DNA of 64,000 nucleotides, taken from contig CANQWK010000001.1 in NCBI GenBank assembly GCA_947627545.1, forward strand, positions 15,473 to 79,472, written 5' to 3'. Both the position numbers and the translations under genes were made by a program. The stretch is from an uncultured Clostridia bacterium (GTDB lineage: Bacteria; Bacillota; Clostridia; Christensenellales; UBA1242). Shown here one piece after another: positions 1 to 64,000 of this stretch (the stretch's first letter is position 1; each line of letters starts with the position of its first letter). The notes under the pieces are model-generated. The model was given only the letters and a program-made list of their open reading frames with translations. It made no database searches and was not told the DNA's origin.

Positions 1-378
1 TAGTCCAAAGCCTAAAAACAAAATAAAAATTTTAAATTGCAATTTATCTTTAAAATACAAACTTGTAAAGAAACTAGCAACAGCAACGGCAAAAAGATAA
101 TAAGGCCAAAATTGATTTGCGTTTAAATTGAATTTTGTTTGAGCAAAGTATAGCACAAAATTTAAAATTCCGCAAATGAAAAGCGTTATGCCAATAAACA
201 TGCTGCTATCTAATTTTAGCGAAAAAGCACGAACAATAAGTAAAATTCCAATAAGCATTAGCGAAACTGCAAAACTTATTCTAAAAAATGGAAAGTTAAT
301 AGGCAATAAATCTAAAAAGAAACATACCACATTAACAATTAACACAGAATAATACAAAATTTTAGACTTTTTGCCCAC
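1..378 (-). CDS. Multi-pass membrane protein, partial (3' end lies beyond window edge)
   Basis: Minus-strand frame open from GTG at 378 to base 1. AAGGAG lies 8 nt upstream, inside the lgt 3' end. Translation VGKKSKILYYSVLIVNVVCFFLDLLPINFPFF... is strongly hydrophobic. Absent from the ORF track because no stop falls in the window. Confidence 0.55.
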   Translation of the reverse strand, partial: MGKKSKILYYSVLIVNVVCFFLDLLPINFPFFRISFAVSLMLIGILLIVRAFSLKLDSSMFIGITLFICGILNFVLYFAQTKFNLNANQFWPYYLFAVAVASFFTSLYFKDKLQFKIFILFLGFGL

Positions 379-1176
379 CTATTTTTCTCCTTTTAACCTT
401 TTGCGTTCTAACTTTATTAGGTTATATACAATTATGCCCACACCAACAAAAATTAAAATAATGCTTAAAATTTGGCTTACCCTTATATTTGAACCTGCCA
501 CGTAAAGGCTATCACTTCTTAACCCTTCAATAAACGCCCTGCCAATGCCATACCAAATTAAATAAATGGCAGAAGTTGACATTGTGCAACGGCTTTTATA
601 ATAAGCAATTAACAAAACAAAAACACCTATAAAGTTCCACAAACTTTCATAAAAGAATGTTGCTTGATACCACGCATTTTTTGCTTCAATAAACACAGCA
701 TAAGGAAACCATTGCAAATTTGGATTTGTAACTAAATTTCCATAGGCCTCTTGATTAAAGAAGTTACCCCACCTGCCTATTGCTTGACCTAAAAGAAGGC
801 AAGGCACACAAATATCGCAAATTGTGCCAAGAATTTTTATATCTTTTTTTATTAAGCAGAAAATTATAACACCAATTAAACCGCCAATAACGCCGCCATA
901 TATGGCAAGCCCACCGCCCTTAATGTCAAACAACTCTTTAAAAGAATAGTTATATTCATAAAAGAAACAATAATATAGCCTTGCTCCAACAATGGCAAGC
1001 GGAAGGCAAATAATTGCAAGCAAAATTATATCGTCTGCTTTAATGCCGCGTTTTTTTGCAAGTTTGCACGCAAGCAATATGCCTAAAAGCATTGCCGCAG
1101 CAATAATTACTCCATAAAAACGCACCTCTAAATTTCCTATAAAAAACCCTGAAGGCGGAATAAAATATAAATTCAT
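379..1176 (-). CDS. lgt: Prolipoprotein diacylglyceryl transferase
   Basis: 265-aa polytopic protein carrying the Lgt signature GRWGNFFNQEAYG. Length and TM layout are typical. Confidence 0.93.
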   Translation of the reverse strand: MNLYFIPPSGFFIGNLEVRFYGVIIAAAMLLGILLACKLAKKRGIKADDIILLAIICLPLAIVGARLYYCFFYEYNYSFKELFDIKGGGLAIYGGVIGGLIGVIIFCLIKKDIKILGTICDICVPCLLLGQAIGRWGNFFNQEAYGNLVTNPNLQWFPYAVFIEAKNAWYQATFFYESLWNFIGVFVLLIAYYKSRCTMSTSAIYLIWYGIGRAFIEGLRSDSLYVAGSNIRVSQILSIILIFVGVGIIVYNLIKLERKRLKGEK

Positions 1177-1384
1177 AATTTAATTTTATATCAAAGTAAA
1201 AAAAAATGCAACTAATTAATTTTAAATTATTGGCAAAATTTGTAGATTTGTAGCTATATTTTATTTTTTATTTTAATTTAACCATTAAATTTTCATTATA
1301 TTTATTTGCGGCAAAAATTATTTAAATTTTGTTTATTGAAATTGTAAGCATAACAAAATTTTACAAAAATGCATATTAAACATT

Positions 1385-2659
1385 ATGAAATATTTTGGAA
1401 CAGACGGCATAAGGGGTATAGTTGAAGTTAATTTAAACAAAAAACTTATTTTAAAAATTGCAAATGGAATTGTTAGGTTTTATAAAAAACATAAACTTTC
1501 AAAAATTTTGCTTGTTGGCAATGATAGTAGAATTAGCGCCGACTATATTTTGTCAGTTATAAACAGCGTACTTTTAAAAAGTGGAATTGAAGTGCATAAC
1601 ATTGGCAGTTGTTCTAGCCCTTGCCTAGCTTATATTTGCAAAAAATTTAATTATCCGCTTGGCCTAATGATAAGCGCATCTCATAACCCTTATCAATATA
1701 ATGGTTTAAAATTTTTTAATTCTAATGGCGAAAAAATAAGTGAGGTAACTGAACAAAAAATTGAATATTTTATGGATAAAAAATCCAACTATAAACCTAG
1801 TTTTTCTTGTTGCAAAAAGGCAGAAAATTTAAAAGAAAGTTATATTCAATTTTTAAAACAACTTTTAAAAAATAAAACTAATGTTTCAAATTGTGTTTTT
1901 GATTGTTCTTGTGGAGGAACAAGTGAAATTTGCAAATTAATTTTTAAACAAAGCAAAATTGTAAATGCAAATCCTAACGGACAAAATATAAACAAAAATT
2001 GCGGATGCACCAACCTTGAATATTTACGTTCCATTTGCTTAAGCGAACATAAATTAGGTTTTGCTTTTGACGGCGATGGCGATAGAATTATGGCAGTAGA
2101 TGAACATGGCAATATTTTTGATGGAGATAAAATAATGTACATTTTGGCAAAATTCTTTTTACATAAAAATGATGTTTTGGTTGGCACAATTTACACTAAC
2201 ATGGGGTTAGAAAATTGGCTAACGCAAAAAGGAATAATTTTAAAACGGGTAAATGTTGGAGATAAAAATGTTTATAAACTTATGCAAGAAAATGGTTCGC
2301 TTTTAGGTGGAGAAAATGCTGGACATATAATTTTTAAAAAATATTCCAACACGGGCGATGGCGTTTTAATTTCAATTATACTTCTTAACATTTTAGAAAT
2401 AACAAAATGTAGTTTAAATGAATTAATAGAAAATTATGTTGAATATTATCAGGCGAACGACAATTTAAAATTGCAGCCAAATTTTAAAATAGACGAAAAT
2501 ACAAAATTGTTAATTAGCAAATATACAAATTTAGAAACAAGAATAATAATTCGCCCAAGTGGCACTGAGCCTATTTTGAGAATTATGGTTGAAAATAAAA
2601 ATAAAGAAACAGCATTAAATATTTTGTCTGTTATAAAAAATAGCATTAATCAATTTTAA
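1385..2659 (+). CDS. glmM: Phosphoglucosamine mutase
   Basis: N-terminus MKYFGTDGIRG, active-site SASHNP, metal loop FDGDGDR and sugar loop GGENAGH. This is the alpha-D-phosphohexomutase layout. Confidence 0.88.
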   Translation: MKYFGTDGIRGIVEVNLNKKLILKIANGIVRFYKKHKLSKILLVGNDSRISADYILSVINSVLLKSGIEVHNIGSCSSPCLAYICKKFNYPLGLMISASHNPYQYNGLKFFNSNGEKISEVTEQKIEYFMDKKSNYKPSFSCCKKAENLKESYIQFLKQLLKNKTNVSNCVFDCSCGGTSEICKLIFKQSKIVNANPNGQNINKNCGCTNLEYLRSICLSEHKLGFAFDGDGDRIMAVDEHGNIFDGDKIMYILAKFFLHKNDVLVGTIYTNMGLENWLTQKGIILKRVNVGDKNVYKLMQENGSLLGGENAGHIIFKKYSNTGDGVLISIILLNILEITKCSLNELIENYVEYYQANDNLKLQPNFKIDENTKLLISKYTNLETRIIIRPSGTEPILRIMVENKNKETALNILSVIKNSINQF

Positions 2660-2853
2660 AAAATTTGTTAATAAAACATAAAAAAATATTAAAATTTTTA
2701 AAAAATAGCATTAAAAAATTAAAAAATGTGCAAAAAAACATGCAATTTTTAATGTTTTTAAAAATTTTTTAATTATTTTTTACTTCATATAATTTTTTGA
2801 ATATGTAAATTTTTTACTTAAATAATATTGTTGTAACAATTAAAAATTACTGC

Positions 2854-2882
2854 TTGCAAAAAAAATTTTCTTATGCTAAAAT
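2854..2882 (+). promoter_or_regulatory. Sigma-A-type promoter abutting the ung start codon (leaderless candidate)
   Basis: TTGCAA (2854-2859), 17-nt spacer, TAAAAT (2877-2882) preceded by TGC. Only 6 nt separate it from ATG 2889 and there is no Shine-Dalgarno. Confidence 0.5.
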
Positions 2883-2888
2883 TATTAT

Positions 2889-3554
2889 ATGGATTATGTG
2901 TTAGATAAAAGTTGGAGTGAAAAACTTTCAAACCGCTTTCAACAAGATTATAAACGAAAATTATTTACTTGGTTAGAAAATGAATATGCAAGCAAGGTGG
3001 TTTTTCCGCCAAAGCAACAAGTTTTTAGTGCTTTAAATTTAGTGCCAATTGCAAATGTTAAAGTTGTTATAATTGGACAAGACCCTTATCACACAAAAGG
3101 TCAAGCAGACGGACTTGCTTTTAGTTGTCACAATGGTACGCCACAGCCAAGCCTTAAAAATATTTTTAAAGAGATTAATGACGATTTACATATTGAAACA
3201 ACAGGCAACACCGATTTAACTGCCTGGGCAAAACAGGGTGTGTTATTGTTAAACACAAGTTTAACTGTAATTGAGCATCAGCCTGCCAGCCACGCAAACG
3301 AATTGTGGCACACTTTTACAACCGAAGTGGTTAAAATTTTAAATGAACTTAATCAGCCCATTGTATTTATGCTTTGGGGTAACCATGCAAAATCATTTTT
3401 GCCACTTTTAAATAATGCTAATCATTTAATTTTGCAAGCAGCACACCCCAGCCCATTTTCTGCATATAATGGATTTTTTGGCTGTAAGCATTTTAGTAAA
3501 GCCAACGCCTTTTTAACCGAGCATAATTTAACACCTATTAATTGGCAAATTTAA
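2889..3554 (+). CDS. ung: Uracil-DNA glycosylase (family 1)
   Basis: Catalytic water-activating loop GQDPYH and C-terminal HPSPFSA motif. The 221-aa length is typical. Confidence 0.95.
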   Translation: MDYVLDKSWSEKLSNRFQQDYKRKLFTWLENEYASKVVFPPKQQVFSALNLVPIANVKVVIIGQDPYHTKGQADGLAFSCHNGTPQPSLKNIFKEINDDLHIETTGNTDLTAWAKQGVLLLNTSLTVIEHQPASHANELWHTFTTEVVKILNELNQPIVFMLWGNHAKSFLPLLNNANHLILQAAHPSPFSAYNGFFGCKHFSKANAFLTEHNLTPINWQI

Positions 3555-3618
3555 TTAAACAAATAAAACCTATTGACATTTTAAAATTTTATGATAAAAT
3601 TTAAACAAAGGAGTTTAT

Positions 3619-4053
3619 ATGGACTATATTTTAACAGAAAAACAAATGAAAGATTTTTTAAAGCGATGTTTAACAAAGCGTTGCGAAGAATTAAACACTA
3701 AAAGCGTTGCAACTATAAAAAATTGTAAATATCCAAAACTTTCATTAACAATTTCGGATAACGACCCTAAAATTAAAAAAGCATTTTTTTTATTGTTTAC
3801 AAATTTTGGAATTGATTATGATAAATCTTCTCCTATTTGCAAGAAAATGAATGAAATGTATATTGCTTATATGCACGAACTTTTTGGAGAAGAATATTTA
3901 ACCGAACTATTTAATTATAAATCTGAATATATTTCACAATTAAAAGATAACGAAACTTCTAAATATAAAGAAAAAATTAACGCACTAGATGAACAACTTG
4001 ATAAATTTTCTTTGTATATTGAAAAAATCCGCAAAAATTCTTTAAACCAATAA
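3619..4053 (+). CDS. Hypothetical protein (144 aa)
   Basis: Own promoter TTGACA-16 nt-TAAAAT with TGA extension, and AAGGAG 7 nt before the ATG. No recognisable domain. Confidence 0.6.
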   Translation: MDYILTEKQMKDFLKRCLTKRCEELNTKSVATIKNCKYPKLSLTISDNDPKIKKAFFLLFTNFGIDYDKSSPICKKMNEMYIAYMHELFGEEYLTELFNYKSEYISQLKDNETSKYKEKINALDEQLDKFSLYIEKIRKNSLNQ

Positions 4054-4067
4054 CTTAAATTAAATAC

Positions 4068-4096
4068 AAAAAAAGGAGATTTTTATCTCCTTTTTT
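4068..4096. terminator. Bidirectional rho-independent terminator between convergent genes
   Basis: A7-GGAGAT-tttt-ATCTCC-T6. It serves the 3619..4053 gene (+) and the giant gene (-). Confidence 0.8.
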
Positions 4097-4105
4097 GTTT
4101 GTGCA

Positions 4106-7100
4106 TTAATCTTTTGGAGCAATTGTTTTTAAGTTATCATAACTTATATCAACTGTGGAGTTTTGAACATTTTTATATGAAATGCTTAAAACATTATCAT
4201 TTAACACAACGGAATATGTGTAAATTACTCCATTATGTGTTATAGTGTAAACCCCATTATCTGCTTTTAACTCTTTGCCATTTAAGCTTACAACAATGTT
4301 ATTTTGTTTTATTTCTATTGTTAAAGTTAAATTATCAACTGTTGTTAATTCTATTTTTGTTAAAAGCCAATCTTCAGTTTTTGTTATTATATCTAATTGC
4401 ACATCTTGATTAAACCTATATTCATTAGATAGTGTTGAATTAAATTGTTGTTCGCTTGAAACTAACGCATTATTTGGATTTTGCAAATCATCAAGGCTAT
4501 CAAAATGATATTCATTAACATTCAAATTGAATAATGCCGGTTCTATTTTTACATCTAAAATTATATTTTTTATTAATTTAAAGTTCACTTCAGTGTAGCC
4601 TAGCATGTTAGATGTTGCAACTTGTTCCCCTTCAATTTCTACATTTATTATATATTTTGTTAGTTCTTGTGGATAGAACACAAAATTGATTTCGTCCTCT
4701 TCGCTATCTTCGTTATATTGAAGATAATAATTACCGCTTACAAAATCCGCTATATTGGTTGTATATTGCACCAAATTTATTAAATCTGGGTTGCTGCTTG
4801 TAATGTTTAATGTTATGCTAAACTTTTGCCAATTTTCCACACCAAATTGAATTGTGTTATTAGCCAATGAACAGCATTCTTCAATAAGTTGTGATGTTAA
4901 AACTATGCGATTGCCTTCAAATGTAACTTTTTCATTTAACGAGTTGTAATAATAGAATGTTTTTAATTGATAATTATTTAAAATTACATTGTCGCTAAAC
5001 ATTATTGTGCTGCCAACATACGCACCTGTAATGTAATTAAATCTTCCATTTTGCGTGCTTGATTTTGAAGTTCTAATTGCATTTGTAAACATTGAATAGT
5101 AATTTTCATTTAAGTTATTTTCAAATTCAAGCCTTATGCTTTGTTTACTTAAATATATAATATATGTGCCTGCATTTGGATAATAATAAGGGTTACCGTT
5201 TGCGTCTTTATCTACTTTAAAATTGTTAATTAAAATTAAACCTTCGCTGGTAATGTTTAGTTGTTTAACGCCGTTAAAGTAAATGTGCCCTTCATAATTA
5301 TAGCCAGCATTCAAATTTAATTTTGCAACAACTTTGCGGTTTTCTCTTACATTAATTGTAGAGTTGCCTGAATAACTATCTTGCATACCGGTTTGTTCAT
5401 CAATAACCAAAATTTCAAATGTTCCAAAATCGTCAGTTGAATAAGCAAAATTTGCATCTCTTAACTGCATTTTAACTGTTATGTTTTGATTTGGTTTATC
5501 TTCCAAATATATTGAAATTTTAACTGCACCATAGTTGTAATCTCTATCTTGAACAATATATTCAAAGTTTGTGCTTCCAACAAAGTTGGCATTTACAACC
5601 ACTTCATTAATGACAATTCTGCCTTGATAATCTGCACTAATGTTTATAGCACCGTCAATTTTGCTATTAATGTTTAAATTAGATGTAGGTTGTAAGTTAA
5701 TGGCAGAAATAATTTGAGATAAACTTTCTAAGTTTGTTAGCGAATTGTTTAAATAATATTCAATTTGAACACTTAACAAATTTGGTATAAACGAAACTTC
5801 TAATTTAGAATTTTCTTCTATAGCAAAGTTGGTTGTTGTTAAAATTTCATTGTTTAAACTGAACTGTGCCGCTAAATATCTATTTGTATCGAATTGAGTT
5901 AAAATTTCGTTGTTTAAGCCAACATAACTTTCAACAATCATTAAAGCTGTGGTGTTTGACCTATAATAGCCATTAACAACATTTTCGTTTGCCTGTAAAG
6001 TTAATGTTTTGCTGTTGGTTGCCGAATTTGAAATTGTAATTTCACGTTCGGTTGAATTTGTATCATTTTCCATTGCTTTTACAAACACTTCAATTGTTAA
6101 GTTTGGCCTAACTTCCAACACCGAATAAATTGTTCTAAATTCCGCTAAGTTTGGCAAAATTATTGTAGGTTCAACGCCTAAATTGCTGCTTAAATATTGA
6201 TAAATATTGAATGTTCTTGTTGTAAATTCTGCATCGGCTAGTGGGAAAGGATAATTTGTAAATAAGTTATCTTTATTTAATGTTTTATTTGAGTTATAAG
6301 AATAACTTGAAATTGCAGCATACTCTGTTCCATCTTTGCCCTTATAACCATAATAACTTCCATTTCTTATTTTGCTAAACGCTTCATACAACGAAACATC
6401 TCTAACTTGAATGTTCCATTTATTGCCTTGAGTTGGAGTAATTGTGTCTAGCCAAGCATCTTCTCCTGTTTTGCTTGAATCATAAATTTTAATTTTATAA
6501 TCAAATATAATTAAATCGTTATTTATAACAATATCGCCTATATCGGTTTTATTAACCGCAAAGTCATCTAGGCCTTGCACTTTATTGCCTAACTTATCAG
6601 TTGCACAATAAAAGTTTTGCCTTAGCCAACTGCCTGTTAAATTTAAAACATAAGTTTGATTTATTGTTCCGTCTTCATTTTGCAATTGTTCGTTTCTCAA
6701 CAAAACAACGGTGTAAACTTTTTCTGGAGTTGTAATTTCTAGCACAAAAGCTTCTTCGGCAAACTCATATCCTATTTTTGCAGAATATCTTATTAAAATT
6801 TCGTCTTCAACTTTTACCGGAATGTTATTTATTGGCTGATATGAATTTAAATTATAATTTCTGCCGTTTATATATATTGAGAACGTTCCGGCTTGCTCGT
6901 TTGCCAATTTGACATCTATGCTATACCCAATTTTGCTAAACACAACATCAACATCAAACTCATTTCCAACCGCTAAATTGTGTGAATCTATTGTTTCTGC
7001 ATCTACAAAACTAGTGTAATTTAATGTTTCTTCATTATTCAACGGATATTTATATACATCGGCCGCCGTTTTGTTTTTCCACGTAATTGAACTAAACTTA

Positions 7101-10100
7101 TAGCCTATCATTTCATCATACAAGCCGCTAGCCATTGCATCAGGGTCTTGGCTTTGGTCGAATGTAATAAAGAATATATTGCTACCTGCATAGAACTTAA
7201 CTTTTTCTATTTTTGTTAATTTGCTTGTGTTAATTAAATCTACGCTTCCCGAACTAGCCATTTTGTTAGTGTATGATAGTAATTTTTCATCTGTCCACTG
7301 AATTGAACTATCAAATGAATAATATTGCATTTCGCCATCTAGGAAAATTGCAAGATAGTTTATTGAAGTGTTATCGTCAATTAAAGTGTCTTCAACCCTT
7401 ATAATAAAATATCCATATTCGCCTGCATTTTGCGTTTCGTCTAACAAGGTTTGAGGGCGTAAATAATAATATTTTCTAAAATAATATGGATTAATTGTTA
7501 AATTATAGCCTTCGCCTGCAACATAGCAACGAGTGTAATTCCATTTTTCAAAGATTAAAAAGTTGTTTTCTTCAACCGTTTGTGAATGCAAATCTTGATT
7601 GTACACATAGGTTTTATAACTCATTTTTATTGAATTGCCTGATGTATCGGAGCCATTGTTATACCACAAAATTAATTGATAATTTTCATCTAAGAAGGCA
7701 GGTAACTCTCCAACCAATTGATTGCTTGCAAAATAGATAAAGAATTTATCTTTAAAATCGTTTAAATTTGCCTCAAAAGAGGTAAATTGCTTTTCTTCAT
7801 TGCCGTCAAATGCCTCGGTTGTGCCAATTGTTAATGCGGCATCTTTATAGAACAACTTTCTTAAAATTGAAAAGAATTTACCGCCTTGCCCTGAAACTGA
7901 ATTGTTATAATTGGTTTTAAAATTAAACATAAATGTTGAATAGACATCTGTCCAAAAATAACTAGTTGCAAATTCTTCGTTGTTTTTAAATTCTGCATAA
8001 GATTTATATTCAAAATCTTCTTCTACATACAATTCTTTGCTTCTAAAATCGAAGAAGTCTATTGTGTTTGCACCTGCTTGTTTTAGTTCGTAGTCGTTAC
8101 TTGCTACAACATATTTTTCTTTATTATCTAATTTATCTTTAAAAGATTTTAGTCCGTCTAAATTCATTTTTATTTTATAAATGTTATCTAAAAATTGCGG
8201 AACTAAACTAATTGTGTAAATTTCATTTTCATAAGTATAACAGCCAAAAGGAATATTCCTATAATTCCACGCTGGATTTTCCTTACTATTTAACGAACTT
8301 GCACTAATTGTAGAATCTATAATTATAGTTTCCTCTACAGGATTGCCGCTTAAAGTTGGCAAGAAATATGCCAATGATTGACCATTTATTTGAGCATTCG
8401 TTTTTAAATAATTTGCACCGCTTAAATCGTACATTTCGCCATATTTAAAGAAGCGGCGGCTATCCATACTTGTACCATACATTTCTGGTTTTATTGTAGC
8501 TTCAGTCCAAACCGGAACCATTAAAATTTTAGGGCTTTCATTGCTGCTTGATGTTTTTTGCTGCAACAATTTTAAATAATCTATTAATTTTGCACCTTGC
8601 AACACATTAACATCTATTGAATTTGTTAATGAATCTGTGCATAACCAATTATCGTTTTCTTTATAAACATAATAGATTTGCTGCTTAAACATAAACATTA
8701 CTTTCCAGCCAACAATTTCGTAGCCATAATTGTAAACAAACCAATAATTGCTGCCGCTAAAACTTGTTGTGTTTTGATAATTTTTATCAAAATCTTGTGG
8801 TGCGTAGAAAGTAGTTTCATTGCCTGATTTTAAATGGCTGGTAAAGAAGACATATTTTTCATCACTTTTGTTAGATAATTCCAAGTTTATGGTTGGGCCT
8901 TCGCCTAAATTAAATTCTGTGGTTGTAGTTTCCGTTTTATTATTATTTAAATTACCACCCACTCCAAAATAATTTGAAAGGTTTTCTATATCATTGCCGT
9001 GAATAGATGTTAGCCCACCCGAAGCATTTTTTATCACGTTTTGAATGGTTATATCATAAATTTTAGACAAATAAGGTCTAATATAAGGGTCAAAATCCAT
9101 TGAACTAGCAAGTGCATTTAACGCACCATAACTGCCTATTTGCAAGCTGTTTATTAAATAGAAAGTTTCGTCAATGCCATAAACTGACTCGCCTAAACTA
9201 AATTTCCAAACTTCGTAGTCGGTTAAAGGAATGTTGCAACTAATGTCCGTTTTATCTTTATAGAACACAACCGAACCAGATGCATAAATTGAAAGCAATT
9301 TTTCAAAGTTTATTTCGGCATCGTTAAGTTTGCGGCGAACAAGTTGAGCTTCGTCAAAATATTCAACATACTCAAAGCCTTGGTCTATAAGCGCTTGTTT
9401 GTTTGCGGTTAGCAACCAGCCGTCAATTTCGCCAATATTTTCTGCCTGCTCATCTTTAACAATTTGTTTTAAATTAGTAAAGTCTATTTGCGTTTTAACA
9501 TTAAATGAAATTCCGGCATTGTTCCAAGCTTGTTCGTCTGCTAATTGATAATAAACCGGCAATTCATAATTAACAATATTAAAGCAAGCGTAATAGGTTA
9601 TGCTTTCGCTAATGTTTGAAATGCTTTCGCTATTTTTAAATTCTGTTCTGCCTATGTCCGCTTTGCTATACATAACCGGCACGCCATTTGAACTAAGCAC
9701 ATAGCCGCCGTTTGGATGCACATAAAAATTGGTCAATGCATCATTAATGCCTTGCACGTTAGCACTTATTTTAGGAATAATGTATATAACATATTCTCCA
9801 GATTGTGTAGTTGTTGCAAACGATTTTAAAAATTCTGGTGCGGTGAAAGTTAAAACATAATAATTGTTCATTTGTGCAAATGTTAAATTTGAGCCTACAA
9901 AAAGTTCAAAATCATATTTATATTGACTGCCTGCTTGATATCTTGTTTGCGAAACAAGTCCGCCTTCATTCAATTTAAAGTTTTCACCGTCAACGGTTAC
10001 GGCTTGGATTGTTTGCGTGAAAGATTTTAGTGTTAAGGTTAAATAAAGAGTGGTATCTGCTGTTAAATTTTTGCTGAAAAATGGGTTATCTAAGCTTGCA

Positions 10101-13100
10101 TCTTGTATGCTGTTCCAACTTAGCCCAGAATAATATGTTTTGAAACTTTCCAAATTGCCTTGATTTAAAAATTCATATCCATTGGCGTTAGCATAAGGAA
10201 TAGCAACATTGAATGTGTAATTTTTGCCGTCTATTGAAGAAATATTTAATGCTCCGTCAGCGCCGAATTGTAAATTTTGCCCAGAAATAAATTCAATTTC
10301 AATTATTGTTGTGTTGCTTGGGTCATAAATCCAATTTTTGTTAGATTCATCTTGATATTGATATTGAGATGTAATGTTAGCAATTCTATCTGCATGAGCC
10401 AATTTTCCAACCATAATTCGCAAAGTGTATGCCGAATAAGTTAATGTTAAATATGGCACATTGCTTTGTTCGTCTGTGGCATAATTTAATTTTAAAGCCG
10501 CCACATCGCCATAAGTTTCTGCATTAATTGCCGTTACTTTATAGTATTTTGCAGTTTTGTTTCCACATTGAACATATTTAGTATCAATTAAATCCTTTAT
10601 GGTAAACAAATAAATATAATAATCATTAACATTTCCGTTTCGGCTTTTATATAACTCTATTGTTGAATTTTTATGGTTTGCAAAATAATTGTCTATTTGC
10701 GATTGCGACATGTTAGAAAGTGCGTTGCTACTGCTTGTTCCGCCTAAATGAGTAAAGCCCTGTGCAATTAGCGCTTGCTTGTATGTGGTTATGGCAAATC
10801 CGTCATAAGCAGCACGCTGTTGACTATTGGTAATTCCCGATTTTACATCTTCTAGCACCTTGCTATTTAAGGTTAAATTTGTGCTGTAACCGGTTGTGTG
10901 AGATATTTGATATGCTCTATATGCCTGATTTGTATTTGCATCGGTTGAATAATATATTGCAATGTTGCTTGTGTACGCTTGCACGCCAATGTAAATGTTT
11001 AAATTTTGGCTAAAGCTTTGTTCGTCAAAATCAATGCCAGAATTAGTAAATTTAGGTAAATTATTGTAGTTTGTTGCGCTGCCATATTTATAAAACAACA
11101 TTGCATTGCTAATTTGGTTAGCCGTTGTAAAGTTATAATAACCACGCTTTGGCACTATGCAAACATAGTTAGAATAACTGTTTTTTATTCTCTCCGCCGT
11201 GGCAAAATCTTTAGCTACCAACACATACCTATTAGCGCCTATTTTTAAAACATAATAATCGGCATTTGTTTCTTGTAAATCTACCCTTGCACCAATTTCA
11301 ACATCAATGCTTAAACTTGTGTTGTTGTTTGATGCCGTGCTGTTATTGCCAAAATATACATGTGAACTATCTGCACTATAACTGCCGTTATAAAATAACC
11401 CATAAAAATTTATTTTGAATGTTTTTAACTGCAATTCACAACGAATTTCAGAATCTGCATCAATTTGCCCACCGGTGAAATTCTGCCAAGTTGAAGAACT
11501 TCCTATTTTAATTTTCCAACTAACAGTGTAATATTTTGCAATTTCATCTGCCTGGCTATCTGAACACATATAACTACCTTTGTTAAATGGAGATTCAGCA
11601 TAATAATAAACATCTAAATATTCTCTGCCAAATCCATGTTGGAAAGTTGAAAAGCTAAGCCCTTTATTAGATACGGACACCGAAGAAGACTTTTCAACAT
11701 TATAATCTTTTGAACTAAAATCTCCATCATTATCCTTATATTGCTTGCCGTCTTGATTGTTGCCTTTGTTATTATAATTATCAACAGTTAGTTTTACAGT
11801 ATCTCTATAATCTAAATCCAAAATGCAAGGAACGGTTGCTCCACAAGTAGTTTCGTTTTCCGAAGAGCCGCCTTGAACTATACTACTTTCCATACGTGGA
11901 ATGTTACCTAAACTAGAAAGCGGACCTTTAAAATAATATGCCATGTATTGTTTATTACCTGAACCTACAGAAACCAAAGTTGCACAATTTTTAACCGGAT
12001 TAGTACGAAGAACTGGTTTTTCAGGCAAACATATTAAAGCGGACAATGTTCGTATATTAGAAGCTGAGCCATGAAACTCATCATTAGTAAAAGTGCCAGT
12101 ACATAATCCTTGTTGATCATCCATAATTATTTCAAAAGTATATTTTGTTCCATTTATTTCTTGTGTTGCAAGTTCGCCACTAGAAACAAAATATATTTTA
12201 TTATCATCATTTAAATTTTTCAATGTATAATAAGAAAATGTTTTATATGTCATACTACTTCCAAATACTACAGGAGTAGTATATCTAGCCAATAGCGTAG
12301 GACCACTTAATTTATACCCATAACTTTTCCATATTGGATTTACTTCACTTACATTTACTTCATCATCAACGCCAACTAGTAACCCCCAATAACTTGAATA
12401 TAATTCTCCAAAATATGCGTTACCAATAGGAAAATTTGTTCCTACTCCGGATGAAGGGTCATAAACTCTTTTCCCGGCCAATATTGAGCCGTCATCAGTA
12501 ATAGAATAGCCGTATATATAATTTGAACCTGGTTTTTGTGTAAATCTTATAGTTATACTAATATAATTATAAACATTTTTCGTGTACCATGGGGAAGCAA
12601 GTTCATACAAATCACTCATAGGCAATGCATAAAAATCTGCATTACCAATTTCTTGTTTGCTGTTGCCAACTACTATACTTTTACCAACAAATTTACTATC
12701 TAGAAGTGAACCACTAAATTTACTCATATATATTAAATCATATTTCCAAGTAGCATAATTAAAATTAATTTTGTGTTCATTATCTATAATTTCAATTTCT
12801 AAATCGGTTGGTTTCCATATATTATTTGAGTTTTTAAAATAACCTAATTTTATATCATTTTCCCAAACATCTCCATTTGAAACGGCAAGTTTAAAATAAT
12901 CTAATTCAACCAAACTATACAAGAACAAACAACCATCATTTTTAAGCACATCTTCACCTATTATTGAGCCTTTTGTTGAGTCTTGTTTATAAAAATCATT
13001 TAAATTTGCAAGGTTTGATAGATAAGGAACACTCTCGCTATAAATTCCTAAAATTGGACATTCTTTACTGTCTTGAATATAAACAGGCTGTTTTCCTGTT

Positions 13101-15346
13101 CCAAATTCAAGGTGGTCTGTATTAAATACAATTTGATTTGAATTGCCAACACTTTTCGTTATATAATTATATGAGTTTTCATTGCCATCAAACGGAATTA
13201 TATCATTGCCATTTGTAAACCTAGAATCTTCTCCATTATATTTTACAAATTGATATTCTCCCGTTTTGCTAACAATAAAACCTTGAAAATTGATTTTTAC
13301 GCTGTTAGGGTCTTTTTCAAATTCCACTTCTAATGTGTAACCTTCGCTTAAAGAACCTGTTATTCTAACAGATTTTAACGAATAACCTCCGCTTGGCCAC
13401 ATTCTGAAAGCATAATCTAAAATATATGCTTCATATTGATTATATAGAAAATCACTATCTTCTACTTTACTTTCTATTTTATTTCGTGAACTTGGTTTTA
13501 TTGGTCCAACTCTTCCAAGCCCATTAATATTAAATTCATACTTTATTTCTTGCGATGCACTAAATGGGTCATAAGGCAAACAAACTTTGTTCATGTCATA
13601 CTCTCTAGGCTGAGAAGTTGTATTTTTAACACTTCCTAAAAAAGTATTTTCAGTTGAAGAATAATAATCATCAGGGTCTAAATTTTCTGTATATTTCCAA
13701 TAAGGAATACTTGCATCAACAGTTCCTTTACCTGTTATTTCCACTTTTAATGGATGAGATTTTATAGGCGAAAAATTACTTACAGTATAATCATAGTAAT
13801 CATTGGTATAATCATTAAGGCTGCTGTTTTCAACTAAAAAGCCTAAAGGTAATGGGCAACCATTATTGCAATTGTACCCACTAGGAACATACCAAGAATT
13901 TCCTTTATTAAAATTTTTAATTTTTGAAACTTTTCCATATTCCAAATCATTTACTATTAAGCAAGAATCATCTGTTTGAATATAATGATTACCAAAACCT
14001 TCGTTTATTATATAATTAAAACAATTACCTAAAACCACACTTAATTGGTCTCTAATTGGTTTTGAGTTATATCCAGTGTCAATAAAAAACTCATCATCAT
14101 ATTCTGTTGAAGGAAACCTATAATTGTTTTGTTGATGAATTTTTTCAGTTGAACGACCTTGGTCTGGGTAATAAAAATTAAATCTATCTAATTTAGTATA
14201 AAAATTCGCATTATAAATTGTATCATACAAACAATGTTCATAGTTTTCTCCTTCACCTCCATATGAATTGTAAGCCGCTATATCTACTACGCAAGAACTA
14301 CAATTCATACTGCTATTGCTTCCAACCAAATCCCCTCGAAAATAACATTTATCAATATCTACTTTTGAAGGGTATGCGTATCTTTCTAATTTACTAAAAA
14401 ATCCTACTACACCAGCAACCATTACTGAAGGAATTTCTGGTGGTGGAACAGCATTCCCAAAATAATCTTCTTTTGCGCTAATGTGAACTCCATAGCAATT
14501 AAATCCATTATAGTCATATGCTTTTCCATAAGCTTCTGAACAATTAATGTTGCAATCAATTGAACAGTTCTTAATTATAGCTTTTTTATTATCATCAAGC
14601 GAAGCATTTACTGAACCAACTAGTCCACCAGTTGCATTAAATCTTTCATCTTTTGCTTCAGCAACAAGATTATATGCCCAAGCCGAATTAACAATTGAAC
14701 CATTCGATATAACACAATTTCTTATAATGCATTGTTCTGGATATTCATCATTATCGGCTATTTTGCCAACTAAACAACCTACGCTAACAACTTCATCATA
14801 AGTGTTTGTTCCTGAATATTCTCCGCTAATATTAATGCTTATGTTTGCCAATCTCAAATTTGCAATTTCCGCATTGCATATATAACCGAAGAAACCCACC
14901 GTGGCATAAGTATCTACATAACTAGAACTGTTAGTTGTGTTAATTGATATGTTAGCAATTGTATGATAATTTCCATAAAACCAACCTCTAAAACAAGACT
15001 TATAACCATATCCTGCCTTAGTATAATATCCTATTGGAATCCATTCTTTATTATTTAAATCTATATCGGTTGTTAAATAGATGCTTTTTCCTAAAAAATC
15101 ATAATTATTATTAACTAAATCTCTAAAAATTCCAAGTTCATTTGCAGAATTAATAGAAAAATCTGAGTTATGTAAATATACAGAATTTCCGCCATTGTTT
15201 AAGTCTGTTATTGAAACAGTTGCTGCCTTAACACTGCGATTTTCTTTTGTTTTGCCCAAAACAGCCACAAGCGAAATTGCGGCGGTTAATGATAGCGCCA
15301 ATGCTATAATGCTAATTAAAACTTTTTTTAATAATGTAGTTTTCAT
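4106..15346 (-). CDS. Giant secreted or cell-surface protein (3,746 aa) with an N-terminal signal/anchor and a GLUG-like beta-helix region
   Basis: Single uninterrupted ORF of 11,241 nt. The N-terminus MKTTLLKKVLISIIALALSLTAAISLVAVLG...SVKAA looks like a signal peptide. Residues ~45-360 show repeated GFFG/GCLVG/GGLVG...I.NC.I turns (GLUG-like). The rest is N/Y/T-rich with recurring GY-x-[FLI] modules. No LPXTG or SLH motif is present. Confidence 0.9.
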   Translation of the reverse strand: MKTTLLKKVLISIIALALSLTAAISLVAVLGKTKENRSVKAATVSITDLNNGGNSVYLHNSDFSINSANELGIFRDLVNNNYDFLGKSIYLTTDIDLNNKEWIPIGYYTKAGYGYKSCFRGWFYGNYHTIANISINTTNSSSYVDTYATVGFFGYICNAEIANLRLANISINISGEYSGTNTYDEVVSVGCLVGKIADNDEYPEQCIIRNCVISNGSIVNSAWAYNLVAEAKDERFNATGGLVGSVNASLDDNKKAIIKNCSIDCNINCSEAYGKAYDYNGFNCYGVHISAKEDYFGNAVPPPEIPSVMVAGVVGFFSKLERYAYPSKVDIDKCYFRGDLVGSNSSMNCSSCVVDIAAYNSYGGEGENYEHCLYDTIYNANFYTKLDRFNFYYPDQGRSTEKIHQQNNYRFPSTEYDDEFFIDTGYNSKPIRDQLSVVLGNCFNYIINEGFGNHYIQTDDSCLIVNDLEYGKVSKIKNFNKGNSWYVPSGYNCNNGCPLPLGFLVENSSLNDYTNDYYDYTVSNFSPIKSHPLKVEITGKGTVDASIPYWKYTENLDPDDYYSSTENTFLGSVKNTTSQPREYDMNKVCLPYDPFSASQEIKYEFNINGLGRVGPIKPSSRNKIESKVEDSDFLYNQYEAYILDYAFRMWPSGGYSLKSVRITGSLSEGYTLEVEFEKDPNSVKINFQGFIVSKTGEYQFVKYNGEDSRFTNGNDIIPFDGNENSYNYITKSVGNSNQIVFNTDHLEFGTGKQPVYIQDSKECPILGIYSESVPYLSNLANLNDFYKQDSTKGSIIGEDVLKNDGCLFLYSLVELDYFKLAVSNGDVWENDIKLGYFKNSNNIWKPTDLEIEIIDNEHKINFNYATWKYDLIYMSKFSGSLLDSKFVGKSIVVGNSKQEIGNADFYALPMSDLYELASPWYTKNVYNYISITIRFTQKPGSNYIYGYSITDDGSILAGKRVYDPSSGVGTNFPIGNAYFGELYSSYWGLLVGVDDEVNVSEVNPIWKSYGYKLSGPTLLARYTTPVVFGSSMTYKTFSYYTLKNLNDDNKIYFVSSGELATQEINGTKYTFEIIMDDQQGLCTGTFTNDEFHGSASNIRTLSALICLPEKPVLRTNPVKNCATLVSVGSGNKQYMAYYFKGPLSSLGNIPRMESSIVQGGSSENETTCGATVPCILDLDYRDTVKLTVDNYNNKGNNQDGKQYKDNDGDFSSKDYNVEKSSSVSVSNKGLSFSTFQHGFGREYLDVYYYAESPFNKGSYMCSDSQADEIAKYYTVSWKIKIGSSSTWQNFTGGQIDADSEIRCELQLKTFKINFYGLFYNGSYSADSSHVYFGNNSTASNNNTSLSIDVEIGARVDLQETNADYYVLKIGANRYVLVAKDFATAERIKNSYSNYVCIVPKRGYYNFTTANQISNAMLFYKYGSATNYNNLPKFTNSGIDFDEQSFSQNLNIYIGVQAYTSNIAIYYSTDANTNQAYRAYQISHTTGYSTNLTLNSKVLEDVKSGITNSQQRAAYDGFAITTYKQALIAQGFTHLGGTSSSNALSNMSQSQIDNYFANHKNSTIELYKSRNGNVNDYYIYLFTIKDLIDTKYVQCGNKTAKYYKVTAINAETYGDVAALKLNYATDEQSNVPYLTLTYSAYTLRIMVGKLAHADRIANITSQYQYQDESNKNWIYDPSNTTIIEIEFISGQNLQFGADGALNISSIDGKNYTFNVAIPYANANGYEFLNQGNLESFKTYYSGLSWNSIQDASLDNPFFSKNLTADTTLYLTLTLKSFTQTIQAVTVDGENFKLNEGGLVSQTRYQAGSQYKYDFELFVGSNLTFAQMNNYYVLTFTAPEFLKSFATTTQSGEYVIYIIPKISANVQGINDALTNFYVHPNGGYVLSSNGVPVMYSKADIGRTEFKNSESISNISESITYYACFNIVNYELPVYYQLADEQAWNNAGISFNVKTQIDFTNLKQIVKDEQAENIGEIDGWLLTANKQALIDQGFEYVEYFDEAQLVRRKLNDAEINFEKLLSIYASGSVVFYKDKTDISCNIPLTDYEVWKFSLGESVYGIDETFYLINSLQIGSYGALNALASSMDFDPYIRPYLSKIYDITIQNVIKNASGGLTSIHGNDIENLSNYFGVGGNLNNNKTETTTTEFNLGEGPTINLELSNKSDEKYVFFTSHLKSGNETTFYAPQDFDKNYQNTTSFSGSNYWFVYNYGYEIVGWKVMFMFKQQIYYVYKENDNWLCTDSLTNSIDVNVLQGAKLIDYLKLLQQKTSSSNESPKILMVPVWTEATIKPEMYGTSMDSRRFFKYGEMYDLSGANYLKTNAQINGQSLAYFLPTLSGNPVEETIIIDSTISASSLNSKENPAWNYRNIPFGCYTYENEIYTISLVPQFLDNIYKIKMNLDGLKSFKDKLDNKEKYVVASNDYELKQAGANTIDFFDFRSKELYVEEDFEYKSYAEFKNNEEFATSYFWTDVYSTFMFNFKTNYNNSVSGQGGKFFSILRKLFYKDAALTIGTTEAFDGNEEKQFTSFEANLNDFKDKFFIYFASNQLVGELPAFLDENYQLILWYNNGSDTSGNSIKMSYKTYVYNQDLHSQTVEENNFLIFEKWNYTRCYVAGEGYNLTINPYYFRKYYYLRPQTLLDETQNAGEYGYFIIRVEDTLIDDNTSINYLAIFLDGEMQYYSFDSSIQWTDEKLLSYTNKMASSGSVDLINTSKLTKIEKVKFYAGSNIFFITFDQSQDPDAMASGLYDEMIGYKFSSITWKNKTAADVYKYPLNNEETLNYTSFVDAETIDSHNLAVGNEFDVDVVFSKIGYSIDVKLANEQAGTFSIYINGRNYNLNSYQPINNIPVKVEDEILIRYSAKIGYEFAEEAFVLEITTPEKVYTVVLLRNEQLQNEDGTINQTYVLNLTGSWLRQNFYCATDKLGNKVQGLDDFAVNKTDIGDIVINNDLIIFDYKIKIYDSSKTGEDAWLDTITPTQGNKWNIQVRDVSLYEAFSKIRNGSYYGYKGKDGTEYAAISSYSYNSNKTLNKDNLFTNYPFPLADAEFTTRTFNIYQYLSSNLGVEPTIILPNLAEFRTIYSVLEVRPNLTIEVFVKAMENDTNSTEREITISNSATNSKTLTLQANENVVNGYYRSNTTALMIVESYVGLNNEILTQFDTNRYLAAQFSLNNEILTTTNFAIEENSKLEVSFIPNLLSVQIEYYLNNSLTNLESLSQIISAINLQPTSNLNINSKIDGAINISADYQGRIVINEVVVNANFVGSTNFEYIVQDRDYNYGAVKISIYLEDKPNQNITVKMQLRDANFAYSTDDFGTFEILVIDEQTGMQDSYSGNSTINVRENRKVVAKLNLNAGYNYEGHIYFNGVKQLNITSEGLILINNFKVDKDANGNPYYYPNAGTYIIYLSKQSIRLEFENNLNENYYSMFTNAIRTSKSSTQNGRFNYITGAYVGSTIMFSDNVILNNYQLKTFYYYNSLNEKVTFEGNRIVLTSQLIEECCSLANNTIQFGVENWQKFSITLNITSSNPDLINLVQYTTNIADFVSGNYYLQYNEDSEEDEINFVFYPQELTKYIINVEIEGEQVATSNMLGYTEVNFKLIKNIILDVKIEPALFNLNVNEYHFDSLDDLQNPNNALVSSEQQFNSTLSNEYRFNQDVQLDIITKTEDWLLTKIELTTVDNLTLTIEIKQNNIVVSLNGKELKADNGVYTITHNGVIYTYSVVLNDNVLSISYKNVQNSTVDISYDNLKTIAPKD

Positions 15347-15527
15347 TTTTACCCCTATCCCCTACTATTATGTTTCTTGTTTATAGTTTTGCAAATTTTA
15401 TGTGTTTACTTTTTGATTGAGTTATAAATTTAAACAGCCAAATAATTTTAACAACAAATGCCTTAAATTTTTTAAAAGCCAATTAATTTCAATTAAAACT
15501 AATTTTTGAAATAATATTCTTATGAAT

Positions 15528-15556
15528 ATTATACCACTTGATAAATGTTTTTACAA
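15528..15556 (-). promoter_or_regulatory. Candidate promoter of the giant gene
   Basis: On the minus strand: TTGTAA (15556-15551), 17-nt spacer, TGG-TATAAT (15536-15528). This implies a ~180-nt 5' UTR. Confidence 0.5.
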
Positions 15557-15610
15557 ACAAAATAAATTAATTTGTAAAAAAATTTTGTAATTTGTTAAAA
15601 TTTGTTATAT
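15548..15610. promoter_or_regulatory. Operator-like repeat cluster in the divergent regulator / giant-gene spacer
   Basis: A perfect 10-bp inverted repeat, TTTTTACAAA (15548-57) and TTTGTAAAAA (15571-80). Further direct TTTGTAA/TTTGTTA copies start at 15584, 15591 and 15601. The left arm overlaps the -35 of the giant-gene promoter. Confidence 0.45.
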
Positions 15611-15678
15611 TTTAAAAGTCTAAAAAATTAATTAAAATTTATAAAAATTAAAAGGTTAAGTGTAATAGTTTAAATTGT

Positions 15679-15707
15679 TTGCATTTAAAATTTTAATATG
15701 TTAAAAT
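15679..15707 (+). promoter_or_regulatory. Candidate promoter of the XRE-family membrane regulator
   Basis: TTGCAT (15679-84), 17-nt spacer, TGT-TAAAAT (15699-15707). A GGAG Shine-Dalgarno precedes ATG 15752. Confidence 0.5.
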
Positions 15708-15751
15708 TGATTTGGATATTAAAACCATATTAATCATTAAAATGGAGAATT

Positions 15752-16621
15752 ATGGAAGACATAAACAAAACAATTGGCAAAAATTTGTTAACCTTACGCA
15801 AGATGGCAAAATTAACGCAATTAGAATTAGCCGAAAAATTTAATTATTCCGATAAAAGCATTTCTAAATGGGAAGCGGGAGAATCTTTGCCTAGCGTGGA
15901 AATTTTATATAATTTATGCAATTTTTATGGTGTAACGCTAGATAATCTTACGCAAGAAGAAATGATAATTGAGCCTAAGCGAAAATCTATAACAAGCAAA
16001 TTTATTCCTAACTTACCGGTAAGGCTTATAATAACCCTGCTAGCCGTTAGTGCCGTGTGGTTGTTAGCAACAATATTGTTTGTTTCATTTAAAATTTCTT
16101 TTAACATTAACATTGGAATGTTTTTTATGTGGGCTGTTCCGCTTTCCTGCATAATTTTGATTATTTTTAACAGCATTTGGGGGCGAAGTTCACTTTTGCT
16201 TTACATTTTATCGTTGCTAATATGGTCAACTTTGGCATGTGTGCATGTTCAACTTTTAAAATATAATTTATGGATGGTGTATTTGTTAGGCATTCCGCTT
16301 CAAGTTGCAATAATTTTATGGGCATGTCTTTTAAAGAAACGAAATCAACCTAAGCCTAAAAAGATAAAAGAAATAAAACCTAAAAAAGAAAAACATAAAA
16401 AAGAGAAAAAAGCAAAAATTAAAGATAAAGATAAAAATAATTTAAATGTAAAACCAGATTTTAATTCAAACTTAAAAAATGAAGAAACCAATATTGAAAA
16501 CAATTTAAACAGCCAGGCGGAAAAAGATAATGCTCAAACTTCGCCTGCAAAAAAAAGTAAAAAGAAAGGCAAAACCTCTGCGAATGATGACTTTGGGTTT
16601 GACTTTATTCAGCATAAATAA
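15752..16621 (+). CDS. Membrane-tethered XRE-family HTH regulator with a lysine-rich C-terminal tail
   Basis: N-terminal HTH_3 pattern (LRKMAKLTQLELAEKFNYSDKSISKWEAGESLPSVEILYNLCNFYGVTLDNL) followed by ~4 TM helices. It ends in a KPKKIKEIKPKKEKHKKEKKAKIKDK tail. Confidence 0.85.
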   Translation: MEDINKTIGKNLLTLRKMAKLTQLELAEKFNYSDKSISKWEAGESLPSVEILYNLCNFYGVTLDNLTQEEMIIEPKRKSITSKFIPNLPVRLIITLLAVSAVWLLATILFVSFKISFNINIGMFFMWAVPLSCIILIIFNSIWGRSSLLLYILSLLIWSTLACVHVQLLKYNLWMVYLLGIPLQVAIILWACLLKKRNQPKPKKIKEIKPKKEKHKKEKKAKIKDKDKNNLNVKPDFNSNLKNEETNIENNLNSQAEKDNAQTSPAKKSKKKGKTSANDDFGFDFIQHK

Positions 16622-16630
16622 AGGAAAAAT

Positions 16631-17365
16631 ATGAAAGTAGTTTTTGTTGTTGATTCTTTAAACGATTTAAATAAAAAAATTGCCATGTTGCAATCTCATT
16701 TTGGCAATGATATTATATATATTGTTAAAGCAAATTTAGCAAAAATTTTTAAAACTTATGGGCATTTTGAAAGTGCGGTTTATTACAATAATTTATCTAA
16801 AATAATTCATTACACTTTGCTTAAATTAGATGTCTCTAGTTTGGTTATTTGTTATGCTAGTTTGGAGTTTGACAGCAAACTTTTAGAAAGGTTTATTGAA
16901 CAGATTAAAGACGGACAAAAAGTTGTAAATGTTATGCCAAATTATAACATTTTAGAGCAATTTTCTAACGTTGTTTACAATTTATATGTAAAGGCAATTT
17001 TTAAAAATGAAGATAGTTTAGCAAGTCCTAAATTGCAATATTTGCCACAAGCTTGCGTGCAAGAACTTTTACAATCTCACCTTGGCAACAAAATGTTTGC
17101 AATGCCAAGCAATTTAACCAACACTATGTATGTGGAAGACAAAAAAATTAATTCATCTTTAAAAATAAAAACAGGTTTTAACAAATTTAGCCTTTTACCA
17201 ATAATTATTACCCTTATAATAACCGCTTGTTTAATAATGTCACTTGCCTTTTGGGGTTTAAATTTCTTTACAATTTTTATTTTTGTTTTGCTTTATATTT
17301 TAGATATATTTTTAAGCATTGTTTTTAGTTGTAAAAATTATTTTGATAACCGATTTTTAAAATGA
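16631..17365 (+). CDS. Hypothetical protein with two C-terminal TM helices
   Basis: Begins 9 nt after the XRE gene with an AAGGA Shine-Dalgarno, so it is probably co-transcribed. A soluble N-terminal ~190 aa is followed by 2 TM helices. No catalytic motif recognised. Confidence 0.6.
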   Translation: MKVVFVVDSLNDLNKKIAMLQSHFGNDIIYIVKANLAKIFKTYGHFESAVYYNNLSKIIHYTLLKLDVSSLVICYASLEFDSKLLERFIEQIKDGQKVVNVMPNYNILEQFSNVVYNLYVKAIFKNEDSLASPKLQYLPQACVQELLQSHLGNKMFAMPSNLTNTMYVEDKKINSSLKIKTGFNKFSLLPIIITLIITACLIMSLAFWGLNFFTIFIFVLLYILDIFLSIVFSCKNYFDNRFLK

Positions 17366-17482
17366 CATTTATAAATGAAATTGTTATTAAAATGAAATTA
17401 AAACAAAAAATTAAATTAAAATAATAAAAACAAATTATATCATTTAAAAAATTAAAATTAAATTTAACTTTAATTAAAAAAT

Positions 17483-17518
17483 AAAAAAATTGGATTTTAA
17501 AATCCAATTTTTGTTTTT
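17483..17518. terminator. Rho-independent terminator downstream of rpmA
   Basis: Palindrome AATTGGATTTT/AAAATCCAATT (17488-17509) flanked by A and T runs. On the minus strand it is followed by a T-rich tract. Confidence 0.7.
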
Positions 17519-17800
17519 CTATTTTGCTTCTTTTGTTTCTACCAAAGCAATTTTTCTTCCTCTGCCATCTAATTTAAAGCGTACAACACCATCGGTTAAT
17601 GCAAACAAAGTGTAATCTGTTCCGCAGCCAACATTTTCGCTAGGATAAATTTTTGTGCCTCTTTGACGAACAATTATTGAACCAGCTTTAACAAATTGAC
17701 CATCGCCTGTTTTAACGCCAAGACGTTTAGATTCACTATCTCTGCCGTTTTTGGTGCTACCGCCACCTTTTTTATGGGCAAATAATTGAATATTAATCAT
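17519..17800 (-). CDS. rpmA: 50S ribosomal protein L27 (with Prp-cleavable N-terminal extension)
   Basis: [22 protein letters not shown]... shows the Firmicutes pro-sequence ending in the LFA/HKKG cleavage context. Confidence 0.95.
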
Positions 17801-18128
17801 TTATTATCTCCTTTATTTTAATATATTTTTTGTATCCTTCTGCAACTTCTTTTAAGCCTATTGCCGCCGTTTGCATTAAGGTTTGCGCCTTATTTATTTC
17901 TTGTTCGGTTAAACCTTTTATCCCCACATATAAATGCGGAATGTTTTCATCTATTAACTTTTCAACTTTTAATTTTTCAACTTTTTCTAGCCCTAAGATT
18001 AAAGTTTGAGTTATTGCTGAAACTGCACTGCAAACAATATCTTTACCGCTTTCGGCATAGCCTGAATGCCCTGTTGCTTCTAACGATACAATTTTGTTTT
18101 TGTTTTTTATAAGTGTTATATATATCAT
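17793..18128 (-). CDS. prp: Ribosomal-processing cysteine protease Prp (YsxB family)
   Basis: Sits between rplU and rpmA. Carries the [18 protein letters not shown] catalytic His/Cys motif. 111 aa. Confidence 0.9.
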
Positions 18129-18130
18129 TG

Positions 18131-18436
18131 TTAACCTATGCTTACTATTAACAATTTGGTGTATGGTTGACGATGACCTTGTTTTTTACGCTCGTTCTTT
18201 TTAGCTTTGTACTTAAACACTGTAATTTTTTTGTCTTGCACTTGAGCTAAAACTTTTGCTTTAACCATAACATCTTTAACAATTGGATTGCCAGTTTTAA
18301 CCTTTTCGCCATCAACCGTCATAACAACAGGGAAACTAACTTCTTCGCCAATCTCTGCGTTTAAACGGTCAACAGTAATGGTATCATTGGCTGCAACTTT
18401 ATATTGCTTACCCAAAATACTTGCTATTGCGTACAT
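18131..18436 (-). CDS. rplU: 50S ribosomal protein L21
   Basis: MYAIASILGKQYKV... and KKNERKKQGHRQPYTKL are typical L21 sequence. Confidence 0.95.
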   Translation of the reverse strand: MYAIASILGKQYKVAANDTITVDRLNAEIGEEVSFPVVMTVDGEKVKTGNPIVKDVMVKAKVLAQVQDKKITVFKYKAKKNERKKQGHRQPYTKLLIVSIG

Positions 18437-18596
18437 ACTAGTTACCTCCTATAAAGACTCACTTTTAAGGTATTGCATTTTGATTCAACTTAGCCTCATT
18501 AAAAAATTTCAACTAAATTATATCATTAATTTAACAAACAATTTAGTAATAAATTGCTTAATTGCAAATTTAAAACCTGTTCAATGTGGTACTACA
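18437..18596 (-). promoter_or_regulatory. rplU 5' leader (L21-leader-like autoregulatory region, putative)
   Basis: A ~160-nt untranslated leader lies between a near-consensus promoter and the rplU Shine-Dalgarno (AGGAGG). Firmicutes rplU operons are known to carry an L21 leader. The fold was not verified. Confidence 0.4.
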
Positions 18597-18602
18597 TTTG
18601 AT

Positions 18603-18631
18603 ATTATATCATACAAAAAAGCACTTGTCAA
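18603..18631 (-). promoter_or_regulatory. Consensus sigma-A promoter of the rplU-prp-rpmA operon
   Basis: On the minus strand: TTGACA (18631-18626), 17-nt spacer, TATAAT (18608-18603). Confidence 0.75.
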
Positions 18632-18763
18632 CCCTTTTAAAGAAATATTTTATATTATTATAAAAACGAAAATTTATATATAATTTAGAAAAAAACAAAC
18701 TTTTTAACTTAAAAATTATTTAATATATGCTTTAACAAGTAATTTAAAAATAAATTCGTCAAA

Positions 18764-19561
18764 TTATTTACAAACTTCTTTAATAGGCGTTAAAATTGGA
18801 TTATTCAAGGACAAATTTATTAGTTTATCTTCGTCAAAATATGGCGTGTTTAATGAATTGCAATAAAAAATTGTGTATTGATTTCTTTTTATTTGTTTAA
18901 GCAATTGCAAAATAGTACATTCGTCATTAACCTTAATTAAAACTATTTTGCTAAAATTTTTTTCTTTTGCAGTTTTAAAAAGTGAAAAGGTCGGTTTAAT
19001 TTTTGGAGTTGAAGTTACAAAGAAAAACATCATAATTAAATAGAATAAATTAATCGAATTAAAGCATGACACAATAAACAATGCCGCAAACAAAATAGAT
19101 AAAATTATTCTTATTGCTAGGTCGGTGCGTTTATATGATTTTTCATTTTTAAACATTGAACGAAAAATTTTGCCACCGTCTAGTGGGTATAGTGGCAATA
19201 AATTAAACATTGCAAGATAAAAATTTGCAAAACAAAAATTATTAAGATAAACATAACTTTTAGGCACCGCCCAATAAAGCGACATACAAACTAAACATAA
19301 AATTAAGTTTAAAATTGGACCTGCTATGTTAATTGCAAAACTATCTCTATCTAAAATTTTATTATCTAATTCAATTGACAGCCCAAATATATCTAGCCTA
19401 GCCTGTTTTAATTTATAGCCTTTTAAAGTGGCAACAAAAAGATGAGCAAGTTCATGCAACGTTAAGGCAACAAAATAATTGATAAGCAATAAAAAATTTT
19501 TATATGCAATTAAAATTACAATTAAAAATAAAAGGCTTGCCCCAACTTTAAATTTTTTCAT
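18764..19561 (-). CDS. Site-2 metalloprotease, M50B family (SpoIVFB-like)
   Basis: HELAHL (HExxH) sits in a TM helix and NLLPLYPLDGGKIF (NxxPxxxLDG) in another. Its position between minD and rplU mirrors B. subtilis spoIVFB. Confidence 0.8.
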   Translation of the reverse strand: MKKFKVGASLLFLIVILIAYKNFLLLINYFVALTLHELAHLFVATLKGYKLKQARLDIFGLSIELDNKILDRDSFAINIAGPILNLILCLVCMSLYWAVPKSYVYLNNFCFANFYLAMFNLLPLYPLDGGKIFRSMFKNEKSYKRTDLAIRIILSILFAALFIVSCFNSINLFYLIMMFFFVTSTPKIKPTFSLFKTAKEKNFSKIVLIKVNDECTILQLLKQIKRNQYTIFYCNSLNTPYFDEDKLINLSLNNPILTPIKEVCK

Positions 19562-19639
19562 ATATTAAGATATTCTTATATTGCCAGATATATACTAAAC
19601 AAAAATTAACAACGTTCACGCAAATTTACATATATCAAA

Positions 19640-19867
19640 TTAATTTGGAATGGCTTTCATAAGTTTAATTCGGTCGCCTTTTGAATTAATTGAAATTGAA
19701 TATAAATTGTTTTCCACATTAATGTCAATAAATATATCATTAAAATCCACTTCAAAATAATTGTTAATTAAATAATAAAAATCCGATTTAATAACATTTA
19801 TTAAATACTTAGGATTTGTTTCTTTGTTTTTTTGAATTAGATTATCTAATCGTTTATTTAAATCCAT
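19640..19867 (-). CDS. Small protein resembling the MinE topological-specificity factor
   Basis: 75 aa located downstream of minD. The C-terminal pattern YLINVIKSDFYYLINNYFEVDFNDIFIDINVE parallels the MinE L..eI..vI.kY..id.e.v.v core. The N-terminal MinD-binding region is only weakly similar. Confidence 0.45.
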   Translation of the reverse strand: MDLNKRLDNLIQKNKETNPKYLINVIKSDFYYLINNYFEVDFNDIFIDINVENNLYSISINSKGDRIKLMKAIPN

Positions 19868-20091
19868 AACGTTACCTTTTAATTTTTTAAAATTTTAATA
19901 TTTTTTATTTTAGAAATTCAAAGTTTAAAGAAATTATTTTTACAAAAACTAACAATTTTTACAAAAAATTTTTAAAAATTTGCATTTTTTGCTTTGTTTT
20001 TTTATTTTTTTAATAAAATTTAACTTATTTTTTAATTTTTTAAAATTTTTACAAATGACAAATTTAGCTTTATTGCCAATTTAAAATTTAA

Positions 20092-20883
20092 TTAAACACT
20101 GCGTTTTAAAAATTTTTTTATGCTCCCCAAAAAACCTCGATATTTATAAGTGCAATCAAACAATTTTTTTTCGCCTGTTATTATATTGTTTGTTAAAATT
20201 TCAAAGGCTCGGTTTACTGCAAATTTTTGATTGTTTATTGTTTGGCTTGTGTTGGTTATAACCCTGTCATCTTCTGGCACAACTCCGCCAAATTCTATAC
20301 CCAAAGTTTTGCCAATATCGTGTACATCAAACATTAGTTTATCTTGAATTAAATCTCCTCTCGCCCTATTTATTACAAAGCGTTTACTTGTTATGTTATA
20401 ACTTGTTAAAATTGTTATAACTTTGTCGGCATCTCTTAAACTAGATAGGTGTGGAGTGGTAACCACTAGTGCTTCTTCCGCACAACTTACCGCACGCTTA
20501 AACCCTGCATCTATACCTGCTGGGCAATCAATTAAAATATAATCGAAATTAAAATGCAATTCATTTATAACGCTTTTTATTTGAGATAATGTTATTGTTA
20601 GATTTTGATTAAGCCCACCGCTTGATAGCAAAAATAAAAGTGGATATGTGCCGTCTTGAACCAAGGCTTCTTTAAGCCTGCATTTATGTTCTATAACATC
20701 TAGCATATTATAAATAACTTTATCTTCCATGTTCAAAACAACATCTAAATTGTTTAAACCAATATCCATATCTATTAAACATACTCTATAATTTTTGCTT
20801 GCCAAATGCAAACCTAAATTGGCAGTTATTGTGGTTTTGCCCACCCCACCTTTACCTGAAGTTACAACAATCACTCTTGCCAT
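20092..20883 (-). CDS. minD: Septum site-determining ATPase MinD
   Basis: Deviant Walker A SGKGGVGKTT. Start refined to ATG 20883 (MARVIVVTSGKGG), which has GGAGG 4 nt upstream. Confidence 0.92.
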   Translation of the reverse strand: MARVIVVTSGKGGVGKTTITANLGLHLASKNYRVCLIDMDIGLNNLDVVLNMEDKVIYNMLDVIEHKCRLKEALVQDGTYPLLFLLSSGGLNQNLTITLSQIKSVINELHFNFDYILIDCPAGIDAGFKRAVSCAEEALVVTTPHLSSLRDADKVITILTSYNITSKRFVINRARGDLIQDKLMFDVHDIGKTLGIEFGGVVPEDDRVITNTSQTINNQKFAVNRAFEILTNNIITGEKKLFDCTYKYRGFLGSIKKFLKRSV

Positions 20884-21019
20884 ATTTCCTCCAATTGTTG
20901 CAACCAATTTAACATAAATAATTTTTAAATTATCATTAAAAAATTAAAAAAAATTGCAATTTTTTGCAATTTTTTATGTATTTTTAAAAAATTTTATAGT
21001 TTTTAAATTTAAATATGCT

Positions 21020-22015
21020 TTATAAATCAATTTTTAAAAATTCTTTATCGGTATTTAGCAATTTGCCTGCTCCTAAAATTACACAATCTTTTGTATCATC
21101 TGGAACAATAATTGGCATATCTAATTTCTTTTTTGCATATTCATACAAACCAGAAATTGAACTTGCCCCACCTACAAACATTACGCCTGTGTTAAACACG
21201 TCTGCTGAAATATTTTTATCTAGTTCATTCATAACTTTGTTAATTAATTCAAAAATTTTATCATAAATGCTTGAAATTGCCACTCGAACTTCATTTGCCG
21301 TAATGTTCTGCCTAACAAATTTATTGTTTTCATCTAAGCCTATAAATTCGGTTTTATATAAATCTCTTTCATAAAGCGAGGCAACTTCATTTTTAACTTC
21401 TTCACTTATATAATTAGAAACTGTTAAATTGTGATTATCTAATATGAAAGTTGTTAGGCTTTTATCCATATCTTCGCCGCCAATGAAATACATTCTGCCG
21501 AAATCGAAAGTTTTTTCACTTAAAACTGAAATATCTGTTATATATTTTCCAATATCTACAACCATTAAATGTGATAATGAATCTAATTCTAAATTTGCCC
21601 TAGCACATACGCTGTTTTGAACAAATGTTATTTTGTTTATGCCACAATTTAATAAAACCTTTTTTATTAATTTTAATTGTTCTTCATTTAAAGCACAAGG
21701 CACCGCAACTAAGGCGGTAAGGCGAGACAGCAAAAATTTGTCGGTAATAACTTTTTTAATTATGCTTGAAAGTAAAATTTGAGCCATTTTTTCATTAACA
21801 ATTTCGCTATTTTTTATTGGTTGATAAATATCAACCCCACTAGCCTTAGACATAAACAATTTTTCAGCCTCTTTACCAACTGCTTTTACCTTTTGTTTTC
21901 CGCTTGTTTCACTAACAGCCAAAAAGGCAGGCTCTTTTGCAACTATGCCAAAACCTTTTCTAAAAATTATTATTTCATTGCTTCCAAATTTTATTGCTAA
22001 ATCTACATTAAACAT
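21020..22015 (-). CDS. mreB: MreB/Mbl-family actin-like protein, divergent
   Basis: MreB-length protein with VVDIG...DISV and FVGGASSISGL...DCVILGAG motifs. The phosphate-1 motif (DLGT) reads KFGS and the phosphate-2 motif (DIGGGTT) reads DIGKYIT. Confidence 0.7.
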   Translation of the reverse strand: MFNVDLAIKFGSNEIIIFRKGFGIVAKEPAFLAVSETSGKQKVKAVGKEAEKLFMSKASGVDIYQPIKNSEIVNEKMAQILLSSIIKKVITDKFLLSRLTALVAVPCALNEEQLKLIKKVLLNCGINKITFVQNSVCARANLELDSLSHLMVVDIGKYITDISVLSEKTFDFGRMYFIGGEDMDKSLTTFILDNHNLTVSNYISEEVKNEVASLYERDLYKTEFIGLDENNKFVRQNITANEVRVAISSIYDKIFELINKVMNELDKNISADVFNTGVMFVGGASSISGLYEYAKKKLDMPIIVPDDTKDCVILGAGKLLNTDKEFLKIDL

Positions 22016-22033
22016 TTTTACCCCTTTTGTTTA

Positions 22034-23539
22034 TTATAAAATTTGCAAATTTTTTCCGTAAACTTTTCTAAAATCGCTTGCACAACTCATTGCTTGGCTA
22101 ATTTCCAGTGTTGCATCGCGTTCTACTTCTGTTTTTAGTATTACTGTATCGCCTAAAATGTCGCAAGTTATATCTTTAACTGAATTTGCGTTTGTTATAT
22201 TTAGCATGGTTGACATCTTTATTATAACTGCCATTTTTTTAATTGCGTCAATATCTTCATCTGAAACTAAATCTTTATACCTTACCCATTCAGATAAACT
22301 AAAGTCGTCTATATTTTGGCTTGCTGCCACAAACGCTGCCAAGACAATTTCTCTATGAGTTGCCCCATAAATGCCGCAATTTAAAATTACAGGAAAGTTG
22401 TTTTTAGTGTAATTTTCATAACCAATTCGTTTGCCTGCCATACACAAACTTGCCGCGATGCGAAGAACTTTTACATAAGGACGTGTTAATTTATGCAAAA
22501 CTTTTAATTGCTTATATAGAATTATAGCAATTGCATAATTGCTATCCGCATTCACATTTGTTGGATAAAACTCATTTATTGCACTTAAAGAATAGCCTAA
22601 GATATCTAACAAGGGCTTTTCGCCTGTTTGCCCTAGCAAAGTTTTTGCAACAATTCCATACATTTCGCCATTGGTTGAAACTTTAATGTTATTTCGCACA
22701 AATTCATTAAACGCAACCTTTGCTATTGCAAAACCAATTGCTAATAAATCTGCACGTTTTTCGGAAACGCCTTTTAGTTTTTTGGCTTTATCTAAGTCTA
22801 AGCCGCGAATTAATTTATAAACGCTTTTAAAATTATCTTCTGTTATTTCATAATTGTGTGCGTAATCTAGCGGATAATGTGTAGATTTTCTTGCAAGTTT
22901 ACCTAGTGCTTCAAACACCTCGCCCACGCCAATAAATTCGCTGTCGGCATCTAATGATTTAAGCCAATCTAATTTTTTTATTTCTTTTGTGATTAATTCT
23001 TCAACTTTATCCATACGCTTATCCATTGGATATTTTTCAACTTGTTCAAGCAAATTTACCATTCCATAAGGCAACGAAACGCTAGCATTAAGAACTCGGC
23101 GGTTGAATTTAATAATTTCGGTTGAATAATCTCCAATTTTTATTATTACGCCACGCGTCATAGCAAAAGAATATAGCACTGCGCTATGAAGAGCTGCCAT
23201 TTGTTCTTCATGGCTTAAAACTCTAAAATACAACGAAACAGTTTTATAAACTTCATCTAAAAACGCAATTTGATTTCTTGCCGTTGCAATAATAGGGTCG
23301 GCATAACAAATATGGCTATCAATTTTTTGTGCATCTACTATCTTTTTTAAGTTTTTAAGAATAGCGATTGTTTCTTGAATTCGAGATGGTTTAATGTAGC
23401 CATCTCTTGACATATCTTGAGTTATTTTAATAGGCTCTTTAATTTGCTCTTCTATTGAAAAGTAGCCGTTTTGAGTGTAATTATATATTGTCAATTTAAT
23501 ATCATTAATATCTAATTGAAAAACTGCTAATTTGTTCAT
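22034..23539 (-). CDS. Ppx/GppA phosphatase-family protein, divergent
   Basis: 501 aa with an ASKHA-like N-terminal half (IIKIGDYSTEII) and a helical HD-like C-terminal half, as in exopolyphosphatases. The N-terminal phosphate loop is degenerate. Confidence 0.55.
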   Translation of the reverse strand: MNKLAVFQLDINDIKLTIYNYTQNGYFSIEEQIKEPIKITQDMSRDGYIKPSRIQETIAILKNLKKIVDAQKIDSHICYADPIIATARNQIAFLDEVYKTVSLYFRVLSHEEQMAALHSAVLYSFAMTRGVIIKIGDYSTEIIKFNRRVLNASVSLPYGMVNLLEQVEKYPMDKRMDKVEELITKEIKKLDWLKSLDADSEFIGVGEVFEALGKLARKSTHYPLDYAHNYEITEDNFKSVYKLIRGLDLDKAKKLKGVSEKRADLLAIGFAIAKVAFNEFVRNNIKVSTNGEMYGIVAKTLLGQTGEKPLLDILGYSLSAINEFYPTNVNADSNYAIAIILYKQLKVLHKLTRPYVKVLRIAASLCMAGKRIGYENYTKNNFPVILNCGIYGATHREIVLAAFVAASQNIDDFSLSEWVRYKDLVSDEDIDAIKKMAVIIKMSTMLNITNANSVKDITCDILGDTVILKTEVERDATLEISQAMSCASDFRKVYGKNLQIL

Positions 23540-23805
23540 ATTTCTCCTTCTATCAATTTCTTTAGAATATAAGATAATAATATATTATATAGAAATTTGA
23601 TTAGCATATTTTTAGCACGAAATTTGAATATAGTCAATACTTTTTTTAAAAATTTTTTAAAATTTTTTTTGAAGATTTTTTTACAAAAAAATGGCTAAAT
23701 TTTGATTAAATTTTTTAAAAAATTAAATTATTCTTAAAAATTTTTTAAAAAGTTAAAAAATGACATAAAATTTACAGTTTTTTGCGAAATTTTATGCCTA
23801 TTTTT

Positions 23806-24504
23806 TTATTTTATAATTTTTTCTATATCGTCTTTAAAAATTTTAAAGCCGGAATTATCAAAGTCTGGGCAAGAAACAAATTTTAAATTTTGTTTTGTGG
23901 TTGGATGAACAAACGCTAGTTTATATGCCCATAAGCACAAATTGCCTTTATTGGTTTTATCGCCATATTTAAAATCTGCATATATGGGCATATTTAATTG
24001 TTTTGCCATTTGCACTCTTATTTGATGGCTACGACCTGTTATTAAATTAATGCTTAAAAGCGATTTGTTGTTTTTGCTTGCAATTAATTCATATTCCAAA
24101 ACTGCTTGTTTGCTGCCAAGTTGTGCCATTGGCACAATGCTAACAGTGTTTGTTTTTTCATCTTTCTTTAAATATGTTGTTAATTTATCTTTAGAATTTT
24201 TAGGTATTCCGTTTACTACGCACAAATAATTCTTTTTAAGTTGCTTATCTTTAATTTGTTCGGTTAATCTAGCCGCTGCTTTGCTTGTTTTTGCAAACAC
24301 CATTAATCCGCCTGTAACTCTATCTAGCCTATGAACCAAACCTATATAAACATTGCCTGGTTTATTGTCCCTTATTTTTATGTAATTTTTTATTATGTTT
24401 AGCATATCTTCATCTTTGCTAGAATCTTCTTGAACTGCTACATTGTAAGGCTTAACAATTACAATAATATGATTATCTTCATAAACAATGTTTAAATTTT
24501 GCAT
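23806..24504 (-). CDS. RluA-family pseudouridine synthase
   Basis: Catalytic HRLDRVTGGLMVFAKT motif. Start refined to ATG 24504 (MQNLNIVYED), which has AGGAG 5 nt upstream. No S4 domain. Confidence 0.88.
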   Translation of the reverse strand: MQNLNIVYEDNHIIVIVKPYNVAVQEDSSKDEDMLNIIKNYIKIRDNKPGNVYIGLVHRLDRVTGGLMVFAKTSKAAARLTEQIKDKQLKKNYLCVVNGIPKNSKDKLTTYLKKDEKTNTVSIVPMAQLGSKQAVLEYELIASKNNKSLLSINLITGRSHQIRVQMAKQLNMPIYADFKYGDKTNKGNLCLWAYKLAFVHPTTKQNLKFVSCPDFDNSGFKIFKDDIEKIIK

Positions 24505-24512
24505 AATTACTC

Positions 24513-25355
24513 CTAAAATATTTTTACCGCAGTACAACCGCATGGTAACACAATGCCTTCCTCCGCTGTGGGCAAGCCAATTTCGTAGCATTCAGTTTTT
24601 CCGCCTTTAATGGTTGAATTTAATATGTTTTGCATAACCGTAGGCTGTAAACCTGTTGTGTAACTATTAATTAAAACAAAAAGTGGATTTTTTGTTAAAA
24701 CCTTTGAGCATAACAACACAAAATTAAAAATATCGCTTTCAATTTTCCAAGTTTCTCCTTTGGGGCCTCTACCAAAAGAAGGAGGATCCATTATAATTGC
24801 ATCATATAAATTGCCTCGCCTAATTTCGCGTTCTAAAAATTTTACACAATCGTCCTGAATAAAACGAATTGAATTAACATTGTTTAATTCTGCATTTATT
24901 TTTGCTATGTCAATCATGCTTTTTGCTGAATCTACATGTGTAACTTTTGCACCGGCAACCGCACAAGCGACACTTGCCGCACCTGTATATGCAAACAAAT
25001 TTAAAACTTTAATTTCGCGCTTGCTGTTTTTTATTAAATCTGTCATTAAATCCCAATTAACTGCCTGCTCGGGAAACAAACAAATATGTTTAAAACTCAT
25101 AGGTTCTATATGAAATTTTAAGTTTTTTCGGCTAATTTCAAAAGATTTTTTAAAATTTTTGCTAAATTTCCACTCTCCTGACTTATTTTCAGTTCTTGTG
25201 TAACAGGCATCAACTTTTGTAGATAATTTTTTATTTGTGTTCCAAATAACTTGAGGGTCAGGCCGCAAAAAAGTAAAACCGCCAATTCGTTCTAACTTTT
25301 CTCCATTTGCAGTTTCTAAAACCTGATAATCTTTCCAATCTGTTGCAATTTTCAT
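24513..25355 (-). CDS. Class I SAM-dependent (rRNA) methyltransferase, RlmI/YwbD-like
   Basis: VLNLFAYTGAASVACA (SAM-binding motif I) and IIMDPPSFGRG (DPP motif IV). Confidence 0.85.
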   Translation of the reverse strand: MKIATDWKDYQVLETANGEKLERIGGFTFLRPDPQVIWNTNKKLSTKVDACYTRTENKSGEWKFSKNFKKSFEISRKNLKFHIEPMSFKHICLFPEQAVNWDLMTDLIKNSKREIKVLNLFAYTGAASVACAVAGAKVTHVDSAKSMIDIAKINAELNNVNSIRFIQDDCVKFLEREIRRGNLYDAIIMDPPSFGRGPKGETWKIESDIFNFVLLCSKVLTKNPLFVLINSYTTGLQPTVMQNILNSTIKGGKTECYEIGLPTAEEGIVLPCGCTAVKIF

Positions 25356-26074
25356 TAATACACATCCAAAATCTTTTTCATATCAATAATATCTGAATAA
25401 GAAATTATTGCAAGCGGTTTTGCAGTATCTTTGCCGTTTTTTGTTATTAATATAATGAGCAATTTTCGGTTGTTCTCAAAAAAATTCATGGCTTGGTCTA
25501 TTGTTAAATCGGCATCTGCCAACATAAAATAATAATCTTCCCCCATTTCATTCATTATTGAGCCAACTGTTGCATTATCTACATACTCTTGCAAATTTAC
25601 GCCGTCTGCAATTTTGTTGCCCAAAACCGCAACCAATTTTCTAGCATTTAAAATTCCTATTAAATTTTCGCCTTTATATGTTGGCAAATTAGAATATCCG
25701 CTTCGCGCAATAAGTTCTATTGCTTTGCCAATTTTCATATCGTCATTAATTGTTATAACTTCTTTTTTTCCAACTCTATCTATTGCTTTTGGTGGCTCGG
25801 CTATAAGGGCAGCCAATTTTTCTATTTTATCAACAATATCATCATGTGGCTCGGCAATAATAAACTTGTTGTTGCCTTGGTGAATAATTGCATTGCGAAG
25901 CCTACCAAAATCAATTAAATCTTCTTCATATTTTCTTACAACCGAATTTAAAACAACGCTACGCCTTACAACATCGCTAAATGACATACTTCTTTTAAAA
26001 TCGTAAATGGTACGCAAACTGTAATCAATTTGATTGTAAGCGGTTATAAACTTTTCAGCATTAGTTTTTTTCAT
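25355..26074 (-). CDS. CBS-pair protein with an N-terminal HEPN-like (Rx4H) domain
   Basis: Start refined to ATG 26074, with AGGAGA 4 nt upstream. The N-terminal ~100 aa contain GRLRNAIIH. The C-terminal ~130 aa form two CBS repeats (SGYSNLPTY..., LLIILITKNGK...AIISYSDII). Confidence 0.75.
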   Translation of the reverse strand: MKKTNAEKFITAYNQIDYSLRTIYDFKRSMSFSDVVRRSVVLNSVVRKYEEDLIDFGRLRNAIIHQGNNKFIIAEPHDDIVDKIEKLAALIAEPPKAIDRVGKKEVITINDDMKIGKAIELIARSGYSNLPTYKGENLIGILNARKLVAVLGNKIADGVNLQEYVDNATVGSIMNEMGEDYYFMLADADLTIDQAMNFFENNRKLLIILITKNGKDTAKPLAIISYSDIIDMKKILDVY

Positions 26075-26180
26075 AACTTCTCCTATAATAATTATAACAA
26101 AAAAATTTAATTTTACAAATGAAAAAGAGCAAGTTCTTATCATAAATTAGATAATTCTTGCTCAATTTAAAATATTTTTG

Positions 26181-26759
26181 TTAAACTTCAGCTTTTTTTA
26201 AATCTTTGTAAATTGTAGATTCCCTTGAAAATAAAATATATTCTCCTAAAATAGAACCGCCAATTAGCGAATATATGTAATATTCTAGGCTTGGATAATT
26301 GTAATTAACGCAAAAATCATCAATTCTAACTCTTTCGCCTTTATATCTATTTTGAAGTTTTCGTAATTCTTCTAATTTTTTTTGGAATAGTAATTTGCGA
26401 GAAAATGTTTTATCATCAAACTTGCTGCCAAAATTTTTTGTTAAAATTCCTTTTATTTTTTCGTGTGTAGCAATGTCGATAATTTTAAAAATTTTTTTGT
26501 CTATATTATAATTTACTCCATCAATTAAAATTAATCCTTTTGAAGATGGAGTAAAATATGATGTTAAATCTTTATCTAAATCGGCATTATTTAAGCCGTA
26601 ACTTTCAAACGCTTTGCATTTTTCTTTTATTATTGACGCATAATTATAGAACACATCTTGAAAAATATCGTCTAAACATTGTTCAAAATTAAAGGTATTA
26701 AAATTAAATTCAATATTGCCAGAATTAGTGTTTTGGTCAGGTCTATCTAAATTTTCCAT
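26181..26759 (-). CDS. Hypothetical protein (192 aa)
   Basis: Start refined to ATG 26759 (MENLDRPDQ), preceded by an AAAGAGGTG Shine-Dalgarno. No recognisable domain. Confidence 0.6.
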   Translation of the reverse strand: MENLDRPDQNTNSGNIEFNFNTFNFEQCLDDIFQDVFYNYASIIKEKCKAFESYGLNNADLDKDLTSYFTPSSKGLILIDGVNYNIDKKIFKIIDIATHEKIKGILTKNFGSKFDDKTFSRKLLFQKKLEELRKLQNRYKGERVRIDDFCVNYNYPSLEYYIYSLIGGSILGEYILFSRESTIYKDLKKAEV

Positions 26760-27020
26760 AACACACCTCTTTAATATAATAGCACATAAAATGCCGTTCG
26801 TCAATAGGCTTTTTTAAAATTTACAAGTAATTATTTTTTTAATTTTACTTTTTTACACAAAAAATTAAACTTTAAATTGCTTTTTATACTGTTTTTAAAA
26901 AAATTAAATTTAAATTGTGTTATGGAAAAAATTAATTTCATAGTGTTATATTAAAAATTTAAGTTTTAAACGCATTTTTTGCTAAAAAACAGCTATTTTT
27001 AAGAAAAATTTTAAAATTGG

Positions 27021-27048
27021 TTGATTTTTTTTAAAAATATGATATAAT
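27021..27048 (+). promoter_or_regulatory. Promoter of the SRP RNA gene
   Basis: TTGATT (27021-26), 16-nt spacer, TGA-TATAAT (27040-27048). Confidence 0.65.
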
Positions 27049-27052
27049 AAAA

Positions 27053-27328
27053 GCGAGTTGTACTAGGCGGGGAGCTAGCGGTGCCCTGTTACCCACAATC
27101 CGCTACAGTGGGGCTGAAAGCGTGCAGCGGGGCAAGATTGGTTGTGTTGAGTAGGCCAAATATATGTTGAAATTAAGGTCTTATACAATATTGCCCTACG
27201 AATCATGTCAGGGCCGGAAGGCAGCAGCATTAAGAAGGATACAATATGTGCTATAAGGTTGCTTTGATGGAGTGTTTTTGGTTTATGCCAGCAATTAACT
27301 TGTTTCAATGCAATGCGTGCAACTTACC
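27053..27328 (+). ncRNA. ffs: Signal recognition particle RNA, long Bacillus type (~275 nt)
   Basis: Domain IV motif GTCAGGGCCGGAAGGCAGCAGC lies at 27207-27228. The 5' end (27055-27063) pairs with the 3' end (27317-27325). The region is GC-rich in an AT-rich spacer and is flanked by a promoter and a terminator. Confidence 0.88.
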
Positions 27329-27330
27329 AA

Positions 27331-27356
27331 AAAAGGGCGTTTAGCCCTGTTTTTTT
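27331..27356 (+). terminator. Terminator of the SRP RNA gene
   Basis: AGGGC-gttta-GCCCT followed by a T7 run. Confidence 0.6.
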
Positions 27357-27507
27357 ATATTATTAAACAATTTATTAATAATTAAATTTAACGCATTTTT
27401 ATTTAAAGTAAGAAAACATAAAATATTCTTTTAAAAATTAGAAAAAACATTTTTTGTTTAAAATATTAATTATTTTTTATAAATAAAGATTATAATAAAT
27501 TTTTGAT

Positions 27508-28839
27508 TTAATCTTCGGTATATTCTGGTTTAATAACCGTAAATTTTTCGGCATATTTTTTACACAACATCCTTATAAAGAAAATTGTTGAACCTATCAC
27601 TAATGGAAGTGAAATTGCTAAATAGGTTAAAATTGAATAGCCATAATTATCTTTAAACAGACTTAATAATGCCGAGAAAATTGCCGTCATTATTGCATAC
27701 CCTAAATATTGAACAACGGTAGTCATTGCATATAGCCGTTCTAAATCCTTTTTAGGCATACATACTTGTGTATAGTTCGTTACAAATATAAAGTTTGGCG
27801 GCCTTAGCGAGCATTGAATACAAGATGAAATTATAATTATAATTAAACTTATTGTGCTAAACGGAGAAATTATAAACATTAATCCATTAATTAATAAAGT
27901 TAAAACTGATAAAACATTAAAAATTATTAAGCATCTTACACCAAACTTAAGGTTGAACTTAAATTGATATTTATTTGAAAGTGCAACACAAATTTTCATA
28001 ATTCCATAAATAGCGCCAAACGCCCAAATTGGAAGAGCATTAAGTTCGGTTGCTTCTTGCAAATAAATTTTAAACGCACCGGTATCAATTGAAACCACAC
28101 CTCTAAACATAAACGAATAAAGCAGAATGCTTATAACAAAAGATGAAGTTAAAAGTTTTAAGTAAGAACTTGTATATTTCCTTTTTTTAGGTTTTGGTGT
28201 TTCAGTTTCTTTTGACTGATTATTTGCAGAAATATCTACATTTTTTTCTTGAAATTTTGCTGGTTCTTTAATTAAAAATGAATATAATTCACCAAGCATA
28301 ATTATGGCAAAAGAAATCCAAAAAGTTAAATAAGGGTTATAATTGTAAATTGATGTTACAAACACTGCCCCAATTGCCTCCGCTGCGTAAGCATAACTTA
28401 ACCCTTTACCATAAATTCTATTATAGTCTTTATCTCGCTTGACAACAGACAAACTATCGGTTAGCAATGACGGACCTTTAACTGCTACAACACAATAACC
28501 AAAAGCCACAAACATATAACCCACTGCAATTACAAAATAGTTTGTTCCAAAAATACATAAAAGCAAAAATGCGGCATATCCAAGCAAAGCTATTCTTAAC
28601 GATTTTATTGGAGATACTTTTGCAAATAATTTTGTTATAGGAATGCACATTATGCAGCCAGAGAACATAAGTACAGATTCTAGCGACATAATTTGAGCGT
28701 AAGACAACCCTTTTTGATTATTAAAGAACATTGTTGTTATGGTAAATACAAACAAAACATCCCAAATTACAGCCAAAAAAGGCGGATAAAGTTTGATGTT
28801 TCGGTTCATATATTTTTCTTTGCGTTGCTCATTTGTCAT
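27508..28839 (-). CDS. Polytopic transporter, MFS-like
   Basis: 443 aa with ~12 predicted TM helices in a 6+6 arrangement, split by a charged central loop (KETETPKPKKRKY). No substrate assignment is possible. Confidence 0.55.
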   Translation of the reverse strand: MTNEQRKEKYMNRNIKLYPPFLAVIWDVLFVFTITTMFFNNQKGLSYAQIMSLESVLMFSGCIMCIPITKLFAKVSPIKSLRIALLGYAAFLLLCIFGTNYFVIAVGYMFVAFGYCVVAVKGPSLLTDSLSVVKRDKDYNRIYGKGLSYAYAAEAIGAVFVTSIYNYNPYLTFWISFAIIMLGELYSFLIKEPAKFQEKNVDISANNQSKETETPKPKKRKYTSSYLKLLTSSFVISILLYSFMFRGVVSIDTGAFKIYLQEATELNALPIWAFGAIYGIMKICVALSNKYQFKFNLKFGVRCLIIFNVLSVLTLLINGLMFIISPFSTISLIIIIISSCIQCSLRPPNFIFVTNYTQVCMPKKDLERLYAMTTVVQYLGYAIMTAIFSALLSLFKDNYGYSILTYLAISLPLVIGSTIFFIRMLCKKYAEKFTVIKPEYTED

Positions 28840-28973
28840 AAAAATATTTTATAAAAAAATGATAAAAAAGCAAACTTTTTTATACATTTTTAAAATTTTT
28901 AACAATATTTTTAAAAAAATTAAGCAAAAAATAATATTTTTTTCATTTAAACATAAAAAAATTGAATAAAACA

Positions 28974-28997
28974 AAAAACCGCTTACAAGCGGTTTTT
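28974..28997. terminator. Rho-independent terminator downstream of polA
   Basis: AAAAACCGC-ttacaa-GCGGTTTTT. The flanking A and T tracts allow it to act in both directions. Confidence 0.75.
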
Positions 28998-29004
28998 ATA
29001 GGCA

Positions 29005-31527
29005 TTATTTTGTATCGTATAAAGTTTTACCCTCTCCTACTTCCACAATTAATGGAACTTGAAGTTGAATTACATTTTCCATTTCTTCTTTTAAAATTTG
29101 TTTAACTTGTTCACTTTCGCCTAGAATTGTATCTACAACTAGTTCATCGTGAATTTGAATTACTAGTTTGCTTTTTAATTTTAATGCTTTCATGCGATTG
29201 AAAACCCTAATCATTGCAAGTTTAATTATATCACTTGCGCTGCCTTGCAACGGAGTGTTTTTTGCAACCCTTTCGGCAAACGAACGCATGTTAAAATTTA
29301 AAGAATTTATATCTGGAATGTGCCTAATTCTGCCCATAATTGTTATGGCATAGCCTTTATTTTTTGCGTCATTTATGCACTTTTGACCATATTCGTTTAT
29401 TTTAGGATATACTTCTAAATAACGTTTTATAAATTCTGCCGCTTCCTTGGTTGAGCAACCTAAATTCTGGCTTAATCCAAACGCACTAATGCCATAAATT
29501 ATTCCAAAATTTACCGTTTTTGCTGTGCGGCGTTCATTTTTAGATATTTGATTAATTGGCTTATTAAAAATTTTGCTAGCCGTTGCCGCGTGAATATCGT
29601 AGCCGTTTAAATAGTCGGCAATCATGTTTTCGTCTTTGCTAAAGTTTGCAATTAGCCTTAATTCTATTTGATTATAGTCGGCACTTATTAAACTTCCATT
29701 TTCAAACGAACTTGAAAACATTTTTCTTAGCATTCGGCCTTCGTCATCTCGTATTGGAAGATTTTGCAAATTTGGTTCTCTGCTACTTAGCCTGCCTGTT
29801 GATGTTGTTCGCTGCATAAATGTGGTATGAATTTTTCCGTCTGCTGCTACAAAATTTAACATTCCGTCAAGATATGTGCTTATTAATTTTGATATTTTTC
29901 TATATCTAATTAAATAACTTACTATTGGATGTTTGTTTTCTATTGCATTTAAAATTTCTATGCCTGTACCCTTTTTGCCTTTGTATTCTATGTTTAACTT
30001 TTCAAACAAAATTTGTTGAAGTTGTTTTGGACTATTTATGTTAAATTCTTCACCTGCTAATTCATATATTTTTGATACAACATCTTTTAATTCTTCTTTG
30101 TAACTTTTGCTTAACGCTTTTACCTGCTCCACGTCAATTTTTATTCCGCTTTGCTCCATATCAAACAGAACTTTAACAAGTGGCAATTCAATTTCACTGT
30201 AAAGTTTAAGTTGTGAATTATTTATCAATTTATTAATATATTTTTCCTTTAAACCTATAAGCGATAACGCTTTTGCCTGTGTTGATATGCCATTCAATTT
30301 TAATGCGTCGTCTAAACTTATTTCCGCATCCATTTCGTTTGCTATATAAATTGCAATTGATAAATCAAAATAATTATTCAACTCAATGTTATAGCCTGCT
30401 AAAATATGCATCATTGCCTTTGCGTCAAAGCAAATTTTTTGCTTTTCACCTTCAAACAATTCCCTTATTTCTTGCAAATTATTTATAAATATTTCGCCGC
30501 TTGGATACATTACATATTCATTTTCGCCTATGGCAAAATCTATGGTCAAATTATCTGCATAAACAGCAAATGGTCCATTTAAATTTTTAAGCATATCTTC
30601 AAATTCTTTTTGATTTGATATTTCTATTATATTTGCTTTTAACTCTTCAAATTGATGTTTCCCTGAGGTTGTAACAAATAAATCCTTCTTTTCTAAAATA
30701 GACTTGAAATCTAACTCATACATAAAATTGTACGCTTCTTCATTAAAAGGAATTTTATATTTAAAATCTTCAAGAGTATAGTTTAAATCAACATCTAGTT
30801 TAATCGTTGCCAACCGCTTAGAAAGATATGCCATCTCTTTACTTTCTATAAGTTTTTTCCGCGTAGATTCAGGTATTTTATTTAAATTGGCATAAATATT
30901 ATCTAAATTGTCAAATTCCTCAATTAATTTTAGCGCGCCAACTTTGCCTATACCCATAACTCCGGGAATATTGTCCGAACTATCTCCCATAATTGCTTTC
31001 ATTTCAATTACTTGATACGGCTTTAAGTGATATTCCTGCATCAATTTATTTTCGTCAATTTTGTTTAATGTATAAGAATGCGCTTGCGGCTGCAATATTG
31101 TTGTGTTGCCATTTATAAGTTGTAATAAGTCCTTATCTCCGGACAAAAGATAAAAATCTTCTTTATATTTACGTGAAAGGCTGCCTATTATATCATCTGC
31201 TTCAATATCTGGGATTTCAATTGTTTTTATTCCCATAACTTTTAATAATTCCTTTAAAACAGGAATTTGCTGCGAAAGTTCTTCCGGAGTTTTGTCTCTC
31301 TTTCCTTTATAGTCAGCATATAAATCATGACGAAAAGTATGTTTGCCAGCATCAAACACGCAAACAAAATATTTTGGCTTATCGGCCGCAGTTAAAACAT
31401 TTAAAATTGTGTTTAAAAACCCATAAATTGCATTACATGGTTTGCCAGATAAACTGCGTAACATTGGCAAAGCATAAAAAACTCTAAACGCCAAATTATT
31501 CCCATCAACCACAACAAATTTTTCCAT
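29005..31527 (-). CDS. polA: DNA polymerase I
   Basis: 840 aa. It has an N-terminal 5'-3' exonuclease domain (GDSSDNIPGV), polymerase motif A (ISADYNQIELR), motif B (RRTAKTVNFGIIYG) and motif C (QIHDELV). Confidence 0.95.
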   Translation of the reverse strand: MEKFVVVDGNNLAFRVFYALPMLRSLSGKPCNAIYGFLNTILNVLTAADKPKYFVCVFDAGKHTFRHDLYADYKGKRDKTPEELSQQIPVLKELLKVMGIKTIEIPDIEADDIIGSLSRKYKEDFYLLSGDKDLLQLINGNTTILQPQAHSYTLNKIDENKLMQEYHLKPYQVIEMKAIMGDSSDNIPGVMGIGKVGALKLIEEFDNLDNIYANLNKIPESTRKKLIESKEMAYLSKRLATIKLDVDLNYTLEDFKYKIPFNEEAYNFMYELDFKSILEKKDLFVTTSGKHQFEELKANIIEISNQKEFEDMLKNLNGPFAVYADNLTIDFAIGENEYVMYPSGEIFINNLQEIRELFEGEKQKICFDAKAMMHILAGYNIELNNYFDLSIAIYIANEMDAEISLDDALKLNGISTQAKALSLIGLKEKYINKLINNSQLKLYSEIELPLVKVLFDMEQSGIKIDVEQVKALSKSYKEELKDVVSKIYELAGEEFNINSPKQLQQILFEKLNIEYKGKKGTGIEILNAIENKHPIVSYLIRYRKISKLISTYLDGMLNFVAADGKIHTTFMQRTTSTGRLSSREPNLQNLPIRDDEGRMLRKMFSSSFENGSLISADYNQIELRLIANFSKDENMIADYLNGYDIHAATASKIFNKPINQISKNERRTAKTVNFGIIYGISAFGLSQNLGCSTKEAAEFIKRYLEVYPKINEYGQKCINDAKNKGYAITIMGRIRHIPDINSLNFNMRSFAERVAKNTPLQGSASDIIKLAMIRVFNRMKALKLKSKLVIQIHDELVVDTILGESEQVKQILKEEMENVIQLQVPLIVEVGEGKTLYDTK

Positions 31528-31542
31528 GATTTTATTATATCA
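31528..31542 (-). promoter_or_regulatory. Extended -10 element abutting the polA start (leaderless candidate)
   Basis: On the minus strand, TGA-TATAAT (31542-31534) lies 6 nt before ATG 31527. No Shine-Dalgarno. Confidence 0.45.
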
Positions 31543-31768
31543 CAAAACTATAAAAAAACAAAAATAATTTTTTATATTTAATTTTAAAAAGACATTAACC
31601 ATTAATTACAGTAAAATCTCATAAAAAAGCAAAATCTTTTAAATTTATATTAATTAACACTAAAAAATTTATATATTTTTCACTAAATACAAATAAAACT
31701 ACTAAAATTAGTATATTTTTTATTAATATAAATAAAACAACTAAAATTAAAATATTTTTTTAAATCTC

Positions 31769-31797
31769 TTGCAAAAATAAAAAATTTATGCTATTAT
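31769..31797 (+). promoter_or_regulatory. Candidate promoter upstream of the tRNA-Leu locus
   Basis: TTGCAA (31769-74), 17-nt spacer, TATTAT (31792-97), about 110 nt upstream of the tRNA fragment. Confidence 0.4.
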
Positions 31798-31906
31798 TAA
31801 GCAGTCAACATAAAATTAATTTTATAAAACAATCTCAATAATTATGAAATATAAAATTAATTTAATTAACAAATATTAAATAATTTAACGTCAAAATTAA
31901 TATTAT

Positions 31907-31960
31907 GCCGGTGGGCGAAATGGTAGACGCAGCAGACTCAAAATCCTGCGAGGTTTGCCC
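31907..31960 (+). pseudogene. Truncated tRNA-Leu(CAA) 5' half (acceptor 5' strand, D arm, anticodon arm; no T arm)
   Basis: GCCGGTGGGCGAAATGGTAGACGCAGCAGACTCAAAATCCTGCG aligns to the first ~44 nt of the intact tRNA 16 nt downstream, with a few substitutions or indels. Similarity then ends. Confidence 0.6.
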
Positions 31961-31976
31961 TAAAAAATCTAAAAAT

Positions 31977-32062
31977 GGCGGTGTGGCGAAATGGCAGACG
32001 CAGCAGACTCAAAATCTGCCGATAGCAATATCATGTCGGTTCGACCCCGACCACCGCCACCA
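31977..32062 (+). tRNA. tRNA-Leu (anticodon CAA), CCA encoded
   Basis: Acceptor GGCGGTG/CACCGCC, D arm GCG-AAATGGCAGA-CGC and anticodon stem GCAGA/TCTGC with loop CTCAAAA. It has a long variable arm (GATA-GCAA-TATC) and T arm GTCGG-TTCGACC-CCGAC, ending A-CCA. Confidence 0.93.
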
Positions 32063-32064
32063 GT

Positions 32065-32083
32065 GGGCAATGTGCCCTTTTTT
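32065..32083 (+). terminator. Terminator hairpin 1 after tRNA-Leu
   Basis: GGGCA-atg-TGCCC followed by T6. Confidence 0.65.
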
Positions 32084-32087
32084 ATTG

Positions 32088-32116
32088 GGAACGCAAGTGT
32101 GCGTTCCCTTATTTTA
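32088..32116 (+). terminator. Terminator hairpin 2 after tRNA-Leu
   Basis: Perfect 9-bp stem GGGAACGCA-agtg-TGCGTTCCC followed by TTATTTTA. Confidence 0.6.
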
Positions 32117-32217
32117 TAGGCAATTGCCCACTTTATCCCACTTCAACATTCGTCTCGTGGGAGCCCTGATGACAGATGTTTTTAAGGGGTTGTTTGTTTT
32201 TTTGTTAAAAATATTTT

Positions 32218-32332
32218 TTCTAACGGACTCCGTTAGAAAGCCCAATTTTCGCCCAAATTTACACATTTTAGAGGGCGGATAAATGCATTAAAATTTTACG
32301 AAAAGTTCCACTTTTCTAACGAATTTCTAACG
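32218..32332. repeat. Four copies of the octamer TTCTAACG (one inverted pair, one 11-nt-spaced direct pair)
   Basis: TTCTAACG at 32218-25 faces its inverted partner CGTTAGAA at 32231-38, giving a 10-bp palindrome, TTCTAACGGA c TCCGTTAGAA. Direct copies TTCTAACGAA lie at 32314-23 and 32325-34. Confidence 0.7.
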
Positions 32333-32400
32333 AAATGTATTTTGTATGTGTTAAATTTTAACAAATTTTGGCGTATGTTTTTGTGTGTTGTAATGCATTG

Positions 32401-32949
32401 TTATTTTACAATAAATTCTACCTTGCTATTTAAAAATGATTTAAACGCTAGCATATCTTCACTTGTTTTAAAAACATCTTTAGGTATTACATATTTTTTA
32501 AATTGCGGATATCCATTAATTTCTCCGCAATACAAATGAAGTTCAAACGCCAAAGCTGTTTCAATTGTTCGGAACAAATGTTTTTTGCCTTTGTTTTCAA
32601 AATAAAGAAAACTGCAAACAACTTTAGATTTATGGTTTGCCAAATTTTCTTTAAAAATTACACACTCAGGTTTATAAAACTGGTATTTAAGCACTTCATT
32701 TGTAGATTTTTTTAATGTTTGAATTAAAAAAATAACTCCTAACGCCAAATTTATGACCGTAAAAGCCAAAAAGAAGACAATTGAAATAGTTAGTTTAATT
32801 TTTATTGCATATATCAAAAACATAATATAAACCAAAGCGAAAACAAAAAATATTGTTGTTAACATTAAATTTCGTTTGCCGGTATCTTTAGATATTATTT
32901 TATGGTCGAATGGCACAACTATATTAAATTCTGGTGCAACTTTATTCAT
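32401..32949 (-). CDS. Hypothetical membrane protein (182 aa, 2 TM)
   Basis: AGGAGAG Shine-Dalgarno 5 nt before the ATG. Two adjacent TM helices (residues ~30-80) are followed by a soluble C-terminal domain. No known motif. Confidence 0.6.
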   Translation of the reverse strand: MNKVAPEFNIVVPFDHKIISKDTGKRNLMLTTIFFVFALVYIMFLIYAIKIKLTISIVFFLAFTVINLALGVIFLIQTLKKSTNEVLKYQFYKPECVIFKENLANHKSKVVCSFLYFENKGKKHLFRTIETALAFELHLYCGEINGYPQFKKYVIPKDVFKTSEDMLAFKSFLNSKVEFIVK

Positions 32950-33108
32950 AATACTCTCCTAAAAATTAATATAAGGAATATATAAATTCTTATTAACTAA
33001 ACTTGTTAATAATATTAATTATATTACCGCATTTTTCAAAAATGTCAACATTTAACAAACATATATTTCAGAAATTTATTAATTCTTGCAAGATTTTCTT
33101 ATAAATAT

Positions 33109-33137
33109 TTGACATTCCCAAGAATTTTTGTTATTCT
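33109..33137 (+). promoter_or_regulatory. Promoter of the 33155..33721 gene
   Basis: TTGACA (33109-14), 17-nt spacer, TATTCT (33132-37). Confidence 0.55.
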
Positions 33138-33154
33138 AAAATAGGAGGTTGAAT

Positions 33155-33721
33155 ATGAAACTAGAAAAATATGATTCTTTAGATATTGAATATAAAAGTC
33201 AAGAAGATGCGTTTGTTCTAAAATTTACTCATACTGAAAGAAAAGGTAGTAGTTTTTATCCTACAACAAATTTAACATTTCAAATGCCTAATGCTAATGA
33301 AGTGCTTAAATTATTTGCTCATTTAGAGTTATCCCCTAAACTAACTAAATTACTAGATGATTATATGTCTAAACATATAAACATTGCTAAATTAAAGGAT
33401 GAAGATTTGCCTAAAGAATATAAGGAAATTTGTGATGCATTTAAGTTTGCTTGTAACCTTCCAAAACCAGCAAAAAAATTGTTCAATCAGGGAATTATTA
33501 TCGCTGATAATATTTTTGGATATAATATTGGCTCATCTAAAAAAGCTGAGTATATTTATAATAAATTAACAGAAAAGTCAGCTTACAAATATATGGCTAG
33601 TGGCGATGAAAAAATTGGATACAGAATTTCATCATCTAACCCACAATTTTTAGATGAATTTTTAACTGATATTACAGAAGTTTATAAAGAATATAATAAA
33701 AATTCAAACCTAAATTTTTAA
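33155..33721 (+). CDS. Hypothetical protein (188 aa)
   Basis: Start refined to ATG 33155, with AGGAGG 5 nt upstream. The track start at 33149 is a TTG. No recognisable domain. Confidence 0.6.
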   Translation: MKLEKYDSLDIEYKSQEDAFVLKFTHTERKGSSFYPTTNLTFQMPNANEVLKLFAHLELSPKLTKLLDDYMSKHINIAKLKDEDLPKEYKEICDAFKFACNLPKPAKKLFNQGIIIADNIFGYNIGSSKKAEYIYNKLTEKSAYKYMASGDEKIGYRISSSNPQFLDEFLTDITEVYKEYNKNSNLNF

Positions 33722-33829
33722 CACATTTCATATTATTTTTTATTAATAAATTAAAAATAAAACAAAACTCGCTATATACAAGTTTTGTTTTTTATATTAA
33801 TAAGTGTTTTTTTATCAATTTTTACTACT

Positions 33830-35491
33830 TTAATGTTTTTTTGTTGAAATAGAACATATTTGTTTTGCCTTTTGTTCTTTATAATTATCGTAATTACCTA
33901 AATAGGTTGTAATTTTGCCATCTTTAAATTCAATTATCTTTTCGGCAAATTTGTTTATAAAATAGCGGTCATGCGACACAAACAAAACTGTTCCATTAAA
34001 ATTGTCTATTGCTTTTTCTAGAACTTCTTTTGTTGGAATATCTATATGGTTTGTTGGTTCATCAAAAACTAAACAATTAACATTTTGTTGTAACAAACTT
34101 GCTAATCTTAACCTAATACGTTCTCCGCCAGAAAGATTTTTAACAATTTTGTTTACATCTTCTTTATAAAATTGAAAGGCTGCTAAAATTTGGCGTGCTT
34201 TTTGCTCATCTACGCCTGCTTCAAACTTAAAGCAATTTAATAAAGTTTGATTATCATTTTCAAAATTAATAATTTGAGGCAAATATCCAATTTTTACACT
34301 TGGGCCAACAAAAACTTCTCCGCTATAAGGTAAATTTTGCATATTCAACAATGTTTTTACAAAAGTAGATTTACCGCTACCATTATTGCCAATAAGTGCA
34401 ACACGTTCACCAGATGTTACAATTAAATTTATTCCATTTAATATTTTTCTACTGCTACCATCTTCTACTACTAAATTTCTTGTTTCAAACACGCGTTTAG
34501 ATGATTTTTTATTTTCAGAAAAACCTATTTTCAATTTTTTTGTTTCTTGTGGTCTTTCCACTTTTCTTGATAAAATTCTATCTAATTGTGTTTGAAGTGC
34601 GTGTGCACGATTGCACAATGTTGAACTGTTAGTTGCCATGCCCCGTTCGGCAAAATATTTTATTTGTTCTTGTAACCTTTTTATTACAAGTTGCTGGTCT
34701 TGATATGCCGCCATTTGTTTTTCAAATTCTTTTTCGCGTTCAATTAAATAGCCAGAATAATTAGTGTTATAAACTTTTGGTTCTATACCAGATAAATCTA
34801 AAATTTTGTTTGACATTCTATCTAAGAAATAGCGGTCATGCGAAACTATAACACTTGCACCTTTAAAACTTTTAATGTAATTTTCTAGCCACTCAATCCT
34901 TTCAATATCTAAATGATTTGTTGGTTCATCTAGCAAAATTAAATTTGGTTTTTGAAGCAGTGCTTTTGCAAGTTGAACAAGCGTTTTTTCTCCGCCACTT
35001 AAGGTTGAATAAATTTGATATTTCAAAGCGTTTATGTTTAAGCCCGAACAAACTGTATCAATTGCAACATCTACATCATAGCCACCAATTGAAGAAAATT
35101 CTTCCATAAGTTTACAATATCTTTCAATTGTTTTTCGATATTCTGCTTGAGAAGATGGATTTGCTAAAATTTCTTCATATTTTTTTAAAATTCTTGACAA
35201 TTCATTAATTTTTATAAAAGCATCTTTTAAAACATCTAAAACGCACCTATCGTCTGTTTTGTCCGAAGCGGTTTGGTCTAAATAAGCAACGCTTGTACCC
35301 TTTTTAATGTTAACCGAGCCTGAATCAACCCTTTCTAGTCCAGCAATTATTTTTAACAATGTAGATTTTCCACAACCGTTAGGTCCTACTATTGAAATTG
35401 ATTCACCTTCATTAAGCGAAAAAGAAACATCTTCAAAAAGTTGCCCATAACCAAAATTTTTAGATAATTTGTTAACATCAAGGATTATCAT
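33830..35491 (-). CDS. ABC-F family ATPase (two fused ABC domains, no TM domain)
   Basis: Two Walker A motifs (GPNGCGKST, GNNGSGKST), two signatures (LSGGEKTLV, LSGGERIRL) and two Walker B motifs (LILLDEPTNHLD, CLVFDEPTNHID). A charged inter-domain linker joins the two halves. Confidence 0.9.
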   Translation of the reverse strand: MIILDVNKLSKNFGYGQLFEDVSFSLNEGESISIVGPNGCGKSTLLKIIAGLERVDSGSVNIKKGTSVAYLDQTASDKTDDRCVLDVLKDAFIKINELSRILKKYEEILANPSSQAEYRKTIERYCKLMEEFSSIGGYDVDVAIDTVCSGLNINALKYQIYSTLSGGEKTLVQLAKALLQKPNLILLDEPTNHLDIERIEWLENYIKSFKGASVIVSHDRYFLDRMSNKILDLSGIEPKVYNTNYSGYLIEREKEFEKQMAAYQDQQLVIKRLQEQIKYFAERGMATNSSTLCNRAHALQTQLDRILSRKVERPQETKKLKIGFSENKKSSKRVFETRNLVVEDGSSRKILNGINLIVTSGERVALIGNNGSGKSTFVKTLLNMQNLPYSGEVFVGPSVKIGYLPQIINFENDNQTLLNCFKFEAGVDEQKARQILAAFQFYKEDVNKIVKNLSGGERIRLRLASLLQQNVNCLVFDEPTNHIDIPTKEVLEKAIDNFNGTVLFVSHDRYFINKFAEKIIEFKDGKITTYLGNYDNYKEQKAKQICSISTKKH

Positions 35492-35497
35492 ATAAAC

Positions 35498-35526
35498 ATT
35501 TTAATTTATTTCTAAATAATTGTCAA
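35498..35526 (-). promoter_or_regulatory. Promoter abutting the ABC-F start codon (leaderless candidate)
   Basis: On the minus strand: TTGACA (35526-21), 17-nt spacer, TAAAAT (35503-35498), then 6 nt to ATG 35491. No Shine-Dalgarno. Confidence 0.5.
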
Positions 35527-35610
35527 TTCTTTAAATTCGTGCATTTTCATCTAAGTTTGTGGTTTTTTTAGATTAAAAATCATTTTAAAGCACAAAAAAC
35601 AAAAAAACTA

Positions 35611-35640
35611 AAAAAACAAAGTAAACACTTTGCTTTTTAT
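35611..35640. terminator. Terminator downstream of the HD-domain gene
   Basis: CAAAGT-aaac-ACTTTG flanked by A and T runs. On the minus strand it is followed by TTTTTTTAGTTTTTTT. Confidence 0.65.
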
Positions 35641-35674
35641 TTTTTGTTATGTTAAAGTCAAATTTTTAATAAAA

Positions 35675-37786
35675 TTATATTGTATCAAAAAAATATTCAG
35701 ACGAAGAAAAATCTTTAAACTCGTAATTCGTTTTTTCATAACAAATATTTTGAAAACTTCTTCCATTTTCGGCGTTAGTTATGTCTTTTTTAGAATTTTT
35801 ATAATTTTCATGCAAAAGAATAGGAATTCCAAACGCTTTGCTTAATTTTATATGAGCTTCTGTAAGCTTGCCATAGGCAATTATATAATCCGGCATTAAA
35901 GAAGAATTTTTTAAAGAATATAAAATTTCAGGAAAACAATCTTTTTTTAACTTTTTTGATTTTTTAACCGCTTTTTCAATAAGTTTTTCAACCGAAAGTG
36001 ATTCTTCAACCTGAGTTGAATTTCTTGAATTATCTTCGTTTATAGTCCAGCCATCTGCCGACATTGTGAAGAGAACATTGTTAGATTTTAAATTAGAAAA
36101 ACCAAAAGTTAAAAATAAATCTGGAGGGAAAAAAGTGTTCTCAAAATCTTTATTTATAATTGATAACGACATTTTAAAACCCTTTTTTTTCAATTTCTCA
36201 CCTTGAGTTTTCCATTCTTCCGCAAATTTTTTTGCTTTTGAAAAGGAATAATCATCTTGATATGCTGGCAACTCTGTATTAGAAACATGGACAAACACAT
36301 TTACAAGCGGAGATTTATCTAAATCATAAATTTTTATATTTTTACTTTTGCACAAATTTTTGATGTTTTCTGGGCATTTTTCAACATCGTATTCAACCAA
36401 TTGGCTTTGTTGCACCATTTTATTTAAATGATTACAAGCATTTTCTATTGACGCTCTAGTGTAATTTCTTGCCGAAATTCTATTGTCATATAAATCCGCG
36501 CATAATTTTGTGCTGCCAACATTTTCTAACGCCGAATTTAATTCTTCAATTTCATATTTTAGAGAAAGTGGATTAATGTTTTTTTCTTCAAATGCTTTGT
36601 GAATTTTAATTATTTTTTCATAAATCTTTTGGCTTTTATTAACTAATTTTAAATTTCCATTTGATTGTTCTTCGGAATAAAGCAAACTTGCAATTTCTTT
36701 AACTGTATCTAAATAATATGTTTGAAATTGCCTATCTAAAATGGTTTGAAAATATGCTTGTAACATAGGAACATCTGATGTTGGAATTAACAATTTTGAA
36801 AAATATTTTTTGTAAAATTTAATATTTTCATCATCTTTTTTTAAAATTTGCAACGCCATCATTTTTTGATATTGATACACAAGTTCATTGGTATCTATTG
36901 ATGATATGTCCGCACCTTCAAATTGTTTTAAAACACCAAATGTTTCAACATACAAATACTTTTTAAGTTTTTGAAACACATTAAATTTTGGAGAGGTTAA
37001 ATAAATAAAATCGTTTCTTAAATTAAGTGCTTTGCAATTAGAGTCTTGCATTTGATTTTTAAAATTTTTAATAATATCTACACAAATTGCAATGGAATTA
37101 AGCACCATATCTACTTTTAACAACTCCGCACATAGTTCTTTGTTTCTTAAAAATGAAAATTTTAAATTATCTTTAAGCCTTAGGCGGTCAATAGCATCTG
37201 CATCTTTCAAAATGGCTAATAAATCAAATATTCTCTTTTCTTGATTTTCGTTAATACCTATTTTTTGAAACAGCATTTTTAATTTGTTATCGTGCCAGGC
37301 ATGCCCTGCCATTAAAAATTGTATTATTTTACATTGTTCTTCGCTGTAATTTTTTAGCATGCCGGCATCTTTTAATTTCTTAAAAGAGGCAAAACCATGA
37401 AAGGCGTCTTCTGCATCATTAGTTCTTCCAATGTCATGATAAAGGCTTGCTATTTTTAACAAATTTACATCTTCTTCCTTTATTCCTAATCGATACGCCA
37501 TCAATAATGATAAAATTGCAACAATTTCGCAGTGCGATTTACTATGAATATCACTTTTTATAAATAAATTGTAATTTATGCTAAAATTCATTTGATTTAA
37601 TTCTTTTTTTATACAATTATATCCATTAAATTTAGCATTATGTTTTGCCATAAATTTTTTTATTTCTTCAAAAAATAAATCGCTATTGCCTAACATTTTA
37701 TTAATATATAAATAAAAATCGTCAAATTCTTTTTTATTTAAAGAATTTTCATCAATAAATTTTACATATAATTCCAATAAATCCAT
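35675..37786 (-). CDS. HD-domain phosphohydrolase-like protein with a ~450-aa C-terminal region of unknown function
   Basis: Start refined to ATG 37786 (MDLLELY), with GGAG 8 nt upstream. HD motifs are H..H (HSKSHCE), LYHDIGR, GHAWHD and KDADAIDRLR. The remaining ~450 aa show no recognisable motif. Confidence 0.75.
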   Translation of the reverse strand: MDLLELYVKFIDENSLNKKEFDDFYLYINKMLGNSDLFFEEIKKFMAKHNAKFNGYNCIKKELNQMNFSINYNLFIKSDIHSKSHCEIVAILSLLMAYRLGIKEEDVNLLKIASLYHDIGRTNDAEDAFHGFASFKKLKDAGMLKNYSEEQCKIIQFLMAGHAWHDNKLKMLFQKIGINENQEKRIFDLLAILKDADAIDRLRLKDNLKFSFLRNKELCAELLKVDMVLNSIAICVDIIKNFKNQMQDSNCKALNLRNDFIYLTSPKFNVFQKLKKYLYVETFGVLKQFEGADISSIDTNELVYQYQKMMALQILKKDDENIKFYKKYFSKLLIPTSDVPMLQAYFQTILDRQFQTYYLDTVKEIASLLYSEEQSNGNLKLVNKSQKIYEKIIKIHKAFEEKNINPLSLKYEIEELNSALENVGSTKLCADLYDNRISARNYTRASIENACNHLNKMVQQSQLVEYDVEKCPENIKNLCKSKNIKIYDLDKSPLVNVFVHVSNTELPAYQDDYSFSKAKKFAEEWKTQGEKLKKKGFKMSLSIINKDFENTFFPPDLFLTFGFSNLKSNNVLFTMSADGWTINEDNSRNSTQVEESLSVEKLIEKAVKKSKKLKKDCFPEILYSLKNSSLMPDYIIAYGKLTEAHIKLSKAFGIPILLHENYKNSKKDITNAENGRSFQNICYEKTNYEFKDFSSSEYFFDTI

Positions 37787-37938
37787 AAAAAAACTCCGTT
37801 TTAAAATGTTTAATCTTGCAATTAATATTATCATTAAAATTTTAGTTTGTCAATTAACTTAATCTAATTTCAGCTTCTATTTTTTATCTAATTTTTTATG
37901 CCAAACATCTTTTGATAGCCTAAACACCGCATTTTATT

Positions 37939-38526
37939 TCAATTTTCAAAGGGTCGCACACACTTTATTATTAGTTCGCAAATTGCATTAGCGTCATCTT
38001 TGCAATTGCCATTAATCCATTCATCTACAATTGCGTAAACACCCTTTATATAATAGGCAGAAATATATTTTCGTTCGTTTTCATCAATGTTAAAAATATC
38101 AAAAATAGGAAAAAGTATTTTGTTCTGCAAATAACTATATTTTTCATTAGATTGCATAAGTGTTGGGTGCTTATTTGATACTTTATAAACTACTTTGTGT
38201 TCTTTAACATGATTAAGATATGGTAGCAAATATTTTGGCGTTATTAAAATTAAATCTTCCTTTTGTTTGCCTTTAATTTTGTTGGCAAAATCCTTATTCT
38301 CATCGCCAAAACAAGAAAAGAAATTTTTGTTTAAATTTTCAATGGTTTCGCTTAATAAATCGTCTATATTATCATAATGCAAATAAAAGGTGGAGCGATT
38401 AACTCCAGCCTTTTTGCAAATTTCTTTTATGGTTAAAAATTCGTAATCCTTTTTGTTTAGCAGTTCAATAAGTGCTTGATTCATTAAAAGTGATGTGTTG
38501 TAATATTTACTTTCCGATTTATTCAT
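37939..38526 (-). CDS. TetR/AcrR-family transcriptional regulator
   Basis: N-terminal HTH with TIKEICKKAGVNRSTFYLHYDNIDDLL. 195 aa. Confidence 0.9.
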   Translation of the reverse strand: MNKSESKYYNTSLLMNQALIELLNKKDYEFLTIKEICKKAGVNRSTFYLHYDNIDDLLSETIENLNKNFFSCFGDENKDFANKIKGKQKEDLILITPKYLLPYLNHVKEHKVVYKVSNKHPTLMQSNEKYSYLQNKILFPIFDIFNIDENERKYISAYYIKGVYAIVDEWINGNCKDDANAICELIIKCVRPFEN

Positions 38527-38543
38527 AGCACTTCTCCTTAAGT

Positions 38544-38897
38544 TTATTCTTCATCGCTAATTTCTTTTGCTAGTTTCATTATGTCCGAGCCATATTTTGC
38601 CTTGCCATTAGCACGCATTTTTTTGTAAATAGGATAATTAACTACGCAACCAACAATTCCTAGCACGCCAACCACAATTCCAACAACCATTGCCACAACG
38701 CCTGAACCAATAACTTTCATTGCTAAGCACATTCCAACGCCTAACACCAATGAATTTATTATGCCAAAAGTATAAGCAAAAATTGTTGCTGGTAACTTGG
38801 CTTTGCTGTCTAATTTCTTTAGTTGTTTAACCTTTGTTGTGTCCTTTGGTGCATATTCGTTTGCAATATGCTCTGCATAAATTTTGTCTGTATTCAT
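38544..38897 (-). CDS. Small membrane protein (117 aa, 2 TM)
   Basis: AAGGAGG Shine-Dalgarno. Two glycine/valine-rich TM helices. It ends 17 nt upstream of the TetR gene, so the two are probably one operon. Confidence 0.65.
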   Translation of the reverse strand: MNTDKIYAEHIANEYAPKDTTKVKQLKKLDSKAKLPATIFAYTFGIINSLVLGVGMCLAMKVIGSGVVAMVVGIVVGVLGIVGCVVNYPIYKKMRANGKAKYGSDIMKLAKEISDEE

Positions 38898-39078
38898 GTT
38901 TTACCTCCTTATGAATTACAACATAATTATAGCAGAGCAAAACATCAAACCGAACAACACAAACAACAAAAAATGTTGATTTCAAAATTTTTTTATTTCA
39001 AAATTTTTGAACTAAATATATTTTATTTTACAATTTTTGTGTCAATAAATTTTTTATTTTAAATTCCGTCAAGGTTCA

Positions 39079-39327
39079 TCACTTCCTTAAACCATCACTA
39101 TGTACCCATGAGTAAAATAAATTTTTGTCTGGCATTACATATTCATAATTTAACATAGAATTGTAATTATCAATTATATTAATAGCATTGCTTAATACTT
39201 CATCTTTTGTTTTACCAGCAACATCTAAAATAACTTCATTTGGTAATAACTTTCTATCCATTATTTTTTTAGTAGAAACTTCCAATAGTTCTAAATCTAT
39301 CAAACCATTCTCTCCACGAGATAACAT
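39079..39327 (-). CDS. Short ORF, possibly the 3' remnant of a P-loop kinase-like gene
   Basis: 82 aa from the first ATG. The frame stays open a further ~25 codons upstream without a start codon or Shine-Dalgarno. No P-loop is present. Confidence 0.3.
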   Translation of the reverse strand: MLSRGENGLIDLELLEVSTKKIMDRKLLPNEVILDVAGKTKDEVLSNAINIIDNYNSMLNYEYVMPDKNLFYSWVHSDGLRK

Positions 39328-39439
39328 TTGTTTTTTGTTTTGTTCATAATCAGTAGAAATTAATTTTAATGTAATAAAGTTAGTGCCTTTAAATATTTTT
39401 TAATATTCTAATATCTTTTATTTAATATAACTAATATTT

Positions 39440-39919
39440 TTATAATTTTAAACAATCTACCCAAGATTTCAATTCGGCTTTTGAAGGGCGACCATTAAGA
39501 ATTTTGCCAGAGATAATATTTGTTGTTTTGTCGCATGAAGGCTTTAAATCTTTGGCGGTGTTGCCAAGCCCACTTCCGCCTGATGTTGCAAAAAGCACAA
39601 TGGTTTTGTTTGCAAAATTGTAACTTTCCAAAAAGGTGTTTATAATTCTTGGTGCGGTGTACCACCAAATTGGAAAACCTAAAAACACAACATCATATTC
39701 TGCCATGTTTTTAAGTTGATTTTTTATTTCTGGGCGAGAATTTTTATTTTGCATTTCTATGGTTGTTCGGCTTTTTTTGTCCATATAATTTAAATCTGCA
39801 GTTGTGTAAGTTTGCGTTGGAACAATTTCAAACTCATCTGCCCCTATTGCTGTTGCAAGAGTGTTTGCAACTTGCTTTGTTGTGCCGCTGGCACTAAAAT
39901 AAGCAACTAATTTTTTCAT
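39440..39919 (-). CDS. Flavodoxin-family protein
   Basis: MKKLVAYFSASGTTK FMN-phosphate loop and FLGFPIWWY...LFATSGGSG pattern. 159 aa. Confidence 0.88.
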   Translation of the reverse strand: MKKLVAYFSASGTTKQVANTLATAIGADEFEIVPTQTYTTADLNYMDKKSRTTIEMQNKNSRPEIKNQLKNMAEYDVVFLGFPIWWYTAPRIINTFLESYNFANKTIVLFATSGGSGLGNTAKDLKPSCDKTTNIISGKILNGRPSKAELKSWVDCLKL

Positions 39920-39951
39920 TTTAATCTCCTTTTATTCTATGGTTTTAAACT

Positions 39952-40419
39952 TTAATTTTCAAATATTGATTTTTCCTGGTTTGTTAATTTAATTTTGCTT
40001 AAATTTATACTATCAACAACTATAATCATCATAAGATAGTTTATATGTTTATATGCATTAATACGAGTATCAAAAACTTTCAAATCTGTTGCCAAAGTGC
40101 ATAATTCTTTACGCACTTGTGGAGTTGCACGGTCATATTCGTCAATAAATATAACAAGTTCTTCATTTTTTAACTTATCTATTTCATCTGATGAAAACAA
40201 AATATTATCGGTTTTGTTAAATTTTGCAATTTTTAAACAAGAAGCATTAATGTAAAAATGCTTTAAATTGTTTGCTTTAAGCCAAGCATTCACTCTTGCA
40301 GTTTTACCTGAGCCTGGTAGCCCTTTTAATATTAAACATGGTGCGTTGTGATTTTTTTTAGCCGATGCCAAACAACTATCAAGGCTTTCTATAACTTCAT
40401 CTTTAATTTCATTTTTCAT
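39952..40419 (-). CDS. Small P-loop NTPase (AAA-like, 155 aa)
   Basis: Start refined to ATG 40419, preceded by an AGGAG Shine-Dalgarno. Walker A GLPGSGKT and Walker B VIFIDEYD. Too short for a full AAA+ lid domain. Confidence 0.65.
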   Translation of the reverse strand: MKNEIKDEVIESLDSCLASAKKNHNAPCLILKGLPGSGKTARVNAWLKANNLKHFYINASCLKIAKFNKTDNILFSSDEIDKLKNEELVIFIDEYDRATPQVRKELCTLATDLKVFDTRINAYKHINYLMMIIVVDSINLSKIKLTNQEKSIFEN

Positions 40420-40547
40420 GCGTATTTCTCCTCTCATAAACATATTTAAAATATTTAATTTACCTTTTTTGATAAATTTTATATATACTATATAAAAATA
40501 TAGTTAAAAGTCAAATAAAATTTATTTTATTAACACGCATATTAATT

Positions 40548-40568
40548 AAAAAAGGTGCTAATGCACCT
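40548..40568 (-). terminator. Terminator overlapping the stop codon of the ABC exporter operon
   Basis: On the minus strand, AGGTGC-atta-GCACCT followed by T6. The stem includes the last codons and the TAG stop of 40558..42627. Confidence 0.65.
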
Positions 40569-42627
40569 CTTCAAATTGACTGTTGTATAGTTCGGCATAA
40601 AAGCCGTTTTTATTTAATAGTTCATTGTGATTGCCCATTTCTACAATATCGCCGTTTTTCATAACCAAAATTAAATCGGCGTTTTTTATTGTTGATAAGC
40701 GGTGGGCAATTACAAACGATGTTCTGTTTTGTGTTAATTTATCCATTGCTTGCTGAATTAAAATTTCGGTGCGGGTATCTACGCTGCTTGTGGCTTCGTC
40801 TAAAATTAGCATTGGAGCATTTTCCACCATTGCACGAGCAATTGTTAAAAGTTGTTTTTGACCTGCACTTATTGTGGTGTTATCGTCTAAAATTGTGTTG
40901 TATCCATTAGGCAGTGTTTTTACAAAATGATGCAATCCGCAGGCTTTGCACGCCTCTATAATTTGTTCGTCAGTAATGTTGGTTTTGTTATATCTTATGT
41001 TTTCGTTTACGCTGCCCTGGAACAGCCAAGTATCTTGCAACACCATGCCAAAAATATCATGTATGTTTTCTCGTGTTAGGTTTTTAATTGAAACGCCATC
41101 AATTAAAATGTCGCCAGATATTAAATTATAAAATTTCATAAGCAAATTAACTAGCGTTGTTTTTCCTGCACCTGTTGGCCCAACAATTGCAATTTTTTGC
41201 CCAGCCTTAATGTTGGCTGAAAAGTTTTTTATAACAATTTTTTCTGGGCTATAGCCAAACTTAACATTTTTAAATTCTACATTGCCTTTTATGTTTGTTA
41301 AGGTGTTTGTTATGTCGCTTTCGTTTGCCAATTCCGGCTCGTTTAAAAATTCATAAACACGCTCGCTTGCCGCTGCAGTTGATTGCAAATTTGTTAAGCT
41401 TTGCGCAAGTTGGCTAAGCGGTTGAGTGAATAGGCGAATATATATCATAATAGAAATAATAACCGCAAAATTGATAGTGCCTAAACGCACTAAAACCGCA
41501 CCAACAATGCACACCACAACATAACCAAAATTGCCAATAAAATTCATAAGCGGACCCATTAAGCCAGAGAAGAATTGCGATTTCCACGAAGTTGAATATA
41601 GTTTTTGGTTTAAGGTTTCAAATTGTTGGCTAGTTTCCGCTTCCGCATTATACGCTTTAATAATTTCTTGCCCAGAATATGCTTCTTCTACATAGCCGTT
41701 AACCATGCCAATGCACTGCTGTTGTTGAATGAAATATTTTTGCGATTTCTTTAAAATAAACATCATTAAAACAAAGCCAATTATTGTTGCTAGCACGCCA
41801 GAAAGTGCCATAATCCAATTGGTTACAAACATCATTATAAGCGAGCCTATAAACAACGCTGCCGCACCAAATAACGAACTTACTGAGTTGTTTAATGTAA
41901 AGCCAATTGTATCAACATCGTTGGTAATTCGGCTTAGAACATCACCATAGGTTGTGGTGTCGAAATAACTTAATGGTAGTTTGTTAATTTTGTTTGAAAT
42001 CTGGCTGCGAAGGTCTTTGCTTACTCGCTGATTTACGGTTGCCATAATAAAGCCTTGTGCAAAATTGATGATGTAAGCAATTAGGTAAAGCACCACTAGA
42101 AATATGCAAATTTTTAAAATGTTTTCCGTGTTAATTTTTGTTTTTGTGTTAATCCAAATTTGAAGTGTATTATTTGTTAAGCCTAAGCCTACTCCGCCAA
42201 TTTTGTTAACAATTTCATTATCAAAATTAACATATTTGTTTTCTTTTAAAAATGATAGAGTTGTTTCGCCTAAAGTTTGATAAAATATGTCGCCCTGTTC
42301 GTTCACGCTTACAGGAATTTGAAGAAGAATTGAATCTTCTTGCTTTGCTATATGTAAAGTAAATTTATCTTGACTAATATCTACAAAATTGTTGTTGTTT
42401 AATTGTTGCATTTGTTCGCTAGTTAAATCTAAATTAATGCTTAAACCCTTTTCTATAATGTCGGTTATTTTACTTAATTTATTTGGACCAATTAGCGTAA
42501 ATACTGTGCTTATAATAACCAATACAATTGAAATTATTATTGCAAAACTATAAGGTTTTAAATTTTTAAGCAAATTTAAAATTGCTTGTTTAAAATTCTT
42601 TGCTTTCCCAAAACTTCTTCTAGGCAT
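40558..42627 (-). CDS. ABC exporter permease/ATPase, consensus-site subunit of a heterodimer (with a large TM1-TM2 loop)
   Basis: Walker A GPTGAGKTT, Walker B LILDEATS and H-loop IAHRLST are canonical. The signature is degenerate (ISAGQ). About 115 extra residues sit between TM1 and TM2. Confidence 0.9.
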   Translation of the reverse strand: MPRRSFGKAKNFKQAILNLLKNLKPYSFAIIISIVLVIISTVFTLIGPNKLSKITDIIEKGLSINLDLTSEQMQQLNNNNFVDISQDKFTLHIAKQEDSILLQIPVSVNEQGDIFYQTLGETTLSFLKENKYVNFDNEIVNKIGGVGLGLTNNTLQIWINTKTKINTENILKICIFLVVLYLIAYIINFAQGFIMATVNQRVSKDLRSQISNKINKLPLSYFDTTTYGDVLSRITNDVDTIGFTLNNSVSSLFGAAALFIGSLIMMFVTNWIMALSGVLATIIGFVLMMFILKKSQKYFIQQQQCIGMVNGYVEEAYSGQEIIKAYNAEAETSQQFETLNQKLYSTSWKSQFFSGLMGPLMNFIGNFGYVVVCIVGAVLVRLGTINFAVIISIMIYIRLFTQPLSQLAQSLTNLQSTAAASERVYEFLNEPELANESDITNTLTNIKGNVEFKNVKFGYSPEKIVIKNFSANIKAGQKIAIVGPTGAGKTTLVNLLMKFYNLISGDILIDGVSIKNLTRENIHDIFGMVLQDTWLFQGSVNENIRYNKTNITDEQIIEACKACGLHHFVKTLPNGYNTILDDNTTISAGQKQLLTIARAMVENAPMLILDEATSSVDTRTEILIQQAMDKLTQNRTSFVIAHRLSTIKNADLILVMKNGDIVEMGNHNELLNKNGFYAELYNSQFEEVH

Positions 42628-44383
42628 TTTTTAGTTCCTCCTCGCTTAACTGAGATAAAGCAATTTCTTTATAAACTTGGCAATTTTGCATAAGTTCTTC
42701 ATGTGTGCCCATGCCCACAATTTTACCTTCGTCAAGCACTATAATTTTGTTTGCGTCTTTAATTGTTCCTATGCGCTGAGCAACTATAAGCACTGTGGTG
42801 TTTTTTAACTCATCTTTTATTGCCTGCCTAACCGCTTTATCGGTTTTATAATCAAGGGCAGAAAAACTGTCGTCAAAAATTAAAATTTCTGGGTTTTTAG
42901 CAAGCGCCCTAGCAATAGATAACCGTTGTTTTTGTCCGCCACTAACATTTTTACCACCCTGGCTTATGTGCGATTTTACTCCACTTTCCATGTTATTTAC
43001 AAATTCACTACTTTGCGAAACGTCTAGAGCGGTATCTACATCTTGTTCATTAGGTTTGTTTTTTCCGCCTCCAAATGCAACATTTGAAAGCACACTGCCT
43101 GAAAACAACACCGCTCGTTGCGAAACATAGCCTATGCGATTACGCAAATCTTGCAATGTGAAATCTTTAACATTTTTGCCATCCACCAAAACTTCGCCTT
43201 CGCTTGCATCGTAAAACCTTGGCACAAGGTTAATTAATGTAGATTTTCCACTTCCTGTTGAGCCAATAAACGCAACCACATCTCCGCTATTGCATTTAAA
43301 ACTGATGTTTTCAAGCACATTTTCGTCTGCATCAAGATATTTAAAACTAACATTTTTAAATTCAACTGTTCCTTTATTTTTTGGCGAAATTTTCACTCCG
43401 TTGCCGTCTAAAATTGAAGGTTTTGTATTAAAAACTTCGTTTAAACGTTTGCTAGAAACAGCCGCTCTAGGAAGCATTATAAACACCATAACAAGCATAA
43501 CAAATGACATTACAATTTGAATTGCATACGAACTAAACACAACCATATCTGAAAAAATTGTTAGTTTGCTTGTAAAATGTGCGGCATTTATTAAATATGC
43601 ACCAATCCAATAAATAGAAAGCGGCAAAAAACTCATAATAGCAGTCATAAGCGGACTAATTAAACTCATAACTCGGTTTGCCACCAAGTTGTTGTTTGTT
43701 AAATTGTTGTTTGCATTTTCAAATTTGTTTTGCTGATAACTTTCTGCATTATATGCACGCACAACTCTAAGGCCTGTTAAATTTTCTCTAGTTATTCTAT
43801 TTATGTTATCGGTTAAGGTTTGAATGCGCCTAAACCGTGGAATAACAAAGCAGGTTACAATAACCACAGCCACAAGCAAAACCACAACTGCAATAGCAGT
43901 AGCAAGCGACCACTGATAACTTTTTCCGCTAATTTTAACAATTGCCCATATAGCCATAATAGGAGATTTTATAAGTGCTTGCAAACCCATAACCAAAAAC
44001 ATTTGAATTTGATTTATATCGTTAGTTGAACGAGTAATTAAACTTGCAGTGGAAAACTTTTTAATTTCGTTAGACGAAAAATTTTGCACCGAGTTAAATA
44101 CTTTGCTGCGTACATTAGTTGTAAATTGGCTAGACATTTGAGCAACAAAAAAACCAACGCACACGGCAGAAACAGCACTTGCAACTGCACAAATAAGCAT
44201 TTTTGCACCGGCTATTAAAATTTCACTCATTTTGCCACCTTCGGTTTGAACAAGAATGGTAATTTTGCTCATGTAATCAGGAATGGTAAGTTCCAACCAA
44301 ACTTGCAAAACAATTAATGCAACAATAATAAAAAGATAACTCCATTGTTTTTTATTAAAATTAGAAAAAATTAATTTAAACAT
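42620..44383 (-). CDS. ABC exporter permease/ATPase, degenerate-site subunit of a heterodimer
   Basis: Walker A GSTGSGKST and a canonical signature VSGGQKQRL. Walker B reads ILIFDDS (catalytic Glu replaced by Asp) and the H-loop reads VAQRIGT (His replaced by Gln). It overlaps its partner gene by 8 nt. Confidence 0.9.
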   Translation of the reverse strand: MFKLIFSNFNKKQWSYLFIIVALIVLQVWLELTIPDYMSKITILVQTEGGKMSEILIAGAKMLICAVASAVSAVCVGFFVAQMSSQFTTNVRSKVFNSVQNFSSNEIKKFSTASLITRSTNDINQIQMFLVMGLQALIKSPIMAIWAIVKISGKSYQWSLATAIAVVVLLVAVVIVTCFVIPRFRRIQTLTDNINRITRENLTGLRVVRAYNAESYQQNKFENANNNLTNNNLVANRVMSLISPLMTAIMSFLPLSIYWIGAYLINAAHFTSKLTIFSDMVVFSSYAIQIVMSFVMLVMVFIMLPRAAVSSKRLNEVFNTKPSILDGNGVKISPKNKGTVEFKNVSFKYLDADENVLENISFKCNSGDVVAFIGSTGSGKSTLINLVPRFYDASEGEVLVDGKNVKDFTLQDLRNRIGYVSQRAVLFSGSVLSNVAFGGGKNKPNEQDVDTALDVSQSSEFVNNMESGVKSHISQGGKNVSGGQKQRLSIARALAKNPEILIFDDSFSALDYKTDKAVRQAIKDELKNTTVLIVAQRIGTIKDANKIIVLDEGKIVGMGTHEELMQNCQVYKEIALSQLSEEELKNA

Positions 44384-44830
44384 AACTTTACCCTTTTAGT
44401 TTTAATTTTTAAGTTGATTTTAAATTGTAAATTAAACACTAAAATTTGCAATTTAATAATTTTAAATAATTTAATAGCATAGACCTTTATTTAGTTAAAA
44501 AATTTTTTTAATTTTTAAAATGACTAATTGCCTAAACTAATAAAAATATAATTATATATAGTATCAAATTGCAACAATAATGTCAAACATTATATTTAAA
44601 TTAAAAATTTTATATTTATTTAAAAAAAATTTTAAAATCAACATAAAAAATACTATTTTTTAACCTAAATATATATGAAAAAAAACAATTTTCTGCAAAT
44701 TGGTTTTTTGTTTTTTTATATTTTTTAACTTAATTAAAAATTAATATTGTTAAAAATTTCTTAAAAAATTATGTTAAAAATTATGTGTTTAAATTACTAA
44801 TTAAAAACTAATGTATAAAATTTAATGCGT

Positions 44831-45892
44831 TTATTTGGCAATTATTGAATTGTTTTCAATAACAAATCGCTTATCATAAAGTTTATCAAAAGCAACAACA
44901 TTTTTCATTATTGGCCACAAAGTTATTGAGCCTGCCGCGTTTGAATTTTTGGTTAACGACATCAATTCACGAGTTAATGTTTTGTCGCTATCAACATCAA
45001 ATAAAGAAGACACATCGTCAACAACAATTACTGCCGCTTCACCTGTTTCAAAAATTCGTTTTGCACGTTCAATGCAAAGTTTTATCATTCGTTTGCCGTC
45101 TTCAATTGAATTTGTTAAATAAGAAACAAACATTTCGCATCTTTCAAGTTTTTCTAAAAAACCTTTATTCTTTTCGGCTACGCTTACATTTAAATATAGT
45201 TTTTTAACATCTTTAACATCGTTTAAAAGGTTGATTATTGTTTGAGTGTTTGCGTTGTTATTTTCGCCATAAAAGTATGCACTTTCACCTTTTAACAAGC
45301 CTAAATTGGAAAATTCTGGCAAGGTAAAAGTCAATTTCTTTGTAGGGGCTATATGTTTATAATCTAAATAATGTTTTCGTTTAGGGTCATATTTAACAAG
45401 TGGACAATCATTAATATTATAAATTTTAGTTACGCATTGCTGACCGTCAACTTTGCCTAAACCAACTACAACATAATCTCCTGTTAAAACATGTGTGGTA
45501 AAAATAAGTTCGCTTGGAATATAAATCCAACTGTAATTGAAATCTTTATAACACCACAAAAGCCCTGCATTATTCTGCGTTAATTCAACAAAGCCGCCAA
45601 CAGTTTCAATATCGGTAAAAGTAAATATGTTTCTTGGTTGTTGCAACACTATGTTGTAATTTTCATTTGGCAAAAATGGTTTTGGCAGTTCGTTAAAATT
45701 TAAATTGTTTGTTTTTGGCGGACGCCCATGTTTTGAAGTGTTAATTTTTGGCTGAACTCTACCTTCTCTAATATCAATTATATCTTTTATAAGCTGCTCT
45801 TTCTTTTTACTGGTTGGCGAAATTACACCAACTCGCCTAGCAAATTCTCTTAGTGCAAATATGCTCATATTATCAAGTTCTTCGTCTAACAT
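44831..45892 (-). CDS. Rho-like protein with a degenerate ATPase core
   Basis: Rho_N-like helix (SIFALREFARRVGVISPTSKKKEQLIKDI) and a CSD-like segment (GGFVEL...IYIPSELI...LTGDYVVVG). A RecA-like region aligns by eye to Rho but its Walker A reads GENNNANT. An AAGGAGG Shine-Dalgarno precedes the start. Confidence 0.7.
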   Translation of the reverse strand: MLDEELDNMSIFALREFARRVGVISPTSKKKEQLIKDIIDIREGRVQPKINTSKHGRPPKTNNLNFNELPKPFLPNENYNIVLQQPRNIFTFTDIETVGGFVELTQNNAGLLWCYKDFNYSWIYIPSELIFTTHVLTGDYVVVGLGKVDGQQCVTKIYNINDCPLVKYDPKRKHYLDYKHIAPTKKLTFTLPEFSNLGLLKGESAYFYGENNNANTQTIINLLNDVKDVKKLYLNVSVAEKNKGFLEKLERCEMFVSYLTNSIEDGKRMIKLCIERAKRIFETGEAAVIVVDDVSSLFDVDSDKTLTRELMSLTKNSNAAGSITLWPIMKNVVAFDKLYDKRFVIENNSIIAK

Positions 45893-46053
45893 TCGCCAAC
45901 CTCCTTTTAATTTTATTTAATGTATTATAACAAAAAAAATTAGTCTTGTAAATTATTTTTCGACATTTTTTGCTTTATTAACTTAAATCTTAATTAATAC
46001 TTTATTTAATTTCCATTTAATGCTTTATTAAAATTTAAATTTTTAATAACCTT

Positions 46054-46401
46054 TTATGCCGTAATTCCAAGACTAATCATTATTGCAATATCTACTTTTT
46101 TCATTGTGTTTTCATCAATTTGCGTTATTTTTTCTTTAAGCCTGCGTTTATCTAGCGTTCTCAATTGTTCAAGCAGAACAATGCTATCTTTATCCAAATT
46201 ATATTTATCTTTATTAAGTTCAATGTGAGTGGGAAGTTTTGCTTTGGTAAGTTGACTTGTTATTGCCGCAATAATAACCGTAGGACTATATTTATTGCCA
46301 ACATCGTTTTGAACAACTAACACAGGGCGAACTCCACCCTGCTCGCTGCCTACAACGGGACTTAAATCTGCATAAAAAATGTCGCCACGAACAACTTCCA
46401 T
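46054..46401 (-). CDS. mazF: mRNA interferase toxin, EndoA/MazF family
   Basis: [29 protein letters not shown]...KLPTHIE...[13 protein letters not shown] closely follows the B. subtilis EndoA (NdoA) sequence as recalled. An AAGGAG Shine-Dalgarno precedes the start. Confidence 0.92.
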
Positions 46402-46560
46402 TACTCTCCTTTAATTGATAAAATTTTTAAATTTTATTTTTTTAGATAAATTAAAAAATTAAATTAAACGCTTAAAAATACTAAAAAATTTTTGAATTTC
46501 AGTGTTTTTTAGCCTAATTTTTATATTTTTATAAATTTTTTGCCTTATTTTTAATTTTTT

Positions 46561-46755
46561 CTAAAATTTATTTTTTAAAAAATTTATTGTTGTTTCAAAA
46601 TCGTCAACACCGTTAAAGTCTAATTCAACTTGTGCAATTGCAATTTTGTATTCATTATCAGTGTATGCGTTTAAGTTAAATTTTGGCATTTGCGGGCGAG
46701 CAATTTCTTTTAAACTAAAAAGGTATTTTACATATTCGCTTATCAGTTTATTCAT
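46561..46755 (-). CDS. Hypothetical small protein (64 aa)
   Basis: Start refined to ATG 46755, preceded by a GGGAGA Shine-Dalgarno. It begins 22 nt after the upstream gene. No ribbon-helix-helix or AbrB-like signature was recognised. Confidence 0.5.
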   Translation of the reverse strand: MNKLISEYVKYLFSLKEIARPQMPKFNLNAYTDNEYKIAIAQVELDFNGVDDFETTINFLKNKF

Positions 46756-46777
46756 ATATTCTCCCAACTAACAAAAT

Positions 46778-47218
46778 TTAAACTTTAGCAAGCAATTTTT
46801 TTAATTTTTCATAAAAATCTTCTTGCAATTTTTTAAATTCTTCTACTAGTTCTTTAAATCTTTCATCTTTAACTTTGCAATCTTTTTCCGTTTTAATTGT
46901 ATCAATAATGCCCATAACTGTGCCTGAAATCATCATTTCTACAATATGGCGTGGAGTAGAATCCATCCACAAACTCATGTATAACATTGCAGTTTGTTTT
47001 ATCTTTTTAAACTTGCTGTTTTCTTGCACTTCTTCATCCATATTAATTGCAAGCACATCGCACTTTTGTGCAAATTTCTCATACATATCAAACTGCTTTT
47101 TAAATTGTTTTTTTAATTCTTCGTTTTTACTTTTTTTAAGCACTTTATCAATAGCCAACATGCCAATTGTGGCGTCTTGATACATTCTATTTAAAAGTTT
47201 AAGTTCATTTTTTTCCAT
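46778..47218 (-). CDS. Hypothetical helical protein (146 aa)
   Basis: Start refined to ATG 47218, preceded by a GGGAGG Shine-Dalgarno. Predicted all-alpha and lysine/glutamate-rich. Confidence 0.55.
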   Translation of the reverse strand: MEKNELKLLNRMYQDATIGMLAIDKVLKKSKNEELKKQFKKQFDMYEKFAQKCDVLAINMDEEVQENSKFKKIKQTAMLYMSLWMDSTPRHIVEMMISGTVMGIIDTIKTEKDCKVKDERFKELVEEFKKLQEDFYEKLKKLLAKV

Positions 47219-47369
47219 AATTCCTCCCAAATTGAACTAAATTTATTTAACAAGAATTTTTTTAAAATATTTGTAATTCAAACAATAAAATTCCTACACC
47301 ATTAGTTTTAGTTAAAAAAAAATAATTATGCAAAAGAAAAACAAATTGTCATTCTAAAAATGCACAAAC

Positions 47370-47395
47370 AAAAAAAGCACATAAGTGCTTTTTAT
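47370..47395. terminator. Rho-independent terminator downstream of the 47411..48514 gene
   Basis: A6-AGCAC-ataa-GTGCT-T5. Confidence 0.7.
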
Positions 47396-47410
47396 TTTAA
47401 AAGGTATAAG

Positions 47411-48514
47411 TTAAATAAAATTTAGTGCGTAACCCAAAATTAAACTTGGAATTGACATCATTAACAAAATGAATATGTTTTCTTTAACATTTTTGTTTTG
47501 TTTTAAAAGAATAATTACGCCTAACCCAGCATTTACGCAAAGCCCTGCCACAAGCGAGCCAAAGGACAATCCACCCATTATAAATAACTCGGTTAGCACC
47601 ACGCTTGACGCACAATTAGGAATAAAGCCAATTATAATTGCTAAAACCGGCTGAAAATATAAACTTTTAGTTAAAAATTTTGTAAGTGCGTCTTCCCCTA
47701 TCCAATGCACAAAAAAGCCAAATATTAGGTTAATAACAAGCACAAAAACAGAAATTTTTAAGCAATGCAAAAGTGGGTGTAGCCAATCGAAAGATTTTGT
47801 ATCTACATTATGATGACAACAACCGCCGTGCGACGAAATTGTTTCTACTTTTTCATTATGTTCGCCGTTATTATACCCATCATGAATATGCTCGATGTGA
47901 TTATGCTCATTATGACTATGTTCATCGTGATTATTCTCGTTATGATTAATTTCAATATAGCTATTTTCGTTGTGATTATTTTCGCCATGGTTATGTCCAC
48001 TATGCACTTCTTCAGTTAAAACTATTTTATTTTCGTTTTTTAGTTTTGCATCATCTTTGTGTGTTGTGTTGACATTTTCATTTGCTTTTAATTTATATAA
48101 ATTATCTTTTTTAAAACACAATTTATAAAGCCATATAGATAGATAGCCCACAACAATTGCAAACAAAATTTTTATTGCTATTAACAGCAACAACCATTTA
48201 GCACTTTTTAAATTAGCAACCATTAGCGGAAAAGCCTCATCACTTGTGGCAATAAACACCGAAATTAATGCACCAATTGAAATTGCTTTTTTTGTATATA
48301 GGTCGGCAGAGACAACCGAAAATCCGCACTGTGGCACGCAGCCCACAAGTGATGCAAAAAGTGGACTATATTTTCCTTTTAAAAATTTGTTGTTTTGAAA
48401 TTTATTTGCAAATTTAAATTCAAGCAGTTCAATTAAATAATACACAATAAAAAGAAAAGGCAAAATTTTTGCCGTATCTAACAACGCATCTAAAACTACC
48501 TGCCAAATTTCCAT
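47411..48514 (-). CDS. Polytopic membrane protein resembling the putative 10-TM heavy-metal exporter family, with a His-rich central loop
   Basis: The N-terminus MEIWQVVLDALLDTAKILPFLFIVYYLIELLE and paired 5-TM halves resemble the ArsP_2-type family (recalled, not searched). The central loop is HSGHNHGENNHNEN...HNENNHDEHSHNEHNHIEHIHDG...GGCCHH. Confidence 0.6.
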   Translation of the reverse strand: MEIWQVVLDALLDTAKILPFLFIVYYLIELLEFKFANKFQNNKFLKGKYSPLFASLVGCVPQCGFSVVSADLYTKKAISIGALISVFIATSDEAFPLMVANLKSAKWLLLLIAIKILFAIVVGYLSIWLYKLCFKKDNLYKLKANENVNTTHKDDAKLKNENKIVLTEEVHSGHNHGENNHNENSYIEINHNENNHDEHSHNEHNHIEHIHDGYNNGEHNEKVETISSHGGCCHHNVDTKSFDWLHPLLHCLKISVFVLVINLIFGFFVHWIGEDALTKFLTKSLYFQPVLAIIIGFIPNCASSVVLTELFIMGGLSFGSLVAGLCVNAGLGVIILLKQNKNVKENIFILLMMSIPSLILGYALNFI

Positions 48515-48813
48515 AGAATAAAACCAAACCTTTTCATTTTAATAATGTTTTGCTTAAATTTGAAACAAAATTAATTTGCTAATTTGCAATAAAACAAACA
48601 CGAAGTTTATTAATGTATTTATTTAGCCTTTTATAAAGCCACATTGATAAAATAAGCTAAACACAACAACTAAAATAATAAACAAAATAATAAATTTAAT
48701 CCATTTCATTTATATATTTTAGCAAATTTAAAACAAAAAAACAATAGTTTAAAATAAATTTATTATATTATTACATTTATTATTTAATTTAATTTTTAAA
48801 AACTGCAAAAAAA

Positions 48814-49320
48814 TTAAATAAATCTACAACAAAAACAAGCAATTATTGCACAAGCAACATTACAAATTAGGGCAATAGGAATAGTTAGCAAGGTCTTTTT
48901 TACATGTGTGCAGGAAAAATATATGCTGCTAACATAAAAAATTGTGTCGCTACTGCCCATAATTACGCTAGCACATTTGCCTATATAACTATCTACCCCA
49001 TATTTAGAAAAAATATCTCGCAACAACACATACGCTGCGTTGGAACTAAACGGCCTAATTAATGTTAATTCACAAATTTCTGGCGGAATGCCTAAAAATC
49101 GAAAAACAGGTGCTAAAAAATTGCACAAATATCCACTTAATCCGCTATGCCTAAACAATTCAACCGCAACAAACATAGCAATAATAAAAGGCATTAAACT
49201 TGCCATAAGTGGCAAGGCTCCTTTTGCCCCATTTACAAAGGCGGTGTAGGCGTCCACCCCTTTAATTAAGGCGTAAATTAATATAAAAGCAATTAAAATT
49301 GGAATAAACAAATCAGCCAT
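48814..49320 (-). CDS. spmB: Spore maturation protein B-like (nucleoside-recognition/Gate domain)
   Basis: 168-aa membrane protein overlapping spmA by 8 nt, which is the typical spmA-spmB pair arrangement. Confidence 0.7.
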   Translation of the reverse strand: MADLFIPILIAFILIYALIKGVDAYTAFVNGAKGALPLMASLMPFIIAMFVAVELFRHSGLSGYLCNFLAPVFRFLGIPPEICELTLIRPFSSNAAYVLLRDIFSKYGVDSYIGKCASVIMGSSDTIFYVSSIYFSCTHVKKTLLTIPIALICNVACAIIACFCCRFI

Positions 49321-49879
49321 TTTGTTTTTTCCTTTTATAAATTAACGCCACAAGCAACACGCCTAAAATTGTTGGAATAAAAGTTGAAACAATGGTTGGC
49401 CAAAGCACACAACTAGGACTTACACTTCCTGCCATTGCTCGCATGCCAATTACCGTTGTTGGCAAAAGTTGAATGCCTGTTGAATTTATAACCACAAGCA
49501 TAATCATTGCCCTAGTTGCACGCTTGTCCCCTTTATCTAGCCCTCGCATTGCCTTAATGCCATAAGGAGTTGCTGCACTGCCTATTCCAATTATGTTAGA
49601 AGCAATGTTTAAACAAATGTTTTTTTCTGTTTCGGCGTCTGTTTTGCCAAAAATATATTGAACCGGACGGCTTAAAATTTTAGAAAGTTTATGGCTAAGT
49701 TTGCAATCGTCCATAACTTGCATAATACCCATCCACACCGCATAAATTCCAATAAATTCTATGCACATTGTAATGCCCATTTGTGCCGCTTGCATCATTG
49801 TGCCAATTACACTAGACGGAGCAACCACACATAGCATAATAAGGCTGGAAATTATCATAATAATCCAAATTTTGCTCAT
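49313..49879 (-). CDS. spmA: Spore maturation protein A-like (nucleoside-recognition/Gate domain)
   Basis: Start refined to ATG 49879 (MSKIWII...). GSAATPYGIKAM and LLPTTVIGMR match the B. subtilis SpmA GNAATPLGIKAM and LIPTTVIAVR motifs as recalled. Confidence 0.8.
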   Translation of the reverse strand: MSKIWIIMIISSLIMLCVVAPSSVIGTMMQAAQMGITMCIEFIGIYAVWMGIMQVMDDCKLSHKLSKILSRPVQYIFGKTDAETEKNICLNIASNIIGIGSAATPYGIKAMRGLDKGDKRATRAMIMLVVINSTGIQLLPTTVIGMRAMAGSVSPSCVLWPTIVSTFIPTILGVLLVALIYKRKKQNG

Positions 49880-49927
49880 ATATAAACTTATGTTAGCCAA
49901 GCTTTATATATGATTTTTAAATAAAAA

Positions 49928-49948
49928 TTAGAGTTATTTAAACTCTAA
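49928..49948 (-). terminator. Terminator downstream of the Spo0A_C-like gene
   Basis: TTAGAGTT-attta-AACTCTAA. On the minus strand it is followed by TTTTTATTT. Confidence 0.6.
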
Positions 49949-49988
49949 TAAAATAAATAAACAATTGTAATTTTACTTAATAACTTTA

Positions 49989-50357
49989 TTACATTAAACT
50001 ATCTATTATATAGTTTTTAATCATGTATATAAGTTCCTGGCAAGTTGGCTTTTCCCGTTCTCCGCTCCAATATTTGCCAAGTTTATCTTTTAGTGTTTTA
50101 CACCAAAACGTGTTAATAACATTCCTTATATCTCGCTCTATTGTACATTCTTTTTTGCAATACTTTTCTGCCAAAATTGGATAAATCTGTTTAGAAAATG
50201 AACGAACAACCAAGCCTTGATTAATTAAAAGTTCCATAATCTCCGCTAAATAATAAAAACCAATAAAATTTATTGTAATGCCTAACTCTCTAATTTTTCT
50301 GTTAAAATAATAATGTTGTTTTAAATAAATGCTATATTTCTCCGCTTTTAACCCCAT
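49989..50357 (-). CDS. Stand-alone Spo0A C-terminal (DNA-binding) domain protein
   Basis: Start refined to ATG 50357 (MGLKAEKY), with GGAG 8 nt upstream. GFYYLAEIMELL...IYPILAEKY..TIERDIRNVINTFW...KPTCQELI follows the Spo0A_C pattern. No receiver domain is present. Confidence 0.8.
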   Translation of the reverse strand: MGLKAEKYSIYLKQHYYFNRKIRELGITINFIGFYYLAEIMELLINQGLVVRSFSKQIYPILAEKYCKKECTIERDIRNVINTFWCKTLKDKLGKYWSGEREKPTCQELIYMIKNYIIDSLM

Positions 50358-50379
50358 AAAAAACGCTCCATCTCTTAAT

Positions 50380-50408
50380 AATATAGCACTCATAAAAACA
50401 GAAGTCAA
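50380..50408 (-). promoter_or_regulatory. Promoter of the Spo0A_C-like gene
   Basis: On the minus strand: TTGACT (50408-03), 17-nt spacer, TATATT (50385-80). Confidence 0.55.
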
Positions 50409-50410
50409 GT

Positions 50411-50455
50411 ATTTTGTACAAAAATGTTTTATTTTGTACAAAAATGTTTTATTTT
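50411..50455. repeat. Perfect 20-bp tandem duplication directly upstream of the -35 box
   Basis: ATTTTGTACAAAAATGTTTT occurs twice (50411-30, 50431-50), followed by a partial ATTTT. Each unit contains the palindrome TTGTACAA. Confidence 0.85.
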
Positions 50456-50495
50456 AAAATTTTAGCAATAAAAAATGTCTAAAACATAAGAAAAA

Positions 50496-50524
50496 GGCAG
50501 AGAAATTTTAATGAATTCTCTGCC
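50496..50524. terminator. Terminator downstream of tex
   Basis: GGCAGAGAA (50496-504) pairs with TTCTCTGCC (50516-24). The stem is flanked by A5 and T4. Confidence 0.75.
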
Positions 50525-50586
50525 TTTTATTGTTTTAAATATACCTATTTTTCAATTTAATTTATTAATGAATTTCAAAAATAGTA

Positions 50587-52740
50587 TTATTCAATGCCTT
50601 TCATGGTTAGCGAAATTCGTTTTTTGGCTAAATCTACCGACAAAATTTTAACTTTAACTTTTTCGCCAACTTTTAACACATCGCTTGGATGCGAAATAAA
50701 GCTATCGCTAATTTGTGAAATATGCACTAATCCGTCTTGATGCACGCCAATATCTACAAATGCACCAAAGTCTATAACGTTTCTAACTGTTCCATCTAGC
50801 ACCATATCTGGTTTTAAATCTTCCATAGAAAGAATGTCGCTTCTAAGTTCTGGCAATGGCATATCTTCACGCACATCTCTGCCTGGTTTTAAAAGTTCTT
50901 TAACAATATCTTGAAGGGTTGGCACGCCCACTCCAATTGCATCGGCAACTTTGGTTTCGCCTTTCTTTTCAATTAAAGTTGGAAGCATGTTCAACTCGCC
51001 TGCCCTAATTTGTTCATCGGTTAAATTAAATAAATCTAACAATTTTTTAACGGCTGGGTAACTTTCTGGGTGAACAGCGGTGTTATCTAAAATGTTTGCA
51101 CCATCAGTTATACGCAAGAAACCGGCACATTGTTCGTAGGCTTTTGGACCCATTTTTTTAACATTTAAAAGTTCTTCCCTGTTTTTTATATGTTTAACTT
51201 GGCTGCGATAATCCACAATGTTTTCGGCAAGGCTACCTGAAATGCCAGATACAAACGAAAGCAAACTAACCGAGGCAGTGTTAAGGTCAACACCAACGCT
51301 GTTAACACAATCTTCTACTGTGTTGTTAAGCACTTCGGTTAAGCGATTTTGTGGCATATCGTGTTGATATTGCCCCACGCCAATTGATTTAACATCAATT
51401 TTAATAAGTTCAGCAAGCGGGTCTTGCAATCTGCGTGCAATTGAAACCGCACTTCGCAAATTTACATCATAGTCTGGGAACTCTTTTGCTGCCAATTTTG
51501 ACGCACTATATACCGATGCTCCTGCCTCGTTAACCATTGCATAACTAACTTTGCGAGGGCAAGTTTTAATAAGTTCCGCCACCATAATTTCACTTTCTTT
51601 GCTGGCTGTTCCGTTGCCAATTGCTATTACGTCAACTTTGTTTTTTACAATCATATCTAGCAAAATTTCCTTTGCCTCTTCCAACCTATTTTGTGGTGGA
51701 AATGGATGAATAACTGAAGTATCTAGCACGTCGCCTTTTGTGTCTATAACTGCAATTTTACAGCCGTTGTAATAACCTGGGTCAACCGCCAAAATTATAT
51801 TGTTTTTAAGCGGTGCCTGAAGCAAAAGTGGCTTTAAATTAACTTCAAACATTTTTATTGCCTGCTCGTTTGCTCGGTCGGTTAATGCGGTGCGACACTC
51901 ACGCTCTAAAGATGGGAACAACAATCTATCATAACTATCTGCAATAACATCTGCCATAATGTCGTTGGTAAATTGATTGTCCTTTTTATATTCCTTTTCA
52001 ATTTCGGTAACTGTAAGTTTTGGATTAATTTCTATATCAACTTTAAGGCATTTTTCTTTTTCGCCTCGGTTTAATGCTAAAATGCGGTGGCTAGGTATCT
52101 TCGCTACTTCTCCTTTAAAGTCCTTATAATTTTCGTATGTTTTTTGTTCGTCGGCAGTTTCGTCCCAAGTTGCCAAAATATTTGCCTTTTTAGCAATAAT
52201 TTCACGCAAGGTTTTACGCAAATTTGCATCATCGCTTATGCGTTCGGCTATAATGTCCTTTGCACCTGCAATGGCTTCGGCAACATCTTTAACGCCCTTT
52301 TCTTCGTTTATGTATTCCTTTGCAAATTCTTCAACTGGCTTGGTTAAATCTTGCGCTTGAATTATGTTTGCAAGTGGCTCTAACCCCTTTGCAATTGCCA
52401 CTGTTGCACGAGTTTTGCGTTTTGGTTTGTATGGCCTGTAAATATCTTCCACTTCGGTTAAAGTAAGGGCATTTTCAAGTGCAGTAGCAATTTCATCTGT
52501 CCACTTTTCTTGCTCACGAATAACCTTTTCTACTTTCTCTTTTTCTTTGTTAAGGTTGCGCAAATAGTTAAGCCTATCGGCAAAATCCCTTAGCACTTGG
52601 TCATCACACGCGCCATGCATTTCCTTTCTATATCTGGCAATGAATGGTATGGTGTTGCCTTCGTCTATAAGATTAATAATGTTTTCGGCATATTGTTCTT
52701 TTAAATTAAATTCGTACGCCAATTGTTTTGATAATTCCAT
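50587..52740 (-). CDS. tex: Tex-like transcription accessory protein (S1 domain)
   Basis: 717 aa with IPFIARYRKE and YRPYKPKRKTRA N-terminal motifs, a YqgF/HhH core and a C-terminal S1 domain (GTVRNVIDFGAFVDIG...GLVHISQ). Confidence 0.93.
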   Translation of the reverse strand: MELSKQLAYEFNLKEQYAENIINLIDEGNTIPFIARYRKEMHGACDDQVLRDFADRLNYLRNLNKEKEKVEKVIREQEKWTDEIATALENALTLTEVEDIYRPYKPKRKTRATVAIAKGLEPLANIIQAQDLTKPVEEFAKEYINEEKGVKDVAEAIAGAKDIIAERISDDANLRKTLREIIAKKANILATWDETADEQKTYENYKDFKGEVAKIPSHRILALNRGEKEKCLKVDIEINPKLTVTEIEKEYKKDNQFTNDIMADVIADSYDRLLFPSLERECRTALTDRANEQAIKMFEVNLKPLLLQAPLKNNIILAVDPGYYNGCKIAVIDTKGDVLDTSVIHPFPPQNRLEEAKEILLDMIVKNKVDVIAIGNGTASKESEIMVAELIKTCPRKVSYAMVNEAGASVYSASKLAAKEFPDYDVNLRSAVSIARRLQDPLAELIKIDVKSIGVGQYQHDMPQNRLTEVLNNTVEDCVNSVGVDLNTASVSLLSFVSGISGSLAENIVDYRSQVKHIKNREELLNVKKMGPKAYEQCAGFLRITDGANILDNTAVHPESYPAVKKLLDLFNLTDEQIRAGELNMLPTLIEKKGETKVADAIGVGVPTLQDIVKELLKPGRDVREDMPLPELRSDILSMEDLKPDMVLDGTVRNVIDFGAFVDIGVHQDGLVHISQISDSFISHPSDVLKVGEKVKVKILSVDLAKKRISLTMKGIE

Positions 52741-53045
52741 AATTTTTCCTTTTAAGTTTAATTTTACAACAATTTGTTTTTTTCAAACTTAAAGATTATA
52801 ACAAATTAAAAAAAATTTTACAAACAAAATAGCCCACAAACAAGCAAAAATTAAACATTAACCTAACGCAAAATTTACATTGACATAATTGAACAAATAT
52901 GATATTATATTTAATATAATTTAAATTATAATTAAAACTAATTAAAATTTTGAAATTTAAATTTAAAAATTAAAAGTACATTAAATAACTTTTTAAATTT
53001 TATTAATTAAACTAAATTTTGAAATTAAAACATTAAGGAGAAGTT

Positions 53046-53462
53046 ATGATAACCGAACGAGTTTATATGTCCATTAGAAAAATGCGCATTGACAATGATG
53101 TTGATGCAATTTTTAATAAAACAATAATAAATCGCATGTTAAAATCTAAAATTTGCGTTGATGGAGAGAAAAAAGTTGTTAGTTACAAAACAATTGGAGA
53201 AATTATTGATAGCATTATTGACGGCAGTTTTTTTAACAACATAAGTTTATCTAAAAGGCTAAAACAAGAAATATTGGATTATTTAAAAGATGTGGGCGTA
53301 ATAGAGTATCTTGAAAACACTTCAAAGAGATATAATAAAACAATGGCAGCCCAGGCCGAACAAAAAGACGCAAAAGAAAAGCACAAGGAATTAAAGAAAC
53401 AAAAAACAAAACGCACAAAGGTTAAGCAATTTAGCAATTCTCAAAACAATTTGCAACAATAA
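53046..53462 (+). CDS. Hypothetical protein with a lysine-rich C-terminal tail (138 aa)
   Basis: AAGGAG Shine-Dalgarno. No assignable domain. Tail reads KDAKEKHKELKKQKTKRTKVK. Confidence 0.55.
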   Translation: MITERVYMSIRKMRIDNDVDAIFNKTIINRMLKSKICVDGEKKVVSYKTIGEIIDSIIDGSFFNNISLSKRLKQEILDYLKDVGVIEYLENTSKRYNKTMAAQAEQKDAKEKHKELKKQKTKRTKVKQFSNSQNNLQQ

Positions 53463-53490
53463 AAAACGCCGCATAATGCGGAGTTTTTTT
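53461..53490. terminator. Bidirectional terminator between convergent genes
   Basis: A6-CGCCGC-ataat-GCGGAG-T7. Confidence 0.7.
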
Positions 53491-53494
53491 ATTA

Positions 53495-56400
53495 TTATTT
53501 TTTATCTTTTTCTTTTTGTTTATTTATATAAGTGTTGCGGCGGTTTTTTGCATCTTGTTCGCTTAATGTTAAGAGTTTTTCTTTATTTTGCTTGTTCACT
53601 TTTTCAAGAATGGCAAAGCGGTTTTCAGTTTCAACATATTCATTATAATTTAAATTTGGCTCAAAACTATCAATTTGCATTGGAGTTTCTTTTTCTGGAT
53701 TATATCTAAACAAAGTGTTGTAACCGCTTTTAACTGAATTTAATGCGTGTTGATTTGAATAACGCAAATTGTAGCCATGGCTTATGCAAGGAGAATATGC
53801 AATTATAACGCTTGGTCCATTGTAGTTTTCCGCTTCAACAAATGCTTTAACACATTGTTCTGGGTTTGCACCTAAACTAACAGTTGCAACATAAACATCT
53901 TTGTATGTCATAAGCATAGAAGCTAAATCTTTTTTCTTTGTTGTTTTGCCTGTTAAATTGAATTTTGCAGTTGCACCACGTGGAGTTGATTTGCTTGTTT
54001 GACCACCGGTGTTGGAATAAACTTCGGTGTCTAACACCAAAATGTTTACGTTTTCACCAGATGCAACTACATGGTCTAGCCCACCAAAGCCGATGTCATA
54101 AGCCCAGCCATCTCCGCCTATAATCCAGATGCTTGGTTTTGTTATTAAATTTAAATTATCAAATAAAAATTCCTCTTCTGGCAAAATTTTGTTTTTCAAT
54201 TTATAGTTTTGTAAATCTAAAATTAATTGTTTGTTTAGTGCGTTATCTTCAATTCCATTTTTTTCATTTTTTATAAAAATAGATAGAATTTTTTGCAATT
54301 TTAGTGAAAATTTGGTGTTTTTTAGCCTTTCTATAAAAATTTTTCGTAAATTTTTCTTTGCAAGGGCAATTCCAAAACCGAACTCAGCATTATCTTCAAA
54401 CAAACTATTTGCCCAACTTGGACCAAATCCATCTTTATCTTGTGCATAAGGGCAGGTAGGATATGTTCCACCATAAATTGACGAACAACCGGTAGCATTT
54501 GCAATTAACATTCTATCTCCAAAAAGTTGAGTGGCTAGTTTGATATATGGCGTTTCTCCACAACCAGCACACGCTCCACTGAACTCAAAATATGGTTTTT
54601 TAAATTGCACTCCCTTAACATTATTTGTTGTTTCTAGGTTAATGTGTTTTATAGTTTCGCCAAACGCTTTATTTTCAATTTCGCGCTGCCTAATTTCTTC
54701 TGCCTGTTGTATAATTATTGCTTTAACAGGACAAACTTCGCTACACACTCCGCAACCGGTACAATTTAATGGGTCAATTTGAATGTGATAATTACCTTCC
54801 ATTCCAAACGCTTTTTTATATGCATATGTTGAAGGGACTTTTTGATTTTCATCAAACAACACAGGGCGAATGGCAGCATGCGGACACATTAACGTACATC
54901 TGCCACATTGAATACATTTTTCACTTATCCAATTAGGCAATTCGGTGGCAATGCCACGCTTTTCAAAATGCGAAGTGTTGGTTGGCATTTGCCCATTTGC
55001 GTTAAATTTGCTAACCGGAATGTTGTTGCCGTTTTGTTCACTTGTTGGCACAATAATTTGTTTGTAAAATTCATTTGTATTATTTGCCAAAACAGGGCTT
55101 GGCTTTTGAGTTAATTTTTTAATATCTAATTTTTTAACTGCTTTAGCAACATTTTCAACCGCCTTTAAGTTTGCATTTAAAAGAGTTTGCCCTTTTTTTG
55201 AATAACTTTTTTCAATCATCTGCTTTATAGAATTTAGTGCTTCATTAAAAGGAATTAAATTTGTAACATAAAATAAAGCCGTTTGCATAATTGTGTTAAT
55301 TTTGCCGCCCAAATTAAATTTGCTAGCAATTTTATTTGCATCAATTGTATAAAGTGAAATGTGTTTGCTTTGTAAATCAAGTTTCATTTTGTTTGGCATA
55401 ATATCATTTAATTTATCTATTGTTAGGCCGCTATTCAAAAGCATTATTCCGTTTGGTTTTAAGCAATCGGTTATATCATATTTTGAAACAAAACCTATGT
55501 TATTGCACATCATTAAATTTACTTTTGTTGAGTTAAATGGTGCAACTATTGGTTTGTTGCTTGAACGCAAATGAGAAATTGTTAAACTGCCAGATTTTTT
55601 GCTATCGTAATCAAAATAACCTTGCAAAAAATTATTAGTTTTTTCACCTAAAATTTTAATTGTGTTTTTAACCGAACTAACACTTCCATCACTGCCTAAG
55701 CCGTAAACTCGCATGCTAAAATTACTAAAATTATCTTTAAATTTATTTTCAACATTTAGGCTAGTGTGCGTTACATCATCATTTATGCCAATTGTAAAAA
55801 ATTTCTTACCTACTGCCTGCATATTTTCAAACACGCTAATAGCCATATCAGGTGTAAATTCTTTGCCACCTAAACCAAAACAACCTGAAAAACAATTTAT
55901 ATCTAATTTGTTTTTTTGCAAAACTGACATTATTATGCTTGAAAGTGTGTCAATTCCATTAACATCTAAATTTCGCTCTAAAATGCTTAAATTTTTGGTC
56001 GATTTAGGCAAAATTTTTATAAATTGTGCTTCGTCAAAAGGTTTTAATAACCTTATTTTTATAAGCCCCGTTTTTTCATTTTTATTTAAAACAAGTTTAA
56101 CCACATCTGCCGCAGTGCCCATTGCAACAATAACATTTTCAGCGTTAGGGTTTCCATAATACTCTATTGTTTGATAACTGCGAGTAGTAATTTCTTTTTG
56201 CTTTTTTAAGCATGCCTTAAAACCGCTTAAAACTTTACTATATCTATCTAACGATTTAACTCTGTTTTGCATAAACACATCAGGATTTTGATTTGTTCCT
56301 GCACAATATGGATTGGCGTTGCTAACTGCTCTTTTTCTTAATTCTAAATAATCATTTTGCGAAACAATTTTTTTTAAATCTTCCAACTCGGTTACATAAA

Positions 56401-56941
56401 TTGTGTTTAATTCATGGCTTGTTCTAAATCCGTCAAAAAAACAAATAAACGGCGTGCTGGTTTTTAGGCTTGCAAGTTCGCACGCAATGGCAAGGTCATT
56501 AACTTCCTGCACCGATGAACAGCACACAACATTAAAGCCGGTTTTTAAACAAGCATAAACATCGCTATAATCACAAAAAATGTTAAGCGCATGGCTGGAA
56601 ACCGCCCGTGCAGAAACATAAAACACACACGGCAACCCCTCGCCTGCAATTTTATACATGTTAGGAAGCATTAAAAGCAACCCCTGGCTAGACGTGAAAG
56701 TTGTTGTTTTTGCTCCGCCAATTAAACTGCCATGAACAGCACCTGCCACCCCAGCCTCGCTTTGCATTTGAGTTAGCGTTAACGGAGCATTAAAAATGTT
56801 TTTTTTGCCTTCAAAAACAAATTGGTCGCAATCTTCCGCCATTGGGCTAGAAGGTGTTATTGGGTAAATAACTGCACAATCATTTAACATATATGCGATG
56901 TTGGCAGCGGCAAAATTGCCATCAACTGTAAGTTTTTTCAT
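53495..56941 (-). CDS. nifJ: Pyruvate:ferredoxin (flavodoxin) oxidoreductase
   Basis: 1,148 aa with two 4Fe-4S motifs (CIQCGRCTLMCPHAAI, CTGCGVCSEVCP) and the TPP-binding region GGDGWAYDIGFGGLDHV. The single-polypeptide PFOR domain order is preserved. Confidence 0.95.
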   Translation of the reverse strand: MKKLTVDGNFAAANIAYMLNDCAVIYPITPSSPMAEDCDQFVFEGKKNIFNAPLTLTQMQSEAGVAGAVHGSLIGGAKTTTFTSSQGLLLMLPNMYKIAGEGLPCVFYVSARAVSSHALNIFCDYSDVYACLKTGFNVVCCSSVQEVNDLAIACELASLKTSTPFICFFDGFRTSHELNTIYVTELEDLKKIVSQNDYLELRKRAVSNANPYCAGTNQNPDVFMQNRVKSLDRYSKVLSGFKACLKKQKEITTRSYQTIEYYGNPNAENVIVAMGTAADVVKLVLNKNEKTGLIKIRLLKPFDEAQFIKILPKSTKNLSILERNLDVNGIDTLSSIIMSVLQKNKLDINCFSGCFGLGGKEFTPDMAISVFENMQAVGKKFFTIGINDDVTHTSLNVENKFKDNFSNFSMRVYGLGSDGSVSSVKNTIKILGEKTNNFLQGYFDYDSKKSGSLTISHLRSSNKPIVAPFNSTKVNLMMCNNIGFVSKYDITDCLKPNGIMLLNSGLTIDKLNDIMPNKMKLDLQSKHISLYTIDANKIASKFNLGGKINTIMQTALFYVTNLIPFNEALNSIKQMIEKSYSKKGQTLLNANLKAVENVAKAVKKLDIKKLTQKPSPVLANNTNEFYKQIIVPTSEQNGNNIPVSKFNANGQMPTNTSHFEKRGIATELPNWISEKCIQCGRCTLMCPHAAIRPVLFDENQKVPSTYAYKKAFGMEGNYHIQIDPLNCTGCGVCSEVCPVKAIIIQQAEEIRQREIENKAFGETIKHINLETTNNVKGVQFKKPYFEFSGACAGCGETPYIKLATQLFGDRMLIANATGCSSIYGGTYPTCPYAQDKDGFGPSWANSLFEDNAEFGFGIALAKKNLRKIFIERLKNTKFSLKLQKILSIFIKNEKNGIEDNALNKQLILDLQNYKLKNKILPEEEFLFDNLNLITKPSIWIIGGDGWAYDIGFGGLDHVVASGENVNILVLDTEVYSNTGGQTSKSTPRGATAKFNLTGKTTKKKDLASMLMTYKDVYVATVSLGANPEQCVKAFVEAENYNGPSVIIAYSPCISHGYNLRYSNQHALNSVKSGYNTLFRYNPEKETPMQIDSFEPNLNYNEYVETENRFAILEKVNKQNKEKLLTLSEQDAKNRRNTYINKQKEKDKK

Positions 56942-57145
56942 AATTTCTCCTTACAAAATTTTTAACATTTATTTAATAAATTTTATGTGTAAATTTTTTA
57001 ATTAATAATATTTTACAACATTTTGCTAAAATTTCAAAATAAATAATTTAATTTATTTTTTAATAAGTAGTAAATAAAAAAATAATAAAAAAATTTAAAA
57101 AATAGCAAAAAATGTGTGTTTTTTAATGTTTTTTCAATTTTTTAA

Positions 57146-57167
57146 TAAAAAACCGCATAAAGCGGAA
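57146..57167 (-). terminator. Terminator downstream of the second XRE gene
   Basis: On the minus strand, CCGC-tttat-GCGG followed by TTTTTTATT, immediately after the stop codon. Confidence 0.6.
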
Positions 57168-57171
57168 TTTT

Positions 57172-57657
57172 TTATAAATTAATTATTGTTACAACACTAG
57201 CAACTGCAATTAAAATTGCAATAAACAAAAACCTAACGCATATAAAAATTTTTGTGTGTTTTTCATAAGCATTACTCAGTTTAAAAATTAAAGCAAAAAT
57301 AATGTAAGGCACAACGCAAATCAAAATTGGAACAAACAAATATTTTGTTTTAAACCACAAAGATATAAGCACAATAATCAAGGCAACAAGGTAGAATGCA
57401 AAAGCAAACCAATAATATTTTAATGCTTGCTTTTTTTCTAACATCTTTTTGTTTTGCATATCTTGGTTAGTTAATAAACTATCTATGCTTGTGTTAAACA
57501 TTTCAGCAATTTGTTTAAGAGTTTCCAAACTTGGATACCCCATGTCCGTTTCCCATTTTGATATTGCTGTTCGGCTAACATAAAGTTTTTTTGCAAGTTC
57601 TTCTTGCGTTAAGTTGTTTTCTTTCCTTAACATTTTAAGTTTTTCGCTAAATTTCAT
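57172..57657 (-). CDS. Membrane-tethered XRE-family HTH regulator (second copy of this architecture)
   Basis: HTH_3 (LRKENNLTQEELAKKLYVSRTAISKWETDMGYPSLETLKQIAEMFNTSIDSLL) followed by 3 TM helices. Confidence 0.85.
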   Translation of the reverse strand: MKFSEKLKMLRKENNLTQEELAKKLYVSRTAISKWETDMGYPSLETLKQIAEMFNTSIDSLLTNQDMQNKKMLEKKQALKYYWFAFAFYLVALIIVLISLWFKTKYLFVPILICVVPYIIFALIFKLSNAYEKHTKIFICVRFLFIAILIAVASVVTIINL

Positions 57658-57803
57658 TTCAACCTCCTTAGCAATATTTTAATAGAAGATTTTTAAATTT
57701 CAATATCTATTTGCGACACTTTCTTTCACATTTTTAATTGTGAAAAAAATTCTATTTTTTGTTAAAAATATTTTATTGTTAAATAGGTTTTTTATTTATT
57801 CAA

Positions 57804-58154
57804 TTAAAATGTTAAATTTTTATTTTTTGCAGCAACAAAAAAGCGTCTAGCATTTTGCAAATAAGTTTTACTAAATTTTGGATTATTTGCCAAAAAGAAA
57901 CGCCATTGTTTGCTCTCTTTTTTTAAAATTTTATCATTACAAAAAATAAAAAAGTTAGAAAAATAAAATTTTTCAACACCATTTGCAATTTCTACACATC
58001 TGCTGTGGCGTTTAAATTTTAAATTGCCAAAATTGTCTGCATCTAAATTGCTTACGCTTTGAATAAAATTTAAAATGTCTTCAATTTGAAACTCTTGGCT
58101 ATACAAGGGAATGTATATATCTGTTTCAATTGTAAATTCATTAGCTTTTGTCAT
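57804..58154 (-). CDS. Hypothetical protein (116 aa)
   Basis: An ORF with moderate coding character and no recognisable motif. Confidence 0.45.
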   Translation of the reverse strand: MTKANEFTIETDIYIPLYSQEFQIEDILNFIQSVSNLDADNFGNLKFKRHSRCVEIANGVEKFYFSNFFIFCNDKILKKESKQWRFFLANNPKFSKTYLQNARRFFVAAKNKNLTF

Positions 58155-58233
58155 ATGTACCCTTTTTCAAACTTGTTTATTATATAAATTAAAGAAAATA
58201 TTGTCAAACATTATATAACTAATTAAATTTCTT

Positions 58234-58261
58234 TTGAAAATTCTTAAAACTATTGTAGAAT
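58234..58261 (+). promoter_or_regulatory. Promoter abutting the truA start codon (leaderless candidate)
   Basis: TTGAAA (58234-39), 16-nt spacer, TAGAAT (58256-61), then 6 nt to ATG 58268. No Shine-Dalgarno. Confidence 0.5.
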
Positions 58262-58267
58262 ATTTTT

Positions 58268-58987
58268 ATGAGATATTTAATGATAATTCAATATAACGGC
58301 AAAAATTTTTCAGGTTGGCAACGTCAAGAAAAAGCAATTACTATTCAGCAAATTTTAGAGGAAAAATTGCAAATTTTGTTAAAGCACACGGTTGAATGCG
58401 TGGCAAGTGGCCGCACAGATGCTGGCGTTTCCGCATATTTTCAACCCGTGCATTTTGAAACAAACAAACAAATTGAAACAGAAAAATTTTTGCGTTCGCT
58501 AAACGCTATTTTGCCAGAAGAAATAAAGGCTATGTCTATTGTTGAAAGCAACATTCATGCTCGCTTTTCGGCAAAGAAAAAAACCTATGTTTACAAAATG
58601 TATGTAAGCAAAATTGACCTTCCGCTTTATTCTTCTTTAATGCGAATTGACCCCAATTTAAATTTTAAAGCAATGCAAAAGTTTTGCCGGCTTATTGTTG
58701 GCACGCATGATTTTTTAGGTTTTAGAGCCTCTGGCGGAATAAACGATAGTACAATTAGAACAATTTATTCAGCCAAATTAAAAAAGGAGGGTTTAAACTT
58801 AAATTTTTACATTACAGGCAATGGCTTTTTATATAAAATGGTGCGAAATATTGTTGGCACGATGCTAGAAATTGGCAAAGGAAAAATCGACCTTAACACT
58901 ATAAAGCCAAACTTGTTTAAAAGTTTTAAATCTATTTATACTGCTAGGCCAGAATATCTATATTTGTTAAATGTAAGTTATAAATAA
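58268..58987 (+). CDS. truA: tRNA pseudouridine(38-40) synthase TruA
   Basis: GRTDAGVSA catalytic Asp motif, GTHDFLGF and FLYKMVRNIVG motifs. Confidence 0.92.
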   Translation: MRYLMIIQYNGKNFSGWQRQEKAITIQQILEEKLQILLKHTVECVASGRTDAGVSAYFQPVHFETNKQIETEKFLRSLNAILPEEIKAMSIVESNIHARFSAKKKTYVYKMYVSKIDLPLYSSLMRIDPNLNFKAMQKFCRLIVGTHDFLGFRASGGINDSTIRTIYSAKLKKEGLNLNFYITGNGFLYKMVRNIVGTMLEIGKGKIDLNTIKPNLFKSFKSIYTARPEYLYLLNVSYK

Positions 58988-58999
58988 TAAATTTTTGCA

Positions 59000-59095
59000 T
59001 GCCACAAATAAAACTTTGCGTGCCACTTTACTAGCTACAAAATAAAACTTACATGCTACAAATAATAAAATTTCACTTGCTACAAATAAAATTTT
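59000..59095 (+). repeat. Degenerate ~21-24-nt tandem repeats (core GCYACAAATAAAAYTT) upstream of the rplM promoter
   Basis: Cores start at 59001, 59034, 59055 and 59079, with a truncated copy at 59022. The array ends 18 nt before the -35 box. Confidence 0.65.
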
Positions 59096-59113
59096 AATTT
59101 TGCAAAAAATCTA

Positions 59114-59142
59114 TTGACAAATGTTTGTAATTAGTTTATACT
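59114..59142 (+). promoter_or_regulatory. Promoter of the rplM-rpsI operon
   Basis: TTGACA (59114-19), 17-nt spacer, TATACT (59137-42). Confidence 0.7.
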
Positions 59143-59149
59143 AATTAAG

Positions 59150-59299
59150 TATTGCTAAGCAAACAACGCTTTTTGCCACACGGAAAGTGTTGCGTGCTAA
59201 TCGACCTTGAACGCGAAATAAAGGTCAACATTGTTTGATTGTTAAAAACAGCAAATGTTTTAACACAACAAACATTAAAAATTATTTTAAGGAGAAAAA
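59150..59299 (+). promoter_or_regulatory. rplM 5' leader (L13-leader-like, putative)
   Basis: A ~150-nt relatively GC-rich leader with several hairpins, for example GACCTT...AAGGTC and AATGTTT...AAACATT. Firmicutes rplM operons are known to carry an L13 leader. The fold was not verified. Confidence 0.4.
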
Positions 59300-59737
59300 A
59301 TGAAAACATTAATGGCAAAACCAGCCACTGTTGAAAAAAAGTGGTGGCTAATAGATGCCGAAGGCAAAGTTTTAGGTAGAGTTGCTAGCGAAGCCGCTAC
59401 TTTGCTAAGAGGCAAACATAAAGCCGATTTCACACCAAATGTAGATTGCGGCGATTATGTTATTATAATTAATAGTGATAAGCTTGTTTTAACAGGCAAA
59501 AAGGAAGAACAAAAATATTTCAAACGTTATTCTGGCTATCAATCGGGCTTACATTTAACACAATACAAACAAATGATGGCAGAAAAAAGTGATGTTGCTT
59601 TAATGAGAGCAATTAAAGGTATGTTACCTAAAAACAGCCTAGGCCGCACAATGGCAACACACTGCCACATTTATAAAGGTGCAGAACATAATAATCAAGC
59701 ACAAAAACCAGAAGTTTGGAAGGGAGGTAAAAATTAA
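59300..59737 (+). CDS. rplM: 50S ribosomal protein L13
   Basis: [40 protein letters not shown] is typical L13 sequence. Confidence 0.95.
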
Positions 59738-60432
59738 TGGCAGAAGTTAAAGAGAAAAAAACAACCAAAAAAGTTGCAACTCCTGACGAAGTTAAAGAAA
59801 AAGCAACCAAAACAACTGAAACAAAAACAAAAAAGGCTGAACCAAAAACCGAAACTAAAAAAGTAACAAAAAAGGCCGAGCCAAAAGCTGAAGCTAAAAC
59901 TGAAACAAAAACCGAAAAGGTATCAACAAAAAAGGTTTCTAAACCAGCTGAAAAAACCGAAGCAAAGGAAGTTAAAAAAGAAGTTAAAGAGGTTAAAGAA
60001 GTTAAGAAAACCGCTAAACCTAAAACAAAATCTGTTAAAGGCAAAGCACAAGAATTTTTAGGCACAGGCAAAAGAAAATGCTCTGTTGCACGTGTTCGCT
60101 TAACAACCGGTACAGGCAAAATTGTTGTTAATGGTGAAGATTTAAAAACCTATTTTGAATTAGACACTTTAATTACAATTGTTAAACAACCACTTGTTTT
60201 AACCGAAACTGAAAATAATGTTGATATTGTTGCTAATATTTATGGCGGTGGAAAATCTGGTCAAGCAGGTGCATTACGCCACGGAATTACAAGGGCTTTA
60301 ATGGAGTTCCGCCCAGAACTACGTGCTGAACTTAAAAAAGCAGGTTTCGTAACACGTGATGCTAGAAAGAAAGAACGTAAAAAATATGGCTTGCACAAAG
60401 CTCGTAAAGCTCCACAATTCAGTAAACGTTAA
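59737..60432 (+). CDS. rpsI: 30S ribosomal protein S9 with a ~100-aa Lys/Glu/Thr-rich N-terminal extension
   Basis: The C-terminal 127 aa form a canonical S9 ([14 protein letters not shown]...[19 protein letters not shown]...[18 protein letters not shown]). The start overlaps the rplM stop (TAATG). Confidence 0.9.
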
Positions 60433-60466
60433 ACCGATAAATCAATTTATAAAAGCATCAAGTATC

Positions 60467-60496
60467 AAAAAAGGCCACATTATGTGGTCTTTTTTC
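60467..60496 (+). terminator. Terminator of the rplM-rpsI operon
   Basis: A6-GGCCAC-attat-GTGGTC-T6. Confidence 0.75.
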
Positions 60497-60852
60497 AATT
60501 AAAAAAGAGAGATGTTTTTTACACTCGAAATTGCAGGTCATCTAAGTTTAAAATTTAATTTTAATTCTTCAATTTAAACTAAATAGAAAACAAATATTGC
60601 AATTTTTATAGAGCATAGAACTGTCTCTCTTGTAATGTAAGGCTTTCACCTTACACTTATATATTGTGAGCATTTATTTATATTATTCATGTTTTTAAAA
60701 TTTTTTTTAATTTTATTTTTTAATTATTTTTTCATTTTATGTAAATTAATTTTTTTATTTTTGTTTTAGTTTTTAATTTTTTGTATTTAATTTTTGTTTT
60801 TCAAATTTTATAATTATATTTTAAACTTTACATTAATTTTTGCATTTAATTT

Positions 60853-61260
60853 TTATAATATTTTATTTGCCAAATTTTGTAAATTTGTATTTTCGTCTAT
60901 TGTAAAATTGGCTTTTGAAATTAATAAATTTTCTATTCCTTTTTTTAATTTGCTTTTTGTTCCGCTAAGCACAAAAATTTTTGTTGAATTATCAAAATTA
61001 ATGTAATTTTCATTAGATAAAAACATATCATCAGGCATAGAAATTATCTGTTCAAGTTTGCTCAATTTTAAACACAGGTTACTCTCTTGTTCTTCTAATT
61101 CATCGTTCATAAACATGGTGGGTTTTGTAGCATATTTTAACAATATTTTATTAAATTGTTGTTGAGCATCGGTATGTTTACAATTTAAAATTTTTGCCAA
61201 TTGCTTTGATGTTTTTAGCACTTTTTCATAATTTATTCCAAAAATAACCACATTTTTCAT
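60853..61260 (-). CDS. Shikimate-kinase-like / P-loop-kinase-like protein lacking a Walker A motif
   Basis: Start refined to ATG 61260, preceded by a GGAGTG Shine-Dalgarno. MKNVVIFGINYEKVLKTSKQLAKILN follows the kinase N-terminal strand-loop-helix, but GxxGxGKS/T is replaced by GINYEKVLKT. Confidence 0.5.
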   Translation of the reverse strand: MKNVVIFGINYEKVLKTSKQLAKILNCKHTDAQQQFNKILLKYATKPTMFMNDELEEQESNLCLKLSKLEQIISMPDDMFLSNENYINFDNSTKIFVLSGTKSKLKKGIENLLISKANFTIDENTNLQNLANKIL

Positions 61261-61312
61261 AATCACTCCGCTTTGCAATTATATTGTAACAAAAAATTTT
61301 AATTTTTTCAAT

Positions 61313-62371
61313 CTATTTTCGCAATTTCTTCGTATTTTTTCTTGACCGTTTTGTCCTTTTGAACACAATGATAATAATATTTACAATTATAACCGAATCT
61401 ATAATTAAAACTATGTATCTATAATCTAAAATCAACGAGGTAATTGTATAGTCATTTGTTAGCAGAGATAAATTATACCCTTTGCCAACAACAAACAGCA
61501 CATTTCCGTCAATATCTGTTCTAAGAACTTGGCTGCCAGCCTGTTTTAAATTTGTTATAGCCTCTTCAGTTGGATGTCCAAAATCTTTGCCACTGCAACT
61601 TATAACTGAATAATTTGGCGAAACTACGCTTAAAAATTCTTTACAAGATGAATATTTACTGCCATGATGTGCAACTTTTAAAATATCGCTATCTAACGCC
61701 GAGCCAAATTCTTCTATCATTTCAAGTTCAACTTCGCTAGGAATGTCTCCGGTAAACAAAAAACTTGAATTTCTATATTCAATTCTTATAACGGAACATG
61801 CATCATTTGTATCTTTATAATCTCTAATTGGGCCAAAAAATTCAATTTTATATCCATTTTGCTCAATTTTTACGCCATTTTGATTATATTTTGTGTAAAA
61901 ATTGTGTTCATCTACATAATTTCTAAAATTTTTATATGTATCTGCGTATTTATAATTTTCAATTTCAACCGGCAAATATATTGTTCCAAAAGAATAATTT
62001 TGCACCAATTTTAATGCACTGCCTGTATGGTCCGCATCTGCATGAGTTAAAACTAAATAATCTATAAAATTATTTTTGTAGCCGCTTAAAACTTTTTCGT
62101 CTAAATATTTTGTTAACGTTGAGCCGCTAGATTGCGGTCCACTATCTATAAGCATTATTTTGCCGTCTGGCAAATTGATAGCCATTGCATCGCCCTGACC
62201 AACATCTATAAAATGCACCAATAAATTATTTTTGTTAGATACAATGTTAAAATGTTTAAATGCTTTTAAAACAAATGGATTTAAAAAGTTATAAAACAAA
62301 CACATTGCACTAATTGCTATTGCAATAGAAAGTAAAATTATTATTTTAAATTTCTTTTGTTTTGCGTCCAC
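61313..62371 (-). CDS. ComEC/Rec2-related metallo-beta-lactamase-fold hydrolase with N- and C-terminal TM anchors
   Basis: VHFIDVGQGDAMAI, LTHADADHTGS and KVAHHGSKYS motifs. GTG start at 62371 with an AAGGAAG Shine-Dalgarno. It overlaps the patatin gene by 31 nt. Confidence 0.85.
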   Translation of the reverse strand: MDAKQKKFKIIILLSIAIAISAMCLFYNFLNPFVLKAFKHFNIVSNKNNLLVHFIDVGQGDAMAINLPDGKIMLIDSGPQSSGSTLTKYLDEKVLSGYKNNFIDYLVLTHADADHTGSALKLVQNYSFGTIYLPVEIENYKYADTYKNFRNYVDEHNFYTKYNQNGVKIEQNGYKIEFFGPIRDYKDTNDACSVIRIEYRNSSFLFTGDIPSEVELEMIEEFGSALDSDILKVAHHGSKYSSCKEFLSVVSPNYSVISCSGKDFGHPTEEAITNLKQAGSQVLRTDIDGNVLFVVGKGYNLSLLTNDYTITSLILDYRYIVLIIDSVIIVNIIIIVFKRTKRSRKNTKKLRK

Positions 62372-63195
62372 TTTTTCTTCCTTAGTTTACCAATAAACAA
62401 ATTTTGAATTTGAGGCATAATTTCAACAGTTGCTCTATACCCCTCTTTTATCATATCATTTTTTCCATTAATTTTCAAGGAATTAAACGCTTTTAAGTTT
62501 GGACATATAACAATATCGCTTAAATTTATTCCTTTTTGCGAATTATACGCGGTCATTATGCCGATGCTAGCACTAAACTGCTGCAATAATTTATCGCTTG
62601 TTGTGCCTTCGCCTCGCACTGAATTACAATCAATTGTTACAACAAAATCGCACCCTGCTTTTCTTAAAACATCTGCAGGAACGTTATTTACAACTCCGCC
62701 ATCTATTAACGTCATATTTCTATATTTCACTGGCTCAAACACGCCTGGAATAGCGCAACTGCCTGTTATAACCTTAGATAAATCTCCATCTTTAAAATGT
62801 ATTTCTTTGCCTGTTTTTAAGTCAACCGCCACCGCAAAATAAGGAATTTTTAAATTTTCCACTCTGCTAACCGGAAGAATATTTTTTATAATTTCTTGCA
62901 AATTATCTAATTTTGAAGGCAAAAATATCAACTTTGAGCGTTTAAAATCTTTATTTTTAATGCCGTATGTTAATTTGTACATATCTTCATAGCAAAAACC
63001 GCAAGCGTAAAGCGAGCCGAATAAACTCCCTGCACTTGTGCCGGCAATCATATCGAATTTAATGCCATAATCTTCAAACGCTTTAAACGCTCCAATAAAA
63101 GAAAAACCGCGTGTGCCACCACCGCTTAGGCATAAACCAACTTTATGTTTGTGTTTAAATTTATTTGTCAACTTCTGTTGTTTGCTTGCCTTCAT
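62341..63195 (-). CDS. Patatin-like phospholipase
   Basis: Oxyanion GGGTRG, nucleophile elbow GTSAGS and catalytic Asp in LIDGGVVNNVP. Confidence 0.92.
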   Translation of the reverse strand: MKASKQQKLTNKFKHKHKVGLCLSGGGTRGFSFIGAFKAFEDYGIKFDMIAGTSAGSLFGSLYACGFCYEDMYKLTYGIKNKDFKRSKLIFLPSKLDNLQEIIKNILPVSRVENLKIPYFAVAVDLKTGKEIHFKDGDLSKVITGSCAIPGVFEPVKYRNMTLIDGGVVNNVPADVLRKAGCDFVVTIDCNSVRGEGTTSDKLLQQFSASIGIMTAYNSQKGINLSDIVICPNLKAFNSLKINGKNDMIKEGYRATVEIMPQIQNLFIGKLRKKKWTQNKRNLK

Positions 63196-63430
63196 ATTTT
63201 TAATATGTGAAAAAAATGATTGTTTTATTTTATTTATTCTTTAAATTTATTTAATTTTGAATAATTTTCAATTAAATGTTTTATAATTCTTGCCTTATCT
63301 TAAAAAATATTATCAATTGCCGAATTTGTTTTGTATTATAATTCAAGGACAGTTATCTCCTTTTTAATTTTTATGAAATTTAACTAAAAACTGATATAGT
63401 TTTTATAAATTTACTAAAAACAGATATAAA

Positions 63431-63450
63431 AAAAGCCCACATGGGCTTTT
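63431..63450 (-). terminator. Terminator downstream of the coiled-coil gene
   Basis: AAAAGCCC-acat-GGGCTTTT, starting 9 nt after the stop codon. Confidence 0.7.
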
Positions 63451-63458
63451 TATTTTGT

Positions 63459-64000
63459 CTATTTATTTCCGCCTTTGCCTTCTTTTTCGCGAATTTTTTC
63501 AAGCATAATTTTTGTTGCTTCAATATCGCTTTCAAGGTTAGCAATTTGTTCTTCAAGAATATCGTTAGTATGTTCCAAAATAGGATATCTATCTTTATTT
63601 GCGGCAATAACTTCTTCACAATGTTGCACACTTAAACGCAAACCGTCTAACAATTCTAGTTCATTAGCAAGTTTTTGAGCCTTTTCTTTATCAATATCTA
63701 CATAATTGTTTACGCCGTATAATGCAATTTTTTGTTTTGCAACAATTGTATCTTTTCTACGCAATTTGTTCTGATTTCTTTCTAATTCGTTCATAATTTT
63801 CTTTAATGGACGATACTCTTTTAAATTAATTCTGTAATCTTTTTTAGCAACTTTTAGCCTTTCTTCCAAAACTGCCAAACGATTTAAGCATTCTTCTTCT
63901 GTCATATCTACAGTGTAAACAACATTTGTTGTTGTTTTTGTTTCGCTTTCGCTTAATTTTTGGTTTAGTTCTGCAACTTGAGCTTTTAATCTTTCAATTT
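63459..64000 (-). CDS. Coiled-coil protein, partial (5' end beyond window edge)
   Basis: The minus-strand frame stays open from the stop at 63459 to base 64000 (...IERLKAQVAELNQKLSESETKTTTNVVYTVDMTEEE...). The track ORF beginning at 63905 is only the first internal Met. Confidence 0.75.
   Translation of the reverse strand, partial: IERLKAQVAELNQKLSESETKTTTNVVYTVDMTEEECLNRLAVLEERLKVAKKDYRINLKEYRPLKKIMNELERNQNKLRRKDTIVAKQKIALYGVNNYVDIDKEKAQKLANELELLDGLRLSVQHCEEVIAANKDRYPILEHTNDILEEQIANLESDIEATKIMLEKIREKEGKGGNK

Follow-up and report, generated by a model that had tools for sequence, protein, structure and literature searches.

The stretch of DNA analyzed here (64,000 nucleotides, hereafter the window) carries a single 11.2-kb reading frame, which raises the question of whether so long a frame is a genuine gene and, if so, what kind of protein it encodes and what that protein may do for the cell. 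The initial annotation had described one uninterrupted frame over 17.5% of the window, and the frame was confirmed as 3,746 codons at 4106..15346 (~17.6% of the window by our measurement; the runner-up ORF in the window encodes 1,148 aa). An assembly or annotation artefact is hardly credible. The DNA is metagenome-derived and the frame of residues ~720-1514 has no external homologue, but the whole 11,241-nt gene was found with 0 mismatches and the same neighbors in two separately deposited assemblies (ERZ27249268 and ERZ27249505; L001 and L002), and the log10 chance of 3,746 stop-free codons, calculated from the base composition of the window, is about -125. Moreover, the parts on either side of that region, namely the N-terminal head and the last 2,200 aa of the protein, align co-linearly with relatives and with no frameshift. 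The gene is real, and the protein is encoded exactly on several public contigs. Genetic code 4 had been suspected in relatives from in-frame stops in a gene called in L004; this was dropped, since those stops occur only where the called range ends, and TGA serves as a stop in the window itself.

The coordinates of the features discussed below are collected in Table 1. The encoded protein is acidic (computed pI 4.7 for residues 42-3746), rich in N, S, Y and T, and contains 1% Cys, and the G+C content of its gene is that of the surroundings. The peptides singled out by the initial annotation (VGFFGY, VGCLVGK, TGGLVGS, NANGYEF, AKIGYEF, NYGYEIVGW, LNAGYNYEG and PSGGYSL) were all found in the translation. 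Near-identical tandem repeats had been reported as absent at the DNA level, and indeed no tandem DNA repeats were found within the gene. A self-BLASTP of the protein gave no significant internal repeats either, the best pair being residues 1515-1637 and 1975-2097 (E 0.002).

Table 1. Features of the giant-protein locus, with positions in the window.
Feature	Position	Strand	Basis or remarks
Hairpin terminator AAAAAAGGAGAT-AAAA-ATCTCCTTTTTT, 12 bp, usable on both strands	4069..4096	-	
Giant-protein CDS	4106..15346	-	3,746 aa, 424 kDa; ATG start, TAA stop at 4106-4108; ORF listing
Terminal motif VLSISYKNVQNSTVDISYDNLKTIAPKD, residues 3719-3746	4109..4192	-	Family consensus Y-x-x-Y-K-x-I + 1-5 residues
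C-terminal core, residues 2560-3746	4109..7669	-	Single-copy, co-linear; predicted beta-sandwich chain
Unit A, residues 2149-2559, containing YNYGYEIVGW	7670..8902	-	Family-wide module; iterated profile
Residues 1515-2148	8903..10804	-	Unit B (1515-1975) + partial second copy (1975-2148)
Lineage-specific region, residues 376-1514	10805..14221	-	
GLUG-type beta-solenoid head (putative), residues ~45-375	14222..15214	-	Remote homology + AF2 model
Residues 1-41	15224..15346	-	n-region with 3 Lys, 23-residue uncharged h-region 9-31, then KTKENRSVKA-A
Leader (5' UTR), ~175 nt	15347..15520	-	Length inferred from promoter match
Promoter-like site TTGTAA-17-TGgTATAAT (extended -10)	15528..15556	-	Consensus match, 10/12 positions
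Divergent membrane-bound XRE-type regulator gene	15752..16621	+	Pfam HTH_3, E 1.8e-13
244-aa protein, hydrophobic C-terminal end, no Pfam match	16631..17365	+	Conserved neighbor

A hydrophobic N-terminus followed by SVKA-A had been proposed as an export signal, and both elements are present (residues 9-31 and S38-V-K-A-A42). Residues 9-31 form the sole hydrophobic segment of the protein, with no hydrophobic window past residue 33. Of the 80 full-length relatives examined, most show the same arrangement: they typically have 3-4 K/R and an h-region with a median length of 21 residues, and a V-x-A motif recurs 8-12 residues past the h-region. Residues 1-41 would act as a signal-anchor or as a long cleavable Sec signal, and we infer that the protein is Sec-exported and located at the surface. 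The earlier statement that no LPXTG, SLH, choline-binding or lipobox anchor is recognisable agrees with our motif, Pfam and NCBIfam scans. The full-length protein had no match in Pfam and NCBIfam at E <= 1, which leaves the SLH, choline-binding and sorting-signal models without a match, and Pfam searches with ten 400-aa tiles at E <= 10 found no SLH, CWB2 or choline-binding repeats. The protein was rejected as an LPXTG substrate, because an LPx[TSA][GAN] motif, a C-terminal transmembrane or other hydrophobic segment and a match to the NCBIfam sorting-signal models are all absent. It was also rejected as a lipoprotein: the lipobox [LVI][ASTVI][GAS]C is absent from the end of the signal peptide, and there is no Cys before residue 118.

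The region that follows had been assigned to the GLUG or parallel beta-helix heads of large surface proteins, and this assignment was upheld by several lines of evidence. A database search with residues 1-689 retrieved seven GLUG-related proteins (E 9.6e-13 to 5.6e-5), six of which carry Pfam Glug at E <= 0.01 and five above the gathering score. In pairwise BLASTP, residues 62-372 matched the GLUG / M26_N region of P0001 with an E value of 1e-14, and a second comparison with a GLUG / M26_N protein gave 8e-14. After the N-terminal hydrophobic segment, the giant protein shares with the GLUG / M26_N proteins (PF07581, PF05342) the cap SxxEL..F...VN....F.GK.I.L..DIDLN...W.PIG....F.G.F.GN.H.I.N., and in both the cap is followed by repeated hydrophobic-Gly turns (G.VG.....I.NC). 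The corresponding region was confidently modelled by AF2 as a beta-solenoid, with residues ~55-365 as paired short strands and a mean pLDDT of up to 95 in 10-residue blocks. The full-length protein gave no match to Pfam Glug (PF07581), and tile 1 scored 8.4 bits (E 4.2), below the gathering score of 20.5 bits; the heads of three relatives scored 23.0 (P0051), 19.7 (P0059) and 15.8 bits (P0115) against the same cut-off. Given a score of only 8.4 bits, the head can be regarded as a divergent GLUG relative that lies below database-level membership.

GLUG regions occur in M26 proteases and beside pectate-lyase-like domains (Pfam matches of P0001), and a beta-solenoid head that is catalytic or carbohydrate-binding, like pectate-lyase-like and tailspike folds, with the body as a spacer, would make the protein a released or surface-bound glycan enzyme or binding protein. 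The V-x-A motif past the h-region would permit cleavage by signal peptidase and release, and the weak Foldseek matches obtained with the head model all belong to the beta-helix type (PfbA, HK620 tailspike, polygalacturonase and Ag43). However, none of these matches is significant (best E 0.15), and HExxH and catalytic Pfam domains are absent. In addition, most family members lack the GLUG head yet retain the core, which places the conserved function in the core, where no catalytic signature is seen. We therefore consider an enzymatic or glycan-binding role quite unlikely. An identity as an M26 protease in particular was ruled out, as neither Peptidase_M26_C (full length and tiles) nor HExxH anywhere in the protein was found; in this the protein differs from the streptococcal M26 IgA1 / Zmp metalloproteases, which have the M26 catalytic domain. 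The giant protein also differs from the GLUG / M26_N proteins in having no G5 Pfam domain and no LPxTG, and its other 3,300 residues are unrelated to them.

The body of the protein had been described as a long, degenerate array of beta-modules, a description that does not hold for its last ~1,600 aa, which form a single-copy co-linear core and not a loose repeat. Within residues 376-1514, next to the head, residues ~465-720 are weakly shared with the positional orthologue P0049 only and residues ~720-1514 have no detectable relative; a homology search with residues 690-2000 found nothing, and the AF2 single-sequence model of residues 35-1234 resolved only the head, residues 376-1514 being uninterpretable (pLDDT < 50). 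Residues 1515-2148 are common to the closest subfamily (P0049 and P0051; in part P0060 and P0064). Unit B matches two tandem copies in P0049 (BLASTP E 2e-44 and 8e-29), and it is defined solely by BLASTP, since local phmmer missed the similarity. Unit A is present in 142 copies in 94 proteins according to an iterated profile: the giant protein has one copy, P0031 five and P0033 six. Its YNYGYEIVGW is among the best conserved motifs of the family, and tandem arrays of 2-6 copies occur in some relatives; with one to six copies of this unit in a row, the members of the family differ in length.

The C-terminal ~2,200 aa are conserved, and their last ~1,600 aa represent, as judged by sequence comparison, the co-linear core of an undescribed family of giant proteins. 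A core profile of ~1,170 positions (A1), built from three seed sequences including the giant protein, retrieved 123 clusters (50% identity) among 1.84 billion representative proteins, 103 of them at E <= 1e-30, and the match was co-linear in every case. The proteins of 81 clusters are 1,818-4,629 aa long, and most complete members are giants. Common to the complete members are an N-terminal hydrophobic segment, the co-linear core and Y-x-x-Y-K-x-I at the extreme C-terminus. In 97 family C-termini, the Y was found in 94, the K in 83 and the I in 84, and the chain ends 1-5 residues past the motif in 71 of the 81 sequences in which the motif was found; the giant protein ends in Y-D-N-L-K-T-I followed by 4 residues. 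Its own score against A1 (1,716 bits, profile positions 1-1173) is partly circular, because it is one of the three seeds, and its membership was confirmed by independent pairwise matches to family members.

It is important to mention how little of this family can be reached through existing resources. Pfam searches of 24 family members gave no meaningful domain, and single-sequence and profile searches against PDB sequences gave no significant match. The protein's own peptides found no relative in the GTDB species genomes, and core motifs found nothing in the JGI metagenomes; an alignment of 11 family members (A4) was too divergent to yield search patterns. No description of the family was found in the literature on GLUG and giant proteins or on UBA1242. 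The family appears to be previously undescribed and is, as far as these searches extend, covered by no domain database. All contexts examined place it in a single lineage of uncultured, low-G+C gut Clostridia.

The divergence within the family can be illustrated by the positional orthologue P0049, encoded in a related MAG (L085). Its identity to the giant protein is 33% within the C-terminal 2,200 aa and 24% within the N-terminal ~720 residues, and its flanking genes are 57-90% identical to those of the window (Ppx 87, MinD 90, L27 89, MreB 78, HTH 58 and Prp 57). The giant protein is fast-evolving, as is typical of exposed proteins. A giant, exported and fast-evolving protein with small ORFs of unknown function nearby (144 aa, 3619-4053) could also be a polymorphic toxin or an effector of contact-dependent inhibition. 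This is highly improbable, as the polarity is reversed, with a conserved C-terminus and a variable N-terminus, the 144-aa ORF runs on the other strand, and no toxin, Rhs/YD, LXG or filamentous-haemagglutinin domains were found with Pfam and NCBIfam. Nor was any family member seen to combine a variable C-terminal toxin domain with a cognate immunity gene.

The C-terminal core was modelled by AF2 almost entirely as strand, with a mean pLDDT of 68 and 606 residues at >= 70, and is predicted to be a chain of beta-sandwich domains. In a Foldseek search of the PDB, the top match was the neck of the grappling-hook protein GhpA of Aureispira (E 7e-8), with further GhpA fragments matching as well (PDB 9flp, 9flw, 9flv, 9fls and 9flu). 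GhpA is a giant extracellular protein with an array of beta-sandwiches that serves to catch other cells; it belongs to another phylum and leaves the cell by another route, the T9SS of Bacteroidota. The likeness concerns the domain type only, with 9% identity, a very high rmsd and a probability of 0.72. The other PDB matches included the TIE protein, the Streptococcus T-antigen and the PitA, SpaC, BcpA and RrgB pilins. Like the T-antigen and these pilins (Foldseek E 4e-6 to 1e-3, probability up to 1.00), the giant protein would be an exported acidic chain of beta-sandwiches. The beta-sandwich similarity is generic, with sequence identities of 7-12% and low global TM-scores. Fibrillar adhesins can be defined, as a working definition, by repeated stalk domains, an adhesive domain and an anchor. 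Pfam and NCBIfam detected no recognised adhesive, lectin, stalk or anchor domain in the giant protein, which further differs from Gram-positive pilins and fibrillar adhesins in its low identity (7-11%), the absence of a sortase signal and the absence of an isopeptide-domain Pfam match. Unlike those of Ig-like or CnaB-type pilins, its domains do not repeat each other in sequence, and they keep a fixed co-linear order across the family.

The initial annotation had compared the body with Listeria-Bacteroides (InlB B-repeat) modules. A likeness exists in the strand endings of the G-Y-x-[FI]-x-G-W type, in the annotation of BFVD matches as 'Bacterial repeat domain' or 'Internalin B', and in the relative P0055, which scored 19.5 bits with Flg_new_2, below the cut-off of 23.6 bits. 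On the other side, Flg_new (PF09479) and Flg_new_2 (PF18998) gave no match in the giant protein, its tiles or the 24 family members, and InlB structures were absent from the top 50 PDB matches. The BFVD annotations thus point to InlB or bacterial repeats whereas the PDB matches favor pilin-type sandwiches, and an assignment of the body to InlB B-repeat modules is tentative.

The BFVD matches themselves (E 4e-17 to 3e-11) are large proteins of ~600-1,340 aa on gut-phage contigs, named 'Siphoviridae sp. ct...' or crAss-like. They are the best structural matches of the core and would suit a receptor-binding or tail-fibre-like protein derived from a phage or another mobile element and now carried in the chromosome; one PHROG of unknown function matches the head (residues 69-177, E 8.5e-5), and in L085 the orthologue is followed downstream by integrase genes. 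Yet the neighbors in the window are lgt, glmM, ung, the L21/Prp/L27 genes and those of MinD and MreB, with no phage genes, and the G+C content of the gene does not depart from that of its surroundings. The gene is, moreover, syntenic in two genomes, nine of the ten 400-aa tiles had no PHROG match, and a scan of 2.9 million IMG/VR contigs with motifs of the family retrieved no relative. A phage origin is for these reasons very unlikely.

Regarding expression, the gene had been proposed to have its own promoter, a long leader, a bidirectional terminator and a divergent regulator, and our scans were consistent with all four. The TTGTAA...TATAAT block is also found upstream of the positional orthologue in L085. 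The leader contains a Shine-Dalgarno-like AGGGG at 15352-15356 and no Rfam family at the gathering score. The terminator is enclosed by the stops of two convergent frames, the giant gene (4106) and the 144-aa ORF (4053). The XRE-type regulator has several hydrophobic segments, as judged by eye, and a Lys-rich tail; its counterpart in L085 (58% identical) also adjoins the giant gene, inverted. The regulator and the giant gene may be linked in regulation. The 244-aa neighbor is 61% identical and adjacent in L085 too. An invertible promoter was not supported, since no convincing inverted repeats flank the promoter and only AT-rich pairs of low identity were seen.

The genomic setting bears on a further explanation, in which the protein would serve not as an adhesin but as a structural component of the envelope or coat (S-layer-like or sheath-like), with at least one copy per genome in the lineage as the main surface building block. 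In every context examined, family members are located at conserved chromosomal loci amid housekeeping genes. The near-consensus promoter with its extended -10, the acidic and Cys-poor composition seen in many S-layer proteins, and the long, conserved, non-repetitive core would fit as well. This explanation, in both its parts, is nevertheless unlikely: Pfam and NCBIfam detected neither SLH or CWB2 nor any other wall-binding module, and module copy number and total length vary 2.5-fold, an unusual range for a protein that builds a lattice. Characterised S-layer proteins are also far smaller.

We favor, with a probability of roughly 55%, the reading of the protein as a Sec-exported, acidic, beta-rich giant that forms a long multi-domain surface fibre, most likely for attachment. 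The N-terminal hydrophobic segment would be followed by the GLUG-type beta-solenoid head, the lineage-specific modules, the core and a terminal hairpin. The conserved chain of ~1,600 residues, predicted to consist of beta-sandwiches, would act as the shaft and end in the conserved terminal hairpin, and the variable N-terminal modules could confer specificity for a partner cell, a host surface or a particle. Which end is anchored is a matter of interpretation, as surface location and adhesion are: should the N-terminal helix be an uncleaved anchor, the head would stand beside the membrane and not at the tip, a poor fit to a head-on-stalk adhesin.

The lineage of the host allows a bolder version of the attachment reading. 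The GlmM encoded in the window is closest, among the matches listed, to that of Candidatus Onthoplasma (52-57% identity), a member of the GTDB family UBA1242 with genomes < 1 Mb and a predicted dependence on partner cells (PMC12306168). The placement of the window in UBA1242 would rest on this one protein, as the nearest retrieved among the matches listed, and in the Onthoplasma-like genomes among these matches no giant gene was seen in a syntenic position. Patescibacteria and Mollicutes have giant adhesins that resemble the giant protein in context only, with no sequence link and no demonstrated link in function: it is very large, N-terminally hydrophobic and fast-evolving, and its nearest listed relatives are predicted to be partner-dependent. 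It is conceivable, though unlikely, that the family is the lineage-defining organelle by which gut Clostridia with reduced genomes and a dependence on partners (UBA1242-like) attach, a Firmicutes counterpart of those adhesins. If so, the core and the C-terminal Y-x-x-Y-K-x-I hairpin would represent a new way of fibre assembly or envelope tethering, for example strand donation, or docking to the wall by a route that needs no sortase, SLH or lipid anchor.

Exported beta-rich giants that carry a beta-solenoid head are well known as a type, and a new mechanism is not demonstrated by the present data. Being invisible to Pfam, NCBIfam and the PDB, the family would stand for a part of the surface biology of an uncultured gut lineage that annotation has missed, and the profile of its 1,600-aa core could be used for a census of its members. 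If the host genome is < 1 Mb, like those of the nearest listed relatives (PMC12306168), the giant gene would take up more than 1% of it, and genes retained at such cost in shrinking genomes usually mediate the key interaction of the organism with its surroundings. The conserved terminal motif may serve as a new signal for anchoring or assembly, and the hypervariable N-terminal modules may encode partner specificity.

The giant gene was found to be a single unbroken reading frame of 3,746 codons, from an ATG start to a TAA stop, that covers 17.6% of the window, in which the second-longest ORF encodes 1,148 aa. At the G+C content of the window (29.6%), one stop is expected per ~14 codons, and the log10 probability of 3,746 open codons arising by chance is about -125. 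The protein is present on several public contigs according to an exact look-up. In the two contigs that were read, ERZ27249268 and ERZ27249505, the 11,241-nt gene was recovered with zero mismatches and amid the same neighbours, which argues against chimerism. The uninterrupted 11.2-kb frame described in the initial annotation was thereby confirmed, and the interpretation given there was supported in part. All the peptide motifs quoted there were found in the translation, and the N-terminal hydrophobic stretch proved to be the only hydrophobic segment of the protein (residues 9-31). Tandem DNA repeats are indeed absent from the gene, and no significant internal repeats were found within the protein.

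The features of the locus and of related loci are collected in the table. The promoter-like site implies a leader of ~175 nt, and an AGGGG sequence lies 5 nt ahead of the ATG. Together with the 12-bp hairpin, these sequence features are in line with the previously proposed own promoter, long 5' UTR and terminator, and the putative divergent regulator could be assigned as an HTH_3 gene. No Rfam family was detected in the leader. The promoter block is also kept upstream of the orthologue in a second genome. The giant is a real, conserved gene equipped with a promoter, and its product begins with an export-type segment.

Features of the giant locus and of related loci (positions refer to the window unless a relative's contig is named)
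Feature	Position	Strand	Remarks
12-bp hairpin	4096..4069		between the giant gene and a convergent 144-aa ORF
Giant gene	4106..15346	-
Promoter-like TTGTAA-17-TGgTATAAT	15556..15528		upstream of the giant gene; sequence match
XRE-type HTH_3 gene	15752..16621	+	divergent from the giant gene; putative membrane-bound regulator, several hydrophobic segments (by eye), Lys-rich tail
orf244	16631-17365	+	244 aa; no Pfam match; hydrophobic C-terminal end
Canonical PemK locus of the family: backbone genes and ABC exporter pair	40558-56941	-	PFOR, Tex, Spo0A_C-only protein, two Gate proteins, ArsP_2, orf150, PemK/MazF, orf353
ABC exporter pair	42620-44383 and 40558-42627		behind orf353, in the giant's place
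orf353	44831-45892	-	353 aa; weak Rho_N-like N-terminus is the sole Pfam signal
Spo0A_C-only protein	49989-50441	-	150 aa; little more than a DNA-binding domain of the Spo0A C-terminal type (E 1.8e-19), without receiver domain
HTH_3 gene, contig L085	8588-9433		co-directional in the orthologous locus
Leader of the orthologue, contig L085	9434-10000		G+C-rich ~50-nt repeats, direct and inverted (GTCATCCTAGGCAAACGGGGCGTGCTGC...)
Region downstream of the orthologue, contig L085	25279-26877		two genes of the phage-integrase family, accompanied by an excisionase-like one (HTH_17)
561-aa ORF, contig L009 (Candidatus Onthoplasma sp. MAG)	6214-7899	-	upstream of glmM; no Pfam match

The window is chromosomal and carries lgt, glmM, ung, L21-Prp-L27, an M50 protease, MinD, MreB, Ppx, PolA, PFOR, Tex and a large SRP RNA, and the G+C content is level across the giant gene. 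The positional orthologue is P0049, a protein of 4,350 aa encoded in GCA_947628205.1 (contig L085) behind the gene run Ppx-MreB-MinD-MinE-M50-L21-Prp-L27-orf244-HTH, and its neighbours share 57-90% identity with those in the window. The giants themselves share 33% identity over residues 1517-3745 (23-43% per 250-residue block) and 24% in the first ~720 residues, while residues ~720-1514 gave no match at all, the orthologue included. Divergence is very fast. The product of orf244 is 61% identical in L085, where its gene adjoins the HTH and giant genes; its orientation is kept beside the flipped HTH_3 gene, from which it follows that the latter alone was inverted locally. The repeats in the L085 leader resemble MITEs, and none are present in the leader in the window. 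At the place corresponding to the L085 integrase genes, the window carries orf144, ung and glmM.

A second conserved locus, behind PemK and a gene of 351-365 aa, encodes the family giants P0016, P0033, P0077, P0102 and P0061 (the last on a short contig), in one case two in tandem. Positions 44.8-56.9 kb of the window correspond to the same backbone, with a Tex 87% identical to that of contig L086, and all the contexts examined thus belong to one lineage. In the related genomes compared (L004, L086, L088, L089 and L090), one or two giants lie behind the orf353 homologue. In L004, L086 and L088, the gene immediately ahead of the giant encodes a protein that shares 39-44% identity with the orf353 product; in L089, L090 and L091 this position is occupied by genes of 353-365 aa, a likeness by size and place alone. 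The counterparts of the Spo0A_C-only protein measure 115-121 aa in L086 and L088.

Among the matches listed, the nearest relatives of GlmM are from Candidatus Onthoplasma and gut Clostridia MAGs (52-57%), in which lgt-glmM-ung is followed by IleRS and no giant is found there. Onthoplasma falls within the GTDB family UBA1242, with genomes below 1 Mb that are devoid of many biosynthetic pathways, and it has been proposed to take up metabolites from partner cells (PMC12306168). When 15 billion proteins are grouped at 90% identity, even L21, L27, MreB, GlmM and Tex of the window organism are left as singletons, so that sampling of the species and of its close relatives is very sparse.

No match to the giant was obtained in Pfam or NCBIfam at E <= 1 or among PDB sequences, and when ten 400-aa tiles were searched against Pfam at E <= 10, nothing rose above noise, the Glug match (8.4 bits) included. 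The sole PHROGs match (E 8.5e-5) lies in the head cap and is to a family of unknown function. As LPxTG is absent and no Cys precedes residue 118, which excludes a lipobox, the earlier statement that there is no recognisable anchor holds. HExxH is likewise absent. The proposed likeness to Listeria-Bacteroides (InlB B-repeat) modules is weakly supported, the giant falling outside Flg_new. M26 protease, LPXTG substrate, lipoprotein, SLH or CWB protein and Flg_new protein were each considered, and the giant lacks the defining features tested for each.

With residues 1-689 as query, seven proteins were retrieved (E 9.6e-13 to 5.6e-5). Pfam Glug is found in six of them at E <= 0.01, in five above the gathering score, and these matches also have M26_N, DUF6562 or pectate-lyase-like domains. 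By BLASTP, residues 62-372 match the GLUG region of one such protein, P0001 (E 1e-14), and the cap (56-175) matches a second copy in P0001 and an NCBI 'GLUG motif-containing protein'. When the GLUG relatives were used as the alignment, AF2 modelled residues ~55-365 as paired short strands, beta-solenoid-like, and pLDDT averaged over 10-residue blocks reached values as high as 95. Foldseek returned nothing significant for this model; its weak top list comprises beta-helix proteins (PfbA, HK620 tailspike, polygalacturonase, Ag43). Sequence comparison thus supports the GLUG-like, putatively beta-helical head of the initial annotation, related to those of GLUG proteins, though the giant falls short of the Pfam Glug threshold. 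The 561-aa ORF of L009 is 30% identical to the head over residues 54-282 (E 8e-10).

Residues 690-2000 gave no match, and residues 2001-3746 retrieved two other giants, P0015 and P0016 (25-27% identity), co-linear with the query right to the last residues. A core profile built from residues 2180-3379 and these two proteins was scored against all 1.84 billion representatives. The profile matched 123 clusters, with E <= 1e-30 in 103 cases; 81 represent giants of 1,818-4,629 aa and the remainder are mostly fragments. Scans of 24 members with the minimal architecture (~1,900 aa) gave no meaningful Pfam match. Length change is modular: unit A, defined by an iterated profile (residues 2149-2559, containing YNYGYEIVGW), occurs once in the giant and in as many as six tandem copies elsewhere, and unit B at 1515-1975, followed by a partial copy as far as 2148, is common to the giant and its nearest subfamily. 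In nearly all full-length members the N-terminus has 3-4 K/R ahead of an uncharged stretch (median 21 residues). The members end in Y-x-x-Y-K-x-I plus 1-5 residues; of 97 C-termini, 94 have the Y, 83 the K and 84 the I.

The family-specific core is predicted to be beta-rich. An AF2 model of residues 2547-3746 from 11 sequences (mean pLDDT 68; 606 residues at pLDDT >= 70) consists of strands almost throughout, arranged in successive sandwiches, and the last domain, which holds the terminal motif, reaches pLDDT ~80. Foldseek against the PDB matched the GhpA grappling-hook neck (E 7e-8), and also the Vps13 adaptor-binding domain, Streptococcus T-antigen, the PitA/SpaC/BcpA/RrgB pilins and the B. 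anthracis TIE protein, with 7-11% identity in all the listed matches. Against BFVD, the matches (E 4e-17 to 1e-11) are proteins about 600-1,340 aa long that are encoded on gut contigs of the 'Siphoviridae sp. ct...' and crAss-like kinds; Baseplate J-like, Internalin B and Bacterial repeat domain occur among their annotations. What emerges is a predicted series of small beta domains such as extracellular fibres are built from, a likeness that does not demonstrate homology.

We propose that the giant would be exported via Sec and form a long surface fibre, with the variable N-terminal modules facing the outside world. Whether the N-terminal segment is an uncleaved signal-anchor or a cleaved signal is about evenly balanced. 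The former is suggested by the long h-region (median 21), in which the giant and P0049 look by inspection more alike than they do in the head, and by the four charged residues between it and the nearest A-x-A-like site. Cleavage is suggested by a V-x-A motif that recurs in many members 8-12 residues past the h-region, and by the conserved C-terminus and variable N-terminus, a polarity resembling that of wall-anchored proteins with a varying distal end. No counterpart of the terminal motif is known among the sorting signals that NCBIfam covers. The motif may serve as an anchor or as an assembly strand, or be just the last hairpin of a capping domain.

Giant beta-rich proteins exported to the surface are, as a general kind, well known, and this one would act in the manner of fibrillar adhesins and pilin-type fibres. 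The most far-reaching reading, a rather improbable one, is an attachment organelle that is specific to the lineage and relies on a new principle of tethering or assembly. As far as the databases and the searched literature show, what is new is the family itself, together with its non-repetitive core of 1,600 aa, the terminal motif and the confinement to a gut lineage of reduced genomes.
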